Shown here piece by piece: positions 1 to 64,000 of a DNA stretch of 64,000 nt. The DNA is from an uncultured delta proteobacterium (GTDB lineage: Bacteria > Myxococcota_A > Polyangia > Haliangiales > Haliangiaceae). The stretch lies in the NCBI GenBank assembly GCA_963848295.1, contig CAWKDB010000002.1:736001-800000 (forward strand), read 5' to 3'. A program made the translations under genes and the position numbers. Under the pieces are notes generated by a model. That model saw only the letters and a list, made by a program, of their open reading frames with translations, did no database searches and was not told where the DNA came from. Within the stretch, counting starts at the first letter, position 1, and each line of letters opens with the position of its first letter.

Positions 1-473
1 AGGACAACCTGTCGGTGCTGTGCGATGTCCATCATCGTGGCAAGCACCTCGGCGTTCACGAGTCGCCGATCGCGGGTGCCGTCGATCTGCTGCGCGCGGA
101 CTTCGCGACGTACGTCGAGTCGCAAGTAAAGCAACTCGCCGACGAGACGAAAGCGGCGAAGGCCGCGGCCAAGCTCGCCGCGAAGGCGCCGGCTGCCGCG
201 AAGACGCCTGTCGCCGCGAAGGCTCCCGCTGTCGCCGCGAAGGCTCCGGCTGTCGCTGCGAAGGCGCCGACGGTTGCCAAGGCCAAGCCCGCCGCCGCTC
301 CCGCCGCCGCGGCCGCGAAGATCGGCAAGCCGGTCGCGATCACGAACGGCAAGCACGCCGCCCCGAACGGCAAGCCCGCTGCGCTGAGCGTCAAGCCGAA
401 CGGCAAGCCCGCCACGCCGAAGGCCAAGCCGGCCGCGAAGCCCGGCAAGGCGCGCCCCGCAGCCCACGCGTAA
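1..473 (+). CDS. 5'-truncated protein with HNH-like motif and Ala/Lys/Pro-rich (histone-like) C-terminal tail
   Basis: Frame is open from the window edge and reads DNLSVLCDVHHRGKHLGVH (NL..LC..HH...G.H pattern), followed by repeated AAKAP/KPAA low complexity; stop TAA at 471-473. Confidence 0.55.
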   Translation, partial: DNLSVLCDVHHRGKHLGVHESPIAGAVDLLRADFATYVESQVKQLADETKAAKAAAKLAAKAPAAAKTPVAAKAPAVAAKAPAVAAKAPTVAKAKPAAAPAAAAAKIGKPVAITNGKHAAPNGKPAALSVKPNGKPATPKAKPAAKPGKARPAAHA

Positions 474-479
474 GCTGAC

Positions 480-517
480 TTGACAACCATGATGTCACAA
501 TGACATCTTGGTTGTCA
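480..517 (+). promoter_or_regulatory. Promoter with double operator palindrome upstream of the MarR gene
   Basis: TTGACA at 480-485. 481-497 (TGACAACCATGATGTCA) and 501-517 (TGACATCTTGGTTGTCA) are inverted copies with 1 mismatch; each is TGACA-N7-TGTCA, and the second overlaps the ATG. Confidence 0.7.
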
Positions 518-960
518 TGAAGCCAACCGCCGAGCAGAACGCGTTCGACGAGCTGATCGAGGAGCTGCGCGCGCTGTGGTTCGCGCTCCGTGCGGCGTCG
601 GCGCAGATCCACGCCGACATCGAATGCACCGCGATCGAGCGCGGCGCGATGTTCGATCTCTTGCAACTGGGGCCGCAGACCGTGCCCGCGATGGCGCGCG
701 CCCGCGCGATCAGCCGCCAGGCGATGCAGAAGACGATCGATCGGCTCGCCGCCCGCGGCTGGGTCCACGACGAGCCGAACCCGGCGCACGAGCGATCGGC
801 GCTGATCGCGTTGTCGCCCGCGGGTGGCAAGATCCTCGCGGACATGCGGGCGCGCGAGGTCGCCGGCATCGCCGGGCTCGAGCTCCCGGCGCCGGCCGAG
901 CTCCGTCGTGCCGCGCGCGTGCTCGCGACGATCCGCGCGCAGCTCGGAGCGCCGCGATGA
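517..960 (+). CDS. MarR family transcriptional regulator
   Basis: Winged-helix pattern GPQTVPAMARARAISRQAMQKTIDRLAARGWV...NPAHERSALIALSPAG. Confidence 0.9.
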   Translation: MKPTAEQNAFDELIEELRALWFALRAASAQIHADIECTAIERGAMFDLLQLGPQTVPAMARARAISRQAMQKTIDRLAARGWVHDEPNPAHERSALIALSPAGGKILADMRAREVAGIAGLELPAPAELRRAARVLATIRAQLGAPR

Positions 961-1476
961 TCGCGTTCCGCGACGAGCTCTACGACGGCCAGTTCTTGCG
1001 CACGCTCGGCCATTGCACGTACGGAGGAGGCGTTCGTGCGCGCTGGCGTCGCCCAGCCGATCGAGATCGCATTCGAGGGCACCACCCTCCCCGGTTACTT
1101 CGCGAGCGGCAGCGGCGGGCCGGACCTGCCCCCGGCCGGCAGCGACGCCGAATGGCGGCGCGGATCGATCGACGGGCGACGTCCGCTCGTGATCTCGGTC
1201 GGCGGCTACGATTCCACCGCGGAAGAGTCCTACTTCTGGAACGCGGCGGCCGCGACCGCGCGCGGGTATCACTGCGTGATGTTCGACGGGCCGGGCCAGG
1301 GCTCGCTGTTGATCGAGCGCGGCGAGCCGTTTCGTCCCGATTGGGAGTTGACGTGTGACAAGGACTACATCCGATTCACCGCGGCCGAGGGTACGGGCGG
1401 CCACTGCGAGAGCGGCGCTCGCTCACTCGTTCACGAGCGCGTATTCGATTGGCTGGACCATCAGTTATCTGCGTGA
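957..1476 (+). pseudogene. Alpha/beta hydrolase (2,6-dihydropseudooxynicotine hydrolase-like) remnant with two internal deletions
   Basis: ATGA overlap with marR. N-terminus MIAFRDELYDGQFLRTLG changes frame near 1030; the middle part (GGYDSTAEE, FDGPGQG, FRPDWE) jumps straight to the C-terminus (EGTGGHCE...VFDWLD). The GxSxG nucleophile region is absent. Confidence 0.75.
1117..1173 (+). repeat. 57-bp in-frame palindromic insertion unit (copy 1)
   Basis: GGGCCGGACCTGCCCCCGGCCGGCAGCGACGCCGAATGGCGGCGCGGATCGATCGAC, bracketed by CGGGC; shares the GCCGAA.GGCGGCGCGG..CGATCGAC core with 13379-13527 and 19129-19216. Confidence 0.7.
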
Positions 1477-1531
1477 TCGCCGTCGTTGTAGCCGAAGGTC
1501 CGATCGGCTAGGGTCGCTCGAGGGGTGCGCC

Positions 1532-3385
1532 ATGAGACTAGCTGTCGTCGTTGCGATCATTAGTGTCGTTGGTTGCGGTCCGTCTGGCCGCAACGACCAC
1601 GGACCATGCAGTGGCAGCGCCATGCAATGCGTCGGTAACGAGCTGGAGACCTGCCAGGACGGGACATTCCAGGACTCGCAGACGTGCCCGAACGCGTGCA
1701 GCGACATGCTCGGGTGCGTCCTGTGCGTGCCAGGCACCGGCACGTGCAACGGCAATATCTCCACCGCGTGCAACGCCGACGGCTCCGGCTACGACATGGT
1801 CACGTGTGATCCGGTCGAAGGCGAGAGCTGCGACCAGACGATGGGCGTATGCACGGGCGCGTGCTCGCCTGCAGCCCTCGGCCAGAGCTACATCGGTTGC
1901 GATTACTACCCGACGGTCACCGGCAACATCGTCGGCGACAACTTCGACTTCGCGGTCGCGATCTCGAACACCTCGGGCGACGTCGCGATGATCACGATCG
2001 ACGGAGGCGCGCTCACGACGCCGATGATGGTGACCGTCCCCGCGAACAGCTTGCTCGTCCAGAAGCTGCCGTGGCAGCAGGCGCTGAAGATGTGCAACGA
2101 CGCCGACACGCCGGAGACCGGTGGCTGCGATGACATCGCGCCGCCCGAGCCCGGCATCGTCGCGAAGGGCGCGTACCACCTGCGCTCGAACAACCCGGTC
2201 ACCGTCTATCAGTTCAACTCGCTAGAGTACAGCATCGATGGTGGCGTGGACTTCTCGTTCAGCAACGACGCGTCGCTGATGCTCCCGACCAACGTGTGGC
2301 GCAACAATTACTACGCGGCCGCGCTCGGCGGGCTCGCCGGCGTGAACCCGAGCGAGATGGCGATCACCGCGATGCAGGATGGCACGTCGGTCACGATCAA
2401 CTCTCGTGCGACGACCGACGCCGCACCCGGCATCCAGGCTTTCGCGATCGGCACGCCGCAGACGATCACGCTCAATCAGGGTGACGTCGTCGAGCTGACG
2501 AGCAACGGCGACCCGGCCGAGGAAGACGTGACCGACTACGACTTCACGGGCTCGCAGATCATGTCCAGCGCCCCGGTCCAGGTGATCAGCGGCCATTACT
2601 GCGCGGACGTACCCGATAACCCGCCGGTCGCCGCGTGCGATCACATGGAAGAGTCGATGTTCGGCGTCGACGCGCTCAGCTCGACGTACATCGTCAACGC
2701 GCCGGCCGTCACGACCGAACCGTCCGGCAAGGTCGAAGTGATCCGCGTGATCGCGACGCAACCCGGCACGACGCTGACCTACAGCCCGGCCCAGGCCGGC
2801 GCGCCGACCACGATCGCGAACGCCGGTGGCTTCATCGAGATCGACAACAACTCGGCCAGCTTCATGATCACTGCGAACGAGAAGGTGATGGTCGCGCAGT
2901 ACATGGAGGGCCAAGACGCCGACGAGGCCGGCACCGGCGATCCGGCGATGGCCCTCGCGGTCCCGGTCGAGCAGTTCCGCACGAGCTATCTGTTCCATGC
3001 GCCGGTCAGCTACGACAGCAACTACGTCGATGTCACGGCGCCGACCGGCGCGAACGTCATGCTCGACGGCATGCCGGTCACGTTCAACGCGATCGGCACG
3101 ACCGGCTACTCGCTCGGCCGCGTCAACCCGCTCACCGCCGGCCCGAACGGCGATGGCTCGCACAACATCACCGGCGACATGCCGTTCGGCATCACGGTCT
3201 ATGGCTACGGCCAGTACACGAGCTACTGGTACGCTGGCGGTCTCGACCTCAGCACGATCGTCATCGCGCGCGAAGGTCCGACGAAGGCGCCGGTGACGAA
3301 CACGGCGACGGGTCCCGCATCGCCACCGCGGAGCCGACCGTCGCGTACGACACCTGTCCCGACGGCGCCGGCAGCTCGGCACTGA
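1532..3385 (+). CDS. IgGFc-binding-domain lipoprotein with Cys-rich N-terminus
   Basis: Lipobox VVGC; SYIGCDYY, SNDASLMLP, CDHMEE, GDPAMALAVPVEQF and GYGQYTSYWYAGG motifs. The C-terminus runs on into a duplicated fragment. Confidence 0.8.
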   Translation: MRLAVVVAIISVVGCGPSGRNDHGPCSGSAMQCVGNELETCQDGTFQDSQTCPNACSDMLGCVLCVPGTGTCNGNISTACNADGSGYDMVTCDPVEGESCDQTMGVCTGACSPAALGQSYIGCDYYPTVTGNIVGDNFDFAVAISNTSGDVAMITIDGGALTTPMMVTVPANSLLVQKLPWQQALKMCNDADTPETGGCDDIAPPEPGIVAKGAYHLRSNNPVTVYQFNSLEYSIDGGVDFSFSNDASLMLPTNVWRNNYYAAALGGLAGVNPSEMAITAMQDGTSVTINSRATTDAAPGIQAFAIGTPQTITLNQGDVVELTSNGDPAEEDVTDYDFTGSQIMSSAPVQVISGHYCADVPDNPPVAACDHMEESMFGVDALSSTYIVNAPAVTTEPSGKVEVIRVIATQPGTTLTYSPAQAGAPTTIANAGGFIEIDNNSASFMITANEKVMVAQYMEGQDADEAGTGDPAMALAVPVEQFRTSYLFHAPVSYDSNYVDVTAPTGANVMLDGMPVTFNAIGTTGYSLGRVNPLTAGPNGDGSHNITGDMPFGITVYGYGQYTSYWYAGGLDLSTIVIAREGPTKAPVTNTATGPASPPRSRPSRTTPVPTAPAARH

Positions 3386-3426
3386 CCAGCGCGACGCTGC
3401 TGCCAACCCCTGCGTGGGACGTCAAC
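3316..3426 (+). repeat. Diverged copy of an internal segment (4014-4127) of the downstream gene
   Basis: Reads RIATAEPTVAYDTCPDGAGSSALTSATLLPTPAWDVN versus HITTSEPTVAYDIYPYGGGSSALTSATLLLPTSAWDVN at 4014-4127. Confidence 0.85.
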
Positions 3427-3431
3427 TGACG

Positions 3432-5147
3432 ATGTTCGACCTACCGCGGATCACCCTCGTCACGGTCGCGCTCGCGGCTTGTGGCCCGACCGCGCGCGGC
3501 CACGGCGATGGCGGCGGTGGAGGTGGCGGCGGCGGCGACGCCTGCGGCCCGTCGTGCTCGGCCGATCTGCACGACGTGCTCGACTGCGGCGGCAACGTCG
3601 TCCAGACCTGCGGTCAGGACCAGGGCTGCTCGATGGGCGCGTGCGTCGACGCGTGCCAGTCCGCGGCGGACAACAAGAGCTCGATCGGCTGCGACTACTA
3701 CTCGGTCGAGCCCGACACGATCATCCCCGGGCAGTGCTTCGCGGCGTATATCGCGAACACCTGGACATCGCCGGTCACGATCACGGTCGAATACGGCGGC
3801 ACGCAGCTGCCGATCGACGGGTTCGCGCGGATCCCGAGCGGTCAGGGCCAGGCGCTGACCTACGCGCCGCTCACGAACGGCATGCTCCAGCCTAACCAGG
3901 TCGCGATCTTGTTCCTCGCACGCAACAGCGGCATCGCGTGCCCGGCCGGCGTGACGCCGGCAGTGTCGACCGCCGACGGCGCGGTCCACGGCACCGCGCT
4001 CGGCGAGGCGTTCCACATCACGACCTCGGAGCCGACCGTCGCGTACGACATCTATCCCTACGGTGGCGGCAGCTCGGCGTTGACCAGCGCGACGCTGCTG
4101 CTGCCGACGTCGGCGTGGGACGTCAACTACGTCGCGGTCGATGCGTTCACGAAGTCCACGATCACGAGCGGCCAGCCGTTCACCGAGCTGGTCGCGCTCG
4201 CCGACAACACCCACGTCACGATCCGGCCGACCGCGGCGATCACCGCGGGCACCGGCGTCGCCGGCGCGGCGCAAGGCGTGGGCACGGTCTACGCGCTCAA
4301 CGCCGGCCAGTTCGTCCAGTTCACGCAAGACGCCGAGCTCACCGGGAGCCCGATCACGTCGGACCAACCGGTCGGCGTGTGGGGCGGCGCGAGCTGCCTC
4401 AGCATCGACGTCAGCATCGCGGCGTGCGACGGCGCGCATCAGGAGATCCCGCCGGTCAAGGCGATGGGCAACCACTACGCGGCGGTGCGCTATCGCAATC
4501 GGTTCGCCGGCGTCGAGGAGACTGTGCCGTGGCGGATCGTCGGCGGCGTCGACGGCACGACGCTGACCTACGAGCCCACGATGCCCACCGGCGCACCGAC
4601 CACGCTGAGCGCCGGCCAGCTCGTCCGGTTCGACGCGCCCGGCCCGTTCACGGTGCAGAGCCAGGACGCCGATCACCCGTTCTACATGTCCGCGCACATG
4701 AGCGGCTGCGAGACCTACGGCGCGATCGGCGACTGTCGCGGCGATCCCGAGTTCGTCGACATCGTCCCGCCCGAGCAGTACCTGCCGGCGTACACGTTCT
4801 TCACCGATCCGACCTATCCGGAGACCAACCTCGTGCTCACGCGGATGCAGAAGAACGGCTCGTTCGCCGATGTCACGGTCGACTGCGCCGGCGTGGTCAC
4901 CGGCTGGACCGCGATCGACGCCGCCGACACGATCGAATACACCCGGCTCGATCTCGTCACCGGCAACTTCGCGTCGGTCAACGGTTGCAACAACGGGCTC
5001 CACGTCGCGTCGAGCGCGCAGCCGTTCGGGCTCACCGTCTGGGGCTGGGGCTCGGCGGCGAGCACCGGGTTCAGCTCGCAAGCGGTGAGCTACGCGTATC
5101 CCGCGGGCGCGAGCGTCCGCCCGATCAACAACGTCGTGATCGAGTAG
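3432..5147 (+). CDS. IgGFc-binding-domain lipoprotein (paralog)
   Basis: Lipobox LAAC; SSIGCDYY, SATLLLPTSAW, GDPEFV, SYAYPAG motifs. Confidence 0.82.
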   Translation: MFDLPRITLVTVALAACGPTARGHGDGGGGGGGGGDACGPSCSADLHDVLDCGGNVVQTCGQDQGCSMGACVDACQSAADNKSSIGCDYYSVEPDTIIPGQCFAAYIANTWTSPVTITVEYGGTQLPIDGFARIPSGQGQALTYAPLTNGMLQPNQVAILFLARNSGIACPAGVTPAVSTADGAVHGTALGEAFHITTSEPTVAYDIYPYGGGSSALTSATLLLPTSAWDVNYVAVDAFTKSTITSGQPFTELVALADNTHVTIRPTAAITAGTGVAGAAQGVGTVYALNAGQFVQFTQDAELTGSPITSDQPVGVWGGASCLSIDVSIAACDGAHQEIPPVKAMGNHYAAVRYRNRFAGVEETVPWRIVGGVDGTTLTYEPTMPTGAPTTLSAGQLVRFDAPGPFTVQSQDADHPFYMSAHMSGCETYGAIGDCRGDPEFVDIVPPEQYLPAYTFFTDPTYPETNLVLTRMQKNGSFADVTVDCAGVVTGWTAIDAADTIEYTRLDLVTGNFASVNGCNNGLHVASSAQPFGLTVWGWGSAASTGFSSQAVSYAYPAGASVRPINNVVIE

Positions 5148-5912
5148 TCAGCCGACCCGCTCGGCCGGCGACGCGACGACGACGGAGACCGGGACGTGAT
5201 CGGAAGGCTCCGTCCGGTCGGGCAAGATCGTGTCGTCGGTGAGCCGACCGCCCGCGAGCGCCTGGGTCTCGAGCTCGGAGCTCGTCAGGACGAAATCGAT
5301 TCGACGCGCGCGGCCGTTCGTGACGCAGGTCGGGGCGTCGCTCGCGGCGTGCGGATCGCGAAACCCCGCAGCGGCGAACCGCGCGATCACCTCGTCATCC
5401 GCCGTGACGTTCAGGTCGCCGCAGATCACCGCACCGGATCCACCGGGGCGCTCGCGAGCCGCGGCGAGCAACTCGCCGGCCTGGCGAAGTCCATGACGCG
5501 CGGGAGCTGGCGTGGCAGGCGGGTCCCACTTGAGGTGCGTGTTCGCGATGGTCAGGCCACGGAGACGAACGACGAGCGCGACATGGTCGCTACCGTCGCT
5601 GTATCGAACGACCCGGACGTCCTCGACGGCCTCGTCGCGAGCCACGAACGTCGCACATCCGTCGGGCTTCCCGCCGGCTTTCTGCGCCCAGTGTCCGACG
5701 AAGCTCCGCGCCAGCGCTCTCTCGATGTCGTCGAACGCCGAACGCTCGACCTCCTGAAGGCAAAGCACGTCGCCTCGAAGGCTCGCGACGCGCTGCACGA
5801 CGAGCGCACGTCTCGTCGCGGGGTCCAGGGCAGCGTCGGGACTCTTCGGGTAATACGATCGCCGGACGTACGCGTCGGCGAGGATGTTCCAGGAGACGAT
5901 GGTTCTTCGCAT
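5148..5912 (-). CDS. Endonuclease/exonuclease/phosphatase (EEP) family, CCR4/nocturnin-like
   Basis: SWNILADAY, DVLCLQEV, NTHL, ICGDLN, RIDFV, PSDH motifs. Confidence 0.88.
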   Translation of the reverse strand: MRRTIVSWNILADAYVRRSYYPKSPDAALDPATRRALVVQRVASLRGDVLCLQEVERSAFDDIERALARSFVGHWAQKAGGKPDGCATFVARDEAVEDVRVVRYSDGSDHVALVVRLRGLTIANTHLKWDPPATPAPARHGLRQAGELLAAARERPGGSGAVICGDLNVTADDEVIARFAAAGFRDPHAASDAPTCVTNGRARRIDFVLTSSELETQALAGGRLTDDTILPDRTEPSDHVPVSVVVASPAERVG

Positions 5913-5921
5913 GCGAGATCG

Positions 5922-6734
5922 TCAGCGCGGGCGCAACCAGTCGGGGAGCGGCTCGTTCGCGCCGAGGCAGCGGCCGGTCTCCGCGAGGGCGATGCCATCG
6001 TGCATCGCCGCCGCGGTGGTCACGAGCGAGGGCTCGGCGTCGAGCATCGTCGCGCTCAGCGAGATCACGACGTCGGCATCGTTCGCGACGAGGACGGCGC
6101 CGGTCTTGTTCGCGCGGTGCCAGCTCGCGCGCTGATCGACCACGACGCCATACGCCGGCGCGGCGGTCTTCGCGGTGCAGCGCAGGCTGTCGCGCGCACG
6201 CTCGAACGAGGGGTAGCCCGCGGTCGAGAGCAACTGCACGACGCGACCGCCGCACGTGCCGAACGTGACGGTCGTGAACTGTGCGTTCCCACGGATCGTG
6301 AACTCGAGCGCGGGCGCACCGGCGAGCGTCGCGGTCTTGTGACCGACGACCGAGCCGCCGAGCGCGTTCGCCATCTGCGTCGCGATCACGAGCGCGCTGT
6401 CCACGTCGGGGAGCTCGCCCGGTTGCCAGGTCGCGCCCCAGTCCAGTGAGAGCGCCGAGCCTTCACGGTCGTCGCCAGTGATCGTGAGATCGACGGGCAC
6501 CTCGAGCGACATCCCGGGCAGCTCGACCCGGTGCCAGTCGTCCACGACCGCCGGCGCGTAGTCGGAGTGCGGATACTCGGGGACCGGCCCGGGCTCGTCG
6601 TGCTCGGCCCCGCTCGGCCGATCGTTCATCACACCGGCGATCACGAACACGACGACCGACGCGGCGACACACGCGCCGAGGACGATCAGCGGGATCAGCG
6701 AGGTCGGCTTGCGGCCGCGAAACTGATCGAACAT
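5922..6734 (-). CDS. Hypothetical membrane-anchored protein
   Basis: ATG at 6734, 1 bp after the kinase stop codon; one N-terminal hydrophobic helix. Confidence 0.6.
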   Translation of the reverse strand: MFDQFRGRKPTSLIPLIVLGACVAASVVVFVIAGVMNDRPSGAEHDEPGPVPEYPHSDYAPAVVDDWHRVELPGMSLEVPVDLTITGDDREGSALSLDWGATWQPGELPDVDSALVIATQMANALGGSVVGHKTATLAGAPALEFTIRGNAQFTTVTFGTCGGRVVQLLSTAGYPSFERARDSLRCTAKTAAPAYGVVVDQRASWHRANKTGAVLVANDADVVISLSATMLDAEPSLVTTAAAMHDGIALAETGRCLGANEPLPDWLRPR

Positions 6735-6735
6735 G

Positions 6736-7956
6736 CTAGCCGAGCGCCGCGGCGTCCGCGAAGGCCTTCGCGCTGGCCGGCCGATCGTTCGGGCTCTTCT
6801 GCAGCGCCGCAATGATCGCGGTGTCGAGCGCGGGCGGACAGTCCTTGCGCAGATCGTGGGGCGGAACCGGCGTCTCGGAGATATGCGCGAACCCGATCGC
6901 GATCGCGTTGTCGCCGGAGAACGGCGGTCGACCGGTCACGACGTGATACGCGAGCGCGCCGAGCGAGTAGACGTCGGTGCGCACGTCGACCGGCTTGCCG
7001 CGCACTTGCTCGGGCGCCATGTAGTTCGGCGTGCCGAGGATCGCGCCGGTCGCGGTCAGGCCGTCGCCCGCGGCGGTCGTCGCCAGGCCGAAGTCGATGA
7101 TCTTGACCGCGCCGCGCTCGCCGACGAGCACGTTGCCCGGCTTGAGATCGCGATGGATGACGCCGGCCGCGTGCGCGGCTTCGAGGCCGACGCAGACCTG
7201 GCCGAGCACGTCGGTGACGTCGCGCACCGGCACGAGCCCACGCTGCGCGATCACCTCGGTGAGCGTGCGTCCGGCGAAGTACTCCATCGAGAGATACAGC
7301 AGGCCCGGCCGCGCTTCGCCGAGGTCGTGGATGCGGATCACGTTCGGCGAGCTGATCTTGCGCGCCGACGACGCTTCCTTGCGGAACCGCGCGGCCATCG
7401 CTTGCTCGTCGGCGGCGAACGCGCTCGAGATGACCTTGAGCGCGACCAGCTCGCCGAGCACTTCATCGTCGGCGAGATACACCGCGCCCATCCCGCCTTT
7501 GCCAAGCAGGCGCTGGATGCGATAGCGGTTCGCGAGCACCTGGCCGGGCTCGAGCGTCGTCGAGGTCGAGGTCGGGCGATGGCCGACCGCGGTCGCGGTG
7601 CGATCGAGCGGGTTCGCCGGCTCGGGGGCCGGCTTGCCGTCGCCGGAGGGAGGCGTCTGGGTCGGCGCGGTAGCCGAGACGACCGGGGTCACGACGATCG
7701 AGCGCTGCTCGTCGACCAGCTTCGCGAGCTTCTGGTTGAGCTCGAAGTCGACCGAGCACACGATCGACTCGAGGTTCTCGACGCGCTCGCGCAGGAGCTT
7801 GTTCTCGTCGAGCAGCTTCTGCGAGCCAGCGCCGCCGGTCTTCGCCTCGAGCTCGAGCTTCTTCTCGCCGATGCGCTGGCGATACCTGATGTACGACACG
7901 GCCGGCCACGCGCCGAACACGCCGATCCAGAACACGATGCCGGCGATGCCGTCCAT
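6736..7956 (-). CDS. Ser/Thr protein kinase with N-terminal TM helix and coiled coil
   Basis: GKGGMGAVY, VALK, IHRDLKPGN, DFG, GTPNYMAPE, DVYSLG. Confidence 0.95.
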   Translation of the reverse strand: MDGIAGIVFWIGVFGAWPAVSYIRYRQRIGEKKLELEAKTGGAGSQKLLDENKLLRERVENLESIVCSVDFELNQKLAKLVDEQRSIVVTPVVSATAPTQTPPSGDGKPAPEPANPLDRTATAVGHRPTSTSTTLEPGQVLANRYRIQRLLGKGGMGAVYLADDEVLGELVALKVISSAFAADEQAMAARFRKEASSARKISSPNVIRIHDLGEARPGLLYLSMEYFAGRTLTEVIAQRGLVPVRDVTDVLGQVCVGLEAAHAAGVIHRDLKPGNVLVGERGAVKIIDFGLATTAAGDGLTATGAILGTPNYMAPEQVRGKPVDVRTDVYSLGALAYHVVTGRPPFSGDNAIAIGFAHISETPVPPHDLRKDCPPALDTAIIAALQKSPNDRPASAKAFADAAALG

Positions 7957-10836
7957 CTAGCTGTACGCCTCGATCGGCGGGCACGCGCACACGAGGTTGC
8001 GATCGCCGTAGGCGTTGTCGACGCGCGCGACCGGCGGCCAGTACTTGTGGACGCGCAGCCACGGCGCGGTCGACGGAAACGCCGCCTGCTCGCGGGTGTA
8101 CGGGTGGTTCCATTCGGTCGCCGAGATCTCCGCGGCGGTGTGCGGCGCGTTCTTCAGCGGGTTGTTCGCGCGATCGATCTGGCCGTGCTCGATCGCGGCG
8201 ATCTCGTGGCGGATCGCGATCATCGCCTCGCAGAACCGGTCGAGCTCGGCCTTGCTCTCGCTCTCGGTCGGCTCCACCATCAGCGTGCCCGGCACCGGGA
8301 ACGACATCGTCGGCGCGTGGAACCCGTAGTCCATCAGCCGCTTCGCGATGTCCTCGACCTCGATCCCGGTCGCCTTCTTGAAGCCGCGGCAGTCGAGGAT
8401 CAGCTCGTGCGCGACTCGCCCGTTCTGCCCGGTGTACAGCACCGGATAGTGCGCGCCGAGGCGATGCGCGATGTAGTTCGCGCCGAGGATCGCGACCTGG
8501 GTCGCGCGCTTGAGCCCGCCCTCGCCCATCATCGCGATGTACGCGAACGAGATCGGCAGGATCGACGCCGAGCCCCACGGCGCCGCCGACACCGGACCGA
8601 CCGGCTGGGTGCTCGCCGCGGCGAGCGGATGGCCCGGCAGGTACGGCGCGAGGTGCTTGGCGACCGCGATCGGGCCCATGCCGGGACCGCCGCCGCCGTG
8701 GGGAATGCAGAACGTCTTGTGGAGGTTCAAATGACAGACATCCGCGCCGATCTCGCCCGGGCGGGTGAGCCCGACCTGCGCGTTCATGTTCGCGCCGTCC
8801 ATGTAGACCTGGCCGCCGTGGGTGTGGACGATCGCGCAGACCTCGCGGATGCCGTCTTCGAACACGCCGTGGGTCGACGGGTACGTCACCATCAACGCGC
8901 CCAGCTTGTCGCTGTTCGCTTCGGCTTTCGCGCGCAGGTCGTTCAGGTCGATCGTGCCGTCGGCCGCCGACGCGACGACGACGACCTGCATGCCGGCCAT
9001 CACCGCCGACGCCGGGTTCGTGCCGTGCGCGCTCTGCGGGATCAGGCACACCGTGCGATGCGGCTCCTTGCGCGCGACGTGGTACGCGCGGATCGCGAGC
9101 AGGCCGGCGTATTCGCCTTGCGCGCCCGAGTTCGGTTGCAGCGAGACCGCCGCAAAGCCGGTGATCTCGGCGAGCCACGCCTCGAGCTGATCGAACAGCG
9201 CGCGGTAGCCGCCCCATTGCGCCGCCGGCGCGAACGGATGGATCCGGCCGAGCGCGGGCCACGTCACCGGGATCATCTCGGTCGTGGCGTTGAGCTTCAT
9301 CGTGCACGAGCCGAGCGGGATCATCGAGGTCGTCAGCGACAGGTCCTTCGCCTGCAGCCGGTTGAGATAGCGCAGCATCTCGTGCTCGGCGTGATAGCGA
9401 TGGAACGTCGGATGGGTCAGGAACGGCGTCGTGCGTGCGAGCGCGGCGGGCAGCGCCGGCACATCGGTCGAGCGGATCAGATCCGCGAGCTCGAACGGCA
9501 GATCGGCGCCGGCGAACGCCTCGAGCAGGTCGTGGACGTCGGCGTGCCCGGTGGTCTCGTCGCACGAGACGCCGACACCGTCGTCGTAGCGGCGCAGGTT
9601 GATGCCGCGATCGACCGCGCGCGCGAGCACCTCGGCCTGGCGATGCGCATCCAGATCGACGCGTAACGTGTCGAAGTAGAGGCCAGCGCGGACCTTGAAG
9701 CCGAGCTTCGCGAGCCCGGCGGCGACGACCGAGGTGTAGCCGCGGGCGCGCTGCGCGATCTGCACGAGGCCCTCGGGGCCGTGATAGACCGCGTACATCG
9801 ACGCCATGATCGCGAGCAACACCTGCGCGGTGCAGATGTTCGACGTCGCCTTCTCGCGGCGGATGTGTTGCTCGCGGGTCTGCAGCGCGAGCCGAAGCGC
9901 GGGCTTGCCCTTGGCGTCGCGCGACACGCCGATGATCCGGCCCGGCATCTGCCGGCGGAAGTCGTCCTTCGCGGACAAGAACGCCGCGTGCGGACCGCCG
10001 AACCCGAGCGGCACGCCGAACCGTTGGGTCGAGCCGATCGCGATGTCGGCGCCTAGCTCGCCGGGCGGCACGAGCACGGTGAGCGCGAGCAGATCGGTCG
10101 CGACGCACGCCGCGGCGCCGGCGGCGTGGATCTTCTCGATCAACGCGCGGTAGTCGTGCACCGTACCGTCGGTCGTCGGGTACGACAGCAACACGCCCGC
10201 GACCTCGGGCGCGAGCCCCGCGGTGATCTGCTCGATCGATCCGACGCGCAGCTCGATGCCGAGCGGCTCGGCGCGCGTGCGCATCACCGCGATCGTCTGC
10301 GGATGGGTCTCGGCTTGGACCCAGAACGCGGTGCGGTTGTGATCCTCGGCGAAGCACATGTGCATCGCCTCGGCGGCCGCGGTCGCCTCGTCGAGCAGCG
10401 ACGCGTTCGCCATCGGCAGCGCGGTCAGATCCTCGATCATCGTCTGGAAGTTGATCAGCGCCTCGAGCCGGCCCTGCGAGATCTCGGCCTGATACGGCGT
10501 GTATTGCGTGTACCAGCCGGGGTTCTCGAGCACGTTGCGCAAGATCACCGCGGGGGTGATCGTGTCGTAGTAGCCCTGGCCGATGAACGACCGCAGCACC
10601 TGGTTGTCGGCGGCGAGGTTCTCGAGCTCTTCGATCAGCTCGCGCTCGCCGAGCGGCAACCGTTCGCCGAGCTGCAGCGGTTTCGCCAGCCGGATCGCGG
10701 CGGGCACGGTGGCATCGGCGAGCGCGTCGAGTGACGCGTAGCCGAGCGTGGTGAGCATGTCTTTGACCTCGGAGTCCGTCGGTGCGATGTGGCGCCGGGC
10801 GAACGTATCCGATGGGGCGAGCACGTCGGGTTGCAC
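7957..10836 (-). CDS. gcvP: Glycine dehydrogenase (decarboxylating), glycine cleavage P protein
   Basis: [50 protein letters not shown]; 959 aa. Confidence 0.98.
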
Positions 10837-10927
10837 GCGCGGACCCTACCATGCGAGCCGCCCGACGTTGACGCTAGGCCGCTACGCGGCACAAGGAGGA
10901 TCCCCAAGCGCTTCGCGCTTGACCCTC

Positions 10928-12640
10928 CTAGTAGATCACGCCGAGCGACAGATACCCCCCGTAGTACTTGTCGGTCGCGCCGCCGACGTCTTTCATCGTC
11001 GGGTCGCCGGTCCCACCGTTCGACAACGCGCCGGTCCCCTTGAACGCCATCCCGACCTGCGTGTACTGGCCGGCGAGCCGGACCGCGAACCGCTTCATGA
11101 ACGTGATGTCCAAGCCGAGGTAGCCGTCGATCGCGGTCACAGTCGTCTGACCGTATTGGTCGGGGTCCTGGATCGGGCCGGCGGAGCGCGCGAGCCACGT
11201 CTTGACGCCGACGACGAGCGCGATCGGGCGCGCGAACGGGATGCGAGCGTCGAGCGCCGGGTAGAAGTACTTGTAGTTGACGTCCGGGAGGTTCAGCGTC
11301 TCGCCGGTCATCAGCTTCGACCGGTCCGAAGCGAACTCGCGGCTGCCGTAGCCGAGGCCGAGCTGGATGGATGGGCTCGTCACCTTCGGACCGAGCACGT
11401 AGCGGTACACGAGCGCGATCGCGTAGTCGTGCTGCGTGACCGGCAGCAGCGAGGTCGAGCCGGCGGACGGTCGGAGCTTCAAGCCGACGGTGTCGTCGAA
11501 CTCCCCGGCGATGCCGATGCCCGCGGCCGCGCCCTTGCGGTTGCTGAACGCGAGCGGGAACACCTCGCCGGTCACCATCGCGCCGGCGTTCGGAGAGTTC
11601 TTGTACGGCTCGGGCATGTCGACCGCGGTCGGGCTCGCGTTGTAGGTCAAGTGACGAGCGAGCATCGACAGGCCGACGTCGAGCCGCGCGGCATCGCGGT
11701 TCGCGGGGTGCGCGACCGCCGCGCCATCGCCGACATCGACGTGTGCGGAGACATCGCCGCCGCCGGAGTCGTCGTCGCCCTCCGCGACCTTCTTGTGGTG
11801 CGCCTTGGCGTCGTCGTCGCTCTTCTTCTTCGAGTGGTCGTCGTCGCCCGAATCGTCGTCGCCGCCCTTCTTCTTGTCGTCTCCGTCGCCCTTGTCGGCC
11901 TTCGCGTCGTCGTCGTCGGTCAGCCGCTTCTTTTTCTTCTTGTCGGCCTTCGCGTCGCTGTCGTCATCGCCGCTGTCATCATCCGCGGACTTCTTGCCCT
12001 TCTTCTTTTTCGAGGCGTCGTCGTCGCCGTTGTCGTCGTCCGCCGACTTCCTGCCCTTCTTCTTGTCCGCCTTCGCGACCTTCTTCGACCCGTCGTCGTC
12101 GGCATTGTCGTCGTCCGCCGACTTCTTGCCCTTCTTCTTGTCCGCCTTCGCGTCCTTGTCGTCCTTCTTCGCCGAGTCGTCGTCGGCGTCGGATGACGAG
12201 ACCCCGAGCTTCTCGACGATCTTGTCGTGGATCGCGACCTTGAGCTTCGCGTTCCTCGCGCTCGCGAACTCGATCTTGAAACCCTTGAGCTTCTTGCCGT
12301 GCGCGAACAGCTTGATGTGGAGGACGTGGTCCTCGCCTTTCGGCGACACGACGCGGCCCTGGATCACGGCATCGGCCTCGAGATCGGACGACAGCTTCTT
12401 TAGATCCCGGAGCGAGAGCTCGCCATCCGCGCCGATCTTGTCGACCGCGCGATGGACTTCCTTCGCGCTGATGAACGTCAGCTCGGAACCGAGCGCGTGG
12501 ACGATGAGCTCGTGAATGGCACCGTTGTCATCTCCGTCGAGCTCGAGGAATGCCACTCGCGGTGGCTTGGCCTGCGCGGCGCTGGGGATGATCACCAACG
12601 CGCACAGAACTGCGATCGCGATCGCTACAGTTCGGCCCAT
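10928..12640 (-). CDS. Secreted or outer-membrane protein with Asp/Lys low-complexity linker and probable C-terminal beta-barrel
   Basis: Signal peptide; repeated KADKKKGKKSADDD blocks; amphipathic beta strands ending YLSLGVIY. Confidence 0.65.
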   Translation of the reverse strand: MGRTVAIAIAVLCALVIIPSAAQAKPPRVAFLELDGDDNGAIHELIVHALGSELTFISAKEVHRAVDKIGADGELSLRDLKKLSSDLEADAVIQGRVVSPKGEDHVLHIKLFAHGKKLKGFKIEFASARNAKLKVAIHDKIVEKLGVSSSDADDDSAKKDDKDAKADKKKGKKSADDDNADDDGSKKVAKADKKKGRKSADDDNGDDDASKKKKGKKSADDDSGDDDSDAKADKKKKKRLTDDDDAKADKGDGDDKKKGGDDDSGDDDHSKKKSDDDAKAHHKKVAEGDDDSGGGDVSAHVDVGDGAAVAHPANRDAARLDVGLSMLARHLTYNASPTAVDMPEPYKNSPNAGAMVTGEVFPLAFSNRKGAAAGIGIAGEFDDTVGLKLRPSAGSTSLLPVTQHDYAIALVYRYVLGPKVTSPSIQLGLGYGSREFASDRSKLMTGETLNLPDVNYKYFYPALDARIPFARPIALVVGVKTWLARSAGPIQDPDQYGQTTVTAIDGYLGLDITFMKRFAVRLAGQYTQVGMAFKGTGALSNGGTGDPTMKDVGGATDKYYGGYLSLGVIY

Positions 12641-12670
12641 CCCCTGTAAGTATACACGACGATCACAAAG

Positions 12671-13990
12671 CTACAGGTCGAACAGGTAGAAGTAGGCTCG
12701 CAGGTTTGCATTGGCCAGCGGCTTCTTGATTCGCGGCCGGCCGAGCACGCGCGCGAATGCGGCCTCGAGCAGCGGATTGCCCACGAGAAATCCTGCGCGC
12801 CAGCCGACAAATCGCCGGCACGTGACGGCCAACGCCTCGTAGATCGGCTCGACCTCCGTGTCGTCGAGGCGCTCGCCGTACGGCGGGTTCGACAGGATGA
12901 GGCCGGTGGTCGGCGCCGCGCGTCCGCGCTCCGCCGCGATCTGGTCGATCATCTTCGGCGTGAGCTGCGCGACGTCACCGCGTTGCCACGTCACCGCATC
13001 GGCGACGCCGGCCGAGCGCGAGTTGTCACGTGCCGCGGCGAGCGCATCGAGATCGAGATCGCAGCCAACGACGAGCGGTGCAGCATCGGGATAGAGCGGC
13101 GCGGGTTTGGCTGCGCTCGCGTAACCGAGCGCGTGCGGCGGTGGCCATGGCCGAGGCGGCGCTTTCGCAGCGAGCACCGCCTCGATCGCGATCGTGCCGG
13201 CACCGCACATCGGATCGACGAGCGCGTCCTTGCGCGGGTCGAAGCGCGCGAGCATGAGCAACACCGCCGCGAGATGCTCGCGCAACGGCGCCGGGCCGGC
13301 CTCGCCGCGCCAGCCGCGTTGCGACAGCGAGCCGCCGCCGAGGTCAAGCGAGATCACGAGCTCGTTGTGGGCGTCGCCGCCGCTGCCGCCCGAGGGCGTG
13401 CCTCGGCCGTCGATCGAACCGCGCCGCCCTTCGGCGCCGCTGCCGCCCGAGGGCGTGCCTCGGCCGTCGATCGAACCGCGCCGCCCTTCGGCGCCGCTGC
13501 CGCCCGAGGGCGTGCCTCGGCCGTCGAACCGGGCGACCCAGCGCGACGCCGGGCGATGCGGATCGACCTTGAGCCGAATGCCCTTGCGCGCGGCCGCGTC
13601 GATCATCGCGTTCTTGACCGTGCCGACGACCTGGCGCTCGCCGGCCTCGAACTGCTCGACGTGGCGCGCCTCGACCGAGATGCCATCGCCATCGCGCCAC
13701 AGCGCGCGCGTGTCGCCGGCAATATCGGCGTACAGCTCGTCGTACAGCGGCTCGAGCCGGCGCGCGCGCGTGCGATAGACGTCCCACACGACTCGGGTCG
13801 GCGTGCGCAGGTACGTGACCGCGGCCCATGCGAGCTCGCGATCGAATGGATAGACGAGCTGACCGAGCCCTTCTTTGCGCGGCTCGGGGGGGCGGCGATG
13901 AAGCGCGCGCTGCGCGACGCGGACGAACTCGGCAGCCATCACGACGTTAGTCTGCGTCGAGCCGATGATGCGAAGCTCGTCGCAGATCAC
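12671..13990 (-). CDS. THUMP-domain class I SAM RNA methyltransferase (RlmL-like) with in-frame repeat insertion
   Basis: GGSLSQRGWR, APLREHLAA, DPMCGAGTIAIE, NPPYGER; GTG start overlaps the upstream stop (GTGA). Confidence 0.85.
   Translation of the reverse strand: MICDELRIIGSTQTNVVMAAEFVRVAQRALHRRPPEPRKEGLGQLVYPFDRELAWAAVTYLRTPTRVVWDVYRTRARRLEPLYDELYADIAGDTRALWRDGDGISVEARHVEQFEAGERQVVGTVKNAMIDAAARKGIRLKVDPHRPASRWVARFDGRGTPSGGSGAEGRRGSIDGRGTPSGGSGAEGRRGSIDGRGTPSGGSGGDAHNELVISLDLGGGSLSQRGWRGEAGPAPLREHLAAVLLMLARFDPRKDALVDPMCGAGTIAIEAVLAAKAPPRPWPPPHALGYASAAKPAPLYPDAAPLVVGCDLDLDALAAARDNSRSAGVADAVTWQRGDVAQLTPKMIDQIAAERGRAAPTTGLILSNPPYGERLDDTEVEPIYEALAVTCRRFVGWRAGFLVGNPLLEAAFARVLGRPRIKKPLANANLRAYFYLFDL
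13379..13527 (-). repeat. 57-bp tandem repeat (about 2.6 copies), in frame
   Basis: Units start at 13379, 13436 and 13493 and encode GRGTPSGGSGAEGRRGSID. Confidence 0.95.
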
Positions 13991-14916
13991 GGCGGGCCGT
14001 TGAGCGCCGCGAGCAGGCCCGCGTCGGCAAAGAACCTCTTGTGCAAGTAGTAGCCGCGCTGGTCGGTGCCGGCCGGGCCCTTCGGCCGAACGTGCAAGTA
14101 ACGGCGAGTCCAGCGCGCCACCGCATCGTCCCAGTCGAGCAGGTACCAGGCGACGAGCGTCGCGTCGTCGCCGGTCGTCGTGCGGGCGAGCCACAACGTG
14201 CGTTGCAACTTCGCGAGCGCGGCTCCTTCGCCGACCATCGCGATCGCGGGATCCTCGACGATCCGCCAGTGACCGCTCGGCTCGCGCGCGACCGCGACCG
14301 TCTTGAGCTCGACATCGCCGCGCCAATCGGGCTCGCCGCGGCCGCGCTCGCGCACGCCGAGCAACCGCGCCGCGCGACTGCCCCACGCGCCCTTGTCGCT
14401 GCCACGCGGGCCGAGTCGAACGCCGAGCGCGCGATCGGCCGCGGCGAGCAGCTCGTCGAGTGTCTCCGGCTCGTCGGTCGGCGGCCGTGGTGATCGCGCG
14501 GCGGGCACGGGCCGCGGCCACGCTTCGGCCGGCGGATGGGCGCCGCGAGCCGGGCCTTGGACGACGAGATGACCGCCGAGCACGATCGGCCGCGGCTGCA
14601 CGGCCGCGGCGATTTCAGCACCGCCGGCTTCGAGCGCGGCGCCCTTGTGCCACAGCGCGAGCCGGAGCTCGGGTGATCGGCCGCGCGGCACGCCGAGTGC
14701 GTGCCCGACCGCGGCGAGCTCGCCAAGGGTCATCGCGTTGAGCAGGCCGCATAGATCGCCGCCCCAGCGAGCGCCGACGAGAGCCGTCGCTTCGTCGACA
14801 TCGAGTCGCCGCCGGGTCGCCGGCTCGAACGAATCGAACCGCAGCACGCGCACCGCGGCGAGCCGACGGACCGCCGCGGCCGGCAACCGCGCGACGAAGC
14901 GATCCACCGCGTTCAT
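13987..14916 (-). CDS. MutH/Sau3AI-like PD-(D/E)xK endonuclease-fold protein
   Basis: DKGAWG...LLG, EPDW.G.VELKTVAV, KLQRTLW, LHVRPKG, RGYYLHKRF parallel the MutH motifs DKG.IG, DF..GVELKTIP, KL.RVLW, LQIRPK, RGFYL.K.F. Confidence 0.7.
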   Translation of the reverse strand: MNAVDRFVARLPAAAVRRLAAVRVLRFDSFEPATRRRLDVDEATALVGARWGGDLCGLLNAMTLGELAAVGHALGVPRGRSPELRLALWHKGAALEAGGAEIAAAVQPRPIVLGGHLVVQGPARGAHPPAEAWPRPVPAARSPRPPTDEPETLDELLAAADRALGVRLGPRGSDKGAWGSRAARLLGVRERGRGEPDWRGDVELKTVAVAREPSGHWRIVEDPAIAMVGEGAALAKLQRTLWLARTTTGDDATLVAWYLLDWDDAVARWTRRYLHVRPKGPAGTDQRGYYLHKRFFADAGLLAALNGPP

Positions 14917-14938
14917 TCCGCCGACCCTAGACGATCCG

Positions 14939-15042
14939 GGGGACGCTGTCGCTTTTGTCAACTTGCTCGCGACCGCGTCCATGCGAGTGCTTGGTGATCG
15001 TTCATGATTCGTGGGGACGCTGTCGCTTTTGTCAACTTGCTC
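14939..15042 (+). repeat. Repeat doublet 1 (two identical 30-bp copies, period 74)
   Basis: GGGGACGCTGTCGCTTTTGTCAACTTGCTC at 14939-14968 and 15013-15042. Confidence 0.95.
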
Positions 15043-15056
15043 CGGTAGCGTCAGGT

Positions 15057-15542
15057 ATGCGCGGGGTGCTCGTTGCGATGGCGCTGTCGGCATGCGCGCC
15101 GACGGTCGATGGCCCGGCCGAGCACCAACGCGCGCTCGATCGCGACGATGCGGCAGCCCTCTCGAGCCAGCTCGCGGCATTGCCGGGCGCCGTCCGGGCC
15201 GAGGTCACGTTGCATCGAGCGGTGCGCGATCCGCTCGCGAACGAGCCGCCGTCGCCGGCGGGCGCCGCCGCGGTCGTCATCGTCGACGACCAAGCCGATC
15301 GCGCCGCGGTACGCGATTCGGCATTGCGGCTGGTCCACGCTGCGGTGCCCGAGGTCCCCGCGCCGTCGATCGCGATCGAGCTCGGCGCGACTCGGCCAGA
15401 GCTCGCATCGATCGGGCCGTTCACCGTCGCCGCCTCCTCGAAGCGCGGGCTCGTCGCGGCCCTCGCGATCGCGCTCGCCGTGATCGCTGCGCTCGCCGGT
15501 TTCATCGCGTTCCGCGAACGCCCTCGCTTTGGCGCAAGTTGA
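15057..15542 (+). CDS. Lipoprotein with YscJ/FliF-like ring-building motif and C-terminal TM helix
   Basis: Lipobox LSAC; LSSQLAALPGAVRAEVTL...AAAVVIV...LVHAAVPEV pattern; hydrophobic C-terminus. Confidence 0.6.
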   Translation: MRGVLVAMALSACAPTVDGPAEHQRALDRDDAAALSSQLAALPGAVRAEVTLHRAVRDPLANEPPSPAGAAAVVIVDDQADRAAVRDSALRLVHAAVPEVPAPSIAIELGATRPELASIGPFTVAASSKRGLVAALAIALAVIAALAGFIAFRERPRFGAS

Positions 15543-15636
15543 CAAAAGCGACAGCGTCACCATTGCTTCTCGTCGGATATCGCGGCCTTGCGCTCATCGC
15601 GAAAAAGCGTAAGTTGACAAAAGCGACAGCGTCACC
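15536..15636 (-). repeat. Repeat doublet 2 (two identical 26-bp copies, period 75), inverted relative to doublet 1
   Basis: AAGTTGACAAAAGCGACAGCGTCACC at 15536-15561 and 15611-15636. Confidence 0.95.
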
Positions 15637-16696
15637 TTCGCGGGAAGACGGCCCAGAAGTCGAGTTCTAGGACGATGCGCGGCTCTTTCGCTCCGGTGTG
15701 CAGCGGCTGGATCGACGCTAGCTCGGCGGCTGGAACGTTCCGAACGGCCGACAGCCGCAGGCGCAGCGCGCCGACGTCGGCGCGGGTCGGTAGCTCGGCC
15801 TTCGATACGACTTCGCTGAATGCGCGCAGGGTGTCGCCCGCGAAGGTCGGCGCGACGTGAGCGCCACTGTTCCATGCCGCGAGCCGGAGCAGCGCGCCGA
15901 GACCGTTCTGCGCGAGCGCACTCGCGACGCTGATGACGTGGCCGCCGTAGACGATGCGCTTGCCGTTGCGCGAGCTCGCCGCAGCGATCGCGTCGAAATG
16001 GACTTGCGCGGTGTTGTGGTACAGCCGCGTCGCCTGGACGTGATCGGCTTCTTCGATCGTCATCGCGTCGGGATGATCGAGCCGGTCGCCCTCGTCGAAG
16101 TCGTCCCACCATCCACCCGGCGGAAACGCCCACGCGAGGTCGGGCAACCGCTGCAGGTTCATCGCCTCCGGCACCGGCAGTCGATCGACGGTCACGACCG
16201 GCGGGAGCGTCGGGGTCTGGTCGATGCCGACCGCGGCGGTCTTGTCACGCTTCGGCACCATGACCCAGCGCACGAAGGACAGGACCTCCTGACCCTTCTG
16301 GTTGGTCCCGCGCGTGCGCACGTAGACCACACCGGCTTCGCCGCTCGAGACTTCGCGCAGCCCGATAATTTCGCTCTCGGCGACGAGCGTGTCGCCGGGA
16401 TAGACCGGCCGCAGGAACCGCACGTCGGCGTAGCCGAGGTTCGCGGTCGCGTGGTGCGAGATGTCCGGCACCGAGCGGCCGAACACGATGTGGAACACGA
16501 ACAGATCCGGCATCACCTCGCGCACGAATCCGAGCGAGCGCGCGAGCTCGGTCGACGCCGCGAGCGGATGGCGATCACCGGTGAGCGAGAAGTAGGTCGA
16601 CAGATCGCCGCCGTGCAGCGTGCGCGGCACCGCGTGGACGAGGTACTGCCCGATCGAGAAGTCCTCGAAGTACCGACCGCTGAAAACCTTCGTCAT
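15632..16696 (-). CDS. mch: Mesaconyl-CoA hydratase-like double hot-dog (MaoC) dehydratase
   Basis: GRYFEDF..GQ...HAVPRT, FHIVFGRSVPDIS..A.ANLGYA, PVYPGDTL, YHNTAQVHFD, VYGGHVIS. Confidence 0.8.
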   Translation of the reverse strand: MTKVFSGRYFEDFSIGQYLVHAVPRTLHGGDLSTYFSLTGDRHPLAASTELARSLGFVREVMPDLFVFHIVFGRSVPDISHHATANLGYADVRFLRPVYPGDTLVAESEIIGLREVSSGEAGVVYVRTRGTNQKGQEVLSFVRWVMVPKRDKTAAVGIDQTPTLPPVVTVDRLPVPEAMNLQRLPDLAWAFPPGGWWDDFDEGDRLDHPDAMTIEEADHVQATRLYHNTAQVHFDAIAAASSRNGKRIVYGGHVISVASALAQNGLGALLRLAAWNSGAHVAPTFAGDTLRAFSEVVSKAELPTRADVGALRLRLSAVRNVPAAELASIQPLHTGAKEPRIVLELDFWAVFPRR

Positions 16697-16762
16697 GGCG
16701 AACGGTCGGCGACACTACCCGGAGAAGATCCCCGAGACAAGTGCGCTCGGCGATGCGCCTCG

Positions 16763-18064
16763 CTACTCGGTCAGCAGGTAGGAGTAGTTGAACGACTGCG
16801 GTCCGCCGTCCCACGGCGGGAACGACGCGCCCTTGACCGCGTTCTGCACGCAGTTGCCTTCGGGCTTGCCCGCGAACGCGCCGGTGACCGCCGCGCGCGC
16901 GACCTTCCCCGACGGCGAGATCGTGAGCTTCACGCTGACCGTGCCTTGCGTGCCCTTGTAGCAAGCCTGCGCCTTCGCGGCGACGCCCGCCATCCCGCCC
17001 TTGAAGTCGTCGCCCGACAGCATCTTGTTGGCCGGCTTGGTCGCCTCGACCTGCTTCGGCCGGTTCGCGGCCTGCGTCAACAGCTCTTCGATCTCGTCCT
17101 TCGGCTTCTTCGCATCGGCATCGGCGGGTGGCGTCGCCGGAGCCGCGACCGCTGCGCCGCCAGTCGGCGCTGCCGAGGTCTTGTCGCCCTTCGGTGCGAC
17201 CTTGCCGACCGTGGCCTTCGCGTGCGCGCGACCGGGCGACGCGTGCGCGGTGCGCGGTGGTGGCGTGATAGTCGCGACCTCGGTCTCCGCCACCGGCGTG
17301 GCGTCCGCGCCTGCAGCGGCGGAACCCGAGCCTGCCGCTGCGCCGCTGGCCGGTTGCTCGGGCGCGATCGGTTCGACGCGCGGAGCCGCGGCACTGCCGG
17401 CGGCGGCGGGAGGAGCCATGGGCGTTGGCGCGGCCTCGTTCACGATGGTCGTGGTCGAGGTCGCGACGTCCTGCGTTGCGGGCTGGCGCGTCGCGAAGAA
17501 GATCACCGCACCCGCGGCGACCGCGAGCCCGCTGCCGACCACGGCGATCATGGCGCGGTTGCCGCGGCGCGCCTTGACGACCGGACGCGTACCTTGGGCG
17601 CTCGGCTTCGGCGCCGCGACCGGCGCGGGCGCAATGACGCCGCGCTCTTTCGCGAGCACCTCGCGCTTCGACGGCAGTTGATCGAGCGCCGGCAACGACA
17701 CCATCTGCGCGGGCTCGGGAAGCGCGACCGCTTTCCAACCGGCCGACGTCGATGCCAGGATATCTTCGTCGGTCTTGTTCGCCGGCTGGGCCGTGATCCG
17801 GCGGGATGACATCCGCACCTTCGTCGACTGGGCGAGGCTGCGCAGATCGTGCAACCCGGAGTCGTCATCGCGCAGTGGCGCCGCGGACGCGATCGCGCCG
17901 CTCGACTCTTTAACCGTGCCCTTACCCGACGATGCGGTGGTCTCCATGCTGGTCTCCAGACGCGAAAGCGTCCTTTGCGGAAGGGCATCGAAATACCCTG
18001 ACGGCGCCTCACCGTCCAGGGTTTTCAGCGCTCGGCGCAGCAGGTCGTCTAGGTCGTCTGACAT
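16763..18064 (-). CDS. Probable anti-sigma factor: single TM, Pro/Ala linker, TonB-C/AgmX-like C-terminal domain
   Basis: Directly downstream of the ECF sigma gene; P.GYFDALP.R N-terminus; C-terminus with ACY, G.V.VKLTI.P.GKV, CV..AVKGASFP. Confidence 0.65.
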   Translation of the reverse strand: MSDDLDDLLRRALKTLDGEAPSGYFDALPQRTLSRLETSMETTASSGKGTVKESSGAIASAAPLRDDDSGLHDLRSLAQSTKVRMSSRRITAQPANKTDEDILASTSAGWKAVALPEPAQMVSLPALDQLPSKREVLAKERGVIAPAPVAAPKPSAQGTRPVVKARRGNRAMIAVVGSGLAVAAGAVIFFATRQPATQDVATSTTTIVNEAAPTPMAPPAAAGSAAAPRVEPIAPEQPASGAAAGSGSAAAGADATPVAETEVATITPPPRTAHASPGRAHAKATVGKVAPKGDKTSAAPTGGAAVAAPATPPADADAKKPKDEIEELLTQAANRPKQVEATKPANKMLSGDDFKGGMAGVAAKAQACYKGTQGTVSVKLTISPSGKVARAAVTGAFAGKPEGNCVQNAVKGASFPPWDGGPQSFNYSYLLTE

Positions 18065-18072
18065 GGCAGAAT

Positions 18073-18663
18073 CTATTTGCGGGCCGTCGCCGCCGGAGGG
18101 GCGACCCCGAGCCGCTCGCGCAGCAAGCGGCGGGCCTCGTTGACCCGCCAGGCCACGGTTCCCTCGGGGATCTCGAGGATTTCGGCGATCTGCTTGTGCG
18201 GCATGTCCTCGATGGTGGCTAGCACGATCGTGACCCGTAGCGACGGGGATAGTTCGGCGATCGCGTCGAGAACACGGCGGATCTCGGCGGTTTGCTGCAC
18301 GGACTTGGCTGGATCGGGCCCGGCTTGGCCGAGCGCCTCGGGCCGCCCCCCGACGTGAGCGGCCTCGGCGCCGCTCCTGAGGTTGAGCCCGCTGCTCCGC
18401 TTGTCGGCGCGCAGCGCGTTGAGGGCGGTGTTGATCGCGATGCGGTACAGCCACGTCGAGAATTCGGCCCGGCCATCGAACCCGGCGAGCCCGCGAAAGG
18501 CGCGGACGAACGCCTCTTGGGTGGCGTCGTCGGCATCGCTGTGGTTGCCGAGAATATGGAGGGCGGCTGCGTACACGCGGCGTTGATACTTCTGGACGAG
18601 ACGCCCGAACGCGGCGCGGTCACCTTCGCGGGCCCGGTCGAGGTCGGGGTCCTCGTCAGCCAT
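18073..18663 (-). CDS. ECF family RNA polymerase sigma factor
   Basis: GDRAAFGRLV, DADDATQEAF, FSTWLYRIAIN, IAEILEIPEGTV. Confidence 0.95.
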   Translation of the reverse strand: MADEDPDLDRAREGDRAAFGRLVQKYQRRVYAAALHILGNHSDADDATQEAFVRAFRGLAGFDGRAEFSTWLYRIAINTALNALRADKRSSGLNLRSGAEAAHVGGRPEALGQAGPDPAKSVQQTAEIRRVLDAIAELSPSLRVTIVLATIEDMPHKQIAEILEIPEGTVAWRVNEARRLLRERLGVAPPAATARK

Positions 18664-18720
18664 GACGAGGCACTATATGGGACGTACCCATTCGACAACA
18701 GCTAGCCATCGAGGTTTGGG

Positions 18721-19119
18721 TCATCGTCGGCGATCGGCCTCGAACAGCTTCGGCACGAGCGCCGCGACCAGCTCGGCGATCCGAGCGAGCGAGCGCGCCG
18801 CCTCCGCCTGTTCGACGAGGCGACCGCGGATTCGGGCTGCGCCGGCGACCGCGGTATCCGAGGCGCGCTGCCGTGGGGCGAGCTCGAGCACGTTGAGCGG
18901 ATCGGGGCCGCCGAGCACGCCGCGCAGGTGCGTGATCCGGCCGCGCGCCTCGCGCAGTGCGTCGGCGACATCGTCGGCGTAGGCGCCGATCAGCGCGGGT
19001 CGATCGACGAACGCATCGAGGTCGACGAGCGCGAGGTCGCGCAGGCGCAACGACATCGCTTCATCAGGATCGGCGGCGAGTGGCTGCCCGACCGCCGCGA
19101 CGACGTTGGTCAGGATCAC
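18721..19119 (-). CDS. Hypothetical protein coupled to pspA
   Basis: GTGA overlap with the pspA stop; 132 aa, helical. Confidence 0.6.
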   Translation of the reverse strand: MILTNVVAAVGQPLAADPDEAMSLRLRDLALVDLDAFVDRPALIGAYADDVADALREARGRITHLRGVLGGPDPLNVLELAPRQRASDTAVAGAARIRGRLVEQAEAARSLARIAELVAALVPKLFEADRRR

Positions 19120-19940
19120 GGCTTGCCCTTGTTGATCGACTCCGCACCGCCTTCGGCGGCGCTACGCGTCGGGCGTTCGCCCGACTTGTCGATCGACTCC
19201 GCACCGCCTTCGGCGGGTTTCGCAGCCTCGAGTGCCTTCTGCTTCGCCGCCTTGTCCTCGGTCATCTTCGTCTTGAGCTTCGCGAGTGCGTCGTCGGGGC
19301 CACCCGGCGCCGCGAGCAGTCCGGGGTTGTTCCGGGTCGCGGCGAGCAGCTTGGCGTCGAGCTCGGCCTCGCCCGCGGTTTCACCGCGCATCGCGGCGTC
19401 GACCTCGGTCTCGATCGCCTCGGCGTCGATGCGCTCTTCCGCGCGCGCGAACTTGTCCCACACCGACGAGTCGTTGCCGAACGCGTCGCCCCCGGCCGAG
19501 CGCGCCGCCGCGATCTGGGTCGCGAGCGTGCCCTTGCGCATCTTCAGGATCTGCAGCTTGGTCTCGAACTCTTTGCGGCTCTTGTTGAGCTGGATCGCGT
19601 AGCTCGCCGCCTCGTGCTTGTCGCGCTCGATCTTCGCCGCCTCGACCTCGGCGGCCTTCTTCTCGCGCAGCGCGATCTTCGCGGCCTCGTCGTCGCCGGC
19701 CTTGACCGCGGTCATCGCGCGCTTCTCCCACTCGGCGGCCTTCGCTTTGAACTTCGCGACGTCGGCGTCGAGCTGCTTCGCGGTCGTCTTGTAGCTGACG
19801 AGCTCGGCGAGCGCCTTCTTGCGCCCCTCCTCGAGCTCGAGGATCGCCATGTCGACCTCTTTCGCCGGGTCGATCGCCTTGTCGATCGCGGCGTTGGCCT
19901 TGCTCGACACACCGGTCTTGATCCGGGAGAAGAACCCCAT
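19116..19940 (-). CDS. pspA: PspA/IM30 family protein
   Basis: MGFFSRIK...KANAAIDKAIDPAK, WEKRAMTAVKAGDDEAAKIAL; long coiled coil. Confidence 0.92.
   Translation of the reverse strand: MGFFSRIKTGVSSKANAAIDKAIDPAKEVDMAILELEEGRKKALAELVSYKTTAKQLDADVAKFKAKAAEWEKRAMTAVKAGDDEAAKIALREKKAAEVEAAKIERDKHEAASYAIQLNKSRKEFETKLQILKMRKGTLATQIAAARSAGGDAFGNDSSVWDKFARAEERIDAEAIETEVDAAMRGETAGEAELDAKLLAATRNNPGLLAAPGGPDDALAKLKTKMTEDKAAKQKALEAAKPAEGGAESIDKSGERPTRSAAEGGAESINKGKP
19129..19216 (-). repeat. 57-bp-period repeat in the pspA 3' end
   Basis: TTGTYGATCGACTCCGCACCGCCTTCGGCGG at 19129 and 19186, separated by the hairpin GTCGGGCG-TT-CGCCCGAC; encodes AEGGAESI twice. Confidence 0.9.
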
Positions 19941-19985
19941 ACCGAAAGCCTAGCTCAGTTGCCGTCCCGGGGACGAATGCGAGTC

Positions 19986-21413
<1,428 letters not shown>

Positions 21414-21472
21414 CGCTATGCAGTGTCCGCGAAGATTCGCGGTCTGACAACCGCCCGCGGTACCATCGCGGC

Positions 21473-22225
21473 ATGCGCGGGTTGGCCGTGGCCGTTGTCG
21501 CGCTCGCTGCTTGCGGCCGGGTCGACTTCGGCGTGGGAGACGGTGGCGGCGATAGCGGCGACGGCGGCGGCGACGCCCCCGGGCCGGCCTGCCTGTCGAG
21601 CTACGAGCTGTGCGACGGCTTCGAGACCGCCGACTTTGCCCCGGTGTGGACGGTCTTGCCCGGGGCCACGATCGATACCTCGGTCCACCATCGCGGGCTC
21701 GCGTCGGCCCACTTCGCGATGCCGGGCACGACCGCGGGCAACGATTTCTATACGAACCTGTCCGAGACCACGACGCTGCCGCTCGGTGACCCGACGTTCT
21801 ACGTCCGCGCGTACGTGTTGCTCGGCTCGCTGCCGCTCGACAACATGGAGATCATCAGTGCGGAGCAGCAAAACACCGGCAACCCGAACGAAGATGGCCT
21901 GTTTGTCGATCCGGGCGACCTCGCGATCTACTCGCAGTTCTCCGACCGCGAGGCCGACACCTCGGCACCGCCGCCGACCGGGAGCTGGCTGTGCTTGGTG
22001 TGGTCGGTCACGCGCGCGACCGATACCAGCGGCTCGATGACGCTCGGCGGCGACGTGCAGGCGCTGAACCGGGGCGGCGTCGTGACCGATGGCGATCCGG
22101 CGATCAGCGAGATGGCCTTCGGGATCGGGTTCGCAGGTCCGAGCGTGGTCGTCGATCAGCCGGCGATCGAGCTGTGGATCGACGACGTGATCATCGCAAA
22201 CACGCCGATCACCTGCGCCGACTAG
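21473..22225 (+). CDS. Myxobacterial-type lipoprotein with beta-sandwich domain
   Basis: LAACGRVDF lipobox; LCDGFE...WIDDVII...PITC. Confidence 0.75.
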   Translation: MRGLAVAVVALAACGRVDFGVGDGGGDSGDGGGDAPGPACLSSYELCDGFETADFAPVWTVLPGATIDTSVHHRGLASAHFAMPGTTAGNDFYTNLSETTTLPLGDPTFYVRAYVLLGSLPLDNMEIISAEQQNTGNPNEDGLFVDPGDLAIYSQFSDREADTSAPPPTGSWLCLVWSVTRATDTSGSMTLGGDVQALNRGGVVTDGDPAISEMAFGIGFAGPSVVVDQPAIELWIDDVIIANTPITCAD

Positions 22226-22249
22226 CGCCTCGTGCGAAGCTCGTCAGCG

Positions 22250-23245
22250 ATGCTCAATCGCGCATTGTCAGCGGTCGCTGTCGTCACCTCTGTTGCTTGC
22301 CATTCGCGTCCGGACGCGCCGGCGCCACCCGCGCGCGATGCGAGCACCGGCAGCGCTGCACCGGCGCCAACCAAGCCAGCGAGCACGATGTGCATCCCGC
22401 CCGATTTGTTTGGCGGCTTGTCGTTGTTCACCGCAACCGACAACGCGGCGACCGCATGCCTGCACCGGCGACTCGTCGGCAAGGGCCACGCCGAAGTCGA
22501 GCGCTGCTTCACCGTCGACCTGGCGACCGGCGCACATGCGGACGCGGCCAAACCTGCCGTGACGCCGCCGGTGCCGCCGCCCTTCGAAGATCGCGAGGAC
22601 GCGACCGGTGTACGGATCTGCCGCGGCAAGGACTGCCGTTCGCTCGCGCTGCCGCCGCTGCCGGTCCCGACCGACGAGCCGCCGCCGAAGTACGAGCTGC
22701 AGCTTTCGGCCGACGCGACGCGCGCGATCGGCCAGGCGCCCGGGACCAAGCCGATCCTGTTGCTCGATACCGCGACCGGCAAGTTGATCAAGAAGCTCAA
22801 CGTCGCGCCGTGCACGAACGGCTACCGGTTCCTCGACGACACGATCTACGTCGCCGGTTCGCAGTGCAACGGCGGCAGCACGAGTGGCTATCTGTTCGAC
22901 AAGGACGGCAAGGCGATCGGTAAGCTGGACCAGGTCGATGTCGATTGGGGCCAACCGATCCGGTTCGCGGACTCGACGTGGGCGGTGCCCGGCACCGGCG
23001 GCAACGGGTTCGTGATGTTCGACGTCACGACCGGAGAGGTCAAAGGCGCGGTCGCGACCACGCCTCACTACGACGAGAAGGACTTGTTCTCGACCCCGGT
23101 GAGCGCAAAGACCGGCGGCGAAGTCTCCGAGCTGACGCGGACCCCGTCGGGCACGCTGCTCGAGTTCTCGGCCGGCATCGCGATCATCGATCCGGCGTTT
23201 CATCGCGTCGCGAAGCACATCCCGCTCGAAGTCTGCAAGCGATAG
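22250..23245 (+). CDS. Hypothetical lipoprotein, probable beta-propeller
   Basis: SVAC lipobox; repeated D..TG motifs. Confidence 0.65.
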   Translation: MLNRALSAVAVVTSVACHSRPDAPAPPARDASTGSAAPAPTKPASTMCIPPDLFGGLSLFTATDNAATACLHRRLVGKGHAEVERCFTVDLATGAHADAAKPAVTPPVPPPFEDREDATGVRICRGKDCRSLALPPLPVPTDEPPPKYELQLSADATRAIGQAPGTKPILLLDTATGKLIKKLNVAPCTNGYRFLDDTIYVAGSQCNGGSTSGYLFDKDGKAIGKLDQVDVDWGQPIRFADSTWAVPGTGGNGFVMFDVTTGEVKGAVATTPHYDEKDLFSTPVSAKTGGEVSELTRTPSGTLLEFSAGIAIIDPAFHRVAKHIPLEVCKR

Positions 23246-23670
23246 TTACCGCGCCGGCACGTACCCGAGGATCATCGTGCCGAGCGACGTCTTCTTGTAG
23301 TTGTCGTGCTCGTCGGTGATCCACGACACCTCGACCACGGTCGTCGCGCGTCGCGAGAGCGTCAGCACCGCGCCGGCCGCACCTTGGTCCACGGTCGCGC
23401 TGCCCGCGCCGAGATCGAGCTCGAGGATCGATCGCCGACCGCGGGCACGACGACCCGGCTGAGCTCCCAGTGCACGGCGTCGCCGAGCTTGAACGGGCTG
23501 CGGATCGCGTCGCTGACGTGGCCCTCGATCGCGCCGGCGGTTACCGTGTCGACCGCGACCACCTCGATCCGTTTCGCGTGCTTCATCAGCTCGCCCATCG
23601 AGCTGCCCCACAGCTCGGCGTGGGCGGACGACGAGGCGAGAACGATCGTGGCGATGACGAGGGCGCGCAT
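23246..23670 (-). pseudogene. Secreted hypothetical protein broken by a frameshift or deletion
   Basis: Signal peptide MRALVIATIVLASSSAHA in one frame; the plausible C-terminus (ILELDLG...LGYVPAR) is in another frame, switching near 23430. Confidence 0.5.
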
Positions 23671-23702
23671 GATCATGCAACGCCCGGACCGCTCGGACGA
23701 TC

Positions 23703-25541
23703 CTACGACCGCTCCGCGCTCGTCCACAGCGGCAGCGCGGCGAGCGCGTGCTTGTCCGTCGGCAGCGTGATCGTGATCGTCGTACCGCGGCCTTCTTCGG
23801 AGTCGATCGTGATCCGGCCGTGATGGGCGGCGACGACGCGCTCGGCGATCGCCAAGCCCACGCCCGAGCCGGTCTCCTTCGTCGTGAACCCGGGGACGAA
23901 CAACCGCGCGAGGTGAGCTCGCGGGATGCCCGGGCCGGTATCGGCGACGACGATCTCGATCAGCGGCGCGGCACTCGCCGGCCCGGCGAGCGACCGGACC
24001 TTGACGTGGACGTCGCCATTGGACGATGCACAGGCCTCCGCCGCGTTCGACACGACGTTGAGCAGCGCTTCGCGCAGCAGCATCCGATCGCCGCGGACGT
24101 CGGGCATCCCGGTCGCTTGCTCGAGCGTGATCGAGACTTGCTGCGTCCGGGCCTGCGCCGCGATCACGACTTCGTGCAGCAGCGACGATAGCGGCACGAG
24201 CTCGACCGTCGGCGTCGGCGCCTGCAACGATCGCAGGTACTGCGCCCATTCCTCGTAGAGCGCGGTGACATCGGCCTCGAGGTCCTTGAGGCGGTCGTGG
24301 ACGTCGCCCTGCGCGAGCTTGCGCACCGAGCGCGCGCGCGAGCCGATGATGCCGAGCAGATTCTTGACGCGGTGGCCGTGGGCATAGACGCCGGCGAGCA
24401 CGTCGTGGCGCGCGACCTCGGCGGTCGCGGTGACGAGCCGCGGCGCGACCCCGCCCGCCGCGCTGCCGGCGCCTGGGTTCGCCGCATCGAGCAGACGGCC
24501 GACGACGACGCCGAGGCTCGGCGACTGCGCGTCGAGCATGCGCGCCGCGTTGCGCCACGCGAGCCCGTGATTCGCGTCGATGCGCAGCGCACGCTCGATC
24601 TCGGCCAGCGCGCCCGCCTGGTCGCCGCGTTCGAGCACGAGCAGCGCGAGCCGACACGCCGCCGCGGTGTGGCCGGGCTGGAAGGCGAGGCCTTTGCGAT
24701 ACGCCTCCTCGGCGCGCTCGCGGGTCGCCGGATCGTCTTCGAGCAAGCCCGCGCGCAGGAACTGCAAGCGCGCGCGATCCACGGTCGGCAGCGGATTGCC
24801 CGCGGCATCCATGACGAGCGTCTCGAGCTCGGCGACGAGGGCGGCGCGTTCGGCGGGCTTGCGGGCGCGGCGCTCGAGCCGGCGCAGCTGGATCGCGGGC
24901 GACGGACGCGCCTGCGCGAGCGCGGCGAGCTCGTCATCGATCATCACGTCGGTGACACCGGGATCTCCCGCGGCTTGGCGCGCGGCGAGCAACGCCGCCG
25001 TGCACGGCGTCCCGGGACTCGCGCTCGCGCTCGTCATCGCGTCATCGCTGCGACCGTGCGCGACGACGGCGGCCGCGATCTCCTCGATCAAGCCGAAGTC
25101 GGGGAGCTCGCCGGCGGGCCCCGCGGCCGCGATCGCGGCATCGAACGCCACCGCCGACTGTGCCGCGGCGCCGGCGCGATCGCCCTGAGCATCCGCGGCG
25201 CGTGCGAGCAGCAGGTGCGCACGCGCGCGATCCCACGCCAGCAGCTTCGGTGCGTCGAGCGCCGCGGTCAGCGACATCCGCGCCGCCGCGAGCTCGCCCG
25301 CTGCGAGCTGCGCCCGGCCGAGCAAGATCTTCGTCGCCGGTCCCGGCGCGCGCTTCGCGGCATCGGCCGCGGTCCGTCGAGCCAGCGCGACGTCGCCCTG
25401 AGCGAGCGCGATATCGCACAGCCGCAACGCGGGCGCCGCATCGTCACTCGCCGCGAGCGCCCGAAACAACGCGCTCTTGGCCGCGGAGGGCAGGCCGAGC
25501 GTCCAGTAACGCTCGCCGAGCTCGAGTAACACCGAGCTCAT
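23703..25541 (-). CDS. TPR-repeat cytoplasmic histidine kinase
   Basis: TPR helices; H-box HRVKNLL; N-box NVVSNAAEA; DTGPGI, FTTK, GSGVGL. Confidence 0.88.
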   Translation of the reverse strand: MSSVLLELGERYWTLGLPSAAKSALFRALAASDDAAPALRLCDIALAQGDVALARRTAADAAKRAPGPATKILLGRAQLAAGELAAARMSLTAALDAPKLLAWDRARAHLLLARAADAQGDRAGAAAQSAVAFDAAIAAAGPAGELPDFGLIEEIAAAVVAHGRSDDAMTSASASPGTPCTAALLAARQAAGDPGVTDVMIDDELAALAQARPSPAIQLRRLERRARKPAERAALVAELETLVMDAAGNPLPTVDRARLQFLRAGLLEDDPATRERAEEAYRKGLAFQPGHTAAACRLALLVLERGDQAGALAEIERALRIDANHGLAWRNAARMLDAQSPSLGVVVGRLLDAANPGAGSAAGGVAPRLVTATAEVARHDVLAGVYAHGHRVKNLLGIIGSRARSVRKLAQGDVHDRLKDLEADVTALYEEWAQYLRSLQAPTPTVELVPLSSLLHEVVIAAQARTQQVSITLEQATGMPDVRGDRMLLREALLNVVSNAAEACASSNGDVHVKVRSLAGPASAAPLIEIVVADTGPGIPRAHLARLFVPGFTTKETGSGVGLAIAERVVAAHHGRITIDSEEGRGTTITITLPTDKHALAALPLWTSAERS

Positions 25542-26659
25542 TGACTTCGACGCCGCCGGCGCGCTGCCAGCATCACGCCAAGCGCGAGCACGATCGCGCC
25601 CGCTGGCGAGCCATCCGAAGCTTGGCAGCAGCCCCCGCTCGAGCCCGGGTCGCGGACCGAGAGATCGTCTCCGTCGACCGGCAGCGTCGTATCGGCGCCG
25701 ACGACCGCCGGGCACTGGTTCGTCGCCGAGCACACCGCGCCGCCCGGGCAGTCGCCGCACAGCGCATCGATGCCGCAGCCGTCGGCCACGAGCGCGCCGC
25801 ACTCGACGCCGAGCTCGACGCAGCTCTTCGGCTGGCAACACGACGCCGACGCGGGGAACCCGGGGCCGCCGAACGCGAAGCCGGTCGCGGTGACCGCACC
25901 GTCGAGGTATGCGGTCGGCGACGTCACGACGATCTGCTCGATCTGCGCCGGCGTGTGCGTGCCGGTCGCGCCGATCTCGTAGAGCCCGGTCATCGTCGCC
26001 GCGCCGGCCGCGCTGCCGAACGTGCCGTTCCCCATCTGCGTGCACGGCGTCGTGCTGCCGGCCGAGACCTCGCCGAACCACTGCACGAGCCCCGCGGTGG
26101 TGAACGTGCCACCCCACTCGGTGCCGGGGAAGTAGCCGATCAGCTCGCCCTGGTAAGAGAGGTTCCAGTTGCCATTCGCGTACGCGATCGCGTACTCGTC
26201 GACCTCGCCCGGCGCGACGCGCATCCCGGGCGTCCGCGTCGTGGAGACCTGGACGAAGTCGCAGCCGTCGTAGCAAGTGCCGACGCCGTTGATCCAGTGG
26301 AACGCGAACAGGTGCGGCTCGAGGTCGCCGTTCACCCCGGAGTCGACATCCCAGCCGATCTCGACGATCTGCTGGTTGTCGGCGGATTCGACCGCGATCT
26401 CGCCGAGCGAGTGAAAGTCGACCGCGGCGACCGCCGGATCGGCCTGCATCAGCATGCCGCCCGCGCCCGCCGTCGACTGCTCCTCGCCATACGACACGTA
26501 GAAGTACGGCGTCGTCGCATCGATGGCCGCGCTCGCCCCGCGCACCGGCGGGTGCGCCTTGAACGCGTAGATCGAGTGCGGCTGCAACGGCTCGGCACGG
26601 GCGATCGCCGGTGCCAGCGCACTCGCGAGCGCGAGCGCGACGACGGCGCGCCCGATCAC
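25538..26659 (-). CDS. Neprosin-domain (glutamic peptidase-like) surface protein with MYXO-CTERM-like anchor
   Basis: IVEIGW, CYDGCDFVQ, GNW, IGYFP, WFGEV, MGNG; C-terminal GGCC, TM helix and RRRRR. Confidence 0.8.
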   Translation of the reverse strand: MIGRAVVALALASALAPAIARAEPLQPHSIYAFKAHPPVRGASAAIDATTPYFYVSYGEEQSTAGAGGMLMQADPAVAAVDFHSLGEIAVESADNQQIVEIGWDVDSGVNGDLEPHLFAFHWINGVGTCYDGCDFVQVSTTRTPGMRVAPGEVDEYAIAYANGNWNLSYQGELIGYFPGTEWGGTFTTAGLVQWFGEVSAGSTTPCTQMGNGTFGSAAGAATMTGLYEIGATGTHTPAQIEQIVVTSPTAYLDGAVTATGFAFGGPGFPASASCCQPKSCVELGVECGALVADGCGIDALCGDCPGGAVCSATNQCPAVVGADTTLPVDGDDLSVRDPGSSGGCCQASDGSPAGAIVLALGVMLAARRRRRSQ

Positions 26660-27363
26660 GACAGTTGCTTCTTACGCGCGCCGTTATGCGCTTCGAGCTT
26701 CGCGACCGCCGCCTCGAGATCCGCGCGACTGCCCTTCGCGCTCGCCTCGCGCAACTTGTCGACCGCGGCGGTCATGACTTCGTGATCGGCGGTCAGCCGC
26801 GCCCGCATCGCGTCGTGACTCTCTCGAAACGCGGTGTAGAAGTCCTGCAGCATGTCGCCCTTGCGCAACGGAGTCACGACGCCGAGTCGCCCGTCCGCCA
26901 TCCGATCGAAGTACATCGAGACCTTGTAGAGCGGGCCCGCCACCTTGTGCGTCATGATCACGAGATACGCGGACAGGATCAGGACCAGGCCGATACCGAA
27001 GCCGGCCATCTTGTAGACCAGGACGCGATCGGTCGCCTCGAGCTCGGCTGCGACTTGCCGCTGGAGGCCCGCGACTTGCCTCTGGAAGTCGTCGTCCTTG
27101 TCGTCCTTCGTCAGCCCCGCGATGTCTTGCTCGATCGACGCCGATGCGATGTGGCGCTGCTGGTAGATCAGGTAGCCGAGCGAGCCCGCGATCACGCCGG
27201 ACAGGATCGTGACCATGAGGACGTAGCGCAGCTGCAGCTTCTTATCGAGCAGATAGTTCGATAGCTTGCGCTTGTACTTCGGACGTTGCGGCGCGCCGTT
27301 CTTGGGCACGTCACCGCCGAGCTTGCCGTCTTGCACCACCGTTGCCGACGGGACGTCACTCAA
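26656..27363 (-). CDS. Two-TM membrane protein with HAMP-like domain
   Basis: NYLLDKKLQLRY, THKVAGPLYK, LRKGD; start codon uncertain. Confidence 0.75.
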   Translation of the reverse strand: MSDVPSATVVQDGKLGGDVPKNGAPQRPKYKRKLSNYLLDKKLQLRYVLMVTILSGVIAGSLGYLIYQQRHIASASIEQDIAGLTKDDKDDDFQRQVAGLQRQVAAELEATDRVLVYKMAGFGIGLVLILSAYLVIMTHKVAGPLYKVSMYFDRMADGRLGVVTPLRKGDMLQDFYTAFRESHDAMRARLTADHEVMTAAVDKLREASAKGSRADLEAAVAKLEAHNGARKKQLS

Positions 27364-28240
27364 GGGACTTCTCCTTGCGCGCGACCAGCGCACGCAGCTC
27401 GCCCACCACGTCGTGCTCGACCCCCGCGGCTTCCGCAGCCGCGATCACCGCGCGCAGTTGCTCGAGATCTTCGCGCTCGAGCTTGACGACGCCGGCGTGC
27501 GCCGTCTTGAAGTGATTGTAGAAATCGACGAGCTGATCGCCCTTGCGCAGGTTGTAGACCTTGTCGAACCGGCCCTCGCGCATCTTGCCGAGATAGAGCG
27601 TGACCTTGAACAACGGGCCGGCGACTTTGTGGGTCGAGTTGATGCCGTACACCGCGAGCCCCAGCAACAGACCGATGCTGGTCACGACGAGCACCAGCAA
27701 GATCCGCGTGTGTCCGCGCTCGAGATCATCGAGCGCGCCGGCCTGGCGCATCTCGCACGACCAGTGTGCCACGACCGCGTCGCCCCAGCCTTTCGGCACG
27801 GTCTGAACGACCGGCGCCGGCGGCACGAGCGTCATCGTCTCGTCGTCGATCTGCACCGTCACGTGGTGCGGCCCCGTGACGTCATGCTTGCCCGCCGCTT
27901 TGTCGGCCTTCGGCTCCTTGGCATCGCTATCGGGCGGAGGCACGTCGAGCGGCTTCTCGACCGGCGGCGCGGGCGGCGGCGGCGCCGGATTCGGATGCTC
28001 CGGCAACGCCTCTTCCACCGTGGCGTCGAGATCGGGAATCTTGACGCATGGCTCGCCGACGACCCGCGATCGGCCGACCGCGGTCGCGACGTTCGCCTCG
28101 CGCATCACCCAGAAACCCAAGCCGGCCATCAGCAAGGCCGACAGGCCGACCATGAACAGCGTGAAGCGCAGCTGATACCTCTTGTTGAGCAAGAGGTTCT
28201 TCCAGCTGCGCTTGTAGCCTTTGTTCGAGGGGCCGGACAT
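27356..28240 (-). CDS. Two-TM membrane protein with HAMP-like domain (paralog)
   Basis: NLLLNKRYQLRF, THKVAGPLFK, LRKGD. Confidence 0.78.
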   Translation of the reverse strand: MSGPSNKGYKRSWKNLLLNKRYQLRFTLFMVGLSALLMAGLGFWVMREANVATAVGRSRVVGEPCVKIPDLDATVEEALPEHPNPAPPPPAPPVEKPLDVPPPDSDAKEPKADKAAGKHDVTGPHHVTVQIDDETMTLVPPAPVVQTVPKGWGDAVVAHWSCEMRQAGALDDLERGHTRILLVLVVTSIGLLLGLAVYGINSTHKVAGPLFKVTLYLGKMREGRFDKVYNLRKGDQLVDFYNHFKTAHAGVVKLEREDLEQLRAVIAAAEAAGVEHDVVGELRALVARKEKSLE

Positions 28241-29157
28241 TACGGAGATGCCTTCGACTGGATCGTCGGGACAATCTTCTTCGTGATCAAGTCTTCGACC
28301 ACCGCGGAGATGCAGTCCTCGGTGGCCATCGCTTCGTCGCGCGGACTCGCGCTCGCTTGCACCGAGGCGCCGCCGTTGAGGAACCCAAACATCGCCTTGT
28401 CGGGGAAGCTCGCGATCAACATGTTGACTTTACAGGAGATCGTCGACGAAGACCCAGATTCCTTGATCTTCACTTCGTTAAGCGTGCCATCGACGAAGAA
28501 GCCGGCGACGCGCTTGGCGGTGAGAGCTGCCTTGCTCGGTGGTGACCCGGGCCACGTCGTCATCATGCTGGACGCGACCTTGGACATCGTTTGGTGCGCG
28601 GTCTTCACCATCAGCGCCTGAAACTTCGCGTCGTTGGTCCCGGCCTTGCTCGACATCGGGCCGATGTTGACGTAGATGCCGCCGCTACCGCCAGACGACG
28701 TCGGGTTGCTCGGGCTGGACGGCGCGACCGCGACCCCGATCGCGGCGAGCGCCTTTCTCGCTTGGCCCTGGACCGAGTCGCTATCGTCGCTCGACGCCGC
28801 TTTTGTGAGCGCGGCGATCGCGAGCCGCTTGCGCGAGGAGTCGGTCGCCCCGGTGACGAGCTTGCTCAGGCCGACCGCGCATGCGCTGCGCACGCTCGCA
28901 CTCGAATCGTTGCCGATCGCGGTGACCATCGTGAGGATCGCGCGCGGATCGCCGAGCCTCGCGAGGTTGATCGCGGCGGACAACCGGACCTTGTCGGAGT
29001 CGGCGTTCTTGAGCTGATCGATCAGCGTCGTGACGCTGTCAGCGTGCGCCGGCGGGGCATGCAACGCGATCGCGAGCGCGGCGAGCACGGCCGCGAGCCA
29101 GCGAGCGACATCGCCGCCTCGCCGCCTCGCCACTGCGCTCGTTCGTCCCGATTGCAT
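28240..29157 (-). CDS. Exported HEAT-repeat protein
   Basis: Signal peptide ending AHA; DKVRLSAAINLARLGDPRA, SVRSACAVGL. Confidence 0.75.
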   Translation of the reverse strand: MQSGRTSAVARRRGGDVARWLAAVLAALAIALHAPPAHADSVTTLIDQLKNADSDKVRLSAAINLARLGDPRAILTMVTAIGNDSSASVRSACAVGLSKLVTGATDSSRKRLAIAALTKAASSDDSDSVQGQARKALAAIGVAVAPSSPSNPTSSGGSGGIYVNIGPMSSKAGTNDAKFQALMVKTAHQTMSKVASSMMTTWPGSPPSKAALTAKRVAGFFVDGTLNEVKIKESGSSSTISCKVNMLIASFPDKAMFGFLNGGASVQASASPRDEAMATEDCISAVVEDLITKKIVPTIQSKASP

Positions 29158-29197
29158 CGTTCTCTGAAGTCAGACGCCCGAGCCGCCGACCGCATCA

Positions 29198-29728
29198 CTA
29201 CGGTAGCGATACTCGGGGCGCGCTTGCAAGGTAGCGCCGCGCTAGCTCGACATAGTGCGCGGCGCCGTAGGCGATCTGCTCCCGCTCCTTGTCGCTCACG
29301 GGGCGGCGGACCCGCGCGGGCGCACCGAGGACGAAGCTGCCGGGCGGGATGTCGGTTCCCGGCGTCACGAGCGCACCTGCACCCACGAAGCTGCCGCGAC
29401 CGACGCGCGCGCCGTCGAGCACGATCGCGCCCATGCCGATCAAGCACTCATCTTCGACCGTGCACGCGTGGATCACCGCGGCGTGACCGATCGTGCAGTC
29501 GCTACCGATCGTCGTGCCAGAGAAGCCCGACGTGACGTGGATGATCGTCCCGTCTTGCAGCGAGGTCCGCGCGCCGATCCGGATGGGCATGACGTCACCG
29601 CGGACGACCGTCGAGTACCAGATCGACGACTCGTCGCCGACGACGACGTCGCCGATCACCGCGCAGGTCTCGGCGAGAAATACGCCGGAGCCGATCGTCG
29701 GCAGCTTGCCGTCGAGCTCGCGCAACAT
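29198..29728 (-). CDS. Gamma carbonic anhydrase family (hexapeptide repeat) protein
   Basis: VIGDV..G..SSIW...VRGD, QDGTIIH, TIGHAAVIHAC, LIGMGA. Confidence 0.93.
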   Translation of the reverse strand: MLRELDGKLPTIGSGVFLAETCAVIGDVVVGDESSIWYSTVVRGDVMPIRIGARTSLQDGTIIHVTSGFSGTTIGSDCTIGHAAVIHACTVEDECLIGMGAIVLDGARVGRGSFVGAGALVTPGTDIPPGSFVLGAPARVRRPVSDKEREQIAYGAAHYVELARRYLASAPRVSLP

Positions 29729-29731
29729 GAC

Positions 29732-30634
29732 TCAGCGGTGGCCGACGCCTGCGCGTTCGCAGTGTTCGGCTGCCGCGATGATCTCGTCGAGCACCGCGTC
29801 GACATCATCTGCCTCGGGCGAGGCCGGCGCGACGAAGCGCACGATGCCGTACGAATCGATGACGGTGAAGTAGATCCGATCGTCCGCGAACGTCAGGCGA
29901 TCGAGGGAGTGGCCATCGGGGGCGGGCACGACCGCGACCGAACGCACACCGGGCGGCGCTCCATGATCGACGCCAAGGGCGGTGACGAGCTTCTTGGCGA
30001 TGCCGTCGCGACTCGGGTCGGCACCGATGCGCATGTTGTCGATCTGCTCGGGCGTGGCGCGCGCCGCCGCGATCACCGGGACTTCGTGGTGCAGCGCTTT
30101 GTTCGCGCGGTCTGCGACGTGCTCGAACGCCGGCCCGCAGGCGATGCACTTGTCGGGGTAGTACCAACCGACGATCGAGATCTTCGCGGTGTCCAGAGGG
30201 GTCGTGCGCTCGGGGTAATCGCCATCGACGACCTCGACCGGGCCGATCGGCTTGTCGAGCAACCGATGCTTGAGCAGCTCGGACCGGGTCGACAGCGTGA
30301 TCGAGAGGGTCGCGACCTCGGTGTCGCGGACGACCTGCATGCGCACGACATCGCCAACATTGTGCGAGGTGATCGCGGCGGTCAGCGCTTCGCACGCGCC
30401 GCGCGACGACGTCGCGGTGATCGGCTGGCCGTCGAACGAGACGATCACGTCGCCCGCGAGGAGGTGCGCGGCTTCCGCGGCGCTGCCGGTCTCGATCTCC
30501 CCGACGCGACACTGGCCGTTCTGCAGATCGCCCATCGTGATGCCGACGAACGCTGGATCGCTGGCGGGCGCGCCGAACGCCGGGCCCGCGATCGATAGCC
30601 CGAAGCTGCCGACGAGGACGAGAACGAGCCGCAC
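29732..30634 (-). CDS. Exported PDZ-domain protein with thioredoxin-like (CxxC) domain
   Basis: FVGI...SAAEAAHLLAGDVIVSFDG PDZ pattern; DKCIACG. Confidence 0.7.
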   Translation of the reverse strand: MRLVLVLVGSFGLSIAGPAFGAPASDPAFVGITMGDLQNGQCRVGEIETGSAAEAAHLLAGDVIVSFDGQPITATSSRGACEALTAAITSHNVGDVVRMQVVRDTEVATLSITLSTRSELLKHRLLDKPIGPVEVVDGDYPERTTPLDTAKISIVGWYYPDKCIACGPAFEHVADRANKALHHEVPVIAAARATPEQIDNMRIGADPSRDGIAKKLVTALGVDHGAPPGVRSVAVVPAPDGHSLDRLTFADDRIYFTVIDSYGIVRFVAPASPEADDVDAVLDEIIAAAEHCERAGVGHR

Positions 30635-30724
30635 CCCGGTGAGCCTGCACGATCGTCTCGGCGAGAGCCAGAACGTTTGGCCATGTAGGACAAGGTAAGA
30701 TTTTGGACTTCATCGCCCTACTCC

Positions 30725-31189
30725 ATGATCATTATTTTCGTGAAGCGAAGACTCCCCGACCTGTCGAGCGTCCTCGAGGATCTGTCGTTCTCCGCCGGAC
30801 ACCTGGTCCCGGTCGCGATCGCGCCGCCGATCGCCGCGGCGGGTGCCGATAAGCGGGTCCATACCCGCTTCGATAAGGCGTTCCTCGTCGTGATCGGCAG
30901 CGAGATGTACGGTGATTCGTTCGCGGTCGGCCGCAACATCTCCGCCGGCGGGATCCTCGTCGAGATGAGCTACGCGCCGCCGCTCGGGACGATCGTGACC
31001 GTCCACTTCCAGTACGCCCGGGGCGAAGACGAGCCGTGCGACGAGATCGTCGCGCGCGCCGAGGTCAAGCACCACCACTACTTGAACTTCACCGGCTCGG
31101 GCGACGCCGCATCATCTCGCGCGATCGGCCTTAGATTCCTCGAGTTCCTCGATCGCGGTGTCGCGATCGCGCCCGAGCGCGCACATTGA
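30725..31189 (+). CDS. PilZ-domain protein
   Basis: RVHTR (RxxxR), NISAGG, AIGLRF. Confidence 0.85.
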   Translation: MIIIFVKRRLPDLSSVLEDLSFSAGHLVPVAIAPPIAAAGADKRVHTRFDKAFLVVIGSEMYGDSFAVGRNISAGGILVEMSYAPPLGTIVTVHFQYARGEDEPCDEIVARAEVKHHHYLNFTGSGDAASSRAIGLRFLEFLDRGVAIAPERAH

Positions 31190-31264
31190 AATTCGCGACC
31201 GCCGCGCAGCGTTCTGTTCTGCGGCTTGCACGTCGTTTCCCGATTCGCTAAGTCCACACCAGCC

Positions 31265-32866
31265 ATGCGCGCAGCGCTGATCCTCTCCGTCGCCGCGGCG
31301 CTCGCGGGCAGCGCGTTCGCCGCACCGCACGCGCCGCCCGCATCCACGCCGGCGCCGGCGACGGTTGCGCCGGCCCAGCCGGCCAAGCCGATCGATCCGG
31401 CGCTGCTGGCCGTGCTCGACAAGATCGCGACCGGGGGCGCCGCCGCGCGCAAGACCGCGCTCGACGACCTGGCGAAGCTAGCCCCGCACGTGATCGATGA
31501 TCTCGGTGCGTTTGTCCTGCGCCCGCATGTCACTACGATCGCCGATCGCCACAAGGTGCTCGACGCGATCAAAGCGGCGGTGCCCGACAAGGCCGGCCAC
31601 TTCGTCGTGCCGCAGCGGCGCAGCGCCGCCGAAGAGCAAGCAGACGATGATCTCGATTGGATGGCGAGCCTCGTCAAGCTCGATCCCGCGATACCCGGGC
31701 TCGGCGAGGTCATCGCCGACGACGCCGCGATCCGCGCGCTCGCCGGCACGAAAGACATTGCCGCCGCGCAGGTGTTGTTCGATGTCGCGATGTCACCGGA
31801 CACGGCGATCTACCGCGACGAGTGCGGGCGCTACCTGCGCAGGATGATGCCGTACTCGATCCCGGCGCTGACCCGGGAGTCGCAAGGCAGCGGGGACCGC
31901 AAGCGCTACGCGACGTTCCAGCTCGAGCGCCTCGATCGCCAGGAGCCGGGCAAGGCACTGTCGTCGGCGACCGGCGACGAAGCGCTCGAGATCGCGATCC
32001 TCGAGGTGTTCCGCGCGACGAAACATCGCGAAGCCGTGCACGCGGTGTGGTCGAGGGTCGATGCCGACTCGCCGCGGGTGCGAGCCAAGGCGCGCGAGGC
32101 CTGGGAGGCATACATCACCGGTCCGCCGCCGCGCCCGGCGCCGCGCAAGAAGCTCCTGCTCCCCGGTGGCAAGCTCACCAAGAAAGAGAAGCCGCTGTGG
32201 CTGACCTACCGCGAGCTCGCCGATAACGAGCTCCGCAAGGCGGCGAACGAGCTGCTGCACGAGGACTACCCGCTCGCAGATCCGAGCATCGATGACAGCG
32301 ACTCTCACAAGGTCAAGACCGTCCCGGTCGACCTCCAAGACCTGACGAACCAGCTGTTCAAGTTCTACGACGATGCCCGGGTCAAGCGCGACGCCGCGCA
32401 ATGGACCGCCGCGAAAGCGGTCGCCGACAAGGGCGACCTCGCCGGCGCGACCGCGATGCTCGATAGCATGCTCGCCGCGAGCCCGGAGCGCGGCGATGCG
32501 AGCGACCGCGCGGCGATGGCGAAGGTCTACTTCGCGTGGGCCAAGCAACTCGAAGCCAAGCAGCAGTGGGACGGCGCCGCCGGGGCGTACTCGAAGGCCT
32601 ATGGTCTCGACTCGACCGGTGCGAGCGCCAAGGATGCGCTCGCGGCCGCGAGCTACAACCAAGGCAAGGCGCTCGAGGCGAAGGGGCTCGATGGTGGCCC
32701 CGACTTCCGGCGAGCGATCGAGCTCAAGCCCGACTACGCGCCGGCGAAGACCGCCGCACGTGAGGAGGCCGGCCCCCGCCCCGCCTGGATGCTCTATGTC
32801 GCGGGCGGAGCCGCGGTGCTCGCGCTCGTGTTGTTCGCTGCCGGCATGGTAAGACGCCGGGCGTGA
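31265..32866 (+). CDS. Exported HEAT/TPR-repeat protein with C-terminal TM anchor
   Basis: Signal peptide; TPR-like AIELKPDY; C-terminal TM helix followed by RRR. Confidence 0.75.
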   Translation: MRAALILSVAAALAGSAFAAPHAPPASTPAPATVAPAQPAKPIDPALLAVLDKIATGGAAARKTALDDLAKLAPHVIDDLGAFVLRPHVTTIADRHKVLDAIKAAVPDKAGHFVVPQRRSAAEEQADDDLDWMASLVKLDPAIPGLGEVIADDAAIRALAGTKDIAAAQVLFDVAMSPDTAIYRDECGRYLRRMMPYSIPALTRESQGSGDRKRYATFQLERLDRQEPGKALSSATGDEALEIAILEVFRATKHREAVHAVWSRVDADSPRVRAKAREAWEAYITGPPPRPAPRKKLLLPGGKLTKKEKPLWLTYRELADNELRKAANELLHEDYPLADPSIDDSDSHKVKTVPVDLQDLTNQLFKFYDDARVKRDAAQWTAAKAVADKGDLAGATAMLDSMLAASPERGDASDRAAMAKVYFAWAKQLEAKQQWDGAAGAYSKAYGLDSTGASAKDALAAASYNQGKALEAKGLDGGPDFRRAIELKPDYAPAKTAAREEAGPRPAWMLYVAGGAAVLALVLFAAGMVRRRA

Positions 32867-33477
32867 CCGGGCGACTGATCGTCTTGGAAGGCCTCGACGG
32901 CGCAGGAACGACGACGCAAGCGAAGCGACTCGTCGCTCATCTCGAAGCGCGCGGCCAGCGTCCCCACCTCACGCGCGAACCGAGCGACGGTCCGATCGGC
33001 AAGCTGATCCGGGAAATGCTCGTCGGCGGCCACGCGATCACCGGCCAGGCCATCTCGCAGAATACGTTCGGCCTGATGTTCGCCGCCGATCGCCTCGATC
33101 ACATGCAGCGTGAAGTCGAGCCTCAGATCGCCACGGGCGCGACCGTCGTCTCGGATCGCTGGTACCACTCCTCGCTCGCCTACCAAGGCACAGGCGCCGA
33201 CCGCGACTGGATCGCGCAGCTCAACGCGCGCGCCCGCCGCCCCGACGTGACGATCTTTCTCAAGGTCCGGCCCGAGATCGCCGCTCGTCGCCGGGCCGCC
33301 GCCGGCCGGATCGACGAGCTGTTCGAACACCTCGCGATGCAGCAAGACGTCGATGCCGGCTATCGCGCGACGATCGCCGAGCTCACCGCGCTCGGCGAAC
33401 GCATCGAGATCGTCGACGGCGAAGCGAGCGAGGACGCCGTGTTCGCCGCGATCGTCAAGATCGTCGCGACGCTCTAG
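32863..33477 (+). CDS. tmk: Thymidylate kinase
   Basis: EGLDGAGTTTQ, TREP, FAADR, SDRWYHSSLAYQG. Confidence 0.95.
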   Translation: MTGRLIVLEGLDGAGTTTQAKRLVAHLEARGQRPHLTREPSDGPIGKLIREMLVGGHAITGQAISQNTFGLMFAADRLDHMQREVEPQIATGATVVSDRWYHSSLAYQGTGADRDWIAQLNARARRPDVTIFLKVRPEIAARRRAAAGRIDELFEHLAMQQDVDAGYRATIAELTALGERIEIVDGEASEDAVFAAIVKIVATL

Positions 33478-33527
33478 CTTCGCCGCGGGCCCCGCCTCGC
33501 ATTCGTGCAGTGGGCCCGGTCAGAGTC

Positions 33528-34514
33528 TCATTCGACGCGCGAGCCAGAGAACGTCGCGCTCGCGAGCGGCGCGGGCGCGTCGGCGTAGGTCGCGGTGCCG
33601 AGCCATTCGCCGGAGTCGATCTGGTCCATCGCGCCATCGCCGTCGGTGTCGCGGCCGATCGCTCGGCCCGACGTCACGATCAGGAACGGCGTCGCATCGA
33701 TCGCTTCGAGCTTGCCGTCGAGCTCGGCCGCGGCAGCGACCATCCCCGCGCGACACGCGTCCTCGTAGAGTCCGGGCGAACCGACCGAGAGCGTCGACGA
33801 AACCACCTGGCCGACCATCTCGCAGTCGACGAGCGTCGCGAGCGCATCGGCCAGGCTCGTCGCGTTCGGAGCTGCGGTCGGTGCGACCGCGAGATCGAGA
33901 CCGAGCCGGAGGATGTGGCCATACGGCACGGCGATCGCGTGCTCGGCGAACGCGACGTTGCCTTCGCCATCGAGCACGACGCGGGTCGCGGCGCCGAGCA
34001 CGCCGAGCTCGTGATCGGCGAGCGTGACGTCGACCGGGGCGCCCGAGACCGCAAAACGGATCGCGGTGATCGTGCGCTGCGCGGTTCCGGACGGATCGAT
34101 CCACAGCGACTCCAGCGTCGCGAGCTGGCGCGAGATCTGCGCAAGCCCGTCGGCGAGCTGATGAAAGCCGGTGACGAGCGTCGGCGGCAGCTTCGTATTG
34201 AGGTAGGCCGCGACGAGCGGCACCGCCTCGGTCGCGACGGTCTTGATCGCACCGTCGGGCAACGCGGCGATCATGTAGTCGAGCACGAACCGGCTCGGAT
34301 CGTCCGGGCCGTCGGTCGCGGCGACGATCGCGTCGACCACGGTGCCGGCGCCTCCAGGCACCGCCTCGAGATCGAGCTGGCTGATCACCGTGTAGTTTCC
34401 TGCCGCGCTGCGCGGAATCGTCGACGGTGCGTCGGGTGCGATCGACGCGGTGGCATTGCTGCAACCGCCGACCACGGTGGCGACGGCGAGACTAACGAAC
34501 AAGCGAGATGACAT
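33528..34514 (-). CDS. Hypothetical lipoprotein
   Basis: VGGC lipobox; G.Y.V.SQLDL, TDGPDDP, DTDGDG motifs. Confidence 0.75.
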   Translation of the reverse strand: MSSRLFVSLAVATVVGGCSNATASIAPDAPSTIPRSAAGNYTVISQLDLEAVPGGAGTVVDAIVAATDGPDDPSRFVLDYMIAALPDGAIKTVATEAVPLVAAYLNTKLPPTLVTGFHQLADGLAQISRQLATLESLWIDPSGTAQRTITAIRFAVSGAPVDVTLADHELGVLGAATRVVLDGEGNVAFAEHAIAVPYGHILRLGLDLAVAPTAAPNATSLADALATLVDCEMVGQVVSSTLSVGSPGLYEDACRAGMVAAAAELDGKLEAIDATPFLIVTSGRAIGRDTDGDGAMDQIDSGEWLGTATYADAPAPLASATFSGSRVE

Positions 34515-34559
34515 CGGAGTTCTCCATCCAAGAGGGCCAAAGGGTTCGGACCCCGCCGT

Positions 34560-34576
34560 TGCAGCGCCCGTGCCGG
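34560..34576 (-). promoter_or_regulatory. Sigma54 (-24/-12) promoter of the 33528-34514 lipoprotein gene
   Basis: Minus strand CCGGCACGGGCGCTGCA fits GGCAC-N5-YTGC about 45 bp upstream of the ATG. Confidence 0.6.
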
Positions 34577-34726
34577 CGCGCGCTCCGCCGGTTCTCCGAC
34601 GACGATCGTGAAAGCGCTCGCGCGCGAGTGTCCGGCGTCGTCCGGACTCCGGCCAGCTCCCGGCCACCGCCCGGACATTCCGGACGCAAAGTTGCGCGAG
34701 CCACGCGCGGGCCGTAAGCCTTGGGG

Positions 34727-35221
34727 ATGCGCGCCGCCGTCCTGTTCTCGCTCGCTCTCGTCGCGTGTGGGCTGAAAGCCGATCCCCAGTCGCCGGCATT
34801 CGATCGCGACCTCGAGTCGAGCCCGGCCGTCGCGCCAACCGCGTCGCGTCCGGCGCCACCGCCCGCGGTCGGCCACGTCCGCACCGGCACCATCGATCGC
34901 GCCAGGCTCGTCGCCGTGCTCGACAGCGGGCCCGGCGTGTTTCTGCGCCAGCTCGAGGTCACGCCGCAGATGGACGGCGATCGCTTCGTCGGCTGGCAGC
35001 TCGTCCAACTCCTCGACACGACCGGGCCGCTCACCGCGCTCGACGTCGCGCCGGGCGATGTGTTGCTCGCGGTCAACGGCCAGCCGCTGTCCCGGCCCGA
35101 TCAGCTCCAGGCCGTGTGGGATTCGCTGCGCACCGCGAACCGGCTCGACGCCGAGCTGGCCCGCGGCAACGCCACGCTTCACCTCGCCTTCGACATCGAA
35201 CCGAAGCTCGTCGCGCGGTAG
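34727..35221 (+). CDS. Lipoprotein with GspC-like PDZ domain
   Basis: LVAC lipobox; P.MDG.RFVGWQL, PGDVLLAVNGQPL. Confidence 0.75.
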   Translation: MRAAVLFSLALVACGLKADPQSPAFDRDLESSPAVAPTASRPAPPPAVGHVRTGTIDRARLVAVLDSGPGVFLRQLEVTPQMDGDRFVGWQLVQLLDTTGPLTALDVAPGDVLLAVNGQPLSRPDQLQAVWDSLRTANRLDAELARGNATLHLAFDIEPKLVAR

Positions 35222-35271
35222 TTGTCGTCACCTCCGCTCGACCGGCGGCGCTTCGTCATTCACAATGCGGC

Positions 35272-35958
35272 ATGGTTCGCGTTTGGTTGCTCGGTGCGCT
35301 AGTCGTGGCGGCCGGCTGCAAGAAGAAGCCACAAGAGGCGCCGAAAGATGCCGCCGCGGTGGTCAAGCCGAAGCACAAGCACGTCCACCACGAGGATGAC
35401 GAGACGCCGATCGAGGTGCCCGACGGCTCGGGCTCTGGCTCGGGCTCCGGCTCCGATGATGGAGACGGCGGCGGCAGCGGCTCGGGCAGCGCGCAGAGCA
35501 CCGCCGGCGCGCATCGCGATCCGAACGGCGCGATCCACGGGCCCGGCGGACCGATCTACGAGGGTCGCGGCAAGCTGTGCGACGCCGCCGCCAATCACTG
35601 CCAGCGGGACGGTTGGTTCACCGCCGAGGACTACGCGCCCGGCAAGTTCTATCGCGCGACCCCGTCGTTTCAGTTCGAAGGCAAGTGGTACAACTATCTC
35701 GGCGAAGAGGTCGAGGGCAAAGGCTTCCGCACCGAGGTCGCGAAGCCGTCGACGCTCAAGGTGGGCAAGCCGGTGATCGTGTTCACGCGCGACAACGATC
35801 AGCTCGACAAGTTCACCGATGTCGAGTACGACGCGCTGACCTCATCGCGATGGAAGATGGTCGTCGTCGACCAGATCACCGGCGGATGGTTCGGCGTGCG
35901 CGGCTGGGACGACAAGTTTCCGATCGACACGGCGCGCGTCGTCGTCGAGCAGAAGTAG
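35272..35958 (+). CDS. Hypothetical lipoprotein
   Basis: AAGC lipobox followed by a GS-rich linker. Confidence 0.7.
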   Translation: MVRVWLLGALVVAAGCKKKPQEAPKDAAAVVKPKHKHVHHEDDETPIEVPDGSGSGSGSGSDDGDGGGSGSGSAQSTAGAHRDPNGAIHGPGGPIYEGRGKLCDAAANHCQRDGWFTAEDYAPGKFYRATPSFQFEGKWYNYLGEEVEGKGFRTEVAKPSTLKVGKPVIVFTRDNDQLDKFTDVEYDALTSSRWKMVVVDQITGGWFGVRGWDDKFPIDTARVVVEQK

Positions 35959-35965
35959 CCTCGGC

Positions 35966-36781
35966 TCATCGCGTCGACGGTCCGTCCGCTCCGGATCGCG
36001 GCGCGGTTCCGTCGAACACCGCGATCGCGTGCGCCGGGTCGTTGACGAATACGCCGTCGACGCCAAGTCGGGCGAGCCGCTCGAGCTCGGGCGCATCGTC
36101 GACCGTCCAGGCGTTCACCGCGAGTCCGGCGGCGTGCCACTTCCGCATCGTGTGCTCGGTGCACAGGGTGTGCTCCGGGTGGAACAGACTCGCGCCCATC
36201 CACCGGCCGACCCAGCCCTCGCGCAGCGGGAGCGGCTGCTCCTCGTGAAACAGATACGCGAGCGCGACCGTCGGCAGCGCGCGATGCAACGACAGCAGCG
36301 CGAACGGATCGAACGACGACACCAGCACTTGGTCGGCTCGGCCACTCGCTTCGATCACCTTCGCGGTCGCGCGCGCGAGCTCGCCCATGCGGGCCGGCTT
36401 GATCGCCTTGATCTCGACGTCGACCTCGAGATCACCGAACGTGTGCAGCACCTCGGCGAGCGTCGGCACCGGCTCGCCGCCGACCCGCAGCGCGAGCCGC
36501 TCGGCGGTCGACAAATCCTCGATCCGCCCCGGTCGCCCGGCCAACCGCAGCAGGTTGTGATCGTGGAACACGACGACCGTGCCGTCGCGATCGAACCGGA
36601 CATCGAGCTCGATGCCGTCCGCGCCGACCGCCCTCGCCTTCTCGAACGCGGCGAACGTGTTCTCGACCGCGTGGAGCGAATCGCCGCGGTGGGCCCACAC
36701 CCGGGGGCGGCCCTTGGTCCGCCGCCAGCGCGTCGCGCGCCCGAGCCGACCGAGGTGCGGCAGGTACCGCGCGAGTGCCAT
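35966..36781 (-). CDS. Glycerophosphodiester phosphodiesterase
   Basis: WAHRG, ENT..AF, IELDV, VFHD, VEIK, SSF, AWTVD. Confidence 0.92.
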
Positions 36782-36810
36782 CCCTACAGCTTCGCTCAGG
36801 TCGCGGGGTA

Positions 36811-38001
36811 TTACTCGATGAACGTCTTGTGAAGCGCGCGCACGAGGTTGTCGACGTGGGGCCGGTCGCACCACAGCGTCACGCGCAGCGGCGACACGCT
36901 GACCGCGTTGAGCGGCACCCCGGCGGCGACCGCGGTGGTCCGCGCCCGATTGATGATGCCGGGGTTCGAGCCGATGCCGTGGCCGACGATCGTGACCGCG
37001 CCCTCTTCGCCGAGCTCGAGCCCCTCGCCGAGCACGTTGACGAGCCGCTTCTGGACCTCGCCCCAATCGGGGACATCCGCGATCGTGAACCACGCGCGCA
37101 GCTCCTTGCCTTCGAGGTCGAGGTGGGTGAGCGGGATCGACGCTGCCTCGAGGATCTGCAGCGTGTGCTCGACGTTCGCGCCGCCCGACACGCGCATCCG
37201 GATCAGCGCGTTCTGGCCGGTGACCGCCGCGACCTGGCGCTCGCGGTCCGGAGAGAAGTCGATGCGCGTCCCGCCGCCGTCCTTGTTCGTCGCGCGCGCG
37301 TACAGCGCGATGCCGGACTGGCGGGCGAACTCGACGCACGCGTCGTGCAACACCTTCGCGCCCTGCGCGGCGAGCTCGAGCATCTCGTCGTGGCTGATCG
37401 AGCTCAGCAGCTCGGCGGTCGACACGATCCGCGGGTCGGCGGTGTAGACCCCGTCGACGTCGCTACAGATCTCGCAGTAGTCGGCGCGCAACGCGCCGGC
37501 GAGCGCGACCGCGGTGGTATCGGTGCCGCCGCGACCGAGCGTCGTGATCTCGCGCTTGTACGACACGCCTTGGAAGCCGGCGACGATCACGACCTTGCCG
37601 CGATCGAGCTCGTCTTCGATGCGAAACGGACGGATCTCGATGATCCGCGCGCCGGAGTGGCGATCGTTCGTGAGGATGCCGGCTTGCGAACCGGTGAACG
37701 AGATCGCCTCGAGGCCCTCTTCGAGCAGCGCCATCGTCAGGAGCGACATCGCTTCGCGCTCGCCGCAGGACAGCAGCATGTCGAGCTCGCGGCGGGACGG
37801 CGAAGCGCTGATCGCCTTGGCTTTTTCGATCAACGCGTTCGTGGTCTTACCCATCGCCGAGACCGCGACGACGACCTTCTTGCCGGCGGCTTTGGTCCGC
37901 GCGATGCGCTTGGCGACGAGGCGGATCTTGTCGACGTCGGCGACCGACGAGCCGCCGTATTTTTGAACCACGATTCCTGTCGGAGTCACGTCGGGCACCA
38001 T
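36811..38001 (-). CDS. lysC: Aspartate kinase
   Basis: [44 protein letters not shown]. Confidence 0.95.
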
Positions 38002-38038
38002 ACACGATCGTAACGACAAGACCTGCTACGTTGTTCCG

Positions 38039-40153
38039 GTGAGGTCTGCCGTCTTGGCCGCCGCTGCCGCGATCGCCGCGGGTTGCGGCCACCTACCGCC
38101 GAGCTGGCCCGACGTCCCGCGTCAGCTCGCCGACGACCACGACCGCGACGAGGCGATCGATCGGCTGTGGGTCGTGCCGGCGGGCCCGGCGAGGGACGCG
38201 TTGCGCGCGGAGCTCGCGCACCGGCTCGCTCGCGAGGTGCAAGCCGCGGTCGCGTCGAGCGATGATGCGGTCGCCGAGCGGCTCGAGCTCGAGCTCGTCG
38301 GGCTGTGGCGCGACGACCCGGCCGCGATCGCGACCGGCCTCCGACCGCAGCTCGCCACGATCGAGGCGGTGCGCGGCCACTTCGCGCGCGAGGGCCGGAT
38401 CGGACCGACGATCACCGCGGTCGCCGTCCTCGCCGAGCTCGAGCCCGCCCGGCGCGGCGAGCACCTCGCGGAGCTCGACGACATGCTCGCGTTTGCCGAC
38501 GTCGGCGTGGTGGTCGAATACGGCGCGGGCGCCGGCCACGCGATGGCGATCGCCGAGCTCGCGCCCACCGCGCTCGCGATGCCGCTGCCGTGGATCGTCG
38601 ATCGCTACGTCGCGATGCTCGAAGAGCGCCAGCGCAGCGCCGACCAGCTGTTCGCGACCTCGACGCCGGCGCCGGCGATGGTTCGCATCCACCGCGACTT
38701 GCCGATGACCGCGCAGCGCATCGCGATCGCGCTCGCCAGAGCCGGTCGAATCGACGAGATCGCGGCGCACCTGCGCGGGCTGCACGGGGTCTACGGCGTC
38801 GATCCCGCGCTCGCCAAGCTCGCGACCGCGGTCGCCGAGCGACCGACGCCGGACGCGTACCTCGCGCTGACCCGGGCGCTGCGCGGCGATCCTCGGGGCG
38901 ATGACGTCCACGCCGGCGATGCGGCCGCGGCGTTCAAGTGCGCGACCGCCGGGCTCGCGAAGTTTCCCCGCGATCCGAGCCTCGCGCTCGCCGCCGCCGA
39001 GGCGTCCGCCGGGTTGGGCCGCGTCGATCAGGCGATCGCGCTGTTCGAGGACGCGCTCGCTCGCACCGAGGACATCGATCCGGCGATGGCGCTGCGGCTC
39101 GGGCGGGTCTACGGCGAGCGCATCGATCGGCTCGCCGCCGCCGGCCGGCCGGCCGAAGCGATCGCGGCGTGGCGCGCGGTCGTGCGTTATACCGATGCGC
39201 GATCGAAGCGCGGTCCGCGCGAGCTATGGATCGAGGTCGCGGCGCTCGGCGAAGCTGCGCTCGGCAAGGGTCTCGTCGGCCAGGGCCGGATCCGCGATGG
39301 CGAGCGCGCGCTCACCGCCGCGATCGATCGCGCACCCCCGATCGAGGCGTACGAGACGCTCGCGACCGTGTACTTCAAGCTCGGCCAGCTCGAGGCGGCG
39401 CAGCAGCTGACGACCGCTGCGCTCGCGAGCCTCGGTGACCAGAGCACCGGCGATCGCTATCACCGCGCGAAGCTCGGGGGACTCGCCGGCGATGTCGCGC
39501 GCACCGCCGGCCGTCACCGCGAGGCGGTGGCCTACTACCTCGACACGCTGCGCAACTGGGCCGCGCTCGGCGACGCGAAGGACCTGCCGCGGATGATCGC
39601 GGCGGAGCGCGAGCTCGACGGCGGGCGCGCGCTGTGGTTCCTCGGCCAGGCGAGCCGCGCCGTCGAGCTGATCGGGAAGGCGGTCGAGGACGATCCCGAC
39701 GATGCCTCGATCGCCGACGACGCGGTCGCGTTTCTGATCGAGATCGGTCAGCCGGCGGAGGCAGCCGAGGCGTTTCACCGGGCGATCAGCTCGCCGGGGC
39801 TGACCGAGGTCGACAAGACCGCGATGGCACTCTGGCTCGCCGGCGATGCTCACCGACGCGGCGCGACGCCCGACACCGGCGCGCGTGCGTACCTCGCGAG
39901 CCGGAGCGGCGACCTGTGGCACGAGCAACTCGCCGAGGCCGCGACCGGGCGGCGCGCGATCGCGGAGCTCCGCACCGCCGCCTCGACGGGGCCGCGGCGC
40001 GGCGAGCTCGCGTTCTACTCGGCGGTGCTGGGCTGGGATCCGACCGCCGCGAGCCCGGCCGGCGCGAAGGAGCTGCTGCGCGCCGCGATCGCCGAACGCG
40101 CGGTGCTCGAAAACGAATACGACCTCGCGCGGGCGTATTTGGCCGCGCCGTGA
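38039..40153 (+). CDS. TPR-repeat lipoprotein
   Basis: AAGC lipobox; multiple TPR-like helices. Confidence 0.78.
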   Translation: MRSAVLAAAAAIAAGCGHLPPSWPDVPRQLADDHDRDEAIDRLWVVPAGPARDALRAELAHRLAREVQAAVASSDDAVAERLELELVGLWRDDPAAIATGLRPQLATIEAVRGHFAREGRIGPTITAVAVLAELEPARRGEHLAELDDMLAFADVGVVVEYGAGAGHAMAIAELAPTALAMPLPWIVDRYVAMLEERQRSADQLFATSTPAPAMVRIHRDLPMTAQRIAIALARAGRIDEIAAHLRGLHGVYGVDPALAKLATAVAERPTPDAYLALTRALRGDPRGDDVHAGDAAAAFKCATAGLAKFPRDPSLALAAAEASAGLGRVDQAIALFEDALARTEDIDPAMALRLGRVYGERIDRLAAAGRPAEAIAAWRAVVRYTDARSKRGPRELWIEVAALGEAALGKGLVGQGRIRDGERALTAAIDRAPPIEAYETLATVYFKLGQLEAAQQLTTAALASLGDQSTGDRYHRAKLGGLAGDVARTAGRHREAVAYYLDTLRNWAALGDAKDLPRMIAAERELDGGRALWFLGQASRAVELIGKAVEDDPDDASIADDAVAFLIEIGQPAEAAEAFHRAISSPGLTEVDKTAMALWLAGDAHRRGATPDTGARAYLASRSGDLWHEQLAEAATGRRAIAELRTAASTGPRRGELAFYSAVLGWDPTAASPAGAKELLRAAIAERAVLENEYDLARAYLAAP

Positions 40154-41106
40154 CGCTCGACGACGCCGAGCTCGGCGCCGCGTTGCGGCTCCACATCAAC
40201 CCGCGAGCGTTGGCGGCGTGGGCCGGCACGAATCGGCTCAGCGCGCTCGCAGCGCGGTTACCGGCGCTCGAGGCCAGGCCGCTCGTCCCCGCCGCCGCTC
40301 CGCTCGCGCTGCTCGTCGCGGGCACCGCCGTGCCGCGCGCGCTGCTCCGCCACCTGGGCGAGGCGTTCGACGAGCTGGTCCGGCGCGGCTTGCTCGAGCT
40401 CGACGGAGATCTCGCGTCCGCGACGCTGACGTTGGCTCCGCTCGGCGACGCCCTGATGGCGTGCGATCGGCTCGACGCGCCGGACGCGAGCGACCGCGTG
40501 TGCTGGCCCGATGATTCGAGCTACCACCTCGCCGGCGCGCTGCCTCCTGGCCGGCGCGCGCGCTGGCTCGACCTCGCGACCGGATCGGGGTTCGCGCCGC
40601 TCGCCCGCCCCGAGCTCGCCGAAGCGATCGCCGGCACCGACGGCATTCCGCGCGCGACCCGGTACGCCCGACTCGGCGCCGCGCTGTCGGGTCGCGCCGA
40701 TCAGCTGGTCGTCTACGACGCCGACATCTCCGAGGCGTTCCCGATGGCGTGGCATGGCGCGTGCGACCTGGTGTCGTGCAACGCGCCGATCCCGGACGGC
40801 CATCCGTATCGCCCGCGTTGGCTGAGCGCCGAGCACGACTTCGTGACCCAGGCGTTCGCGCGTGCGGCGACGATGCTCGCCCCGACCGGCATGTTCGTGA
40901 TCCACGCCCAGCTACGGGCGTTGCGAGCCGCGATCGCGGCGGTCGACGGCGAGCGCGTCGTCGTGACGTATACCCCGGAGGGCTTGCCGGGCTTTGCAGT
41001 GGGTTGGTGGCGGCCGAGCGGCAAGGACCGGCTCGTGGTCACGCGGAGAGACCTGACCGTCGATCAGCCGCACGTGACGTTCGCGGACTACGAGGCGGCG
41101 CGATAG
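40150..41106 (+). CDS. Class I SAM-dependent methyltransferase
   Basis: WLDLATGSG motif I; DLVSCNAP; GTGA overlap with the upstream gene. Confidence 0.78.
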   Translation: MTLDDAELGAALRLHINPRALAAWAGTNRLSALAARLPALEARPLVPAAAPLALLVAGTAVPRALLRHLGEAFDELVRRGLLELDGDLASATLTLAPLGDALMACDRLDAPDASDRVCWPDDSSYHLAGALPPGRRARWLDLATGSGFAPLARPELAEAIAGTDGIPRATRYARLGAALSGRADQLVVYDADISEAFPMAWHGACDLVSCNAPIPDGHPYRPRWLSAEHDFVTQAFARAATMLAPTGMFVIHAQLRALRAAIAAVDGERVVVTYTPEGLPGFAVGWWRPSGKDRLVVTRRDLTVDQPHVTFADYEAAR

Positions 41107-41561
41107 AGATCAGATCGTGTACGAGGCGCCCGGTCGCTTGCCGCCTCGACGTTGCCGGTTCTTGTCGGGCCGCGGGAGCTCAAGTTGCCGATTGCGCTAA
41201 GATGACACAACAGCCAATCGCCTATCCACCGTCAAGGATCTCGTCAATTGATTAAGCAGATATGGTGGAATTCGTCTTGTGGTCTAGACTGGACGTGTTG
41301 CGCACACCCGGAGCCTGTGGACGATGCCGCTCGCGCGGACAGCCGCTCATGCCGCCGATCGAGGCCCTCGCCATCGACCGTCCGCGGCTGACCTCGCTCA
41401 CTTGGACGGCTGCGCCGCGATCGATCGCGATGACCACGAGGCGACCGAGGTAGCGGCGCACCCCAACCATCGTGGCGTCAGGGGCTGTTCGGATTGTGAG
41501 CGACCGGGGGCGGCGGACACTTCGAGCGCGGTCATGAGACGTCCATATCCACGAGCGCGCG

Positions 41562-42362
41562 TCACTCTCGGCTACCATCGAGCGGGCCGCGCATATGCAC
41601 GATCTCGAGATAGACGTGCGCGCCTGCGGCGAGCAACGCGGCGCGCAGCGGCTCGTCGTCCTCGACAACGACCTGGATGAATGGCCGGTCCGGCGCGAGC
41701 GCGCGCAGCAGCCCGACCAACGGCGCCCCGAGCTCGGGCGCGGTGACGCGAAACGGAAACGCACCGGGAATCGAGGCGACGAACACGCCGACGCCGACGA
41801 TCTCGGCGCCGCGGCGCAGGTGCAACACTCGGCGGCTCGGCCGCGCCCGTGCGCTCGCGAGCTGGCCGCGCAACAGGTGGAGCAAGCGTTCCGTGTGCTC
41901 GTCGTCGGCCGCGGTGGCCGCTGCGAGCGCGAGATCGGGCGCCGGTGCGACCAGCGCGACGTCGCTCGCGATGCGCAGCGTCGTCGCTCGATACGCCGCG
42001 GACATTCCGCAGCGCTCGTACAGCCCGATCGCAGCCGCGTTGTCCGGCTTGACGTTCAGGCACCACATCGTCGCGCCTTTGGCCACGAACCGCGCGCGGA
42101 GCGCGGCCATGAGGGCCTTCCCGATGCCGGTCCGCCGCAGCGTCGGGTCGGACACGACGTTGCGCGTGTACCCGACGTCGGCGAGTAGCTCGTACACCGC
42201 GTAGCCGACCACCGCGCCGCCCGGCCGCACCGCGACCAGCGTGCGCGGCAGGATCTCCGCCGCGAAGCGCTCGCGCGACGCTACCGGATCCGCGACGCCG
42301 AGCTCGGCGAACAGCCGAACGTATGCATCGTAGTCGGCGACGATCGCATCGCGGATCTGCAC
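41562..42362 (-). CDS. GNAT family N-acetyltransferase
   Basis: RRTGIGKALM, LNVKPDNAAAIGLYERCG. Confidence 0.9.
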   Translation of the reverse strand: MQIRDAIVADYDAYVRLFAELGVADPVASRERFAAEILPRTLVAVRPGGAVVGYAVYELLADVGYTRNVVSDPTLRRTGIGKALMAALRARFVAKGATMWCLNVKPDNAAAIGLYERCGMSAAYRATTLRIASDVALVAPAPDLALAAATAADDEHTERLLHLLRGQLASARARPSRRVLHLRRGAEIVGVGVFVASIPGAFPFRVTAPELGAPLVGLLRALAPDRPFIQVVVEDDEPLRAALLAAGAHVYLEIVHMRGPLDGSRE

Positions 42363-42410
42363 GCGCCGAGCTTACTCGGCTAGCGCTCTAACAGAGATCG
42401 TGTACGAGCT

Positions 42411-42438
42411 CGTGCACGTGACACGTGGCACGTGCACG
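42411..42438. promoter_or_regulatory. Near-perfect 28-bp palindrome between the divergent GNAT gene and cytochrome operon
   Basis: CGTGCACGTGACACGTGGCACGTGCACG (one mismatched pair). Confidence 0.5.
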
Positions 42439-42456
42439 GACAGGTCCACGAGCCGC

Positions 42457-43716
42457 GTGTTAGCTTCGCGCCGCGTGGGAGCCGCACGCGCCTTCGTCGT
42501 CGGACTGCTCGCGATCCTCGCGGTCGCGAGCTGCGCACCGCCGCATGTGGCCGAGGCGCCGGAGCCGCCGACCGACCCGACGCGGCTGTCGCACGAGCAG
42601 CACGCGCAGATCGCGTGCGTGCGCTGCCACGTCAACGACGACCGGCCGGGCCACGACCACCAGCCATGCGATGACGGCAAGTGCCACCGGGACGCGTTCC
42701 TCGCGCGACCCGGGGCGGTGTGCGCGGTCTGCCATACCCGGGTCACGACCCTGCCGCTCGATGCGCCGCTGCGGCCGTACCCGACCGACGACGCGTGGCA
42801 AGCCGAGCCCTCGAAGTTCTCGCACAAGCTCCACATGGACGGCAAAGCGATCGAGAGCGCGGTCGGCTTTCACGTCACGTGCGCCGACTGCCACGTCAAA
42901 GGTGACTCGCTCGCACGGCCGAACCATGCGACCTGCGCGCGCTGTCACGCGCCCGAGGCGGGCCTCGCCCACGCGCCGCGGATGGACGACTGTGCGGGCT
43001 GCCATGAACCAGGCGAGCACGAGCGCGTCCGCGCGCGGCTGATTCGCGGCGACCTGAGCTTCGCGCACGATCGTCACCGCGCCGATCGCCGGGGTCAGCC
43101 GATCCGCTGCGAGCAGTGCCATCCGCAGAGCGCGCAAGCGACCGGGTTCGCCGATCTCGTCGCGCCGCGGGTCCAGAGCTGTGTCGGCTGCCACGACGAC
43201 AGCGATCGCACACCCGAGACGATGCGGATGCGGATCTGCGAGGCGTGCCACAGCGAACGCCGATCGACGCTGACGAAGATCGCGCCGCGCAGCCACTTGC
43301 CCGCGACCGAACGGCCACTCGATCACACGCTCGCCTTCCGCCGCGATCATGAAGACGCGGCCGAGCGCGACGGCGCCCGCTGCGCGGCGTGCCACACCCA
43401 GATGTCGGGCAATCCGCGCGACATGTGCGACGAGTGCCATCAGACGATGCGACCCGCCGATCACCGGATCACGTGGCGCGAGCTCGAGCACGGCGAGGAG
43501 GCGGCGACCGACAGCCAACGCTGCGCTCGCTGCCACGTCGTCGAGTTCTGCACGGCGTGTCACTCGCAGCGACCGCGGTCGCACGGCTACGCCGGGACGT
43601 TCGTCGCCGATCACGGCCCCCTCGCGCGGGTCAACGTCCGGTCGTGCTTGACCTGCCACGACGAGCAGCGCGACTGCGTGACGTGCCACTCGTCGACGGC
43701 GCGGATGCGGCGATGA
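42457..43716 (+). CDS. Multiheme cytochrome c lipoprotein (14 CxxCH + 1 CX4CH)
   Basis: VASC lipobox; heme motifs counted directly; start codon uncertain (42400-42475). Confidence 0.92.
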   Translation: MLASRRVGAARAFVVGLLAILAVASCAPPHVAEAPEPPTDPTRLSHEQHAQIACVRCHVNDDRPGHDHQPCDDGKCHRDAFLARPGAVCAVCHTRVTTLPLDAPLRPYPTDDAWQAEPSKFSHKLHMDGKAIESAVGFHVTCADCHVKGDSLARPNHATCARCHAPEAGLAHAPRMDDCAGCHEPGEHERVRARLIRGDLSFAHDRHRADRRGQPIRCEQCHPQSAQATGFADLVAPRVQSCVGCHDDSDRTPETMRMRICEACHSERRSTLTKIAPRSHLPATERPLDHTLAFRRDHEDAAERDGARCAACHTQMSGNPRDMCDECHQTMRPADHRITWRELEHGEEAATDSQRCARCHVVEFCTACHSQRPRSHGYAGTFVADHGPLARVNVRSCLTCHDEQRDCVTCHSSTARMRR

Positions 43717-45470
43717 CCAGGGCCGTCGTGCTCGCGCTCGCGGTCCTCGCGCGGGTCGTCGCCGCCGATCCGCCCCCAACAACGACCTCGAGACCGAAGG
43801 TCCGGCTCGAGCTCGAGCGCCAGCCGCCCCACCTCGCGATGCGACCGCGCGCCGCGCAAGTCACGAGGTCGAGGGCGCCGCGACCGTCGCCGATTCCGCA
43901 GCCGCCGAAACCGCGCACCGCCGGCGTCGACGACGACGATCCGGGCGACGCGGCGCTGGTCCGCGACGTCCGCGACAAGGTCTCGGTCCGGGTCAACCTC
44001 GGTTACCAGGTCGACGGCACGACGCTGACCGGCCAGCCGACGCTCGGCGGCACGACGCCGAAGGCAGGGATGGACTACGCCACGATTCGCTCGTACGGGT
44101 TCGGCGAGGGCTATCTGTCGACTCGCGGCGTCGGCGTGTCGAGCGTGTCGTCGTATCTGTCTGGCCGATTCATGCTGACCGATCAGCTGTCGGTCAACGA
44201 TCCGAGCAATCCGTACGCGAAGGATGGCTCGGTGCCGATCGCGCCGCCGATCGCGAACTGGTTCGAGAAGTCCGGCGTGCAAGGTCGCGCCGCGTGGCTC
44301 GAGCTCAAGGACTTCCTGCCCGATCACCGGTTCGCACCGCTCCGCTTGCGCGCCGGCGAGCTCTACGTCTACGGGCCGTGGGTCATGCACATGTACGGCG
44401 CGATCACCGAATGGGACGGCAAGCTCGTCACCGCGAACGCCTACGCCGGCAGCCGCGTGCCCGACTACACGCTCGAGCTCCCGCAAGAAGATCGCGCGGC
44501 GATCGGCGGCGCGACGCTGCGCTTCGATCTGCGAGGGCTCGCGTCGCCGATCCCGATCACGGTCGGCGGCGAGTACTTGTCGTTCGCGTCATCGCAGGGC
44601 GAAGGCTCGTCGCGCCACAGCCAGCTCGACATCGATTGGCGCCCGCGCGAGAACTTCGGGATCCTCGGCCAGGTCCGCGCCGAGGAGGGCTCGTGGGCGA
44701 ACGAGCACCTCCAGATCCGCACGCGCTACAAGCAGGTGACGAACGTCGTGCTCGACGTGACGCTGCGCCAGAGCGACGATTGGCTGTGGGATCCGGCCGT
44801 GATCAAGCCCGAGAACCTCGACGACCCGACGGCGCCACGGCGCTATCTCGATCTCGGGCCGGTGTTGCCGAGAGGAGTGGCCTCGCTGCGCGCCGGTACC
44901 CTGATCGCGGAGAACGTCGACTTGCTGCTGCGCACCGCGGCCGGGATCGATCTGACGAGCTCGACCGATCCGAAGAGCAGTTACTCGTCGAGCTACGCCG
45001 AGATCGGCGGTGCGCTCGAGGTCCGGCTGCGACGAACGATCGCGGTCGGGGCGAGCGCGTTGTCGCGCCAGACCGTGCGCCACGACTTGATCTCGGCGGA
45101 GATCCCCGACGTCCCGGGCACGACGCAGCCGTTGCCCGCCGCCGACGCGATGGGCGAGCGCGGGTTCACCGAGATCGGAACGTCGGTGAAGATGTCGCTC
45201 GGTGCGCGCAAGTTCTCGGCCGTGGTCGAGGTCTACGGCCGGCGCACGCGATACGCGCTCGACTACTGCATCCCCGGGATGTGCGACACGGCCGGTGACA
45301 CCGGGCTACCGACGAGCGAGATCCACGGCGGCGGCCGGTTCACGGTCGACGCGTGGATCGGCGAGCGCCTGCGGCTATTCGCGTCGTACGACGTATCGAG
45401 CCGGCTCGACTTCGCGCCGGACATCACCGGTTACAAGAGCCTGAGGCTGATGATGGAAGGCGTCTACTAG
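43713..45470 (+). CDS. Probable outer-membrane beta-barrel (porin) between two cytochromes
   Basis: Signal peptide, Pro-rich linker, alternating beta strands, terminal aromatic residue (LMMEGVY); ATGA-coupled. Confidence 0.7.
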   Translation: MTRAVVLALAVLARVVAADPPPTTTSRPKVRLELERQPPHLAMRPRAAQVTRSRAPRPSPIPQPPKPRTAGVDDDDPGDAALVRDVRDKVSVRVNLGYQVDGTTLTGQPTLGGTTPKAGMDYATIRSYGFGEGYLSTRGVGVSSVSSYLSGRFMLTDQLSVNDPSNPYAKDGSVPIAPPIANWFEKSGVQGRAAWLELKDFLPDHRFAPLRLRAGELYVYGPWVMHMYGAITEWDGKLVTANAYAGSRVPDYTLELPQEDRAAIGGATLRFDLRGLASPIPITVGGEYLSFASSQGEGSSRHSQLDIDWRPRENFGILGQVRAEEGSWANEHLQIRTRYKQVTNVVLDVTLRQSDDWLWDPAVIKPENLDDPTAPRRYLDLGPVLPRGVASLRAGTLIAENVDLLLRTAAGIDLTSSTDPKSSYSSSYAEIGGALEVRLRRTIAVGASALSRQTVRHDLISAEIPDVPGTTQPLPAADAMGERGFTEIGTSVKMSLGARKFSAVVEVYGRRTRYALDYCIPGMCDTAGDTGLPTSEIHGGGRFTVDAWIGERLRLFASYDVSSRLDFAPDITGYKSLRLMMEGVY

Positions 45471-45471
45471 C

Positions 45472-46959
45472 GTGCGCGCGCTGGTCGCGATCATCGGGCT
45501 CGCGCTGGTCGCGGGGGTCGCGCACGCCGAGCCCCACGCGGTGGCGCTCGGCTTCGATCACAACCTGCACGATCGGGATGTCGTCGTGAGCGGCGCCGAT
45601 TCGATCGCGTGCACGAAGTGCCATGCCTCGCGCGGCAGTCGGCCCGTGCCGCCCGGACATGCCGCATGTTTCGGCGCGTGTCACGGCCCGGCGCCACGAC
45701 CGCCGGCGCGTGGCGCGAAGCTGCAACTCGACGCCGAGCGCACGAAGCTGTGCGCGAGCTGCCACGCCGAGACCGCGCTCGCCGCACCGTTCACCGGCAG
45801 GCTCGCGGTGCCGTACCCGCCTTACACGAGCGATCCCGACTTCGCGCTCGCGATCGGCCACCAGCGCCACGCCGCGATCCCGTGCACGCAGTGCCACACC
45901 CCGGGCGATCACGCGGCGCGCAAGGGCGGCGTGCACGCGCGGTGCGGGGGGTGCCACGACGGCGGCGGCGCGGCGAAGGGTCCCGTGACGAGGGGCCCGC
46001 CGATGACGAGTTGCGCGACCTGCCACACGCCGGGTGCGGGTGCGCCGCAGCCGCCCGAGCTCGCGAACCCGATCGACACGGTCACCGCGATCTTCTCGCA
46101 CGCGCGTCATGCCGCGCGCCCGGGCGGTGGAGAGTGCCTGACCTGTCACGCCGCGATCGCGGCGACCAACGACAGCTCGTTGCCGCGCCCGACCGTGAAG
46201 GACTGCGCGGGCTGCCACGACGGCAAGACCGCGTTCGCGACGACCGGCGCATGCACGAAGTGTCACGCGCAGCCGCCGAATCGGTTCGAGGTCGTCCGCC
46301 CCGAGACCCGGTTCTCGCATGCGTCGCACGAAGCGGCGCTCGCTGGAGTGGCGTGCGCGAAGTGCCACGCGCTGTCCGCCAAGGGCGAGCCGACCCCGCC
46401 GGACCACGCCGCGTGCGTGCAGTGTCATGCCGACGATTTCGGCGCTCGCCGACCGGTGACGTGCGGCGCCTGCCACAACACCACCGAGCCGTGGCGCCCT
46501 CTGCTCGCCGATCGCGGCCCGCCGCCGTCGAGTGAGTTCGGCAGCAAGATCGATCATCGCGCGCACGCGAGCCCGTGCGCGAGTTGCCACTCGTTGTCGA
46601 CCGCGACCGCGCAGCTCCGACCGCCGCGCGGCCACGCCGCGTGCACCGGCGCCGGCTGTCACGCCGTCGCGACCGGCCCCGCGCCGACGCTCGGCGACTG
46701 CACCGGCTGCCACGAGCTCGGGCTGATCGCGGCGCGCACGGCGAAGCGCGCGGCCGATCCGTGGTCGGTGCGCCGCGCGTTCGATCACGCCGCCCATCCG
46801 GCGCCGTGCGCGAGCTGCCACACCTCGCTCGGCGCGAACGTCGTCGAGCTGGCCGCCCCGGACAAAGCGAGCTGCGCGCCCTGTCACGATGGCAAGACTT
46901 CGTTCAAGCTCACCGGTACGAGCTGCACGCGATGCCACACCGGAGCGCGCCAGCCATGA
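45472..46959 (+). CDS. Periplasmic multiheme cytochrome c (16 CxxCH + CX3CH + CX4CH), c3/c7-like repeats
   Basis: Signal peptide ending AHA; F.H..H distal-His motifs; CHDGKTAF/CHDGKTSF. Confidence 0.93.
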   Translation: MRALVAIIGLALVAGVAHAEPHAVALGFDHNLHDRDVVVSGADSIACTKCHASRGSRPVPPGHAACFGACHGPAPRPPARGAKLQLDAERTKLCASCHAETALAAPFTGRLAVPYPPYTSDPDFALAIGHQRHAAIPCTQCHTPGDHAARKGGVHARCGGCHDGGGAAKGPVTRGPPMTSCATCHTPGAGAPQPPELANPIDTVTAIFSHARHAARPGGGECLTCHAAIAATNDSSLPRPTVKDCAGCHDGKTAFATTGACTKCHAQPPNRFEVVRPETRFSHASHEAALAGVACAKCHALSAKGEPTPPDHAACVQCHADDFGARRPVTCGACHNTTEPWRPLLADRGPPPSSEFGSKIDHRAHASPCASCHSLSTATAQLRPPRGHAACTGAGCHAVATGPAPTLGDCTGCHELGLIAARTAKRAADPWSVRRAFDHAAHPAPCASCHTSLGANVVELAAPDKASCAPCHDGKTSFKLTGTSCTRCHTGARQP

Positions 46960-47315
46960 CCGACGCCGCGATGCCGCGCTGGCAACGCGCGTACGTGATC
47001 GCGACCTGCGCGCTGATCGCGGGCGCGTTCGCTTACGCGATCCACGACTGGGGACGCTGGCCGCGCCTCGCCTATCTGCCGGTCACCGGCAAGCTGACGA
47101 TGTCGCCGCCGTCGGGCGCGATCGCGATGGCCTACATCGGCATGGTCGCGTGGGGCGTCGGCGGCGCAGCGTGTGGCGCGTTGCTCGGGGCCGGTTTGTG
47201 CGCGGCGATCCGCCGCCGGTTGCCAGACCTCGTGCTCCAACTACTCGGGTTGTGGGCGATCACCGCGATCGTGCTCGCCGGCAGCTACTACACCTGGAAC
47301 TTGTGGCCGTGGTGA
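46956..47315 (+). CDS. Small three-TM membrane protein at the end of the cytochrome operon
   Basis: ATGA overlap; three hydrophobic segments. Confidence 0.7.
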   Translation: MTDAAMPRWQRAYVIATCALIAGAFAYAIHDWGRWPRLAYLPVTGKLTMSPPSGAIAMAYIGMVAWGVGGAACGALLGAGLCAAIRRRLPDLVLQLLGLWAITAIVLAGSYYTWNLWPW

Positions 47316-47352
47316 TCGTGTAAGCCGCGACCCGCGCGCGCGTTGGATCGCC

Positions 47353-48120
47353 ATGATGCGCTCGCTCTCACTCGCCGCTTGCAGTGTGTTGTCGCTCGTC
47401 GCGTGCGGCGAGATGAGTGCCGCCAAGATCGCGACCGGCGCCGAGCGCCCGGGGCTCGGTACGTCGTGGGGCGAGCAAGTCGCCGCTCCGGTGTCGTTCA
47501 CACCGTTCGAGCGCGCGTCGGCTTCGCCGTTCGCGGAGCTCGCGCTGCACTACAACGATGCGGCTGGCGTCGCCGCGCACGCTGCCTATCTCGGGCCACC
47601 GAGTCCCTACCAAGGGTCCACTGGCGACGGCGCGCTGGTCGTGACGATCGTCGATGACCACGGTCGCCCGCTCCCCGGCATCGCCGCCGGCGACCGCACG
47701 CTGATCGTCGGCCAACAAGACGAGCGTTACTCGATCGTCGTGCACAACACGACGCCAGCTCGGTTCGAGGTCGTGGCGTCGGTCGACGGTCTCGACGTGA
47801 TGGACGGCCAGCCCGCCGATCCGAGCCGCCGCGGCTACATCATCGATCCGCGCGATACGCTCGTGATCGACGGATTTCGCACGTCCGAGCGCGAGGTCGC
47901 GGCGTTTCGCTTCGGCCGCGTCGCGGATTCGTACGCTGCGCAGACGACCGGCGATCGCGATGTAGGCGTGATCGGTATGGCCTTCTTTACGGAACGCGGA
48001 GCGGTCGCGCCGGCGATCGAACGGTATCCGGCACGCGGTAACGACCGAGGTGACGATATCGAGCAGCGTGACTCCGCGGATCCGTTTCCCGCGCGGGGTT
48101 TCGCCACGCCGCCGCGCTAA
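47353..48120 (+). CDS. Conserved hypothetical lipoprotein
   Basis: LVAC lipobox; RPGLGTSWGE, VASVDGLDVMDG, IDGFR...AAFRF, VGVIG.AFF.E. Confidence 0.75.
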   Translation: MMRSLSLAACSVLSLVACGEMSAAKIATGAERPGLGTSWGEQVAAPVSFTPFERASASPFAELALHYNDAAGVAAHAAYLGPPSPYQGSTGDGALVVTIVDDHGRPLPGIAAGDRTLIVGQQDERYSIVVHNTTPARFEVVASVDGLDVMDGQPADPSRRGYIIDPRDTLVIDGFRTSEREVAAFRFGRVADSYAAQTTGDRDVGVIGMAFFTERGAVAPAIERYPARGNDRGDDIEQRDSADPFPARGFATPPR

Positions 48121-48142
48121 CCGGTCGTGTTACGCTGGAGTC

Positions 48143-49057
48143 GTGCGATCGTGGCAGCTCGCGTTGCTCGCGTTCGGCGCGTGTTACTCGGCGAACCCGC
48201 CGTTTGGCGCACAGTGCGGCGCGATCGGCGACTGCCCCGAAGGTCAGGTGTGCGAGCTCGGCGCGACGAACCCGATCTGTATCGCGACCGTCACGACCGG
48301 AACGTGGGGTCCGCCGACTCAAGTCATGCTTGCCGACACCGGCGACGACGACGATCCGACGCTGACCGACGATCTGCTCATCATGTACATCAATCGCGAC
48401 GCGGACATCTACGTCACGACGCGCGCGACGGTGACCGCCCCGTGGGCGGCGCCGATGCTCGACGACCAGCTGTCATCGTCCGCGGACGAGACCACGCCGG
48501 AGATGTCGGGCGATGGCCTCGTCATGTTCCAATCGAGCGAACGCGACGGCGGGATGGGCGGCTACGACATCTGGGTCTCGACGCGCGCGACCAAGCTCGA
48601 CGCGTGGTCGGTGCCGGTCGTCGTCCCGGAGCTGTCGTCGACCGCCGACGACAACGCCTGCGCCCCGCGCGACGATCTCCTCGAGGTCGTGCAGTCCTCC
48701 GATCGCGGCGCGAGCGGCAGCAACGATCCGACCGACCTCTGGCTCTCCGATCGAACGAGCCGGACCGCAGACTGGCCCACCCCGATCCGACTCGCGATCA
48801 GCGACGGCAACGACGACGCGCCGTTTCCGACCGCGGACGGCCTCGAGCTCTACTTCGCCGACAGTCCGAACGGCAACCAGGACCTCTACGTCGCGCGCCG
48901 AGCGACCCTCGACGACGACTTCGGGCCCCCCGAGCGGATCGATGAGCTCGACACCAGCGACGACGACGATGACCCGTGGGTCTCGCCGGACGGCCACCAC
49001 ATCTTCTTCAGCCGAGCCGACTCGACCACCTCGACCATCTGGGAAAGCGAAAGGTGA
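48143..49057 (+). CDS. Lipoprotein with PD40/TolB-like beta-propeller repeats
   Basis: FGAC lipobox; repeated D.P..S.DG..L.F.S.R...DIWV..R units. Confidence 0.8.
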   Translation: MRSWQLALLAFGACYSANPPFGAQCGAIGDCPEGQVCELGATNPICIATVTTGTWGPPTQVMLADTGDDDDPTLTDDLLIMYINRDADIYVTTRATVTAPWAAPMLDDQLSSSADETTPEMSGDGLVMFQSSERDGGMGGYDIWVSTRATKLDAWSVPVVVPELSSTADDNACAPRDDLLEVVQSSDRGASGSNDPTDLWLSDRTSRTADWPTPIRLAISDGNDDAPFPTADGLELYFADSPNGNQDLYVARRATLDDDFGPPERIDELDTSDDDDDPWVSPDGHHIFFSRADSTTSTIWESER

Positions 49058-49153
49058 CGCTGTCTCTATTGTCCACTTGCGGGTCGACGCATGTCGTCTA
49101 TCTAGCCGGGTTCGTTTAGATTTCCTGGGGACGGTGTCGCTTTTGTCAACTTG
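49053..49153 (+). repeat. Repeat doublet 3 (period 74)
   Basis: GGTGACGCTGTCTCTATTGTCCACTTG (49053-49079) and GGGGACGGTGTCGCTTTTGTCAACTTG (49127-49153). Confidence 0.9.
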
Positions 49154-49176
49154 GGCGCGCGAGCTCACCTCGCGCG

Positions 49177-52100
49177 CTACTGCTTGCGAGCCGCCTTCGC
49201 CGCGTGCAGCCGGCGCAAGAAGTCGTAGATCACGAGCTCCTGCGCGCGATGCGACGCGTGCAGCAAGCGATTCGCGTGCATGTGGACGAGGCTCCATGCG
49301 ATGTCGAGCAGCGGCGGCGATAGCTCACCCGCGGCGTCGCGCCGGCGCAGCTCGGTCGCGAGCTCGGCGAGTTGCGCGTCGCGCACGCCGAGGATCGTGA
49401 ACCCGGGCTCGAGATCGTGACCCGCATCGCGCTCGGCATCCGGCTCGAACAGATGCTCGAGCAACGCGCGGTCCTTCGCGAACCGATCGCCGATCTGGCC
49501 CCACAACGCGGTCGTCGCTCGGTGCTCGCGGCCGAGCATCTCGCGCGCGTCGTTCCACACCTTCGCGCGCTGTGCGCGATCGAGACCGAGCGCGACCAGC
49601 AACGACTCGGCGCCGCGCACCGCGAGCTGCCAGCGTGCGGCGGCGCCCTCGTCGCCTTCGAGGAGCTCGACGATCGCCAACACCGCTTCGCTGTCGCGCC
49701 AGAACAGCTCCTCCACGAGCTCGATCCCGCGATCGCCGCCGTAGCGCTCGAGCTCGCGCACGTACGTATCGACCACGACCTTGTACACGGTGCCGTCGGC
49801 GCGCAACGGAGCGAGGGCCACGTCGAGCGCGGGCACGACCTTGCCGAGCAGCACCTGCGGATCGCCACGAAACCGGACGCGGACATGCGGCTCGGGGTCT
49901 TGGTAGCGAACGAAGAACCAGCTCGCGAGCTCGCCGCGCTCGACCCCACCGCGCACGACCGGAGCGACCCCTTCGCGCAACACGCGATCCGACGCCGCTT
50001 CGCCGCAGTAGATCTTCGCGTAGAGCCAGTTCGAGCCGGGCCCGAGGTCGCGCACGGCGGTCGGCACCGGGGTCGGCGCGGGCTTCGGCTTCGGCTCGGT
50101 CGCGCGATCGCGCGTGAACATCATGACGATCTCGTCGGTGAATCGCCCCTCCGGTCCGTGCGCGGCGAGCCGATCGAGCGGAGGGAACTGCTCGGACAAC
50201 CGCGCGCTGGTCTCGCCCGCGAGCTCGTCCGCAAACGCTGCGACCAACATCGGATTGTCGAAATCGATCGGCAGCTCGTTGTCGCCCGAGACCAGCGTGA
50301 CGAACCGCGGCAGCTCGCGCGCCGTGCGCAAGGCCGCGACCGCGAGCGCGACGTCCGGCGCCTTCGCGCGATCCTTGCGCGCCGCCTTGACCGCCGCGGT
50401 GATCGGCGCGAGGTCCGCCGCCGCGAGCTGCCACTGGGCGCGCCCGACGATCGTGCGACCGATCCGGACGCGCGGCAACCGCGGCGACGCGGCGAGCACC
50501 CCCCACGAGAACCCGGTGTGGCGCTCGTGCTGGCTCTGCAGCGTACACAGGAAGCGATAGACGCCGAGCCCGCGCGAATAGTTGTGCGCGGTCGTCAGCC
50601 GCGGAATCACCTCGCGACCGAGCCGCCGAGACGCGAGCACGATGCGATCGCCGTCGAGTGCGACCGTGAGATCGTCGAGCTCGATCTGAGCTTCACGCGG
50701 CGCGCCGGATACGCCGAGATAGATAATCTCGTGGCCGCGCAACACCGGCCGACACAGCACGTTGCCGATGCGGCCATCGTCGAGGTGCACGATCTCGGCG
50801 AACACGGCGTCGGGCCGCGCCGCTTCTTCGATCGCGTGATGCGCGCGCACCGCCGCTTCGATCTCGGGCGACGCGTGACAGAACCGGCCGAGCAGCTTGC
50901 TCCCCGGTGGGCCGTCTGCGCCTTCGATCAACAGCTCCGGCTCGCCGCGCGCGAGCTGATCCTCGGTCCCTGCGATCCGCGCAAACACCGCGAGCGCATC
51001 GGGCGTCGCGGTCGAGCGATCGTCCTGCATCGCGACGAGATCCGCTTCAGTCAGCTCGATCTCGGCCGCGCCGGTCCGGATCGCCGCCGCCAGCAACCCC
51101 AGCATGTGGCGCTCGACCTTGCCCCACTGCGCGCGGGTCTCGCCGGGCCCGCCGGGGAAGTAGATGCCGGCGAGCAGCGGCGAGCCTTCGCTGCCGGGAC
51201 CGCGCGCCGCATCGAAGCCGAGCCCTGACTCCTCATCGAGCACCTCGGCGAGCGGCATGGTCCGGCCTTCGTAGCGGCTCGCAAACGCGCGCTTGAGCTC
51301 GTCGAAGCTGTTACTTATCGGCTGCTCGAGCCGCGCGAGCTGGTCGATCGTCCGTGCGAGCTCGGCCGCGACCTTCGTCGAGATCGTCGCGCCGGTCGGT
51401 TTGACCATATCGACTTGAAACAACCGCGCGCGATCGACCGGCGCGGGCAGCGGCGCGAGTGCGGCGGCGACGCGCTCGTAGACCGCGGGCTGTTGGCCGA
51501 GGCCCGCCGCGTCGATCGCGGCGATCTGCGCGCGCACGTCGACGAGGATCTCGTGCGCCTTGTCGAGCCCGGCCGCCGCGAGCTGCGCGATCATCCCGTC
51601 GATCGGCTCGGGCCCGGTGACCGAGACCCCGAGCTCGGGCACGAGCACCTGTGAATCGACCAGCTCGTCGATGAACGCACGCGCGTCGGCGAGCGTGATG
51701 TCCTCGGCGACGAGCGGCAGCGCCAGCGCCTCGCGCTTCGCGCCATCGGCGGCGCGGGCGAGCGTCGCGTCGAGATACTCGGTCGGCTCGAGCGACACCA
51801 ACCGATACGTGCGATCCTTGCCCTGGAGCTGCGCCGCCGCGTAGTGCCAACGCCCGGCGACGCGATACAGCGACGTATTGCGGCGATAGGTCAGCCGTTC
51901 ACGCGCTTCGGGCGTCGCGCTCAGCTCGCGCGCGAGCACGAACAGGTAGTCGTTGTCGAGGCGGGTCCGCCGCCGGTACTCGCCGCGCGGCGCGAGCCCG
52001 AGCGAGGTCGTACGCCCGAGCTGCACGCACGACACACCGGAGAACAAGCCGAACGGGGTCGCGCGCATCATCATCCGCGCGACGTACTTCACGAGGGACT

Positions 52101-52341
52101 GTTCGGCGCGTTGGCCCGCCGCCGACTCCGGGGCCGCTCTCCAGCCAGTCATCGCGTCGTAGAGGCTCGGCGACGCGACATACACCGCCTCGCGGACCTC
52201 CGGCAGCTCGAGCAGATCGGCGAGAAATTGCCGGCGATCCGGCGCCGCGGCCCAGTCGACGAACGCGGTCGCCGGCAATAGGGGTGTGCGCAGCATGATG
52301 CTGTCGCCTGCACGCAGCTGCCGTTCGCGCGGAGAGCCCAT
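49177..52341 (-). CDS. lanB: Class I lanthipeptide dehydratase (glutamylation and elimination domains)
   Basis: LRTPLLP, EAVYVASPSL, RATPFGLFSG, GRF, GNVLCRP, PRLTTAHN, WLYAKIY, FFVRY.DP..HVRVR, RELERYGG, HMHANRL. Confidence 0.93.
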   Translation of the reverse strand: MGSPRERQLRAGDSIMLRTPLLPATAFVDWAAAPDRRQFLADLLELPEVREAVYVASPSLYDAMTGWRAAPESAAGQRAEQSLVKYVARMMMRATPFGLFSGVSCVQLGRTTSLGLAPRGEYRRRTRLDNDYLFVLARELSATPEARERLTYRRNTSLYRVAGRWHYAAAQLQGKDRTYRLVSLEPTEYLDATLARAADGAKREALALPLVAEDITLADARAFIDELVDSQVLVPELGVSVTGPEPIDGMIAQLAAAGLDKAHEILVDVRAQIAAIDAAGLGQQPAVYERVAAALAPLPAPVDRARLFQVDMVKPTGATISTKVAAELARTIDQLARLEQPISNSFDELKRAFASRYEGRTMPLAEVLDEESGLGFDAARGPGSEGSPLLAGIYFPGGPGETRAQWGKVERHMLGLLAAAIRTGAAEIELTEADLVAMQDDRSTATPDALAVFARIAGTEDQLARGEPELLIEGADGPPGSKLLGRFCHASPEIEAAVRAHHAIEEAARPDAVFAEIVHLDDGRIGNVLCRPVLRGHEIIYLGVSGAPREAQIELDDLTVALDGDRIVLASRRLGREVIPRLTTAHNYSRGLGVYRFLCTLQSQHERHTGFSWGVLAASPRLPRVRIGRTIVGRAQWQLAAADLAPITAAVKAARKDRAKAPDVALAVAALRTARELPRFVTLVSGDNELPIDFDNPMLVAAFADELAGETSARLSEQFPPLDRLAAHGPEGRFTDEIVMMFTRDRATEPKPKPAPTPVPTAVRDLGPGSNWLYAKIYCGEAASDRVLREGVAPVVRGGVERGELASWFFVRYQDPEPHVRVRFRGDPQVLLGKVVPALDVALAPLRADGTVYKVVVDTYVRELERYGGDRGIELVEELFWRDSEAVLAIVELLEGDEGAAARWQLAVRGAESLLVALGLDRAQRAKVWNDAREMLGREHRATTALWGQIGDRFAKDRALLEHLFEPDAERDAGHDLEPGFTILGVRDAQLAELATELRRRDAAGELSPPLLDIAWSLVHMHANRLLHASHRAQELVIYDFLRRLHAAKAARKQ

Positions 52342-52367
52342 CCGTTACGACTATAGTAGAGACTGCG

Positions 52368-52547
52368 ATGTCTACGCTCGCTGCACCGGGCTCGATCGTC
52401 GGCCGAACGTTCGGCGACTTCGTGGTGCGCGAGGTCATCGGCCAAGGCGGGTTCGGCGAGGTCTATCGCGCCGAACAAACCACGCTCGGCCGCGAGGCCG
52501 TCGTCAAGGTGCTTCGCCGCACCCATCGCGCGAGCCCGCCGGCGATC
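52368..52547 (+). pseudogene. N-terminal fragment of a Ser/Thr kinase
   Basis: IGQGGFGEVYRAEQTTLGREAVVKVL, then kinase homology ends (no HRD or DFG). Confidence 0.8.
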
Positions 52548-52705
52548 AGCGACTCGGGACTCGCCAGTGCCTCGAGCTCGCGCAATCTCGCGACGAGCTC
52601 GGGGTTCGGCTCCGAGAGGAATGGCTGCTCGGCGAGCCAGTGGTCCGCGGCAAACTGTTCGACCGTCAGCGGCCGGACCAACTCTTCGAGCGCGATCGCG
52701 CTCAT
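52540..52705 (-). pseudogene. N-terminal fragment of a probable cupin/JmjC oxygenase
   Basis: ATGA-coupled to the TolC stop; LEELVRPLTVEQFAADHW...PF resembles cupin_4/JmjC N-termini; collides with the kinase fragment. Confidence 0.5.
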
Positions 52706-54264
52706 CGTTCGAGCATCCTCAGCCCGGACTTCTCGAGGATCTCGCCGGTCAATGCGTCGAGCTCGGCGCGCGATTCTTGGTAGCGCGCGCGCTCGACCGC
52801 TTCGCGCAGGCGGACGTTGCCGAGGTCGTCTTGACGGCGAATGATCTCCTGGCTCGACGACTTGCCGAGCTCGAATTTCTTTTGCTCGGCGTCGACGTTC
52901 GCCCGCGCGATCTCGACCGCGGACGCTCCGAGCTTCGCCGACTCGGCGTGGTTCTGGACCTCGTAGACCGCGCGCGCGGCCTCGGCGGCGACCTCGCGGC
53001 GGGTCTTGCCGACTTGAAACGCGCTGTCGTATGCGGCGGCGCGGCTCGCGTCGTACACGCCGCCGGCGGCGTGGTTGCCGATCGGCAGCTCGAACGTGAG
53101 ATTCGCGTCGACCTCGTAGCCGCCGGTGATCCCGTTCACCGCGTTGCCGAACGTCGCCGTGTGATTGATGAACATGCCGGTCGGGTCGTAGCCGGTGACA
53201 TCGGTGCCGAGCGGACCACCTTCGAGCCGGAGGTCGGCGCGGGGCAGCAGATCGCGCTTCGCGCCGGCGAGCTCGGCCTGCGCGGACTTGTCCTCGTCGA
53301 TCGCCGCTTTGAGATCGTCGCTCGTCGCGAGCGCGCGCGCCACGAACGTCGCTGGATCGAGCTCGACGCCGTCGGGGCTCGGCAGCGCGGGCGGCTTGAG
53401 CGCGAGCTTGGTCGCGGTGACGTCCATCCCGACGAGCAAGCGCAGCGCGACCGACTGGTTGATGACGTCGAGCTCCGCCGCCATGACGTCTTGCTGGCGC
53501 GAGGCCATCGCTTGCTTCGCCGGCAACAGCTCGCTCTCGCTGAACTTGCCGGTGCGAATCCCGCCCTCGGCGATCGAGACCTGGTGCTTCGCGAGCTCGA
53601 CGCCGTCGCGCCGGATCGCGAGGACATCCCACGCGAGGGCGAGCTCCCAGTAACCCCGTGCGACCGACAGCGCGTACATCCGCGCCGCGGCGGCGCGCCG
53701 GATCACCGCCGCGCTCGCATGCAGGTGCGCCGAATCGTAGGCCCGGTCATAGCCGGCGAGGCCGAAGCCCTTGAGCAGCGGCTGAGTCAGTCGCGCTCGG
53801 ACGCTGGCCTCGAACGTGTTGTCGACGCCGGGCGAGCGGTCGTAGTACGCGGTCGCGGTGCCGTACAGCTCGAGCGTGCCGTTCGTCGGGATCAGCTTGC
53901 GCAGCCCCAGCGCCGCGGTCTCGCTCGTTGCGGTCTGCTCGAGGCTCGGCAACCCGAGCTGGACGATCGCGCCGTTCAGCTTCGAGTAGTCCCCGGTCGC
54001 GAACAGCGTCAGATCATAGGCGCCCCGCGCCGCGGTGAACCGGGCCCGCGCCTGGGCGAGGGAGAACGCGGCGGATTCGAGCACCGGCGAGGCCTTCGCC
54101 GCGACGGCGAACAGGTCCGGCAACGCCAGCTCCTCGGCGAGCTGGTCGAACGTCGGATCGCCCTTGGCCTTCGGTTCGGCCGCGGCCGGGGCGACGACCA
54201 GGAGGGCGGATCCGATGACGCTCGCCAGCGTCGGCCGGCGGTGTCGGAGGACGATCGCGCGCAT
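52702..54264 (-). CDS. TolC family outer-membrane efflux protein
   Basis: Signal peptide; LTQPLLKGFG, VARGYWEL, LLPRADL, AEQKKFELG. Confidence 0.88.
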   Translation of the reverse strand: MRAIVLRHRRPTLASVIGSALLVVAPAAAEPKAKGDPTFDQLAEELALPDLFAVAAKASPVLESAAFSLAQARARFTAARGAYDLTLFATGDYSKLNGAIVQLGLPSLEQTATSETAALGLRKLIPTNGTLELYGTATAYYDRSPGVDNTFEASVRARLTQPLLKGFGLAGYDRAYDSAHLHASAAVIRRAAAARMYALSVARGYWELALAWDVLAIRRDGVELAKHQVSIAEGGIRTGKFSESELLPAKQAMASRQQDVMAAELDVINQSVALRLLVGMDVTATKLALKPPALPSPDGVELDPATFVARALATSDDLKAAIDEDKSAQAELAGAKRDLLPRADLRLEGGPLGTDVTGYDPTGMFINHTATFGNAVNGITGGYEVDANLTFELPIGNHAAGGVYDASRAAAYDSAFQVGKTRREVAAEAARAVYEVQNHAESAKLGASAVEIARANVDAEQKKFELGKSSSQEIIRRQDDLGNVRLREAVERARYQESRAELDALTGEILEKSGLRMLER

Positions 54265-54272
54265 CGCCGCAA

Positions 54273-56234
54273 TTGTCTCCGATCTGGCAGAGGCGGCCAA
54301 CTGTTGCAGCGGTCTGGTACCATTTGGAGGAGTTGGGGGAGTTCGACTCCGAAGGAGCCACCCAGGTCCGCGCGTTCGCATTCGTCGGCGCGGATCGCAT
54401 CCTCGTGGCCGACGCGGACGAGGATCGGTGTGACTGGGTCCGCAACGCGGCCGGCGTGATGTTCCAGGTCGAAGAGGTCTCGAACGCGCGCGACGCCCTC
54501 GCTCGCCTGACCGGGGACCCGCCGAAGGTGCTTGTCGTCGGCACCGCGCTCGCCGATGTCACCGGCGAGGCCTTGCTCGCCTACGCAGCGCGCCACCGGT
54601 TGCTCGGCGTTCATCGCCCGTGGCCGGTGGTGTTCTTGCTGTCCGACACGCCACAGTCCGCACCGGCGGTCGACGAACAACAGATCCCGATCTTCTTCAG
54701 GCTGGTCCCGACGCTGCAACCGGAACGCGTTCGCGAGCTGTTCAATCAGGCGCTCGCCCGAACCGCGCAGCTCGAGCCGACGTCGCGCCCCGACGAAGAC
54801 GAGGATCCAGATCGCACGCGCCGCCTGGTCGAGCACATGCGCAAGCTCGGCCTGCAGCGCTCGGTCAAGCCGGCGGCCGAGGCGGTGATCGAGGCGGTGA
54901 TCGATGTCGTCCACGCCGATCGCGCGCGCTGCCTGTACTACGACGACGACCGTGGCTCGCTGTGGTCCGAGCTCGACGAGGACAGTGACACGCCGGCGTC
55001 GATCGGCCTCGCCGGGTTCGCGGCACGCGCCGGCACTCCGATCGTGCTAGAGCGAGCCAGCGCCGATCCCGCGTACCAAGCGAACGTCGACGATCCGTCG
55101 GGTATCGGCGACGAGCGTCTCGTCGTGCAGCCCGTCGTCGATCGCGACCACCGCGTCCAGGCCGTGCTGATCGCGATGCGTGCCGCCACCAGCGCTCCGT
55201 TCTCGCCGGCCGACGTCCGCGCGTTCGGCGAGCTCGCGACGTCGTGGAGCCCGTACATCCACCAGCTCGCGTCCGAGTCGGCGACGGCCGCCGAGGAAGC
55301 CGAGGTCGACGAAGGCGCCGCGTCGATGTTCCGCCAGGAGGCGATCGACCACATGATCCGCCGCGGGGCGCGCGGCGACGTCGTGCGCATCCATCCCGGC
55401 TGGATCCACGGCGCGTTCTGGCTCGTCCTCGCGTCGATGGGCGCACTCCTCGGGTACTCCGCGGTCGCGCGGATCCACGAGTACGCCGAAGGCCCTTCGG
55501 TTGTCCGGGTCACCGGCTTGACCGACCTGGTCGCCTACGACGGCGGCAGCGTGACATCGGTCGAAGTCGCGGCCGGCCAGCCGGTCACCGAGGGTCAGGT
55601 GATGATCCGCCTGCACGACACCGAGCAGGCGAGCAAGATGCGCGGCCTCGACGCCGAGTTCAAGCGCAAGCTCGTCGCCTATCTCCAGTCGCCGTCGGAT
55701 CCGGCCATGAAAGCGTCGCTGTCGGCGACGAGGGCCGAACGCGACAGCGCGAAGGCCAGCCTCGATGCTCGCGTCATCCGCGCGCCGCACGATGGCATCG
55801 TCCGCGACGTGCTGGTCTCCGTTGGTCAGAAGGTCGACGCCGGCAAAGTCGTGGCGCGCGTCGCCCAGAAGGGCGTGACCGAAGGCCTCTCGGTGCTCGC
55901 GTTCCTGCCCGGCACCGATCGCCCGCGCCTGCGCGCCGGCCAGCTGTTGCGGATGACCCTGCCCGGCTATCGCGGCGCCGAGGTCGAGACCAAGGTGATC
56001 GGCATCGGTAGCGAGGTCATGGGCGCGTCCGAGGCCAAGTCGCGCTACCTCGCCGACCGGCTCGGCGACAGCGTGCCGATCCAGGGCACGGTGGTCGTCG
56101 TCGAGGCGAAGCTGCCCAAGACGTTCGTGTCCGACGGCCGGACCTACGAATTCCACGACGGCATGGTCGGCTCGTCCGAGGTCCGGTTGCAGTCGAAGAC
56201 CGTGCTCCAGACCGCGATCGGCGTGTTCAAGTGA
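54273..56234 (+). CDS. HlyD-family secretion adaptor with N-terminal pseudo-receiver and GAF domains
   Basis: RILVADAD (REC-like); ADRARCLYYD...GLAGFAARAG...DPAY...VD (GAF); FRQEAID, TM helix, IRAPHDGIV, GMVG; start may lie downstream (e.g. 54333). Confidence 0.8.
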   Translation: MSPIWQRRPTVAAVWYHLEELGEFDSEGATQVRAFAFVGADRILVADADEDRCDWVRNAAGVMFQVEEVSNARDALARLTGDPPKVLVVGTALADVTGEALLAYAARHRLLGVHRPWPVVFLLSDTPQSAPAVDEQQIPIFFRLVPTLQPERVRELFNQALARTAQLEPTSRPDEDEDPDRTRRLVEHMRKLGLQRSVKPAAEAVIEAVIDVVHADRARCLYYDDDRGSLWSELDEDSDTPASIGLAGFAARAGTPIVLERASADPAYQANVDDPSGIGDERLVVQPVVDRDHRVQAVLIAMRAATSAPFSPADVRAFGELATSWSPYIHQLASESATAAEEAEVDEGAASMFRQEAIDHMIRRGARGDVVRIHPGWIHGAFWLVLASMGALLGYSAVARIHEYAEGPSVVRVTGLTDLVAYDGGSVTSVEVAAGQPVTEGQVMIRLHDTEQASKMRGLDAEFKRKLVAYLQSPSDPAMKASLSATRAERDSAKASLDARVIRAPHDGIVRDVLVSVGQKVDAGKVVARVAQKGVTEGLSVLAFLPGTDRPRLRAGQLLRMTLPGYRGAEVETKVIGIGSEVMGASEAKSRYLADRLGDSVPIQGTVVVVEAKLPKTFVSDGRTYEFHDGMVGSSEVRLQSKTVLQTAIGVFK

Positions 56235-58480
56235 GCGCCGCCGACGAGGCCCCGCCGGCTGCAGCCGCACCGGTCTCGGGCGAGGAGGATCTGTTCCCGT
56301 CGCTCGCGCGGTTATCCCAGGATCGACGGCGCGGCCGGATCCCGTTCGTGCAGCAGACCGAGGACGCCGACTGCGGACCGGCGTGTCTCGCGATGGTGCT
56401 GCGCTACCTCGGCCGCCACGTCATGCTCGACGAGGTCCGCGAGGCGATCGGCAGCGGGCGCGAAGGCACCGACGGCGGCGCGCTGCTCCGCGGCGGCCAG
56501 CACTACGGGTTGGTCGGGCGCGGCCTCTCGCTCGACGTCGAGGGTCTCAAGTTCCTGCCGCCCGGCTCGATCCTGCACTGGGACTTCAATCACTTCGTGG
56601 TGTTCGACCGCGTCACTCGGCACGGCGCGTTGGTCGTCGATCCCGGCCGCGGGCAGCGCACCGTCACGGCCAAGCAGCTCCAAGAGTCGTTCACCGGCGT
56701 CGCGCTCGTGTTCGAGCGCAGCGGCGCGTTCGAGCGGCGCGAAGCGGGCGCGGGTCGGTGGCGCTGGTACGTCGATCAGCTGTTCGGCCAGCGCAAGCTC
56801 GCGCTGCGCGTGATCGTGACGTCGCTGTTGTTGCGGTTGTTCGCGCTCGCCGTGCCGATGTTGGTCGCGCTCGTCGTCGATCGGGTGATTCCTCGAGGCG
56901 ACAACGGCTTGTTGATCGTCGTGTCGGTCGGGCTCGGCGGCATGTTGGTGTTCCAGCTGTTATCGAACCTGATCCGCGCGCACTTGTTGCTCCAGCTGCG
57001 CACGAACTTCGACACGCGGCTCACGCTCGGGTTCGTCGACTTCATGTCGCGGCTGCCGTTCGATTTCTTCCAGCGGCGCAGCGCCGGCGATCTGATGATG
57101 CGGGTCAACAACAACGCGACGATTCGCGAGCTGCTCACCTCCGACATCCTGTCGACGATGATCGACGGCGTGCTCGTGCTCGGCTACTTCGCGCTCGTGA
57201 TCTACCTCGCGCCGTTGATGGCGGCGGTCGTCGGCGGGCTCGCGCTGCTCGAGATGCTGGTGTTCATCGCCACGCGACGCCGGTTCCGCAACTTGCAGGC
57301 GAGCTCGCTCGATGCCCAGGCGCGCACCCAGTCGTATCTCGTCGAGCTCTTCGCCGGCATGTCGACGCTCAAGGCGTCCGCTGCCGAGGGCCGCGCGGTC
57401 GAGCGGTGGTCGAATCTCTACGTCGACGAGCTCAACGTCGCGCTCGATCGCGGTCGGCTCAACGCGGTCGTCGACTCGGTCATGCACATGTTGCAAGAGG
57501 CGGCGCCGCTCGTCGTGCTCGTCGTCGGCACGGTCTCGGTGCTGCGCGGGTCGCTGTCGCTCGGCGCGATGCTCGCGGTCAACTCGATCGCGCTCGGCTT
57601 GCTGACGCCGCTGTCGTCGCTGATCCAGAGCGCGCTCAAGCTGCAGCTCCTCGGCGGCTACATGGACCGGATCGACGACGTGCTCCGCCAGGAGCCCGAG
57701 CAGAGCGGCGACAAGGCGGTGAGCGCACCGAAGATCACCGGCCGGATCACGCTGCAGAACATCTCGTTCCGCTACAGCGAGCGCGCGCCGTTCGTCGTGC
57801 GCAACGTCTCGATCGACATCAAGGCCGGCAGCAAGATCGCGATCGTCGGCCGGTCCGGCTGCGGCAAGTCGACGCTCGCGAGCCTGATCGCAGGCATGTA
57901 TCGCCCGACCGAGGGCCGGATCTTCTTCGACGGTCACGACGCCGGCCGGCTCGAGCTCAAGAGTCTGCGCCGCCAGCTCGGCGTCGTGTTCCAGGCACCG
58001 TACCTGTTCCAGGGCTCGATGCGCACGAACATCGCGCTCACCGATCCGTCGACTCCACTCGATCGCGTCGTCGCGGCCGCTCGCCAGGCGTGCATCCACG
58101 AGGACATCGATCGCATGCCGATGGGTTACGAGACGGTCATCGCCGACGGCGGGTCGTCTCTGTCGGGTGGCCAGCGCCAGCGCATCGCGATCGCGCGCGC
58201 CCTGGTCCATCGCCCGAACGTGATGATCCTCGACGAGGCCACCAGCGCGCTCGACTCCGAGACCGAGCGCCGCGTCATCGACAACCTCAACAAGATCGCG
58301 TGCACGCGCATCATCCTCGCGCACCGGCTCAGCACGATCATCAACGCCGACATCATCCTCGTGATGGATCAGGGCGAGGTCATCGAATCCGGCACCCACG
58401 AGGAATTGCTGGCGCGCGCTGGCCTCTATCGTACGCTTGTGGCTGCCCAGCTCTCGATGGGCGAAGGAGTGGACGCTTGA
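56231..58480 (+). CDS. Peptidase C39-domain ABC transporter (PCAT, bacteriocin exporter)
   Basis: QQTEDADCGPACLAM, LHWDFNHFVV, GRSGCGKST, LSGGQRQR, ILDEATSALD, AHRLS. Confidence 0.95.
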   Translation: MSAADEAPPAAAAPVSGEEDLFPSLARLSQDRRRGRIPFVQQTEDADCGPACLAMVLRYLGRHVMLDEVREAIGSGREGTDGGALLRGGQHYGLVGRGLSLDVEGLKFLPPGSILHWDFNHFVVFDRVTRHGALVVDPGRGQRTVTAKQLQESFTGVALVFERSGAFERREAGAGRWRWYVDQLFGQRKLALRVIVTSLLLRLFALAVPMLVALVVDRVIPRGDNGLLIVVSVGLGGMLVFQLLSNLIRAHLLLQLRTNFDTRLTLGFVDFMSRLPFDFFQRRSAGDLMMRVNNNATIRELLTSDILSTMIDGVLVLGYFALVIYLAPLMAAVVGGLALLEMLVFIATRRRFRNLQASSLDAQARTQSYLVELFAGMSTLKASAAEGRAVERWSNLYVDELNVALDRGRLNAVVDSVMHMLQEAAPLVVLVVGTVSVLRGSLSLGAMLAVNSIALGLLTPLSSLIQSALKLQLLGGYMDRIDDVLRQEPEQSGDKAVSAPKITGRITLQNISFRYSERAPFVVRNVSIDIKAGSKIAIVGRSGCGKSTLASLIAGMYRPTEGRIFFDGHDAGRLELKSLRRQLGVVFQAPYLFQGSMRTNIALTDPSTPLDRVVAAARQACIHEDIDRMPMGYETVIADGGSSLSGGQRQRIAIARALVHRPNVMILDEATSALDSETERRVIDNLNKIACTRIILAHRLSTIINADIILVMDQGEVIESGTHEELLARAGLYRTLVAAQLSMGEGVDA

Positions 58481-59376
58481 TGCTGCGCCGCGCGGTTTGC
58501 TCGCTCGCTCTGCTCGTCGGCTGTGCCGGCGACCAGCCCGTCGGCGAGGACAAGCCGGCTCCCGACCCGCTCGCCCTGCCGCACACCACCGCCTCCGACG
58601 TCCCGAAGACCATCGGGTTCATCGGCGTGCTGACGCCGCGCGACGTCGCCGAGGTGACCGCGCCGTTCACGACGAAGGTCGACCAGTTCTTCGTCAACCT
58701 CGGCGATCACGTCGAGAAGGGCACGCGCCTCGCGCACCTCGACGAGCAGCCGCTGCAACAGCAGCTCACCGCGGCGAGAGCGGAGCTCCGGGCGCGCCAG
58801 GCCGAGATCTCGCGCGCCTCGTCGGCGAGCAGCGCCGCTGCCCAGGCATATCGCCGCGACAAGGCGGGCCTGAGAGAAGGCGTGGCATCGCGCGCCGACG
58901 TCGCGGACGCCGCGGCGAGGAGCAACGAGGCCGCCTTCTCGGTGTCGAAGGCGATCGCGGACGCCGATCAGCAGAAGGACAACATCGCGACGCTCACAGA
59001 CAAGCTCGCGAAGATGACGCTGACCGCACCGATCGCGGGTCAAGTGGCGCTGCGCTACGTCGAAGACGGCGCGCGAGTCGAAGAGGGCAAGCCGGTGATC
59101 CGCGTGATCTCGTCGGGCCAACTGTTCGTGCGGTTCGCGATCCCGACCGATCAAGTCGGCAAGGTGTCGCCGAACGACCTCGTCGATGTCCAGATCGAGG
59201 GGCGCCCGGGCGTCGCGCACGGCGTCGTGACCAACGTCTCGCCCGAGCTCGACTCGGTCGCGCAGATGATCCTCGCCGAAGCCGAGCTCACCGCGCCGGT
59301 CCCCGACAAGCTCCAGCCCGGGATGGTGGCTCACATCATCGCGACCGGCGCCAAGCCCGCGAAGCCCGCGCCCTAA
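58480..59376 (+). CDS. Efflux periplasmic adaptor subunit (lipoprotein)
   Basis: LVGC lipobox; V.LGDHVEKG..LA.LD, LTAPIAGQV, LQPGM. Confidence 0.85.
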   Translation: MLRRAVCSLALLVGCAGDQPVGEDKPAPDPLALPHTTASDVPKTIGFIGVLTPRDVAEVTAPFTTKVDQFFVNLGDHVEKGTRLAHLDEQPLQQQLTAARAELRARQAEISRASSASSAAAQAYRRDKAGLREGVASRADVADAAARSNEAAFSVSKAIADADQQKDNIATLTDKLAKMTLTAPIAGQVALRYVEDGARVEEGKPVIRVISSGQLFVRFAIPTDQVGKVSPNDLVDVQIEGRPGVAHGVVTNVSPELDSVAQMILAEAELTAPVPDKLQPGMVAHIIATGAKPAKPAP

Positions 59377-59380
59377 CCCC

Positions 59381-61061
59381 GTCGGGTTGCCCCGGGTGTG
59401 ACCCGGGGCTCCCACAGATCCGGACGTGCCGATTTCCGGCATCCGGCTCTTCGTCCACGGGTTCGCTACGTCCGGTAGATGCTGTGGACGACCTTGGGCG
59501 GCAGAAGCGGATACCGCTTCAGCACGCGCATGAATCGTGGCCACGGCATCGCACCGCGTCCTGTCCGACGGTGCAGCCATTTCTGCCAGACACGGGTCAC
59601 CTCGTAAAAGAAACTCGAGAGCGCGTTGGCGTTTCCGGTGATACCGAAATAGCCGTAGTGCCAGCATCTGCGAGAGGTGTTTGTGCTGTCTGGCGATCTT
59701 GTCGTGCAGGTGAAGCCTGCACCACTGGCTGACCCGTCGAAGTGCGCGACCAAATCGACTGCGAGCCGTCTGCCGCTTCACCACCCACGTTTTCTTGAGC
59801 GACTTTCCCCAGAAGTGCGTGAAGCCGAGCAGATCAAAGCTCTCGGTGTCCACGTCCTTCGGGGTATCGCTCTTCTGCGGCCGGACAAACCTCACCAGCC
59901 GCGTCTTCGTTGGATGGAGCTTCAGTCCGTATTTGCCGAATCGTTTCGGCAGTACGTCCATCACCTTGCGAGCGTCACTTTCCGACGAGAATACGAGGAC
60001 AGCGTCGTCCGCGTACCGGACGAGAAACGCGTGGCCTTGCAGCCTAGGCTTCACGTCCGCCTCGAACCACGTGTCGAGCACCTCGTGTAAATAGACGTTC
60101 GCCAGGAGCGGCGAGATGACCCCGCCTTGTGGTGTTCCAGCATCGGCGTATCGCAGCTCGGTTGCTTCGAGGACGCCGGCCTTGAGCCACTTGTTGATCG
60201 TGCGACGCAGTACTCCGTCTCGTACTCGGCGGTCGAGGAAGCTCCGCAAGTGCTCGTGGACCAACGTGTCGAAGAAAGCTTCGATGTCGATCTCCAGCAC
60301 CCACCCACCCTGCATCTTCATCAAGCCGTCCCAAAGCGCCTGCAGAGCATCATGGGCCGAGCGCGCGGGTCGGAAGCCGTACGAGCAGTCCAAGAATTCC
60401 TGCTCGTAGATCGCCTCGCCAGCTCTGCTATCTGTTGCATTCTCGTGGGGATGTCCTTGGGACTCGAAGTTCCGGTCATCTTGCCCTCCAACAGTTCCGT
60501 GTTCCGGCCCGTCCTTCCCTCCACCGGGTCCCGTTGAGTTGGTTCCCCGGCTTCCTCGGTACTACGACGAGCTCCGACTTCCAGTCGTCCGTTCCGCCGC
60601 GCTTCGTTGCCTTCACGCGTCGGTTACCGTCGTCGTGCTCTTGTTCGCTTCCCTGCGCACGAGCACGGCGCGCATGGACCTGGACCCGATCATCGGCGGC
60701 CCTCCCCGAATCTTCGACGGAGACGGTGGATCTCCCAGGTTCCTGGCGAACCTCACGTGTGCAACCCGCTCCGCTCTTTGACCCCGGCAGGACCTTCGCG
60801 CTCAGGCCAGACGACGCGCGTCGGTGCTGCGTCCGCATCAGCATACGGCGGACGCTCCCAGCGATTGTGCTCTCGAGGCTCGATCACGCAGCAGTTGCAC
60901 TCCCTGTGTACGCTTCGTAGCGCCGGTTTCCCGACGACCACGCAACACTCGGTTCCGGGTGGTGGCCACCTTTCCCGGGCAGCGGTTGAAACGCTGCAAG
61001 GTTCGATCGAGAGGTTTCAGTTATCCATCCGTTCTCCTCTCCCAGGCTTTGCCTGGCGCAC
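59381..61061 (-). mobile_element. Group II intron with degenerate RT (class E-like by inference)
   Basis: 5' GTGCG at 61061-61057; domain V GAGCCGGATGCCGGAAATCGGCACGTCCGGATC (59449-59417) with AGC triad; domain VI hairpin ending AC at 59381. Confidence 0.92.
59466..60479 (-). pseudogene. ltrA: Intron-encoded reverse transcriptase/maturase, internally deleted and frameshifted
   Basis: GGAGGG RBS and ATG at 60479; SYGFRP, DIEAFFD, GTPQGGVISPLLAN, RYADD, FDLLGF, HYGYFG. Deletion near 60412-60417 and frameshift near 59662; no endonuclease domain. Confidence 0.88.
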
Positions 61062-61602
61062 ATGCCGCTCAGATAACGTTGACCTTGACCTGAACGGTGA
61101 ACCTGAACTTGAACGGCACCTTAGACGTTGTCGTTGACACCGCAACTCCAGAGTTGTGTGGCCGATAGCCCGGTCATGCTCAGCTTCCAGAAGCTTCGCG
61201 TCGATCAACGCTCGATCGAGTTCCTCGCGCTGGCACTGGAGATCATCGGCGAGCTTCCGAAGGGTCATGCCGCGCTTGCCGATCAGCTGGTCCGCGCCGT
61301 CCAGTCGCAACCTCGTAACATCGCCGAGGGTGCGGGTCGTCGCACGAACGTCGATCAGGCTCGCTTCTACACGCACGCGCGCGGCTCCGCGATGGAGGCC
61401 GCAGCGGCTTTGGACACGATGCGAGTCATGAAGTTGGTCGGCGAGACGACCTACGCGCGCGGCATCGATCTACTTGAAGCATCGTGGCGATGCTCACCAA
61501 GATGAACTGATCGGGTCGACGTCAATGTCCAAGGTGGCGTTGATGTTCATGTTCATGTCGATCATGTCGAGGTCAAGGTCAACGCACTTATCTGAGCGGC
61601 AT
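61062..61602. mobile_element. Inverted-repeat-bounded cassette carrying a four-helix-bundle gene
   Basis: ATGCCGCTCAGATAA (61062-61076) is the exact reverse complement of 61588-61602; CGTTGACCTTGACCT (61077-61091) is the exact reverse complement of 61570-61584; degenerate hexamer tracts lie inside both arms. Confidence 0.7.
61176..61510 (+). CDS. Four helix bundle protein (23S rRNA IVS / bAvd-like), apparent 1-bp frameshift near the C-terminus
   Basis: FQKLRVDQ, LADQLVRA..S...NIAEG.GR, ARGSAME. The typical ending IVAMLTKM lies in another frame from about 61480. Confidence 0.85.
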
Positions 61603-61675
61603 TGGTACTAGCCCGCGCGCCGGCGGCGCTCCGGGTCGGTCTGCTTGTTCTGCGAAGTGCGCTATTCTCCGGCGC

Positions 61676-62557
61676 GTGAAGCGCCTCGTCGTCGCCTTCA
61701 TCGCGGTCGCCGGGTTCGGCACCGCGCGATTCGCGCGCACCGCGGCGCAAGCCGAGTCGGTGGGAGGCGGCGCCGACGATGTCTACGCGCCGTCCCCCGG
61801 CGCGGCCCCGTTTGTCTCGCTCGGCTATCGCGAGCTCGCGGCCGACGTGCTGTTCGTCCGGTTGCGCGGTTACTTCGGCGGCGACCACAACACCGCGGAT
61901 GGCATCGCGTCACTGGTCGAGGCGATCGTCGCGCTCGATCCGCAGTTCCATCGCGTCTATGACTATGGCGCGCGAGCCATGGAGCTCGCCACGACCGGGG
62001 TCGGCAACGCGATCTACCTGCGTGCGATCGGCGTGCTCCGCACCGGGATGAAGGCGTTTCCCGACGACTGGAAGCTGCCGGATCTCGCGAGCGAGATCTA
62101 TACGCAGGATCTCCAGACCGACGATCCGGCGAAGCGCCGCGAGTGGGACGAGAAGGGCACACTGCTCGCCGAATCGGCGCTACGCAAGCCCGGCGCACCG
62201 CAGGAGGCGGCGACGTGGGTTGCGACGATGCGCACCCGGCTCGGCCAACACGAGCGCGCCGCCGCCGGCCTCAAGGAGATGCTGCTCGTCACGAACGATC
62301 CGACGACGCGAGCCCGGCTGATCGACAAGCTCGCCGCGCTCGACCACGCCGACGCCGCCGAGATCGCGGGCGAGATCTACGAGCAGCGCCGCAAGTTCGA
62401 ACAGGCGTGGCGCGCCGACCGCCCCACCCTGCCCGCGACGATGTACATCCTGCTCGGCCCTCACCCGCGGCCCGGGTTTGACCTCGGCGATCTCGCGACC
62501 GGAGGCCGAGACCTCACCCGGACGGACGAGATCGAGAAGCTGCCGCCGGTCGACTGA
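61676..62557 (+). CDS. Exported TPR-like helical protein (resembles the deltaproteobacterial PilG-like family)
   Basis: SLGYRELAADVLFVR...YFG, LDPQF..VY.YGA, G.KAFPDDW.L. Confidence 0.6.
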   Translation: MKRLVVAFIAVAGFGTARFARTAAQAESVGGGADDVYAPSPGAAPFVSLGYRELAADVLFVRLRGYFGGDHNTADGIASLVEAIVALDPQFHRVYDYGARAMELATTGVGNAIYLRAIGVLRTGMKAFPDDWKLPDLASEIYTQDLQTDDPAKRREWDEKGTLLAESALRKPGAPQEAATWVATMRTRLGQHERAAAGLKEMLLVTNDPTTRARLIDKLAALDHADAAEIAGEIYEQRRKFEQAWRADRPTLPATMYILLGPHPRPGFDLGDLATGGRDLTRTDEIEKLPPVD

Positions 62558-62571
62558 GCTCGCGCACGCTA

Positions 62572-62670
62572 CAAGGTGACAATAGAGACACCGTCACCAA
62601 TTTCCTTGAACAGATACCTGCGGTTGGCGCGGGGCTCACGCGCGCAAGGTGACAAAAGAGACAGCGTCCC
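62572..62670 (-). repeat. Repeat doublet 4 (period 73)
   Basis: CAAGGTGACAATAGAGACACCGTCACC (62572-62598) and CAAGGTGACAAAAGAGACAGCGTCCC (62645-62670). Confidence 0.9.
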
Positions 62671-64000
62671 TATTTCGGAAGGCGGTCCGAGTAGTCTTTG
62701 ATCAAGATCGCCGGCGGGTCGGCGTGGATGTCGACGCTGTAGGTCTCTTTGATCCCGAACTCGTTGTTAATGAGCGTGATCTTGTGGACGCCGACGGGGA
62801 TCGCGTACGCCCTCTGCGGCGTCTGCAGGCCGGTGTCTTTGCCGTCGACGTGGATGTTGCACGGCGGCTTCGAGTTGAGGCGCAGGACGCCCATTTTCGG
62901 GACGGTGTCGGCGGGGTGCTCGTTGTGCTCGTTGGTCGCGACGCCGCCATCGGTCTTCGGCGGCGTCTCGGTCACGGCCTTGTGCTCCGGCTGGTTCGTG
63001 CGCAGCGGATTCGTCGCGACGGTCGGGTGCTGCGGGGGCGTCCCGGCGGAGTTGGTGTGCGGCGGGTTCGCGTGCGTCGGCTGGGTGACCGGTCCGGTCG
63101 CTGCGATCGGGGGCGTCCCTGCGGTCGGCGGTGCACCAGCGGCTTCGAGATCGACCGTGATCTTCTCGTCGGGGGCTCCGCTGAACGAGATCGGGCGATT
63201 GATCGACACCGCGCCGGGCTTCTCGAACAGCACCGCATAGGTCTTGCGCGGGTCGAGCGTCGCCTGCTGCGGGCTTGGCCCGAGGAGCTGGCGCTTGCCG
63301 TCGACGATCAGCGACACGGTGGCGCCCTGCGGATTGGAATCAAAGTGACCGGTCACCGAGATCGCGTCGAGCGTGATCTCGACCTTCGACGCCTGGCTGA
63401 GCTCGACGCTGACGGTCTTGTTCGCGCTCATGAACCCGATCGGGGCATCGATCGCGATCGTGTGCACGCCGGGCGCGATGTCGCGGATCCGCGCCGGGAC
63501 GTTGATCTGTTGCTCGACGCCGTCGAGCTTCCAGCCCTTGACCGTGCTCGGCGTGACGTAGAGGTCGAAGCCGGTCTTGTCGTCGCCGGCGACCCGCGGT
63601 GGTTCGGCTGGGGCCGCCGAGCCCGGCGGTTGAGCTGGAGCCGTCCCAGCCGTGGCCGCCGTCATCGTCGTCGGCTTATTGCCGCCGCTGGTCACGGCGA
63701 TCACGATCACCACGGTCAGCACGACCAACGCAGCCGCGATGATCGCGATCGTCATCGTGCGCTTTTTCTGCTGGCGACGATGCGCGGCGGAGCTGCCGAA
63801 CATCGGCTGCTCCTCGAACGCCGACGGATACATCATCGGCGCGGGTGGCTGCGACACGAGGCGAACCGGCGCCGAGCTCTCGCGGGGTTGCGCGAGCGAT
63901 GCGACCAGCGCGGCCGCCGGATCTTCGTAGTGCGCGGGGACGGGGCCCTTCTGCGAACCGGCGGCAGAGATCCGCGGCGGCTCGATCATCGTCGGTGCGT
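62670..64000 (-). CDS. C-terminal part of a membrane protein with PEGA domains (5' end outside the window)
   Basis: TM helix followed by SNPQGATV, LNSKPPCNIHVDGKDTGLQTP, PVGVHKITL. Confidence 0.8.
   Translation of the reverse strand, partial: APTMIEPPRISAAGSQKGPVPAHYEDPAAALVASLAQPRESSAPVRLVSQPPAPMMYPSAFEEQPMFGSSAAHRRQQKKRTMTIAIIAAALVVLTVVIVIAVTSGGNKPTTMTAATAGTAPAQPPGSAAPAEPPRVAGDDKTGFDLYVTPSTVKGWKLDGVEQQINVPARIRDIAPGVHTIAIDAPIGFMSANKTVSVELSQASKVEITLDAISVTGHFDSNPQGATVSLIVDGKRQLLGPSPQQATLDPRKTYAVLFEKPGAVSINRPISFSGAPDEKITVDLEAAGAPPTAGTPPIAATGPVTQPTHANPPHTNSAGTPPQHPTVATNPLRTNQPEHKAVTETPPKTDGGVATNEHNEHPADTVPKMGVLRLNSKPPCNIHVDGKDTGLQTPQRAYAIPVGVHKITLINNEFGIKETYSVDIHADPPAILIKDYSDRLPK

Follow-up and report, generated by a model that had tools for sequence, protein, structure and literature searches.

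Group II introns commonly make use of mobile elements as targets. RmInt1 of Sinorhizobium meliloti, which uses EBS2, homes to the multicopy insertion sequence ISRm2011-2, and multicopy insertion-sequence targets are likewise used in Escherichia coli by E.c.I4 (transposase genes of the IS3 family), E.c.I3 (IS679), and E.c.I2 and E.c.I9 (Rhs-associated insertion sequences). Group IIC-attC introns of the S.ma.I2 type have no En domain, a short IBS1 and no EBS2, and occupy a recombination site that belongs to another mobile system and is both repeated and imperfectly palindromic, namely attC, a folded integron site of 60-140 nt that, as Leon and Roy reportedly described in 2009, is recognised by these introns as a bulged stem-loop. 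For the host element, the system to be compared is MIC231/IS231 (IS4 family, Bacillus cereus); in a non-exhaustive literature search, we know of no association of MIC231 with an intron. In these cassettes, IS-type repeats flank a passenger gene and direct repeats of ~10 bp are present, according to PMC2266710. The RmInt1 protein is described as lacking D and En domains (PMC1802570), the insertion sites of E.c.I4 are defined positions within transposase genes (PMC3522654), and copies of such introns decay through fragmentation and ORF loss (PMC4496777 and PMC3522654), as they do in the lineage described below. Group IIE and IIF introns (Cl.be.I2, Pe.th.I2, and Ge.ur.I1-1) resemble this lineage in having a small IIB-like ribozyme of ~670 nt and no En domain. 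In PMC3753933, they are characterised by a 5-nt domain V loop, α′ at the tip of the DId3 stem-loop, a length of 450-700 nt without the ORF, and an EBS1 that is essential and an EBS2 that is dispensable for splicing in vitro.

The locus considered here lies in a window of 64,000 nt from an uncultured delta proteobacterium, to which all plain positions refer (Table 1). It very probably consists of a dead endonuclease-less group II intron with a broken reverse transcriptase (RT), inserted 2 nt inside the repeat of an IS4-type cassette, likely via retrohoming. Unlike the targets of RmInt1 and E.c.I4, the site used by this lineage is a terminal inverted repeat, 2 nt from its tip, of an IS4-family element; each element therefore offers it twice, and derivatives without a transposase have it as well. 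In addition, the lineage has no EBS2 match, in contrast to RmInt1 and to the characterised IIE and IIF members, which have an apparent EBS2-IBS2 duplex. It differs from IIC-attC introns in that its site is not a folded integron site and its ribozyme is not IIC-like, and the cassette differs from MIC231/IS231 in its IS4 subgroup (ends beginning with CAATGCC, whereas IS231 ends begin with CAT), phylum, and cargo (23S_rRNA_IVP). Intron and cassette together form a 2.2-kb intergenic block downstream of a HlyD-family gene (the ORF that ends at 59376 matches HlyD_D23 with 57 bits).

Table 1. Features of the intron, the cassette, and their junctions in the window
Feature	Position	Strand	Basis
Group II intron, 1681 nt	59381..61061	(-)	Splice boundaries read; Rfam matches
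Domain I core, intron nt 73-290	60772..60989	(-)	Rfam RF02005 group-II-D1D4-6
Domains V and VI	59381..59451	(-)	RF00029, 45.2 bits; D5 fold (distal D5 = 4 bp + 5-nt loop GAAAU)
RT/maturase gene remnant, three frames	59466..60479	(-)	Six-frame reading
Candidate EBS3, A after GGGGUC, intron nt 283	60779	(-)	Alignment column vs 3′ exon +1
Candidate α′ UGGCC, terminal loop of second DId3 hairpin	60805..60809	(-)	Pairs with α candidate
EBS1 hairpin, 8-bp stem and 11-nt loop	60829..60855	(-)	Sequence; Rfam consensus hairpin at the same place
EBS1 AUGCUG, intron nt 218-223	60844-60839	(-)	Inside the 11-nt hairpin loop
Candidate α GGCCA	60967-60963	(-)	Complement of UGGCC at 60809-60805
IBS1 CGGCAT, last 6 nt of 5′ exon	61062..61067	(-)	Positions 3-8 from the tip of the IS4-type terminal repeat
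Predicted exon junction after splicing, GGCAT/GGGGTTAG			
Transposase-less cassette (MIC-like), IS4-type terminal inverted repeats	61062..61604	(+)	Exact arms; genome copies
Cassette cargo, 109-aa four-helix-bundle protein	61176..61505	(+)	Antisense to intron; PF05635, TIGR02436
Right flanking duplication GTACTAGCCC (NNN-CTAG-NNN)	61605..61614	(+)	Sequence
Degenerate left flanking duplication and 3′ exon, GCCCTAACCC then C	59370..59380	(+)	Sequence

Boundaries of the Intron

On the minus strand, the 5′ exon ends with ...TTATCTGAGCGGCAT and the intron begins with GTGCG at 61061 (direct reading ...aacgttatctgagcggcat followed by gtgcgccagg); its 3′ end, ...caacccgac (...CCCGAC), is followed by ggggttaggg. 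The copy thus read has the 5′ GUGYG, the 3′ AY, and the domains V and VI of a group II intron. The match to RF02005 covers the full model (1-225; 111 bits, cut-off 49, E 1.4e-30), consistent with the fold of domain I, and that to RF00029 (D5/D6) exceeds a cut-off of 40; no match was found in an RF02005 profile search of 14 control genomes. The copy is decayed: the full length of the lineage is ~1990 nt, and a full-length relative, L040 (1993 nt), is 88.4% identical to it. The preliminary description of an endonuclease-less group II intron agrees with both Rfam matches and with Pfam, which finds RVT_1 only and no nuclease domain in the intact RT of L040.

The Host Cassette and Its Terminal Repeats

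The cassette comprises 543 bp with one 109-aa PF05635 gene and no transposase. Its ends read ATGCCGCTCAGATAA... and ...TTATCTGAGCGGCAT, then TG, and its repeat arms are exact 13-mers (61064-61076(+) and 61588-61600(-)). The cargo protein matches PF05635 23S_rRNA_IVP (62.2 bits, cut-off 33.8) and, within NCBIfam, only TIGR02436 (59 bits, cut-off 24) and two PRK12275 subfamilies. The genome has 36 BLAST pieces of the cassette and 15 listed true ends, and deleted versions of ~70 nt are also present (for example, C10:4408269-4408345). Terminal repeats, a flanking duplication, multiple copies, and the absence of a transposase are the properties of a mobile insertion cassette or MITE. The flanking duplications agree at 10/10 positions in three copies of the same genome (C10:4408269/345, C10:3467455/3468157, and C2:270988/271525) and, counted by eye, at 7/10 positions in the window, where the left flank overlaps the TAA stop codon (59374-59376) of the HlyD-family gene.

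In copies without an intron, the repeat extends for 2 nt more (CA...TG) before the 10-bp flanking duplication begins, and the intron is therefore located 2 nt inside the tip of the element (CAT/TG). Hence, the end of the 5′ exon stands as originally read, and the true tip lies 2 nt beyond what had been taken for the last base of the cassette stem. In the window copy itself, the T expected at +1 is missing.

Its ends and its occurrence elsewhere identify this stem as a terminal inverted repeat of the IS4 family. The ends of the cassette read CAATGCCGCTCAGATAA; they and the 10-bp direct repeats, along with the size of the element L198, agree with an IS4 subgroup that is defined in PMC2266710 by the ends -AATR--------WTW, a size of 1400-1650 bp, and direct repeats of 10-13 bp. 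Among metagenome elements bounded by the repeat, L198 (1494 nt, flanked at 10/10 positions by GTACTAGTAC) encodes Nterm_IS4 (97 bits) and DDE_Tnp_1 (86 bits), and L193 encodes a transposase with the same two domains; both thus have an IS4-family DDE transposase with the IS4 N-terminal domain. L202 encodes a DDE_5 protein, and L199, L203, L205, and L206 carry 23S_rRNA_IVP cargo. The L198 transposase has no match in the genome of the window, the assembly of which is 85% complete. An integron attC site was rejected as an identity of the repeat, in view of arms that stand 500 nt apart around a gene, CA..TG tips, 10-bp duplications, and IS4 transposases in other copies. An HUH (Y1) transposase was also considered as a mobiliser of the cassette; the 4.1-kb element with the same tips at C10:3039852-3043987 contains only a weak Y1_Tnp match among cargo genes (25.9 bits; NCBIfam 22.8 bits, cut-off 80), and this candidate was set aside after the IS4 transposases were found.

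Recognition of the Exons

The stem of the proposed EBS1 hairpin is formed by 60855-60848 (GCGTCCGC) and 60836-60829 (GCGGACGC), and AUGCUG in its loop pairs with the exon CGGCAT (61067-61062) by 6 bp including one G-U, exactly as in the preliminary description. The loop pairs with its own exon more often than by chance: the corresponding alignment column does so in 12/13 non-redundant relatives, compared with at most 4/13 in 30 exon permutations. This comparison started from 19 aligned introns, from which six were dropped (the near-duplicates L040, L057, L073, L053, and L072, and L062 with only 6 nt of exon); the EBS analyses also omit, for want of a certain 5′ boundary, L055, L063, and 12 RF02005-positive entries that lack a canonical GTGYG at the start. 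The two partners change together, as in L046 (CAAGAC/GTCTTG), L044 (CCAAAAG/CTTTTGG), and L060 (AAGTGAT/ATCACTT); a G-U to U-G swap distinguishes L048 from L065, and L215, L221, and L224 are three further cases in which the loop pairs with its own exon. On this covariation, the AUGCUG loop is EBS1, as had been suggested. Its assignment to the DId3 region also agrees with the Rfam consensus, which places a hairpin within an enclosing helix, with the α′ hairpin next to it. The enclosing helix has eight pairs with compensatory changes in 15 sequences; RNAalifold recovered only the outer helices of these 15 DId3 regions, as the inner hairpins are wrongly placed in the MAFFT alignment.

No alignment column other than the candidate EBS3 is complementary to the 3′ exon at position +1 in 13/14 relatives or more, and it covaries with this position in two sequences (T-to-A switches in L060 and L042). 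Relatives have T at +1, and the window has G, which mismatches the candidate. For the α/α′ candidates, the mean Watson-Crick run with the own partner is 4.86, compared with a mean of 3.74 and a maximum of 4.21 in 57 derangements; covarying pairs are GGCCA/TGGCC, TGCCG/CGGCA, GAGGTCG/CGACCTC, and GACCT/AGGTC.

By contrast with EBS1, no EBS2 was found in DId. The variable region after CGAAA contains no complement of IBS2 in the window intron or in L040, and across the relatives the best column pairs in 7/13, which equals the permutation maximum of 7; these column and region searches of the window, L040, and the relatives extend the original failure to find an EBS2. An 8-bp match at intron nt 35-42 (TGGATAAC/GTTATCTG) was dismissed as chance because it is not kept in L040 and lies inside a hairpin. 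Individual relatives have suggestive matches (8 bp in L054 and 7 bp in L060).

Distribution of the Copies

All seven intron remnants in the genome (7/7) are located at cassette ends. The left end is occupied in two cases, with the intron antisense to the cargo gene (the window and C10:2646879), and the right end in four (C11:720981, C10:4057241, C10:3468157, and C10:2116765), and one is an orphan intron tail (C2:1221146). Their 3′ exons read TGNNNCTAG in 4/6 and CGNNNCTAG in one more, so that CTAG is in register in 5/6. Intron-free ends account for 12/15 true cassette ends, and the genome contains CGGCAT 11,847 times and CGGCATT 593 times. L040 occupies the end of a different element of 232 nt (...CCTATCTGACCGGCAT/intron/TGGAACTAG), whose flanking duplication matches at 5/10 positions. 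A scan of species genomes for this junction with ATCTGANCGGCATGTGCG gave 97 matches and was discarded, as 96 were chance occurrences without an intron and one was the contig of L040 itself.

The same type of junction was found on 21 metagenome contigs, some of them at the ends of intact elements with an IS4-type transposase. The 5′ exons end with ..GANYGGCAT on all 21 contigs, with one exception that has AA, and the 3′ exons read TG-NNN-CTAG in 7/9 contigs with a located 3′ end. Five of the six EBS1-IBS1 pairs (GGCAU with AUGCY) are kept in 21/21 copies; the search pattern contained GGCAT and could return only this type of target, and this retention is therefore no independent test. In an unbiased scan with the intron's 5′ end (a 28-nt start), 7/15 copies are at IS4-type ends and 8/15 are elsewhere, next to unrelated exons and with other EBS1 sequences where the loop is visible. 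Thus, the remnants of the genome and the metagenome lineage have a common insertion position, ..GGCAT/TG-NNN-CTAG of a repeat family that may enclose no gene at all, a gene for a four-helix bundle, or one for an IS4-family transposase. The location of 7/7 remnants at cassette ends, with both ends of the cassette in use, the 21 contigs, and L040 bear out the earlier proposal that the repeat serves as a multicopy homing site.

Such a distribution could also arise if the intron had been inserted once, anciently, into one cassette, and the composite of cassette and intron had then spread passively by transposition or recombination. Duplications do enclose cassette and intron together (10/10 at C10:3467455/3468157 and 10/10 in L198), and the window and C11 copies have two identical deletions; the enclosing duplications, however, are equally expected if the intron arrived after the cassette. 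Passive spread does not readily explain why the intron is at the left end at two loci and at the right end at four, in the opposite orientation to the cargo gene, or why the hosts are otherwise unrelated and alike in the terminal repeat only, some encoding an IS4 transposase, some being four-helix cassettes, and some measuring 138-290 nt without any ORF. Furthermore, an intron 2 nt from the tip splits the repeat from the end and should hinder the transposase. Spread as a composite is accordingly unlikely to be the origin of these copies, which separate insertions into the repeat would explain.

Ribozyme Type

In its predicted structural features, namely the 5-nt D5 loop and α′ in a terminal loop, the ribozyme is IIE/IIF-like. 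The D5 of the window reads GCCG-GAAAU-CGGC. Among 20 D5 regions examined, 16 fit the pattern, all with a distal part of 13 nt; 11 of these fold into 4 bp with a 5-nt loop, three into 3 bp with a 5-nt loop, and two do not fold alone. The α′ candidate is at the tip of a DId3 stem-loop, and the L040 ribozyme without its ORF measures ~670 nt (585 nt before and 85 nt after the ORF), within the range of groups IIE and IIF. The relatives belong to the same phyla as class F, which also takes in myxobacterial, acidobacterial, and deltaproteobacterial introns (PMC3552965).

These features bear on a reading of the site by DNA shape, in which the arms of the element, once single-stranded, would form a long hairpin with the intron inserting at the foot of the stem, whatever its sequence, in the manner of group IIC introns. 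The insertion is indeed at the base of a potential stem on whichever strand bears the intron, an EBS2 match is absent, and the best sequence matches of the RT in the PDB are the IIC RTs 5hhl, 5hhj, and 7uim (167-168 bits), which exceed LtrA (159 bits) only marginally. On the other hand, IBS1 is part of the stem's 3′ arm and not downstream of the stem, the spacing of the arms varies among hosts from 138 nt to more than 2.6 kb, and the 5′ exons of the relatives have no consistent hairpin when inspected by eye. A group IIC intron would have a very small ribozyme after a terminator-like or attC hairpin; the ~670 nt found here exceed the 412 nt of the O. iheyensis IIC ribozyme given in PMC3753933, and the structural hallmarks are those of groups IIE and IIF. 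It is thus quite improbable that shape is what the intron reads, and recognition by base pairing is preferred.

Mechanism and Significance

The insertion patterns make retrohoming the likely route into the repeat. The particle of intron RNA and RT would recognise the tip of the repeat via EBS1-IBS1 (5-6 bp) and EBS3-IBS3 (A with T at +1), and would make further contacts, probably by the RT, with the conserved positions GA (-9/-8) and TA (-14/-13), which were read by eye from the metagenome junctions. The intron would then reverse-splice between CAT and TG, and since it has no endonuclease, copying would make use of a nascent strand at a replication fork, a route that is established for RmInt1 and IIC introns. 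A multicopy, non-essential repeat may constitute a safe and renewable target, and the lineage would later have decayed to fragments in the genome of the window. The transposase, too, places constraints on the conserved positions of the exon, and the proposed pairings would account for ~7 nt of specificity.

The locus adds a further documented case of one selfish element specialised on another, in which an IIE/IIF-type intron probably homes to the tip of an IS4-family repeat and thereby has two targets in each IS copy, MITE, and cargo cassette of the family. The ~30 junctions represent a natural data set on the specificity of an En-less intron without EBS2, and they define a target, ..TANNNGANYGGCAT/TG, that is testable for retargeting. 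For annotation, the 2.2-kb block after the HlyD-family gene is to be regarded as two nested dead mobile elements and as neither a DGR nor an integron.

The RT Remnant and Decay of the Lineage

The RT remnant of the window is read in three frames (MTGT..ELARR; IYEQEF..SQML, 60411-59662; and HYGYFG..SIYRT, with a stop at 59468-59466), the central piece of which matches RVT_1 with 99 bits. Relative to L040, it has lost 304 nt at ~60418/60417 and 5 nt at ~59663/59662. The window copy is dead, its RT being broken by these two deletions, and it is therefore no active homing agent, a role that had been tentatively considered for it at first. No intact copy of the intron and no other RT with more than 36% identity were found in the genome assembly; as the latter is 85% complete, an intact copy may be unassembled. 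All relatives represented by 2000 nt or more of intron sequence (13/13) retain an ORF of 440-511 aa, and the 440-aa RT of L040 matches TIGR04416 with 339 bits (cut-off 300). An RT/maturase encoded in domain IV is thus a property of the lineage, though it is broken in the window.

DGR Avd proteins are four-helix bundles, and the RT remnant and the four-helix-bundle gene (PF05635) are ~700 nt apart, so that the pair was once likened to a DGR-like or other retroelement module. The RT, however, is broken in this copy, where a complete ribozyme surrounds it as part of domain IV, and the intact RT of its relative belongs to the group II RT/maturases. Opposite strands and two different mobile elements carry the two genes, most cassette ends have no intron, and elsewhere the intron adjoins transposase genes or nothing, the four-helix gene being only one of several cargoes. 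Neither a DGR-type RT with Avd nor a template/variable repeat pair was found, and among the direct repeats listed for 50000-64000 none exceeds 40 nt, those of that length having 65-70% identity to the reference copy. A DGR or related module is therefore hardly credible here.

Both deletions of the window RT are also present in the C11 copy, though its locus is a different one and it occupies the opposite end of its cassette; this could reflect gene conversion among the copies instead of mobilisation in trans. It is tempting, yet improbable, to suppose that the lineage gave up guidance by EBS2 and reads the transposase-binding tip of IS4-type elements, each insertion capping and disabling that end as a brake on the transposon family, possibly via single-stranded or hairpin IS4 intermediates and with RT-less copies moved in trans. 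If true, a family of DNA transposons, with its cassettes, would have in this retroelement a parasite specific to it and a natural brake, and the shared deletions would mean that RT-less copies are still mobilised in trans. Three soil RNA-library runs yielded only contigs that are 90-95% alike to the ribozyme and D5 of the relatives, none of them joined from exon to exon. In public soil DNA, one run carries the stretch (share 0.56) together with forms joined across the intron.

Intron Boundaries and Ribozyme Type

On the minus strand, the 5′ exon of the group II intron ends in ...aacgttatctgagcggcat and is followed by gtgcgccagg, the first intron G being 61061, and the intron ends in ...caacccgac at 59381, where ggggttaggg follows; both junctions were read directly. 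RF02005 and RF00029 are the sole gathering-level Rfam matches across the 64-kb window. The preliminary description had located the intron, its hairpin and the loop accurately.

Features of the intron, the cassette and the neighboring export genes in the window
Feature	Position	Strand	Remarks
HlyD-like gene, protein with GAF domain	54273-56234	+	
C39-peptidase ABC transporter	56231-58480	+	
Second HlyD-family gene	ends 59376	+	
D5/D6, RF00029	59381-59451	-	Rfam 45.2 bits, cut-off 40
group-II-D1D4-6, RF02005	60772-60989	-	Rfam 111 bits, cut-off 49
Loop hairpin	60855-60848 with 60836-60829	-	loop hexamer AUGCUG at 60844-60839
Cassette	61062-61604		arms ATGCCGCTCAGATAA... and ...TTATCTGAGCGGCAT
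Cassette gene, 109-aa four-helix-bundle protein	61176-61505	+	PF05635 62 bits, TIGR02436 59 bits

The distal part of D5 has 4 bp and a 5-nt loop (GAAAU) in the window copy; a pattern search caught D5 in 16 of 20 relatives (4 bp plus a 5-nt loop in 11, 3 bp plus a 5-nt loop in three, not folding alone in two). Covariation links the UGGCC loop in the second hairpin of DId3 to GGCCA at about nt 95-99 (candidate α′/α), with a mean run of 4.86 for own partners against 3.74 (maximum 4.21) across 57 derangements. Without its ORF, the ribozyme measures about 670 nt. The lineage thus resembles IIE/IIF introns, whose peculiarities, according to PMC3753933, are a 5-nt D5 loop, placement of α′ on a terminal DId3 loop and an overall size of 450-700 nt. 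In the intact relative L040, the RT is a group II RT/maturase (TIGR04416, 339 bits) in which Pfam matched RVT_1 alone and no nuclease domain; comparison with PDB entries (IIC RTs 168 bits, LtrA 159 bits) does not separate the classes. Relatives were found in myxobacterial, acidobacterial and deltaproteobacterial MAGs, as reported for class F introns (PMC3552965), a likeness of taxonomic range.

Recognition of the Exons

Relatives were gathered via the central RT piece (53 loci); all 32 D1 matches in 40 scanned loci were to RF02005. The canonical GTGYG start was fixed for 19 introns, including that of the window, and 12 entries lacking GTGYG, together with L055 and L063, were omitted from the EBS analyses. 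In the Rfam consensus, the loop hairpin lies inside an enclosing helix and is followed by the second hairpin. When the introns are aligned, the loop bases that follow a conserved U are complementary to the final 5-8 nt of the 5′ exon of the intron concerned (e.g., CAAGAC/GTCTTG, CCAAAAG/CTTTTGG and AAGTGAT/ATCACTT), with a compensating swap between L048 (AGTGATCG/CGATCGTT) and L065 (AUUGAUCG/CGATCGGT). Own-exon pairing at this column holds in 12 of 13 non-redundant introns, against at most 4 at any column in 30 exon permutations, and three later finds (L215, L221 and L224) fit too; on this comparative evidence, the AUGCUG loop, previously proposed as a candidate only, is EBS1. The alignment column of the A after GGGGUC (60779 in the window) is complementary to base +1 of the 3′ exon in 13 of 14 relatives, with two T-to-A switches among them, and is a reasonable EBS3. 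No EBS2 had been identified earlier, and likewise no EBS2 pairing was found here for the window intron or L040. A candidate region after CGAAA forms 8 bp in L054 and 7 bp in L060, each suggestive singly; across relatives, its pairing (7 of 13) does not go beyond the permutation maximum of 7. According to PMC3753933, EBS2 is dispensable for in vitro splicing of IIE/IIF introns.

The Cassette as a Derivative of an IS4-Type Element

The own genome of the window (7.78 Mb, 11 contigs, 85% complete) contains many copies and fragments of the cassette, whose sole gene encodes the four-helix-bundle protein. Cassette ends that lack the intron read ...GGCAT-TG-NNN-CTAG-NNN. Because the 10 bases past TG recur ahead of CA at the opposite end, the true termini, as judged from the sequence, are CA...TG, with a 10-bp CTAG-centered target duplication; the duplication is 10/10 at C10:4408269/345, C10:3467455/3468157 and C2:270988/271525, and matches at 9, 8 and 7 of 10 positions elsewhere. 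The same termini enclose other contents in metagenome contigs: a 1494-nt element in L198 with an IS4-family transposase (Nterm_IS4 97 bits, DDE_Tnp_1 86 bits) and flanks GTACTAGTAC (10/10), an IS4-type transposase in L193, a DDE_5 transposase in L202, four-helix cassettes in L199, L203, L205 and L206, and short ORF-less elements of 138-290 nt. The ends also agree with what Table 1 of PMC2266710 gives for the IS4 subgroup (ends -AATR--------WTW, 1400-1650 bp, direct repeats of 10-13 bp). These shared termini around IS4 transposases and the fit to IS4-subgroup ends indicate that the cassette derives from an IS4-type element and, lacking a transposase, can be compared with the MIC231 cassettes that PMC2266710 cites for IS231. 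A search of the window's genome assembly, which is 85% complete, did not find the transposase of L198.

Inside the terminal repeats, the cassette arms (61077-61125 and 61516-61585) consist of imperfect 6-nt periods (TTGACC, CTGAAC, GTGAAC, etc. on one side; ATGTTC, GAGGTC, etc. on the other) that together form an imperfect inverted repeat of roughly 75 nt, and the same arms occur in L199, L205, L206 and L212. A 4.1-kb element at C10:3039852-3043987 (L214 253-4388) has the same CA-ATGCCG...CGGCAT-TG tips and tandem copies of GATCTAGACC on both flanks; its contents are an apparently truncated ORF that weakly resembles a Y1/HUH transposase (PF01797, 25.9 bits), a GDSL lipase, an NmrA-like protein, a TetR regulator and, by eye, the 3′ half of a four-helix-bundle gene beside its right tip. 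In L198, beyond the 3′ end of the intron, one element of the family directly adjoins another (TG-GTACTAGTAC, then at once GTACTAGTAC-CA-ATGCCG), so the same palindromic 10-mer served as target twice in tandem.

Repeat Ends as Probable Homing Sites

The repeat had been proposed as a multicopy homing site, a proposal that the distribution of intron copies supports. Each of the seven remnants of the intron in the genome lies next to a cassette end: the window copy and C10:2646879 at left ends, C11:720981, C10:4057241, C10:3468157 and C10:2116765 at right ends, and a 25-nt intron tail between CA and TG at C2:1221146. The 5′ junction (...TTATCTGAGCGGCAT followed by GTGCG) is intact at three loci, and the 3′ exons read TGATACTAG, TGGATCTAG, TGCTGCTAG, TGGAGCTAG and CGGGGCTAG, with GGGGTTAG, lacking the T, in the window copy. 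Twelve of 15 true cassette ends are unoccupied. Similarly, on the 2.4-kb MAG contig L040, a full-length intron (88% identical to the window copy overall, 93% in the ribozyme) lies between ...CCTATCTGACCGGCAT and TGGAACTAG, where another element, of 232 nt, ends. A metagenome scan yielded 21 contigs with 5′ exons that vary upstream and all end in YTAW..GANYGGCAT; since the scan pattern included GGCAT, it forced these last five bases and was biased to that target. GA at -9/-8 is present in 20 of the 21 (by eye), and TG-NNN-CTAG follows in seven of nine contigs with a 3′ end found.

A further scan, of species genomes, was unbiased as to target and took the first 28 bases of the intron as query; it gave 15 copies. 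Seven of these lie at such repeat ends, and three of the seven have CAGCAT, a perfect pair with the window's AUGCUG. The remaining copies have unrelated exons and, where the contig includes the loop, different EBS1 sequences. This pattern is as expected of a lineage whose target follows EBS1, with an AUGCUR sub-lineage apparently specialized on IS4-type tips.

In the proposed mechanism, the RNP would recognize GGCAU(+1) in the repeat by pairing with EBS1 and the T of its terminal TG by pairing with EBS3, and reverse splicing would occur between CAT and TG. As an endonuclease is absent, the intron would be copied from the nascent strand at the replication fork, as established for RmInt1 and IIC introns (PMC4424553). 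The genome contains CGGCAT 11,847 times and CGGCATT 593 times, so EBS1 and EBS3 alone cannot account for where the remnants lie; putative protein contacts with conserved repeat bases, which the transposase also constrains, would probably supply the remaining specificity.

Homing into insertion sequences is described as a strategy in wide use among group II introns in bacteria, with E.c.I2, E.c.I3, E.c.I4 and E.c.I9 as examples from E. coli (PMC3522654); RmInt1/ISRm2011-2 is named as an intron/IS pair (PMC1802570), and IIC-attC introns aim at a repeated recombination site (PMC7923331). Particular to the window lineage are the IIE/IIF-type ribozyme, the absence of an EBS2 pairing and a target that lies right at the tip of a repeat of the IS4 family, a position by which MITE and cassette derivatives, at both ends, also become targets. 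No earlier report of this association was found in the open-access literature, as far as its accessible text extends.

Related introns also occur in other settings. In L060 (2085-2107), an intron with a different EBS1 (AAGUGAU) lies 13 nt inside a similar repeat, reading into the element (CTAG-ACC-CAATGCCGATCACTT followed by GTGCG), a second, independent mode of using the same repeat family. The 5′ exon of L223, which shares the 28-nt 5′ end, is ...GACCTTGACATTGACCTTGA and resembles the 6-nt periodic arms, not the tip. In L203, an ORF-less 628-nt intron derivative with an internal deletion lies at a repeat end, next to a gene for 23S_rRNA_IVP and to the 3′ terminus of a gene of the FHIPEP family. 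The own genome also contains two distant RF02005-type introns, neither within an IS4-type repeat: C11:620667-620935 (L095, 52 bits), with 5′ exon ...CGCGTCATG before GTGCG and a long open frame including an RT 36% identical to that of the window, and C11:151392-151660 (L094, 57 bits), which starts with GTACG and has no long RT frame.

Decay of the Window Copy

Relative to L040, the window RT lacks 304 nt (RT0-RT2 region) and a further 5 nt downstream, both frameshifting, and the +1 base mismatches EBS3. By comparison, all 13 relatives whose contigs include 2000 nt or more of the intron keep an ORF of 440-511 aa. Both deletions are common to the C11 copy, at another locus and the opposite cassette end, which implies trans mobilization of an RT-less copy or gene conversion; the internal deletions of the other genome copies differ from these. 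The assembly contains just one other RT, that of the different intron near C11:619-621 kb. RNA-library contigs in public reads cover only ribozyme parts of relatives, and none joins exons.

The RT and the Avd-fold gene had been likened to a DGR pairing. This reading was rejected: the RT is a broken intron RT that lies on the opposite strand and is not part of the mobile element carrying the four-helix gene, the intron is absent from most cassettes and often lies beside other cargo, and a direct-repeat search of 50000-64000 detected no template/variable repeats.

Genomic Surroundings

Upstream, the plus-strand genes at 54273-59376 form a bacteriocin-type export set, taken from a list of long ORFs in GC-rich DNA with many overlapping spurious frames. 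The nested intron and cassette fill the intergenic space directly past the HlyD-family stop codon, which overlaps the degenerate target duplication. On the other side, two ORFs that look convergent are separated by an intergenic stretch richer in AT. The 31-nt direct repeat found there (CAAGGTGACAAWAGAGACA..; 62572-62602 and 62645-62675, 84% identical, 73 nt apart) may represent paired operator or promoter sites.
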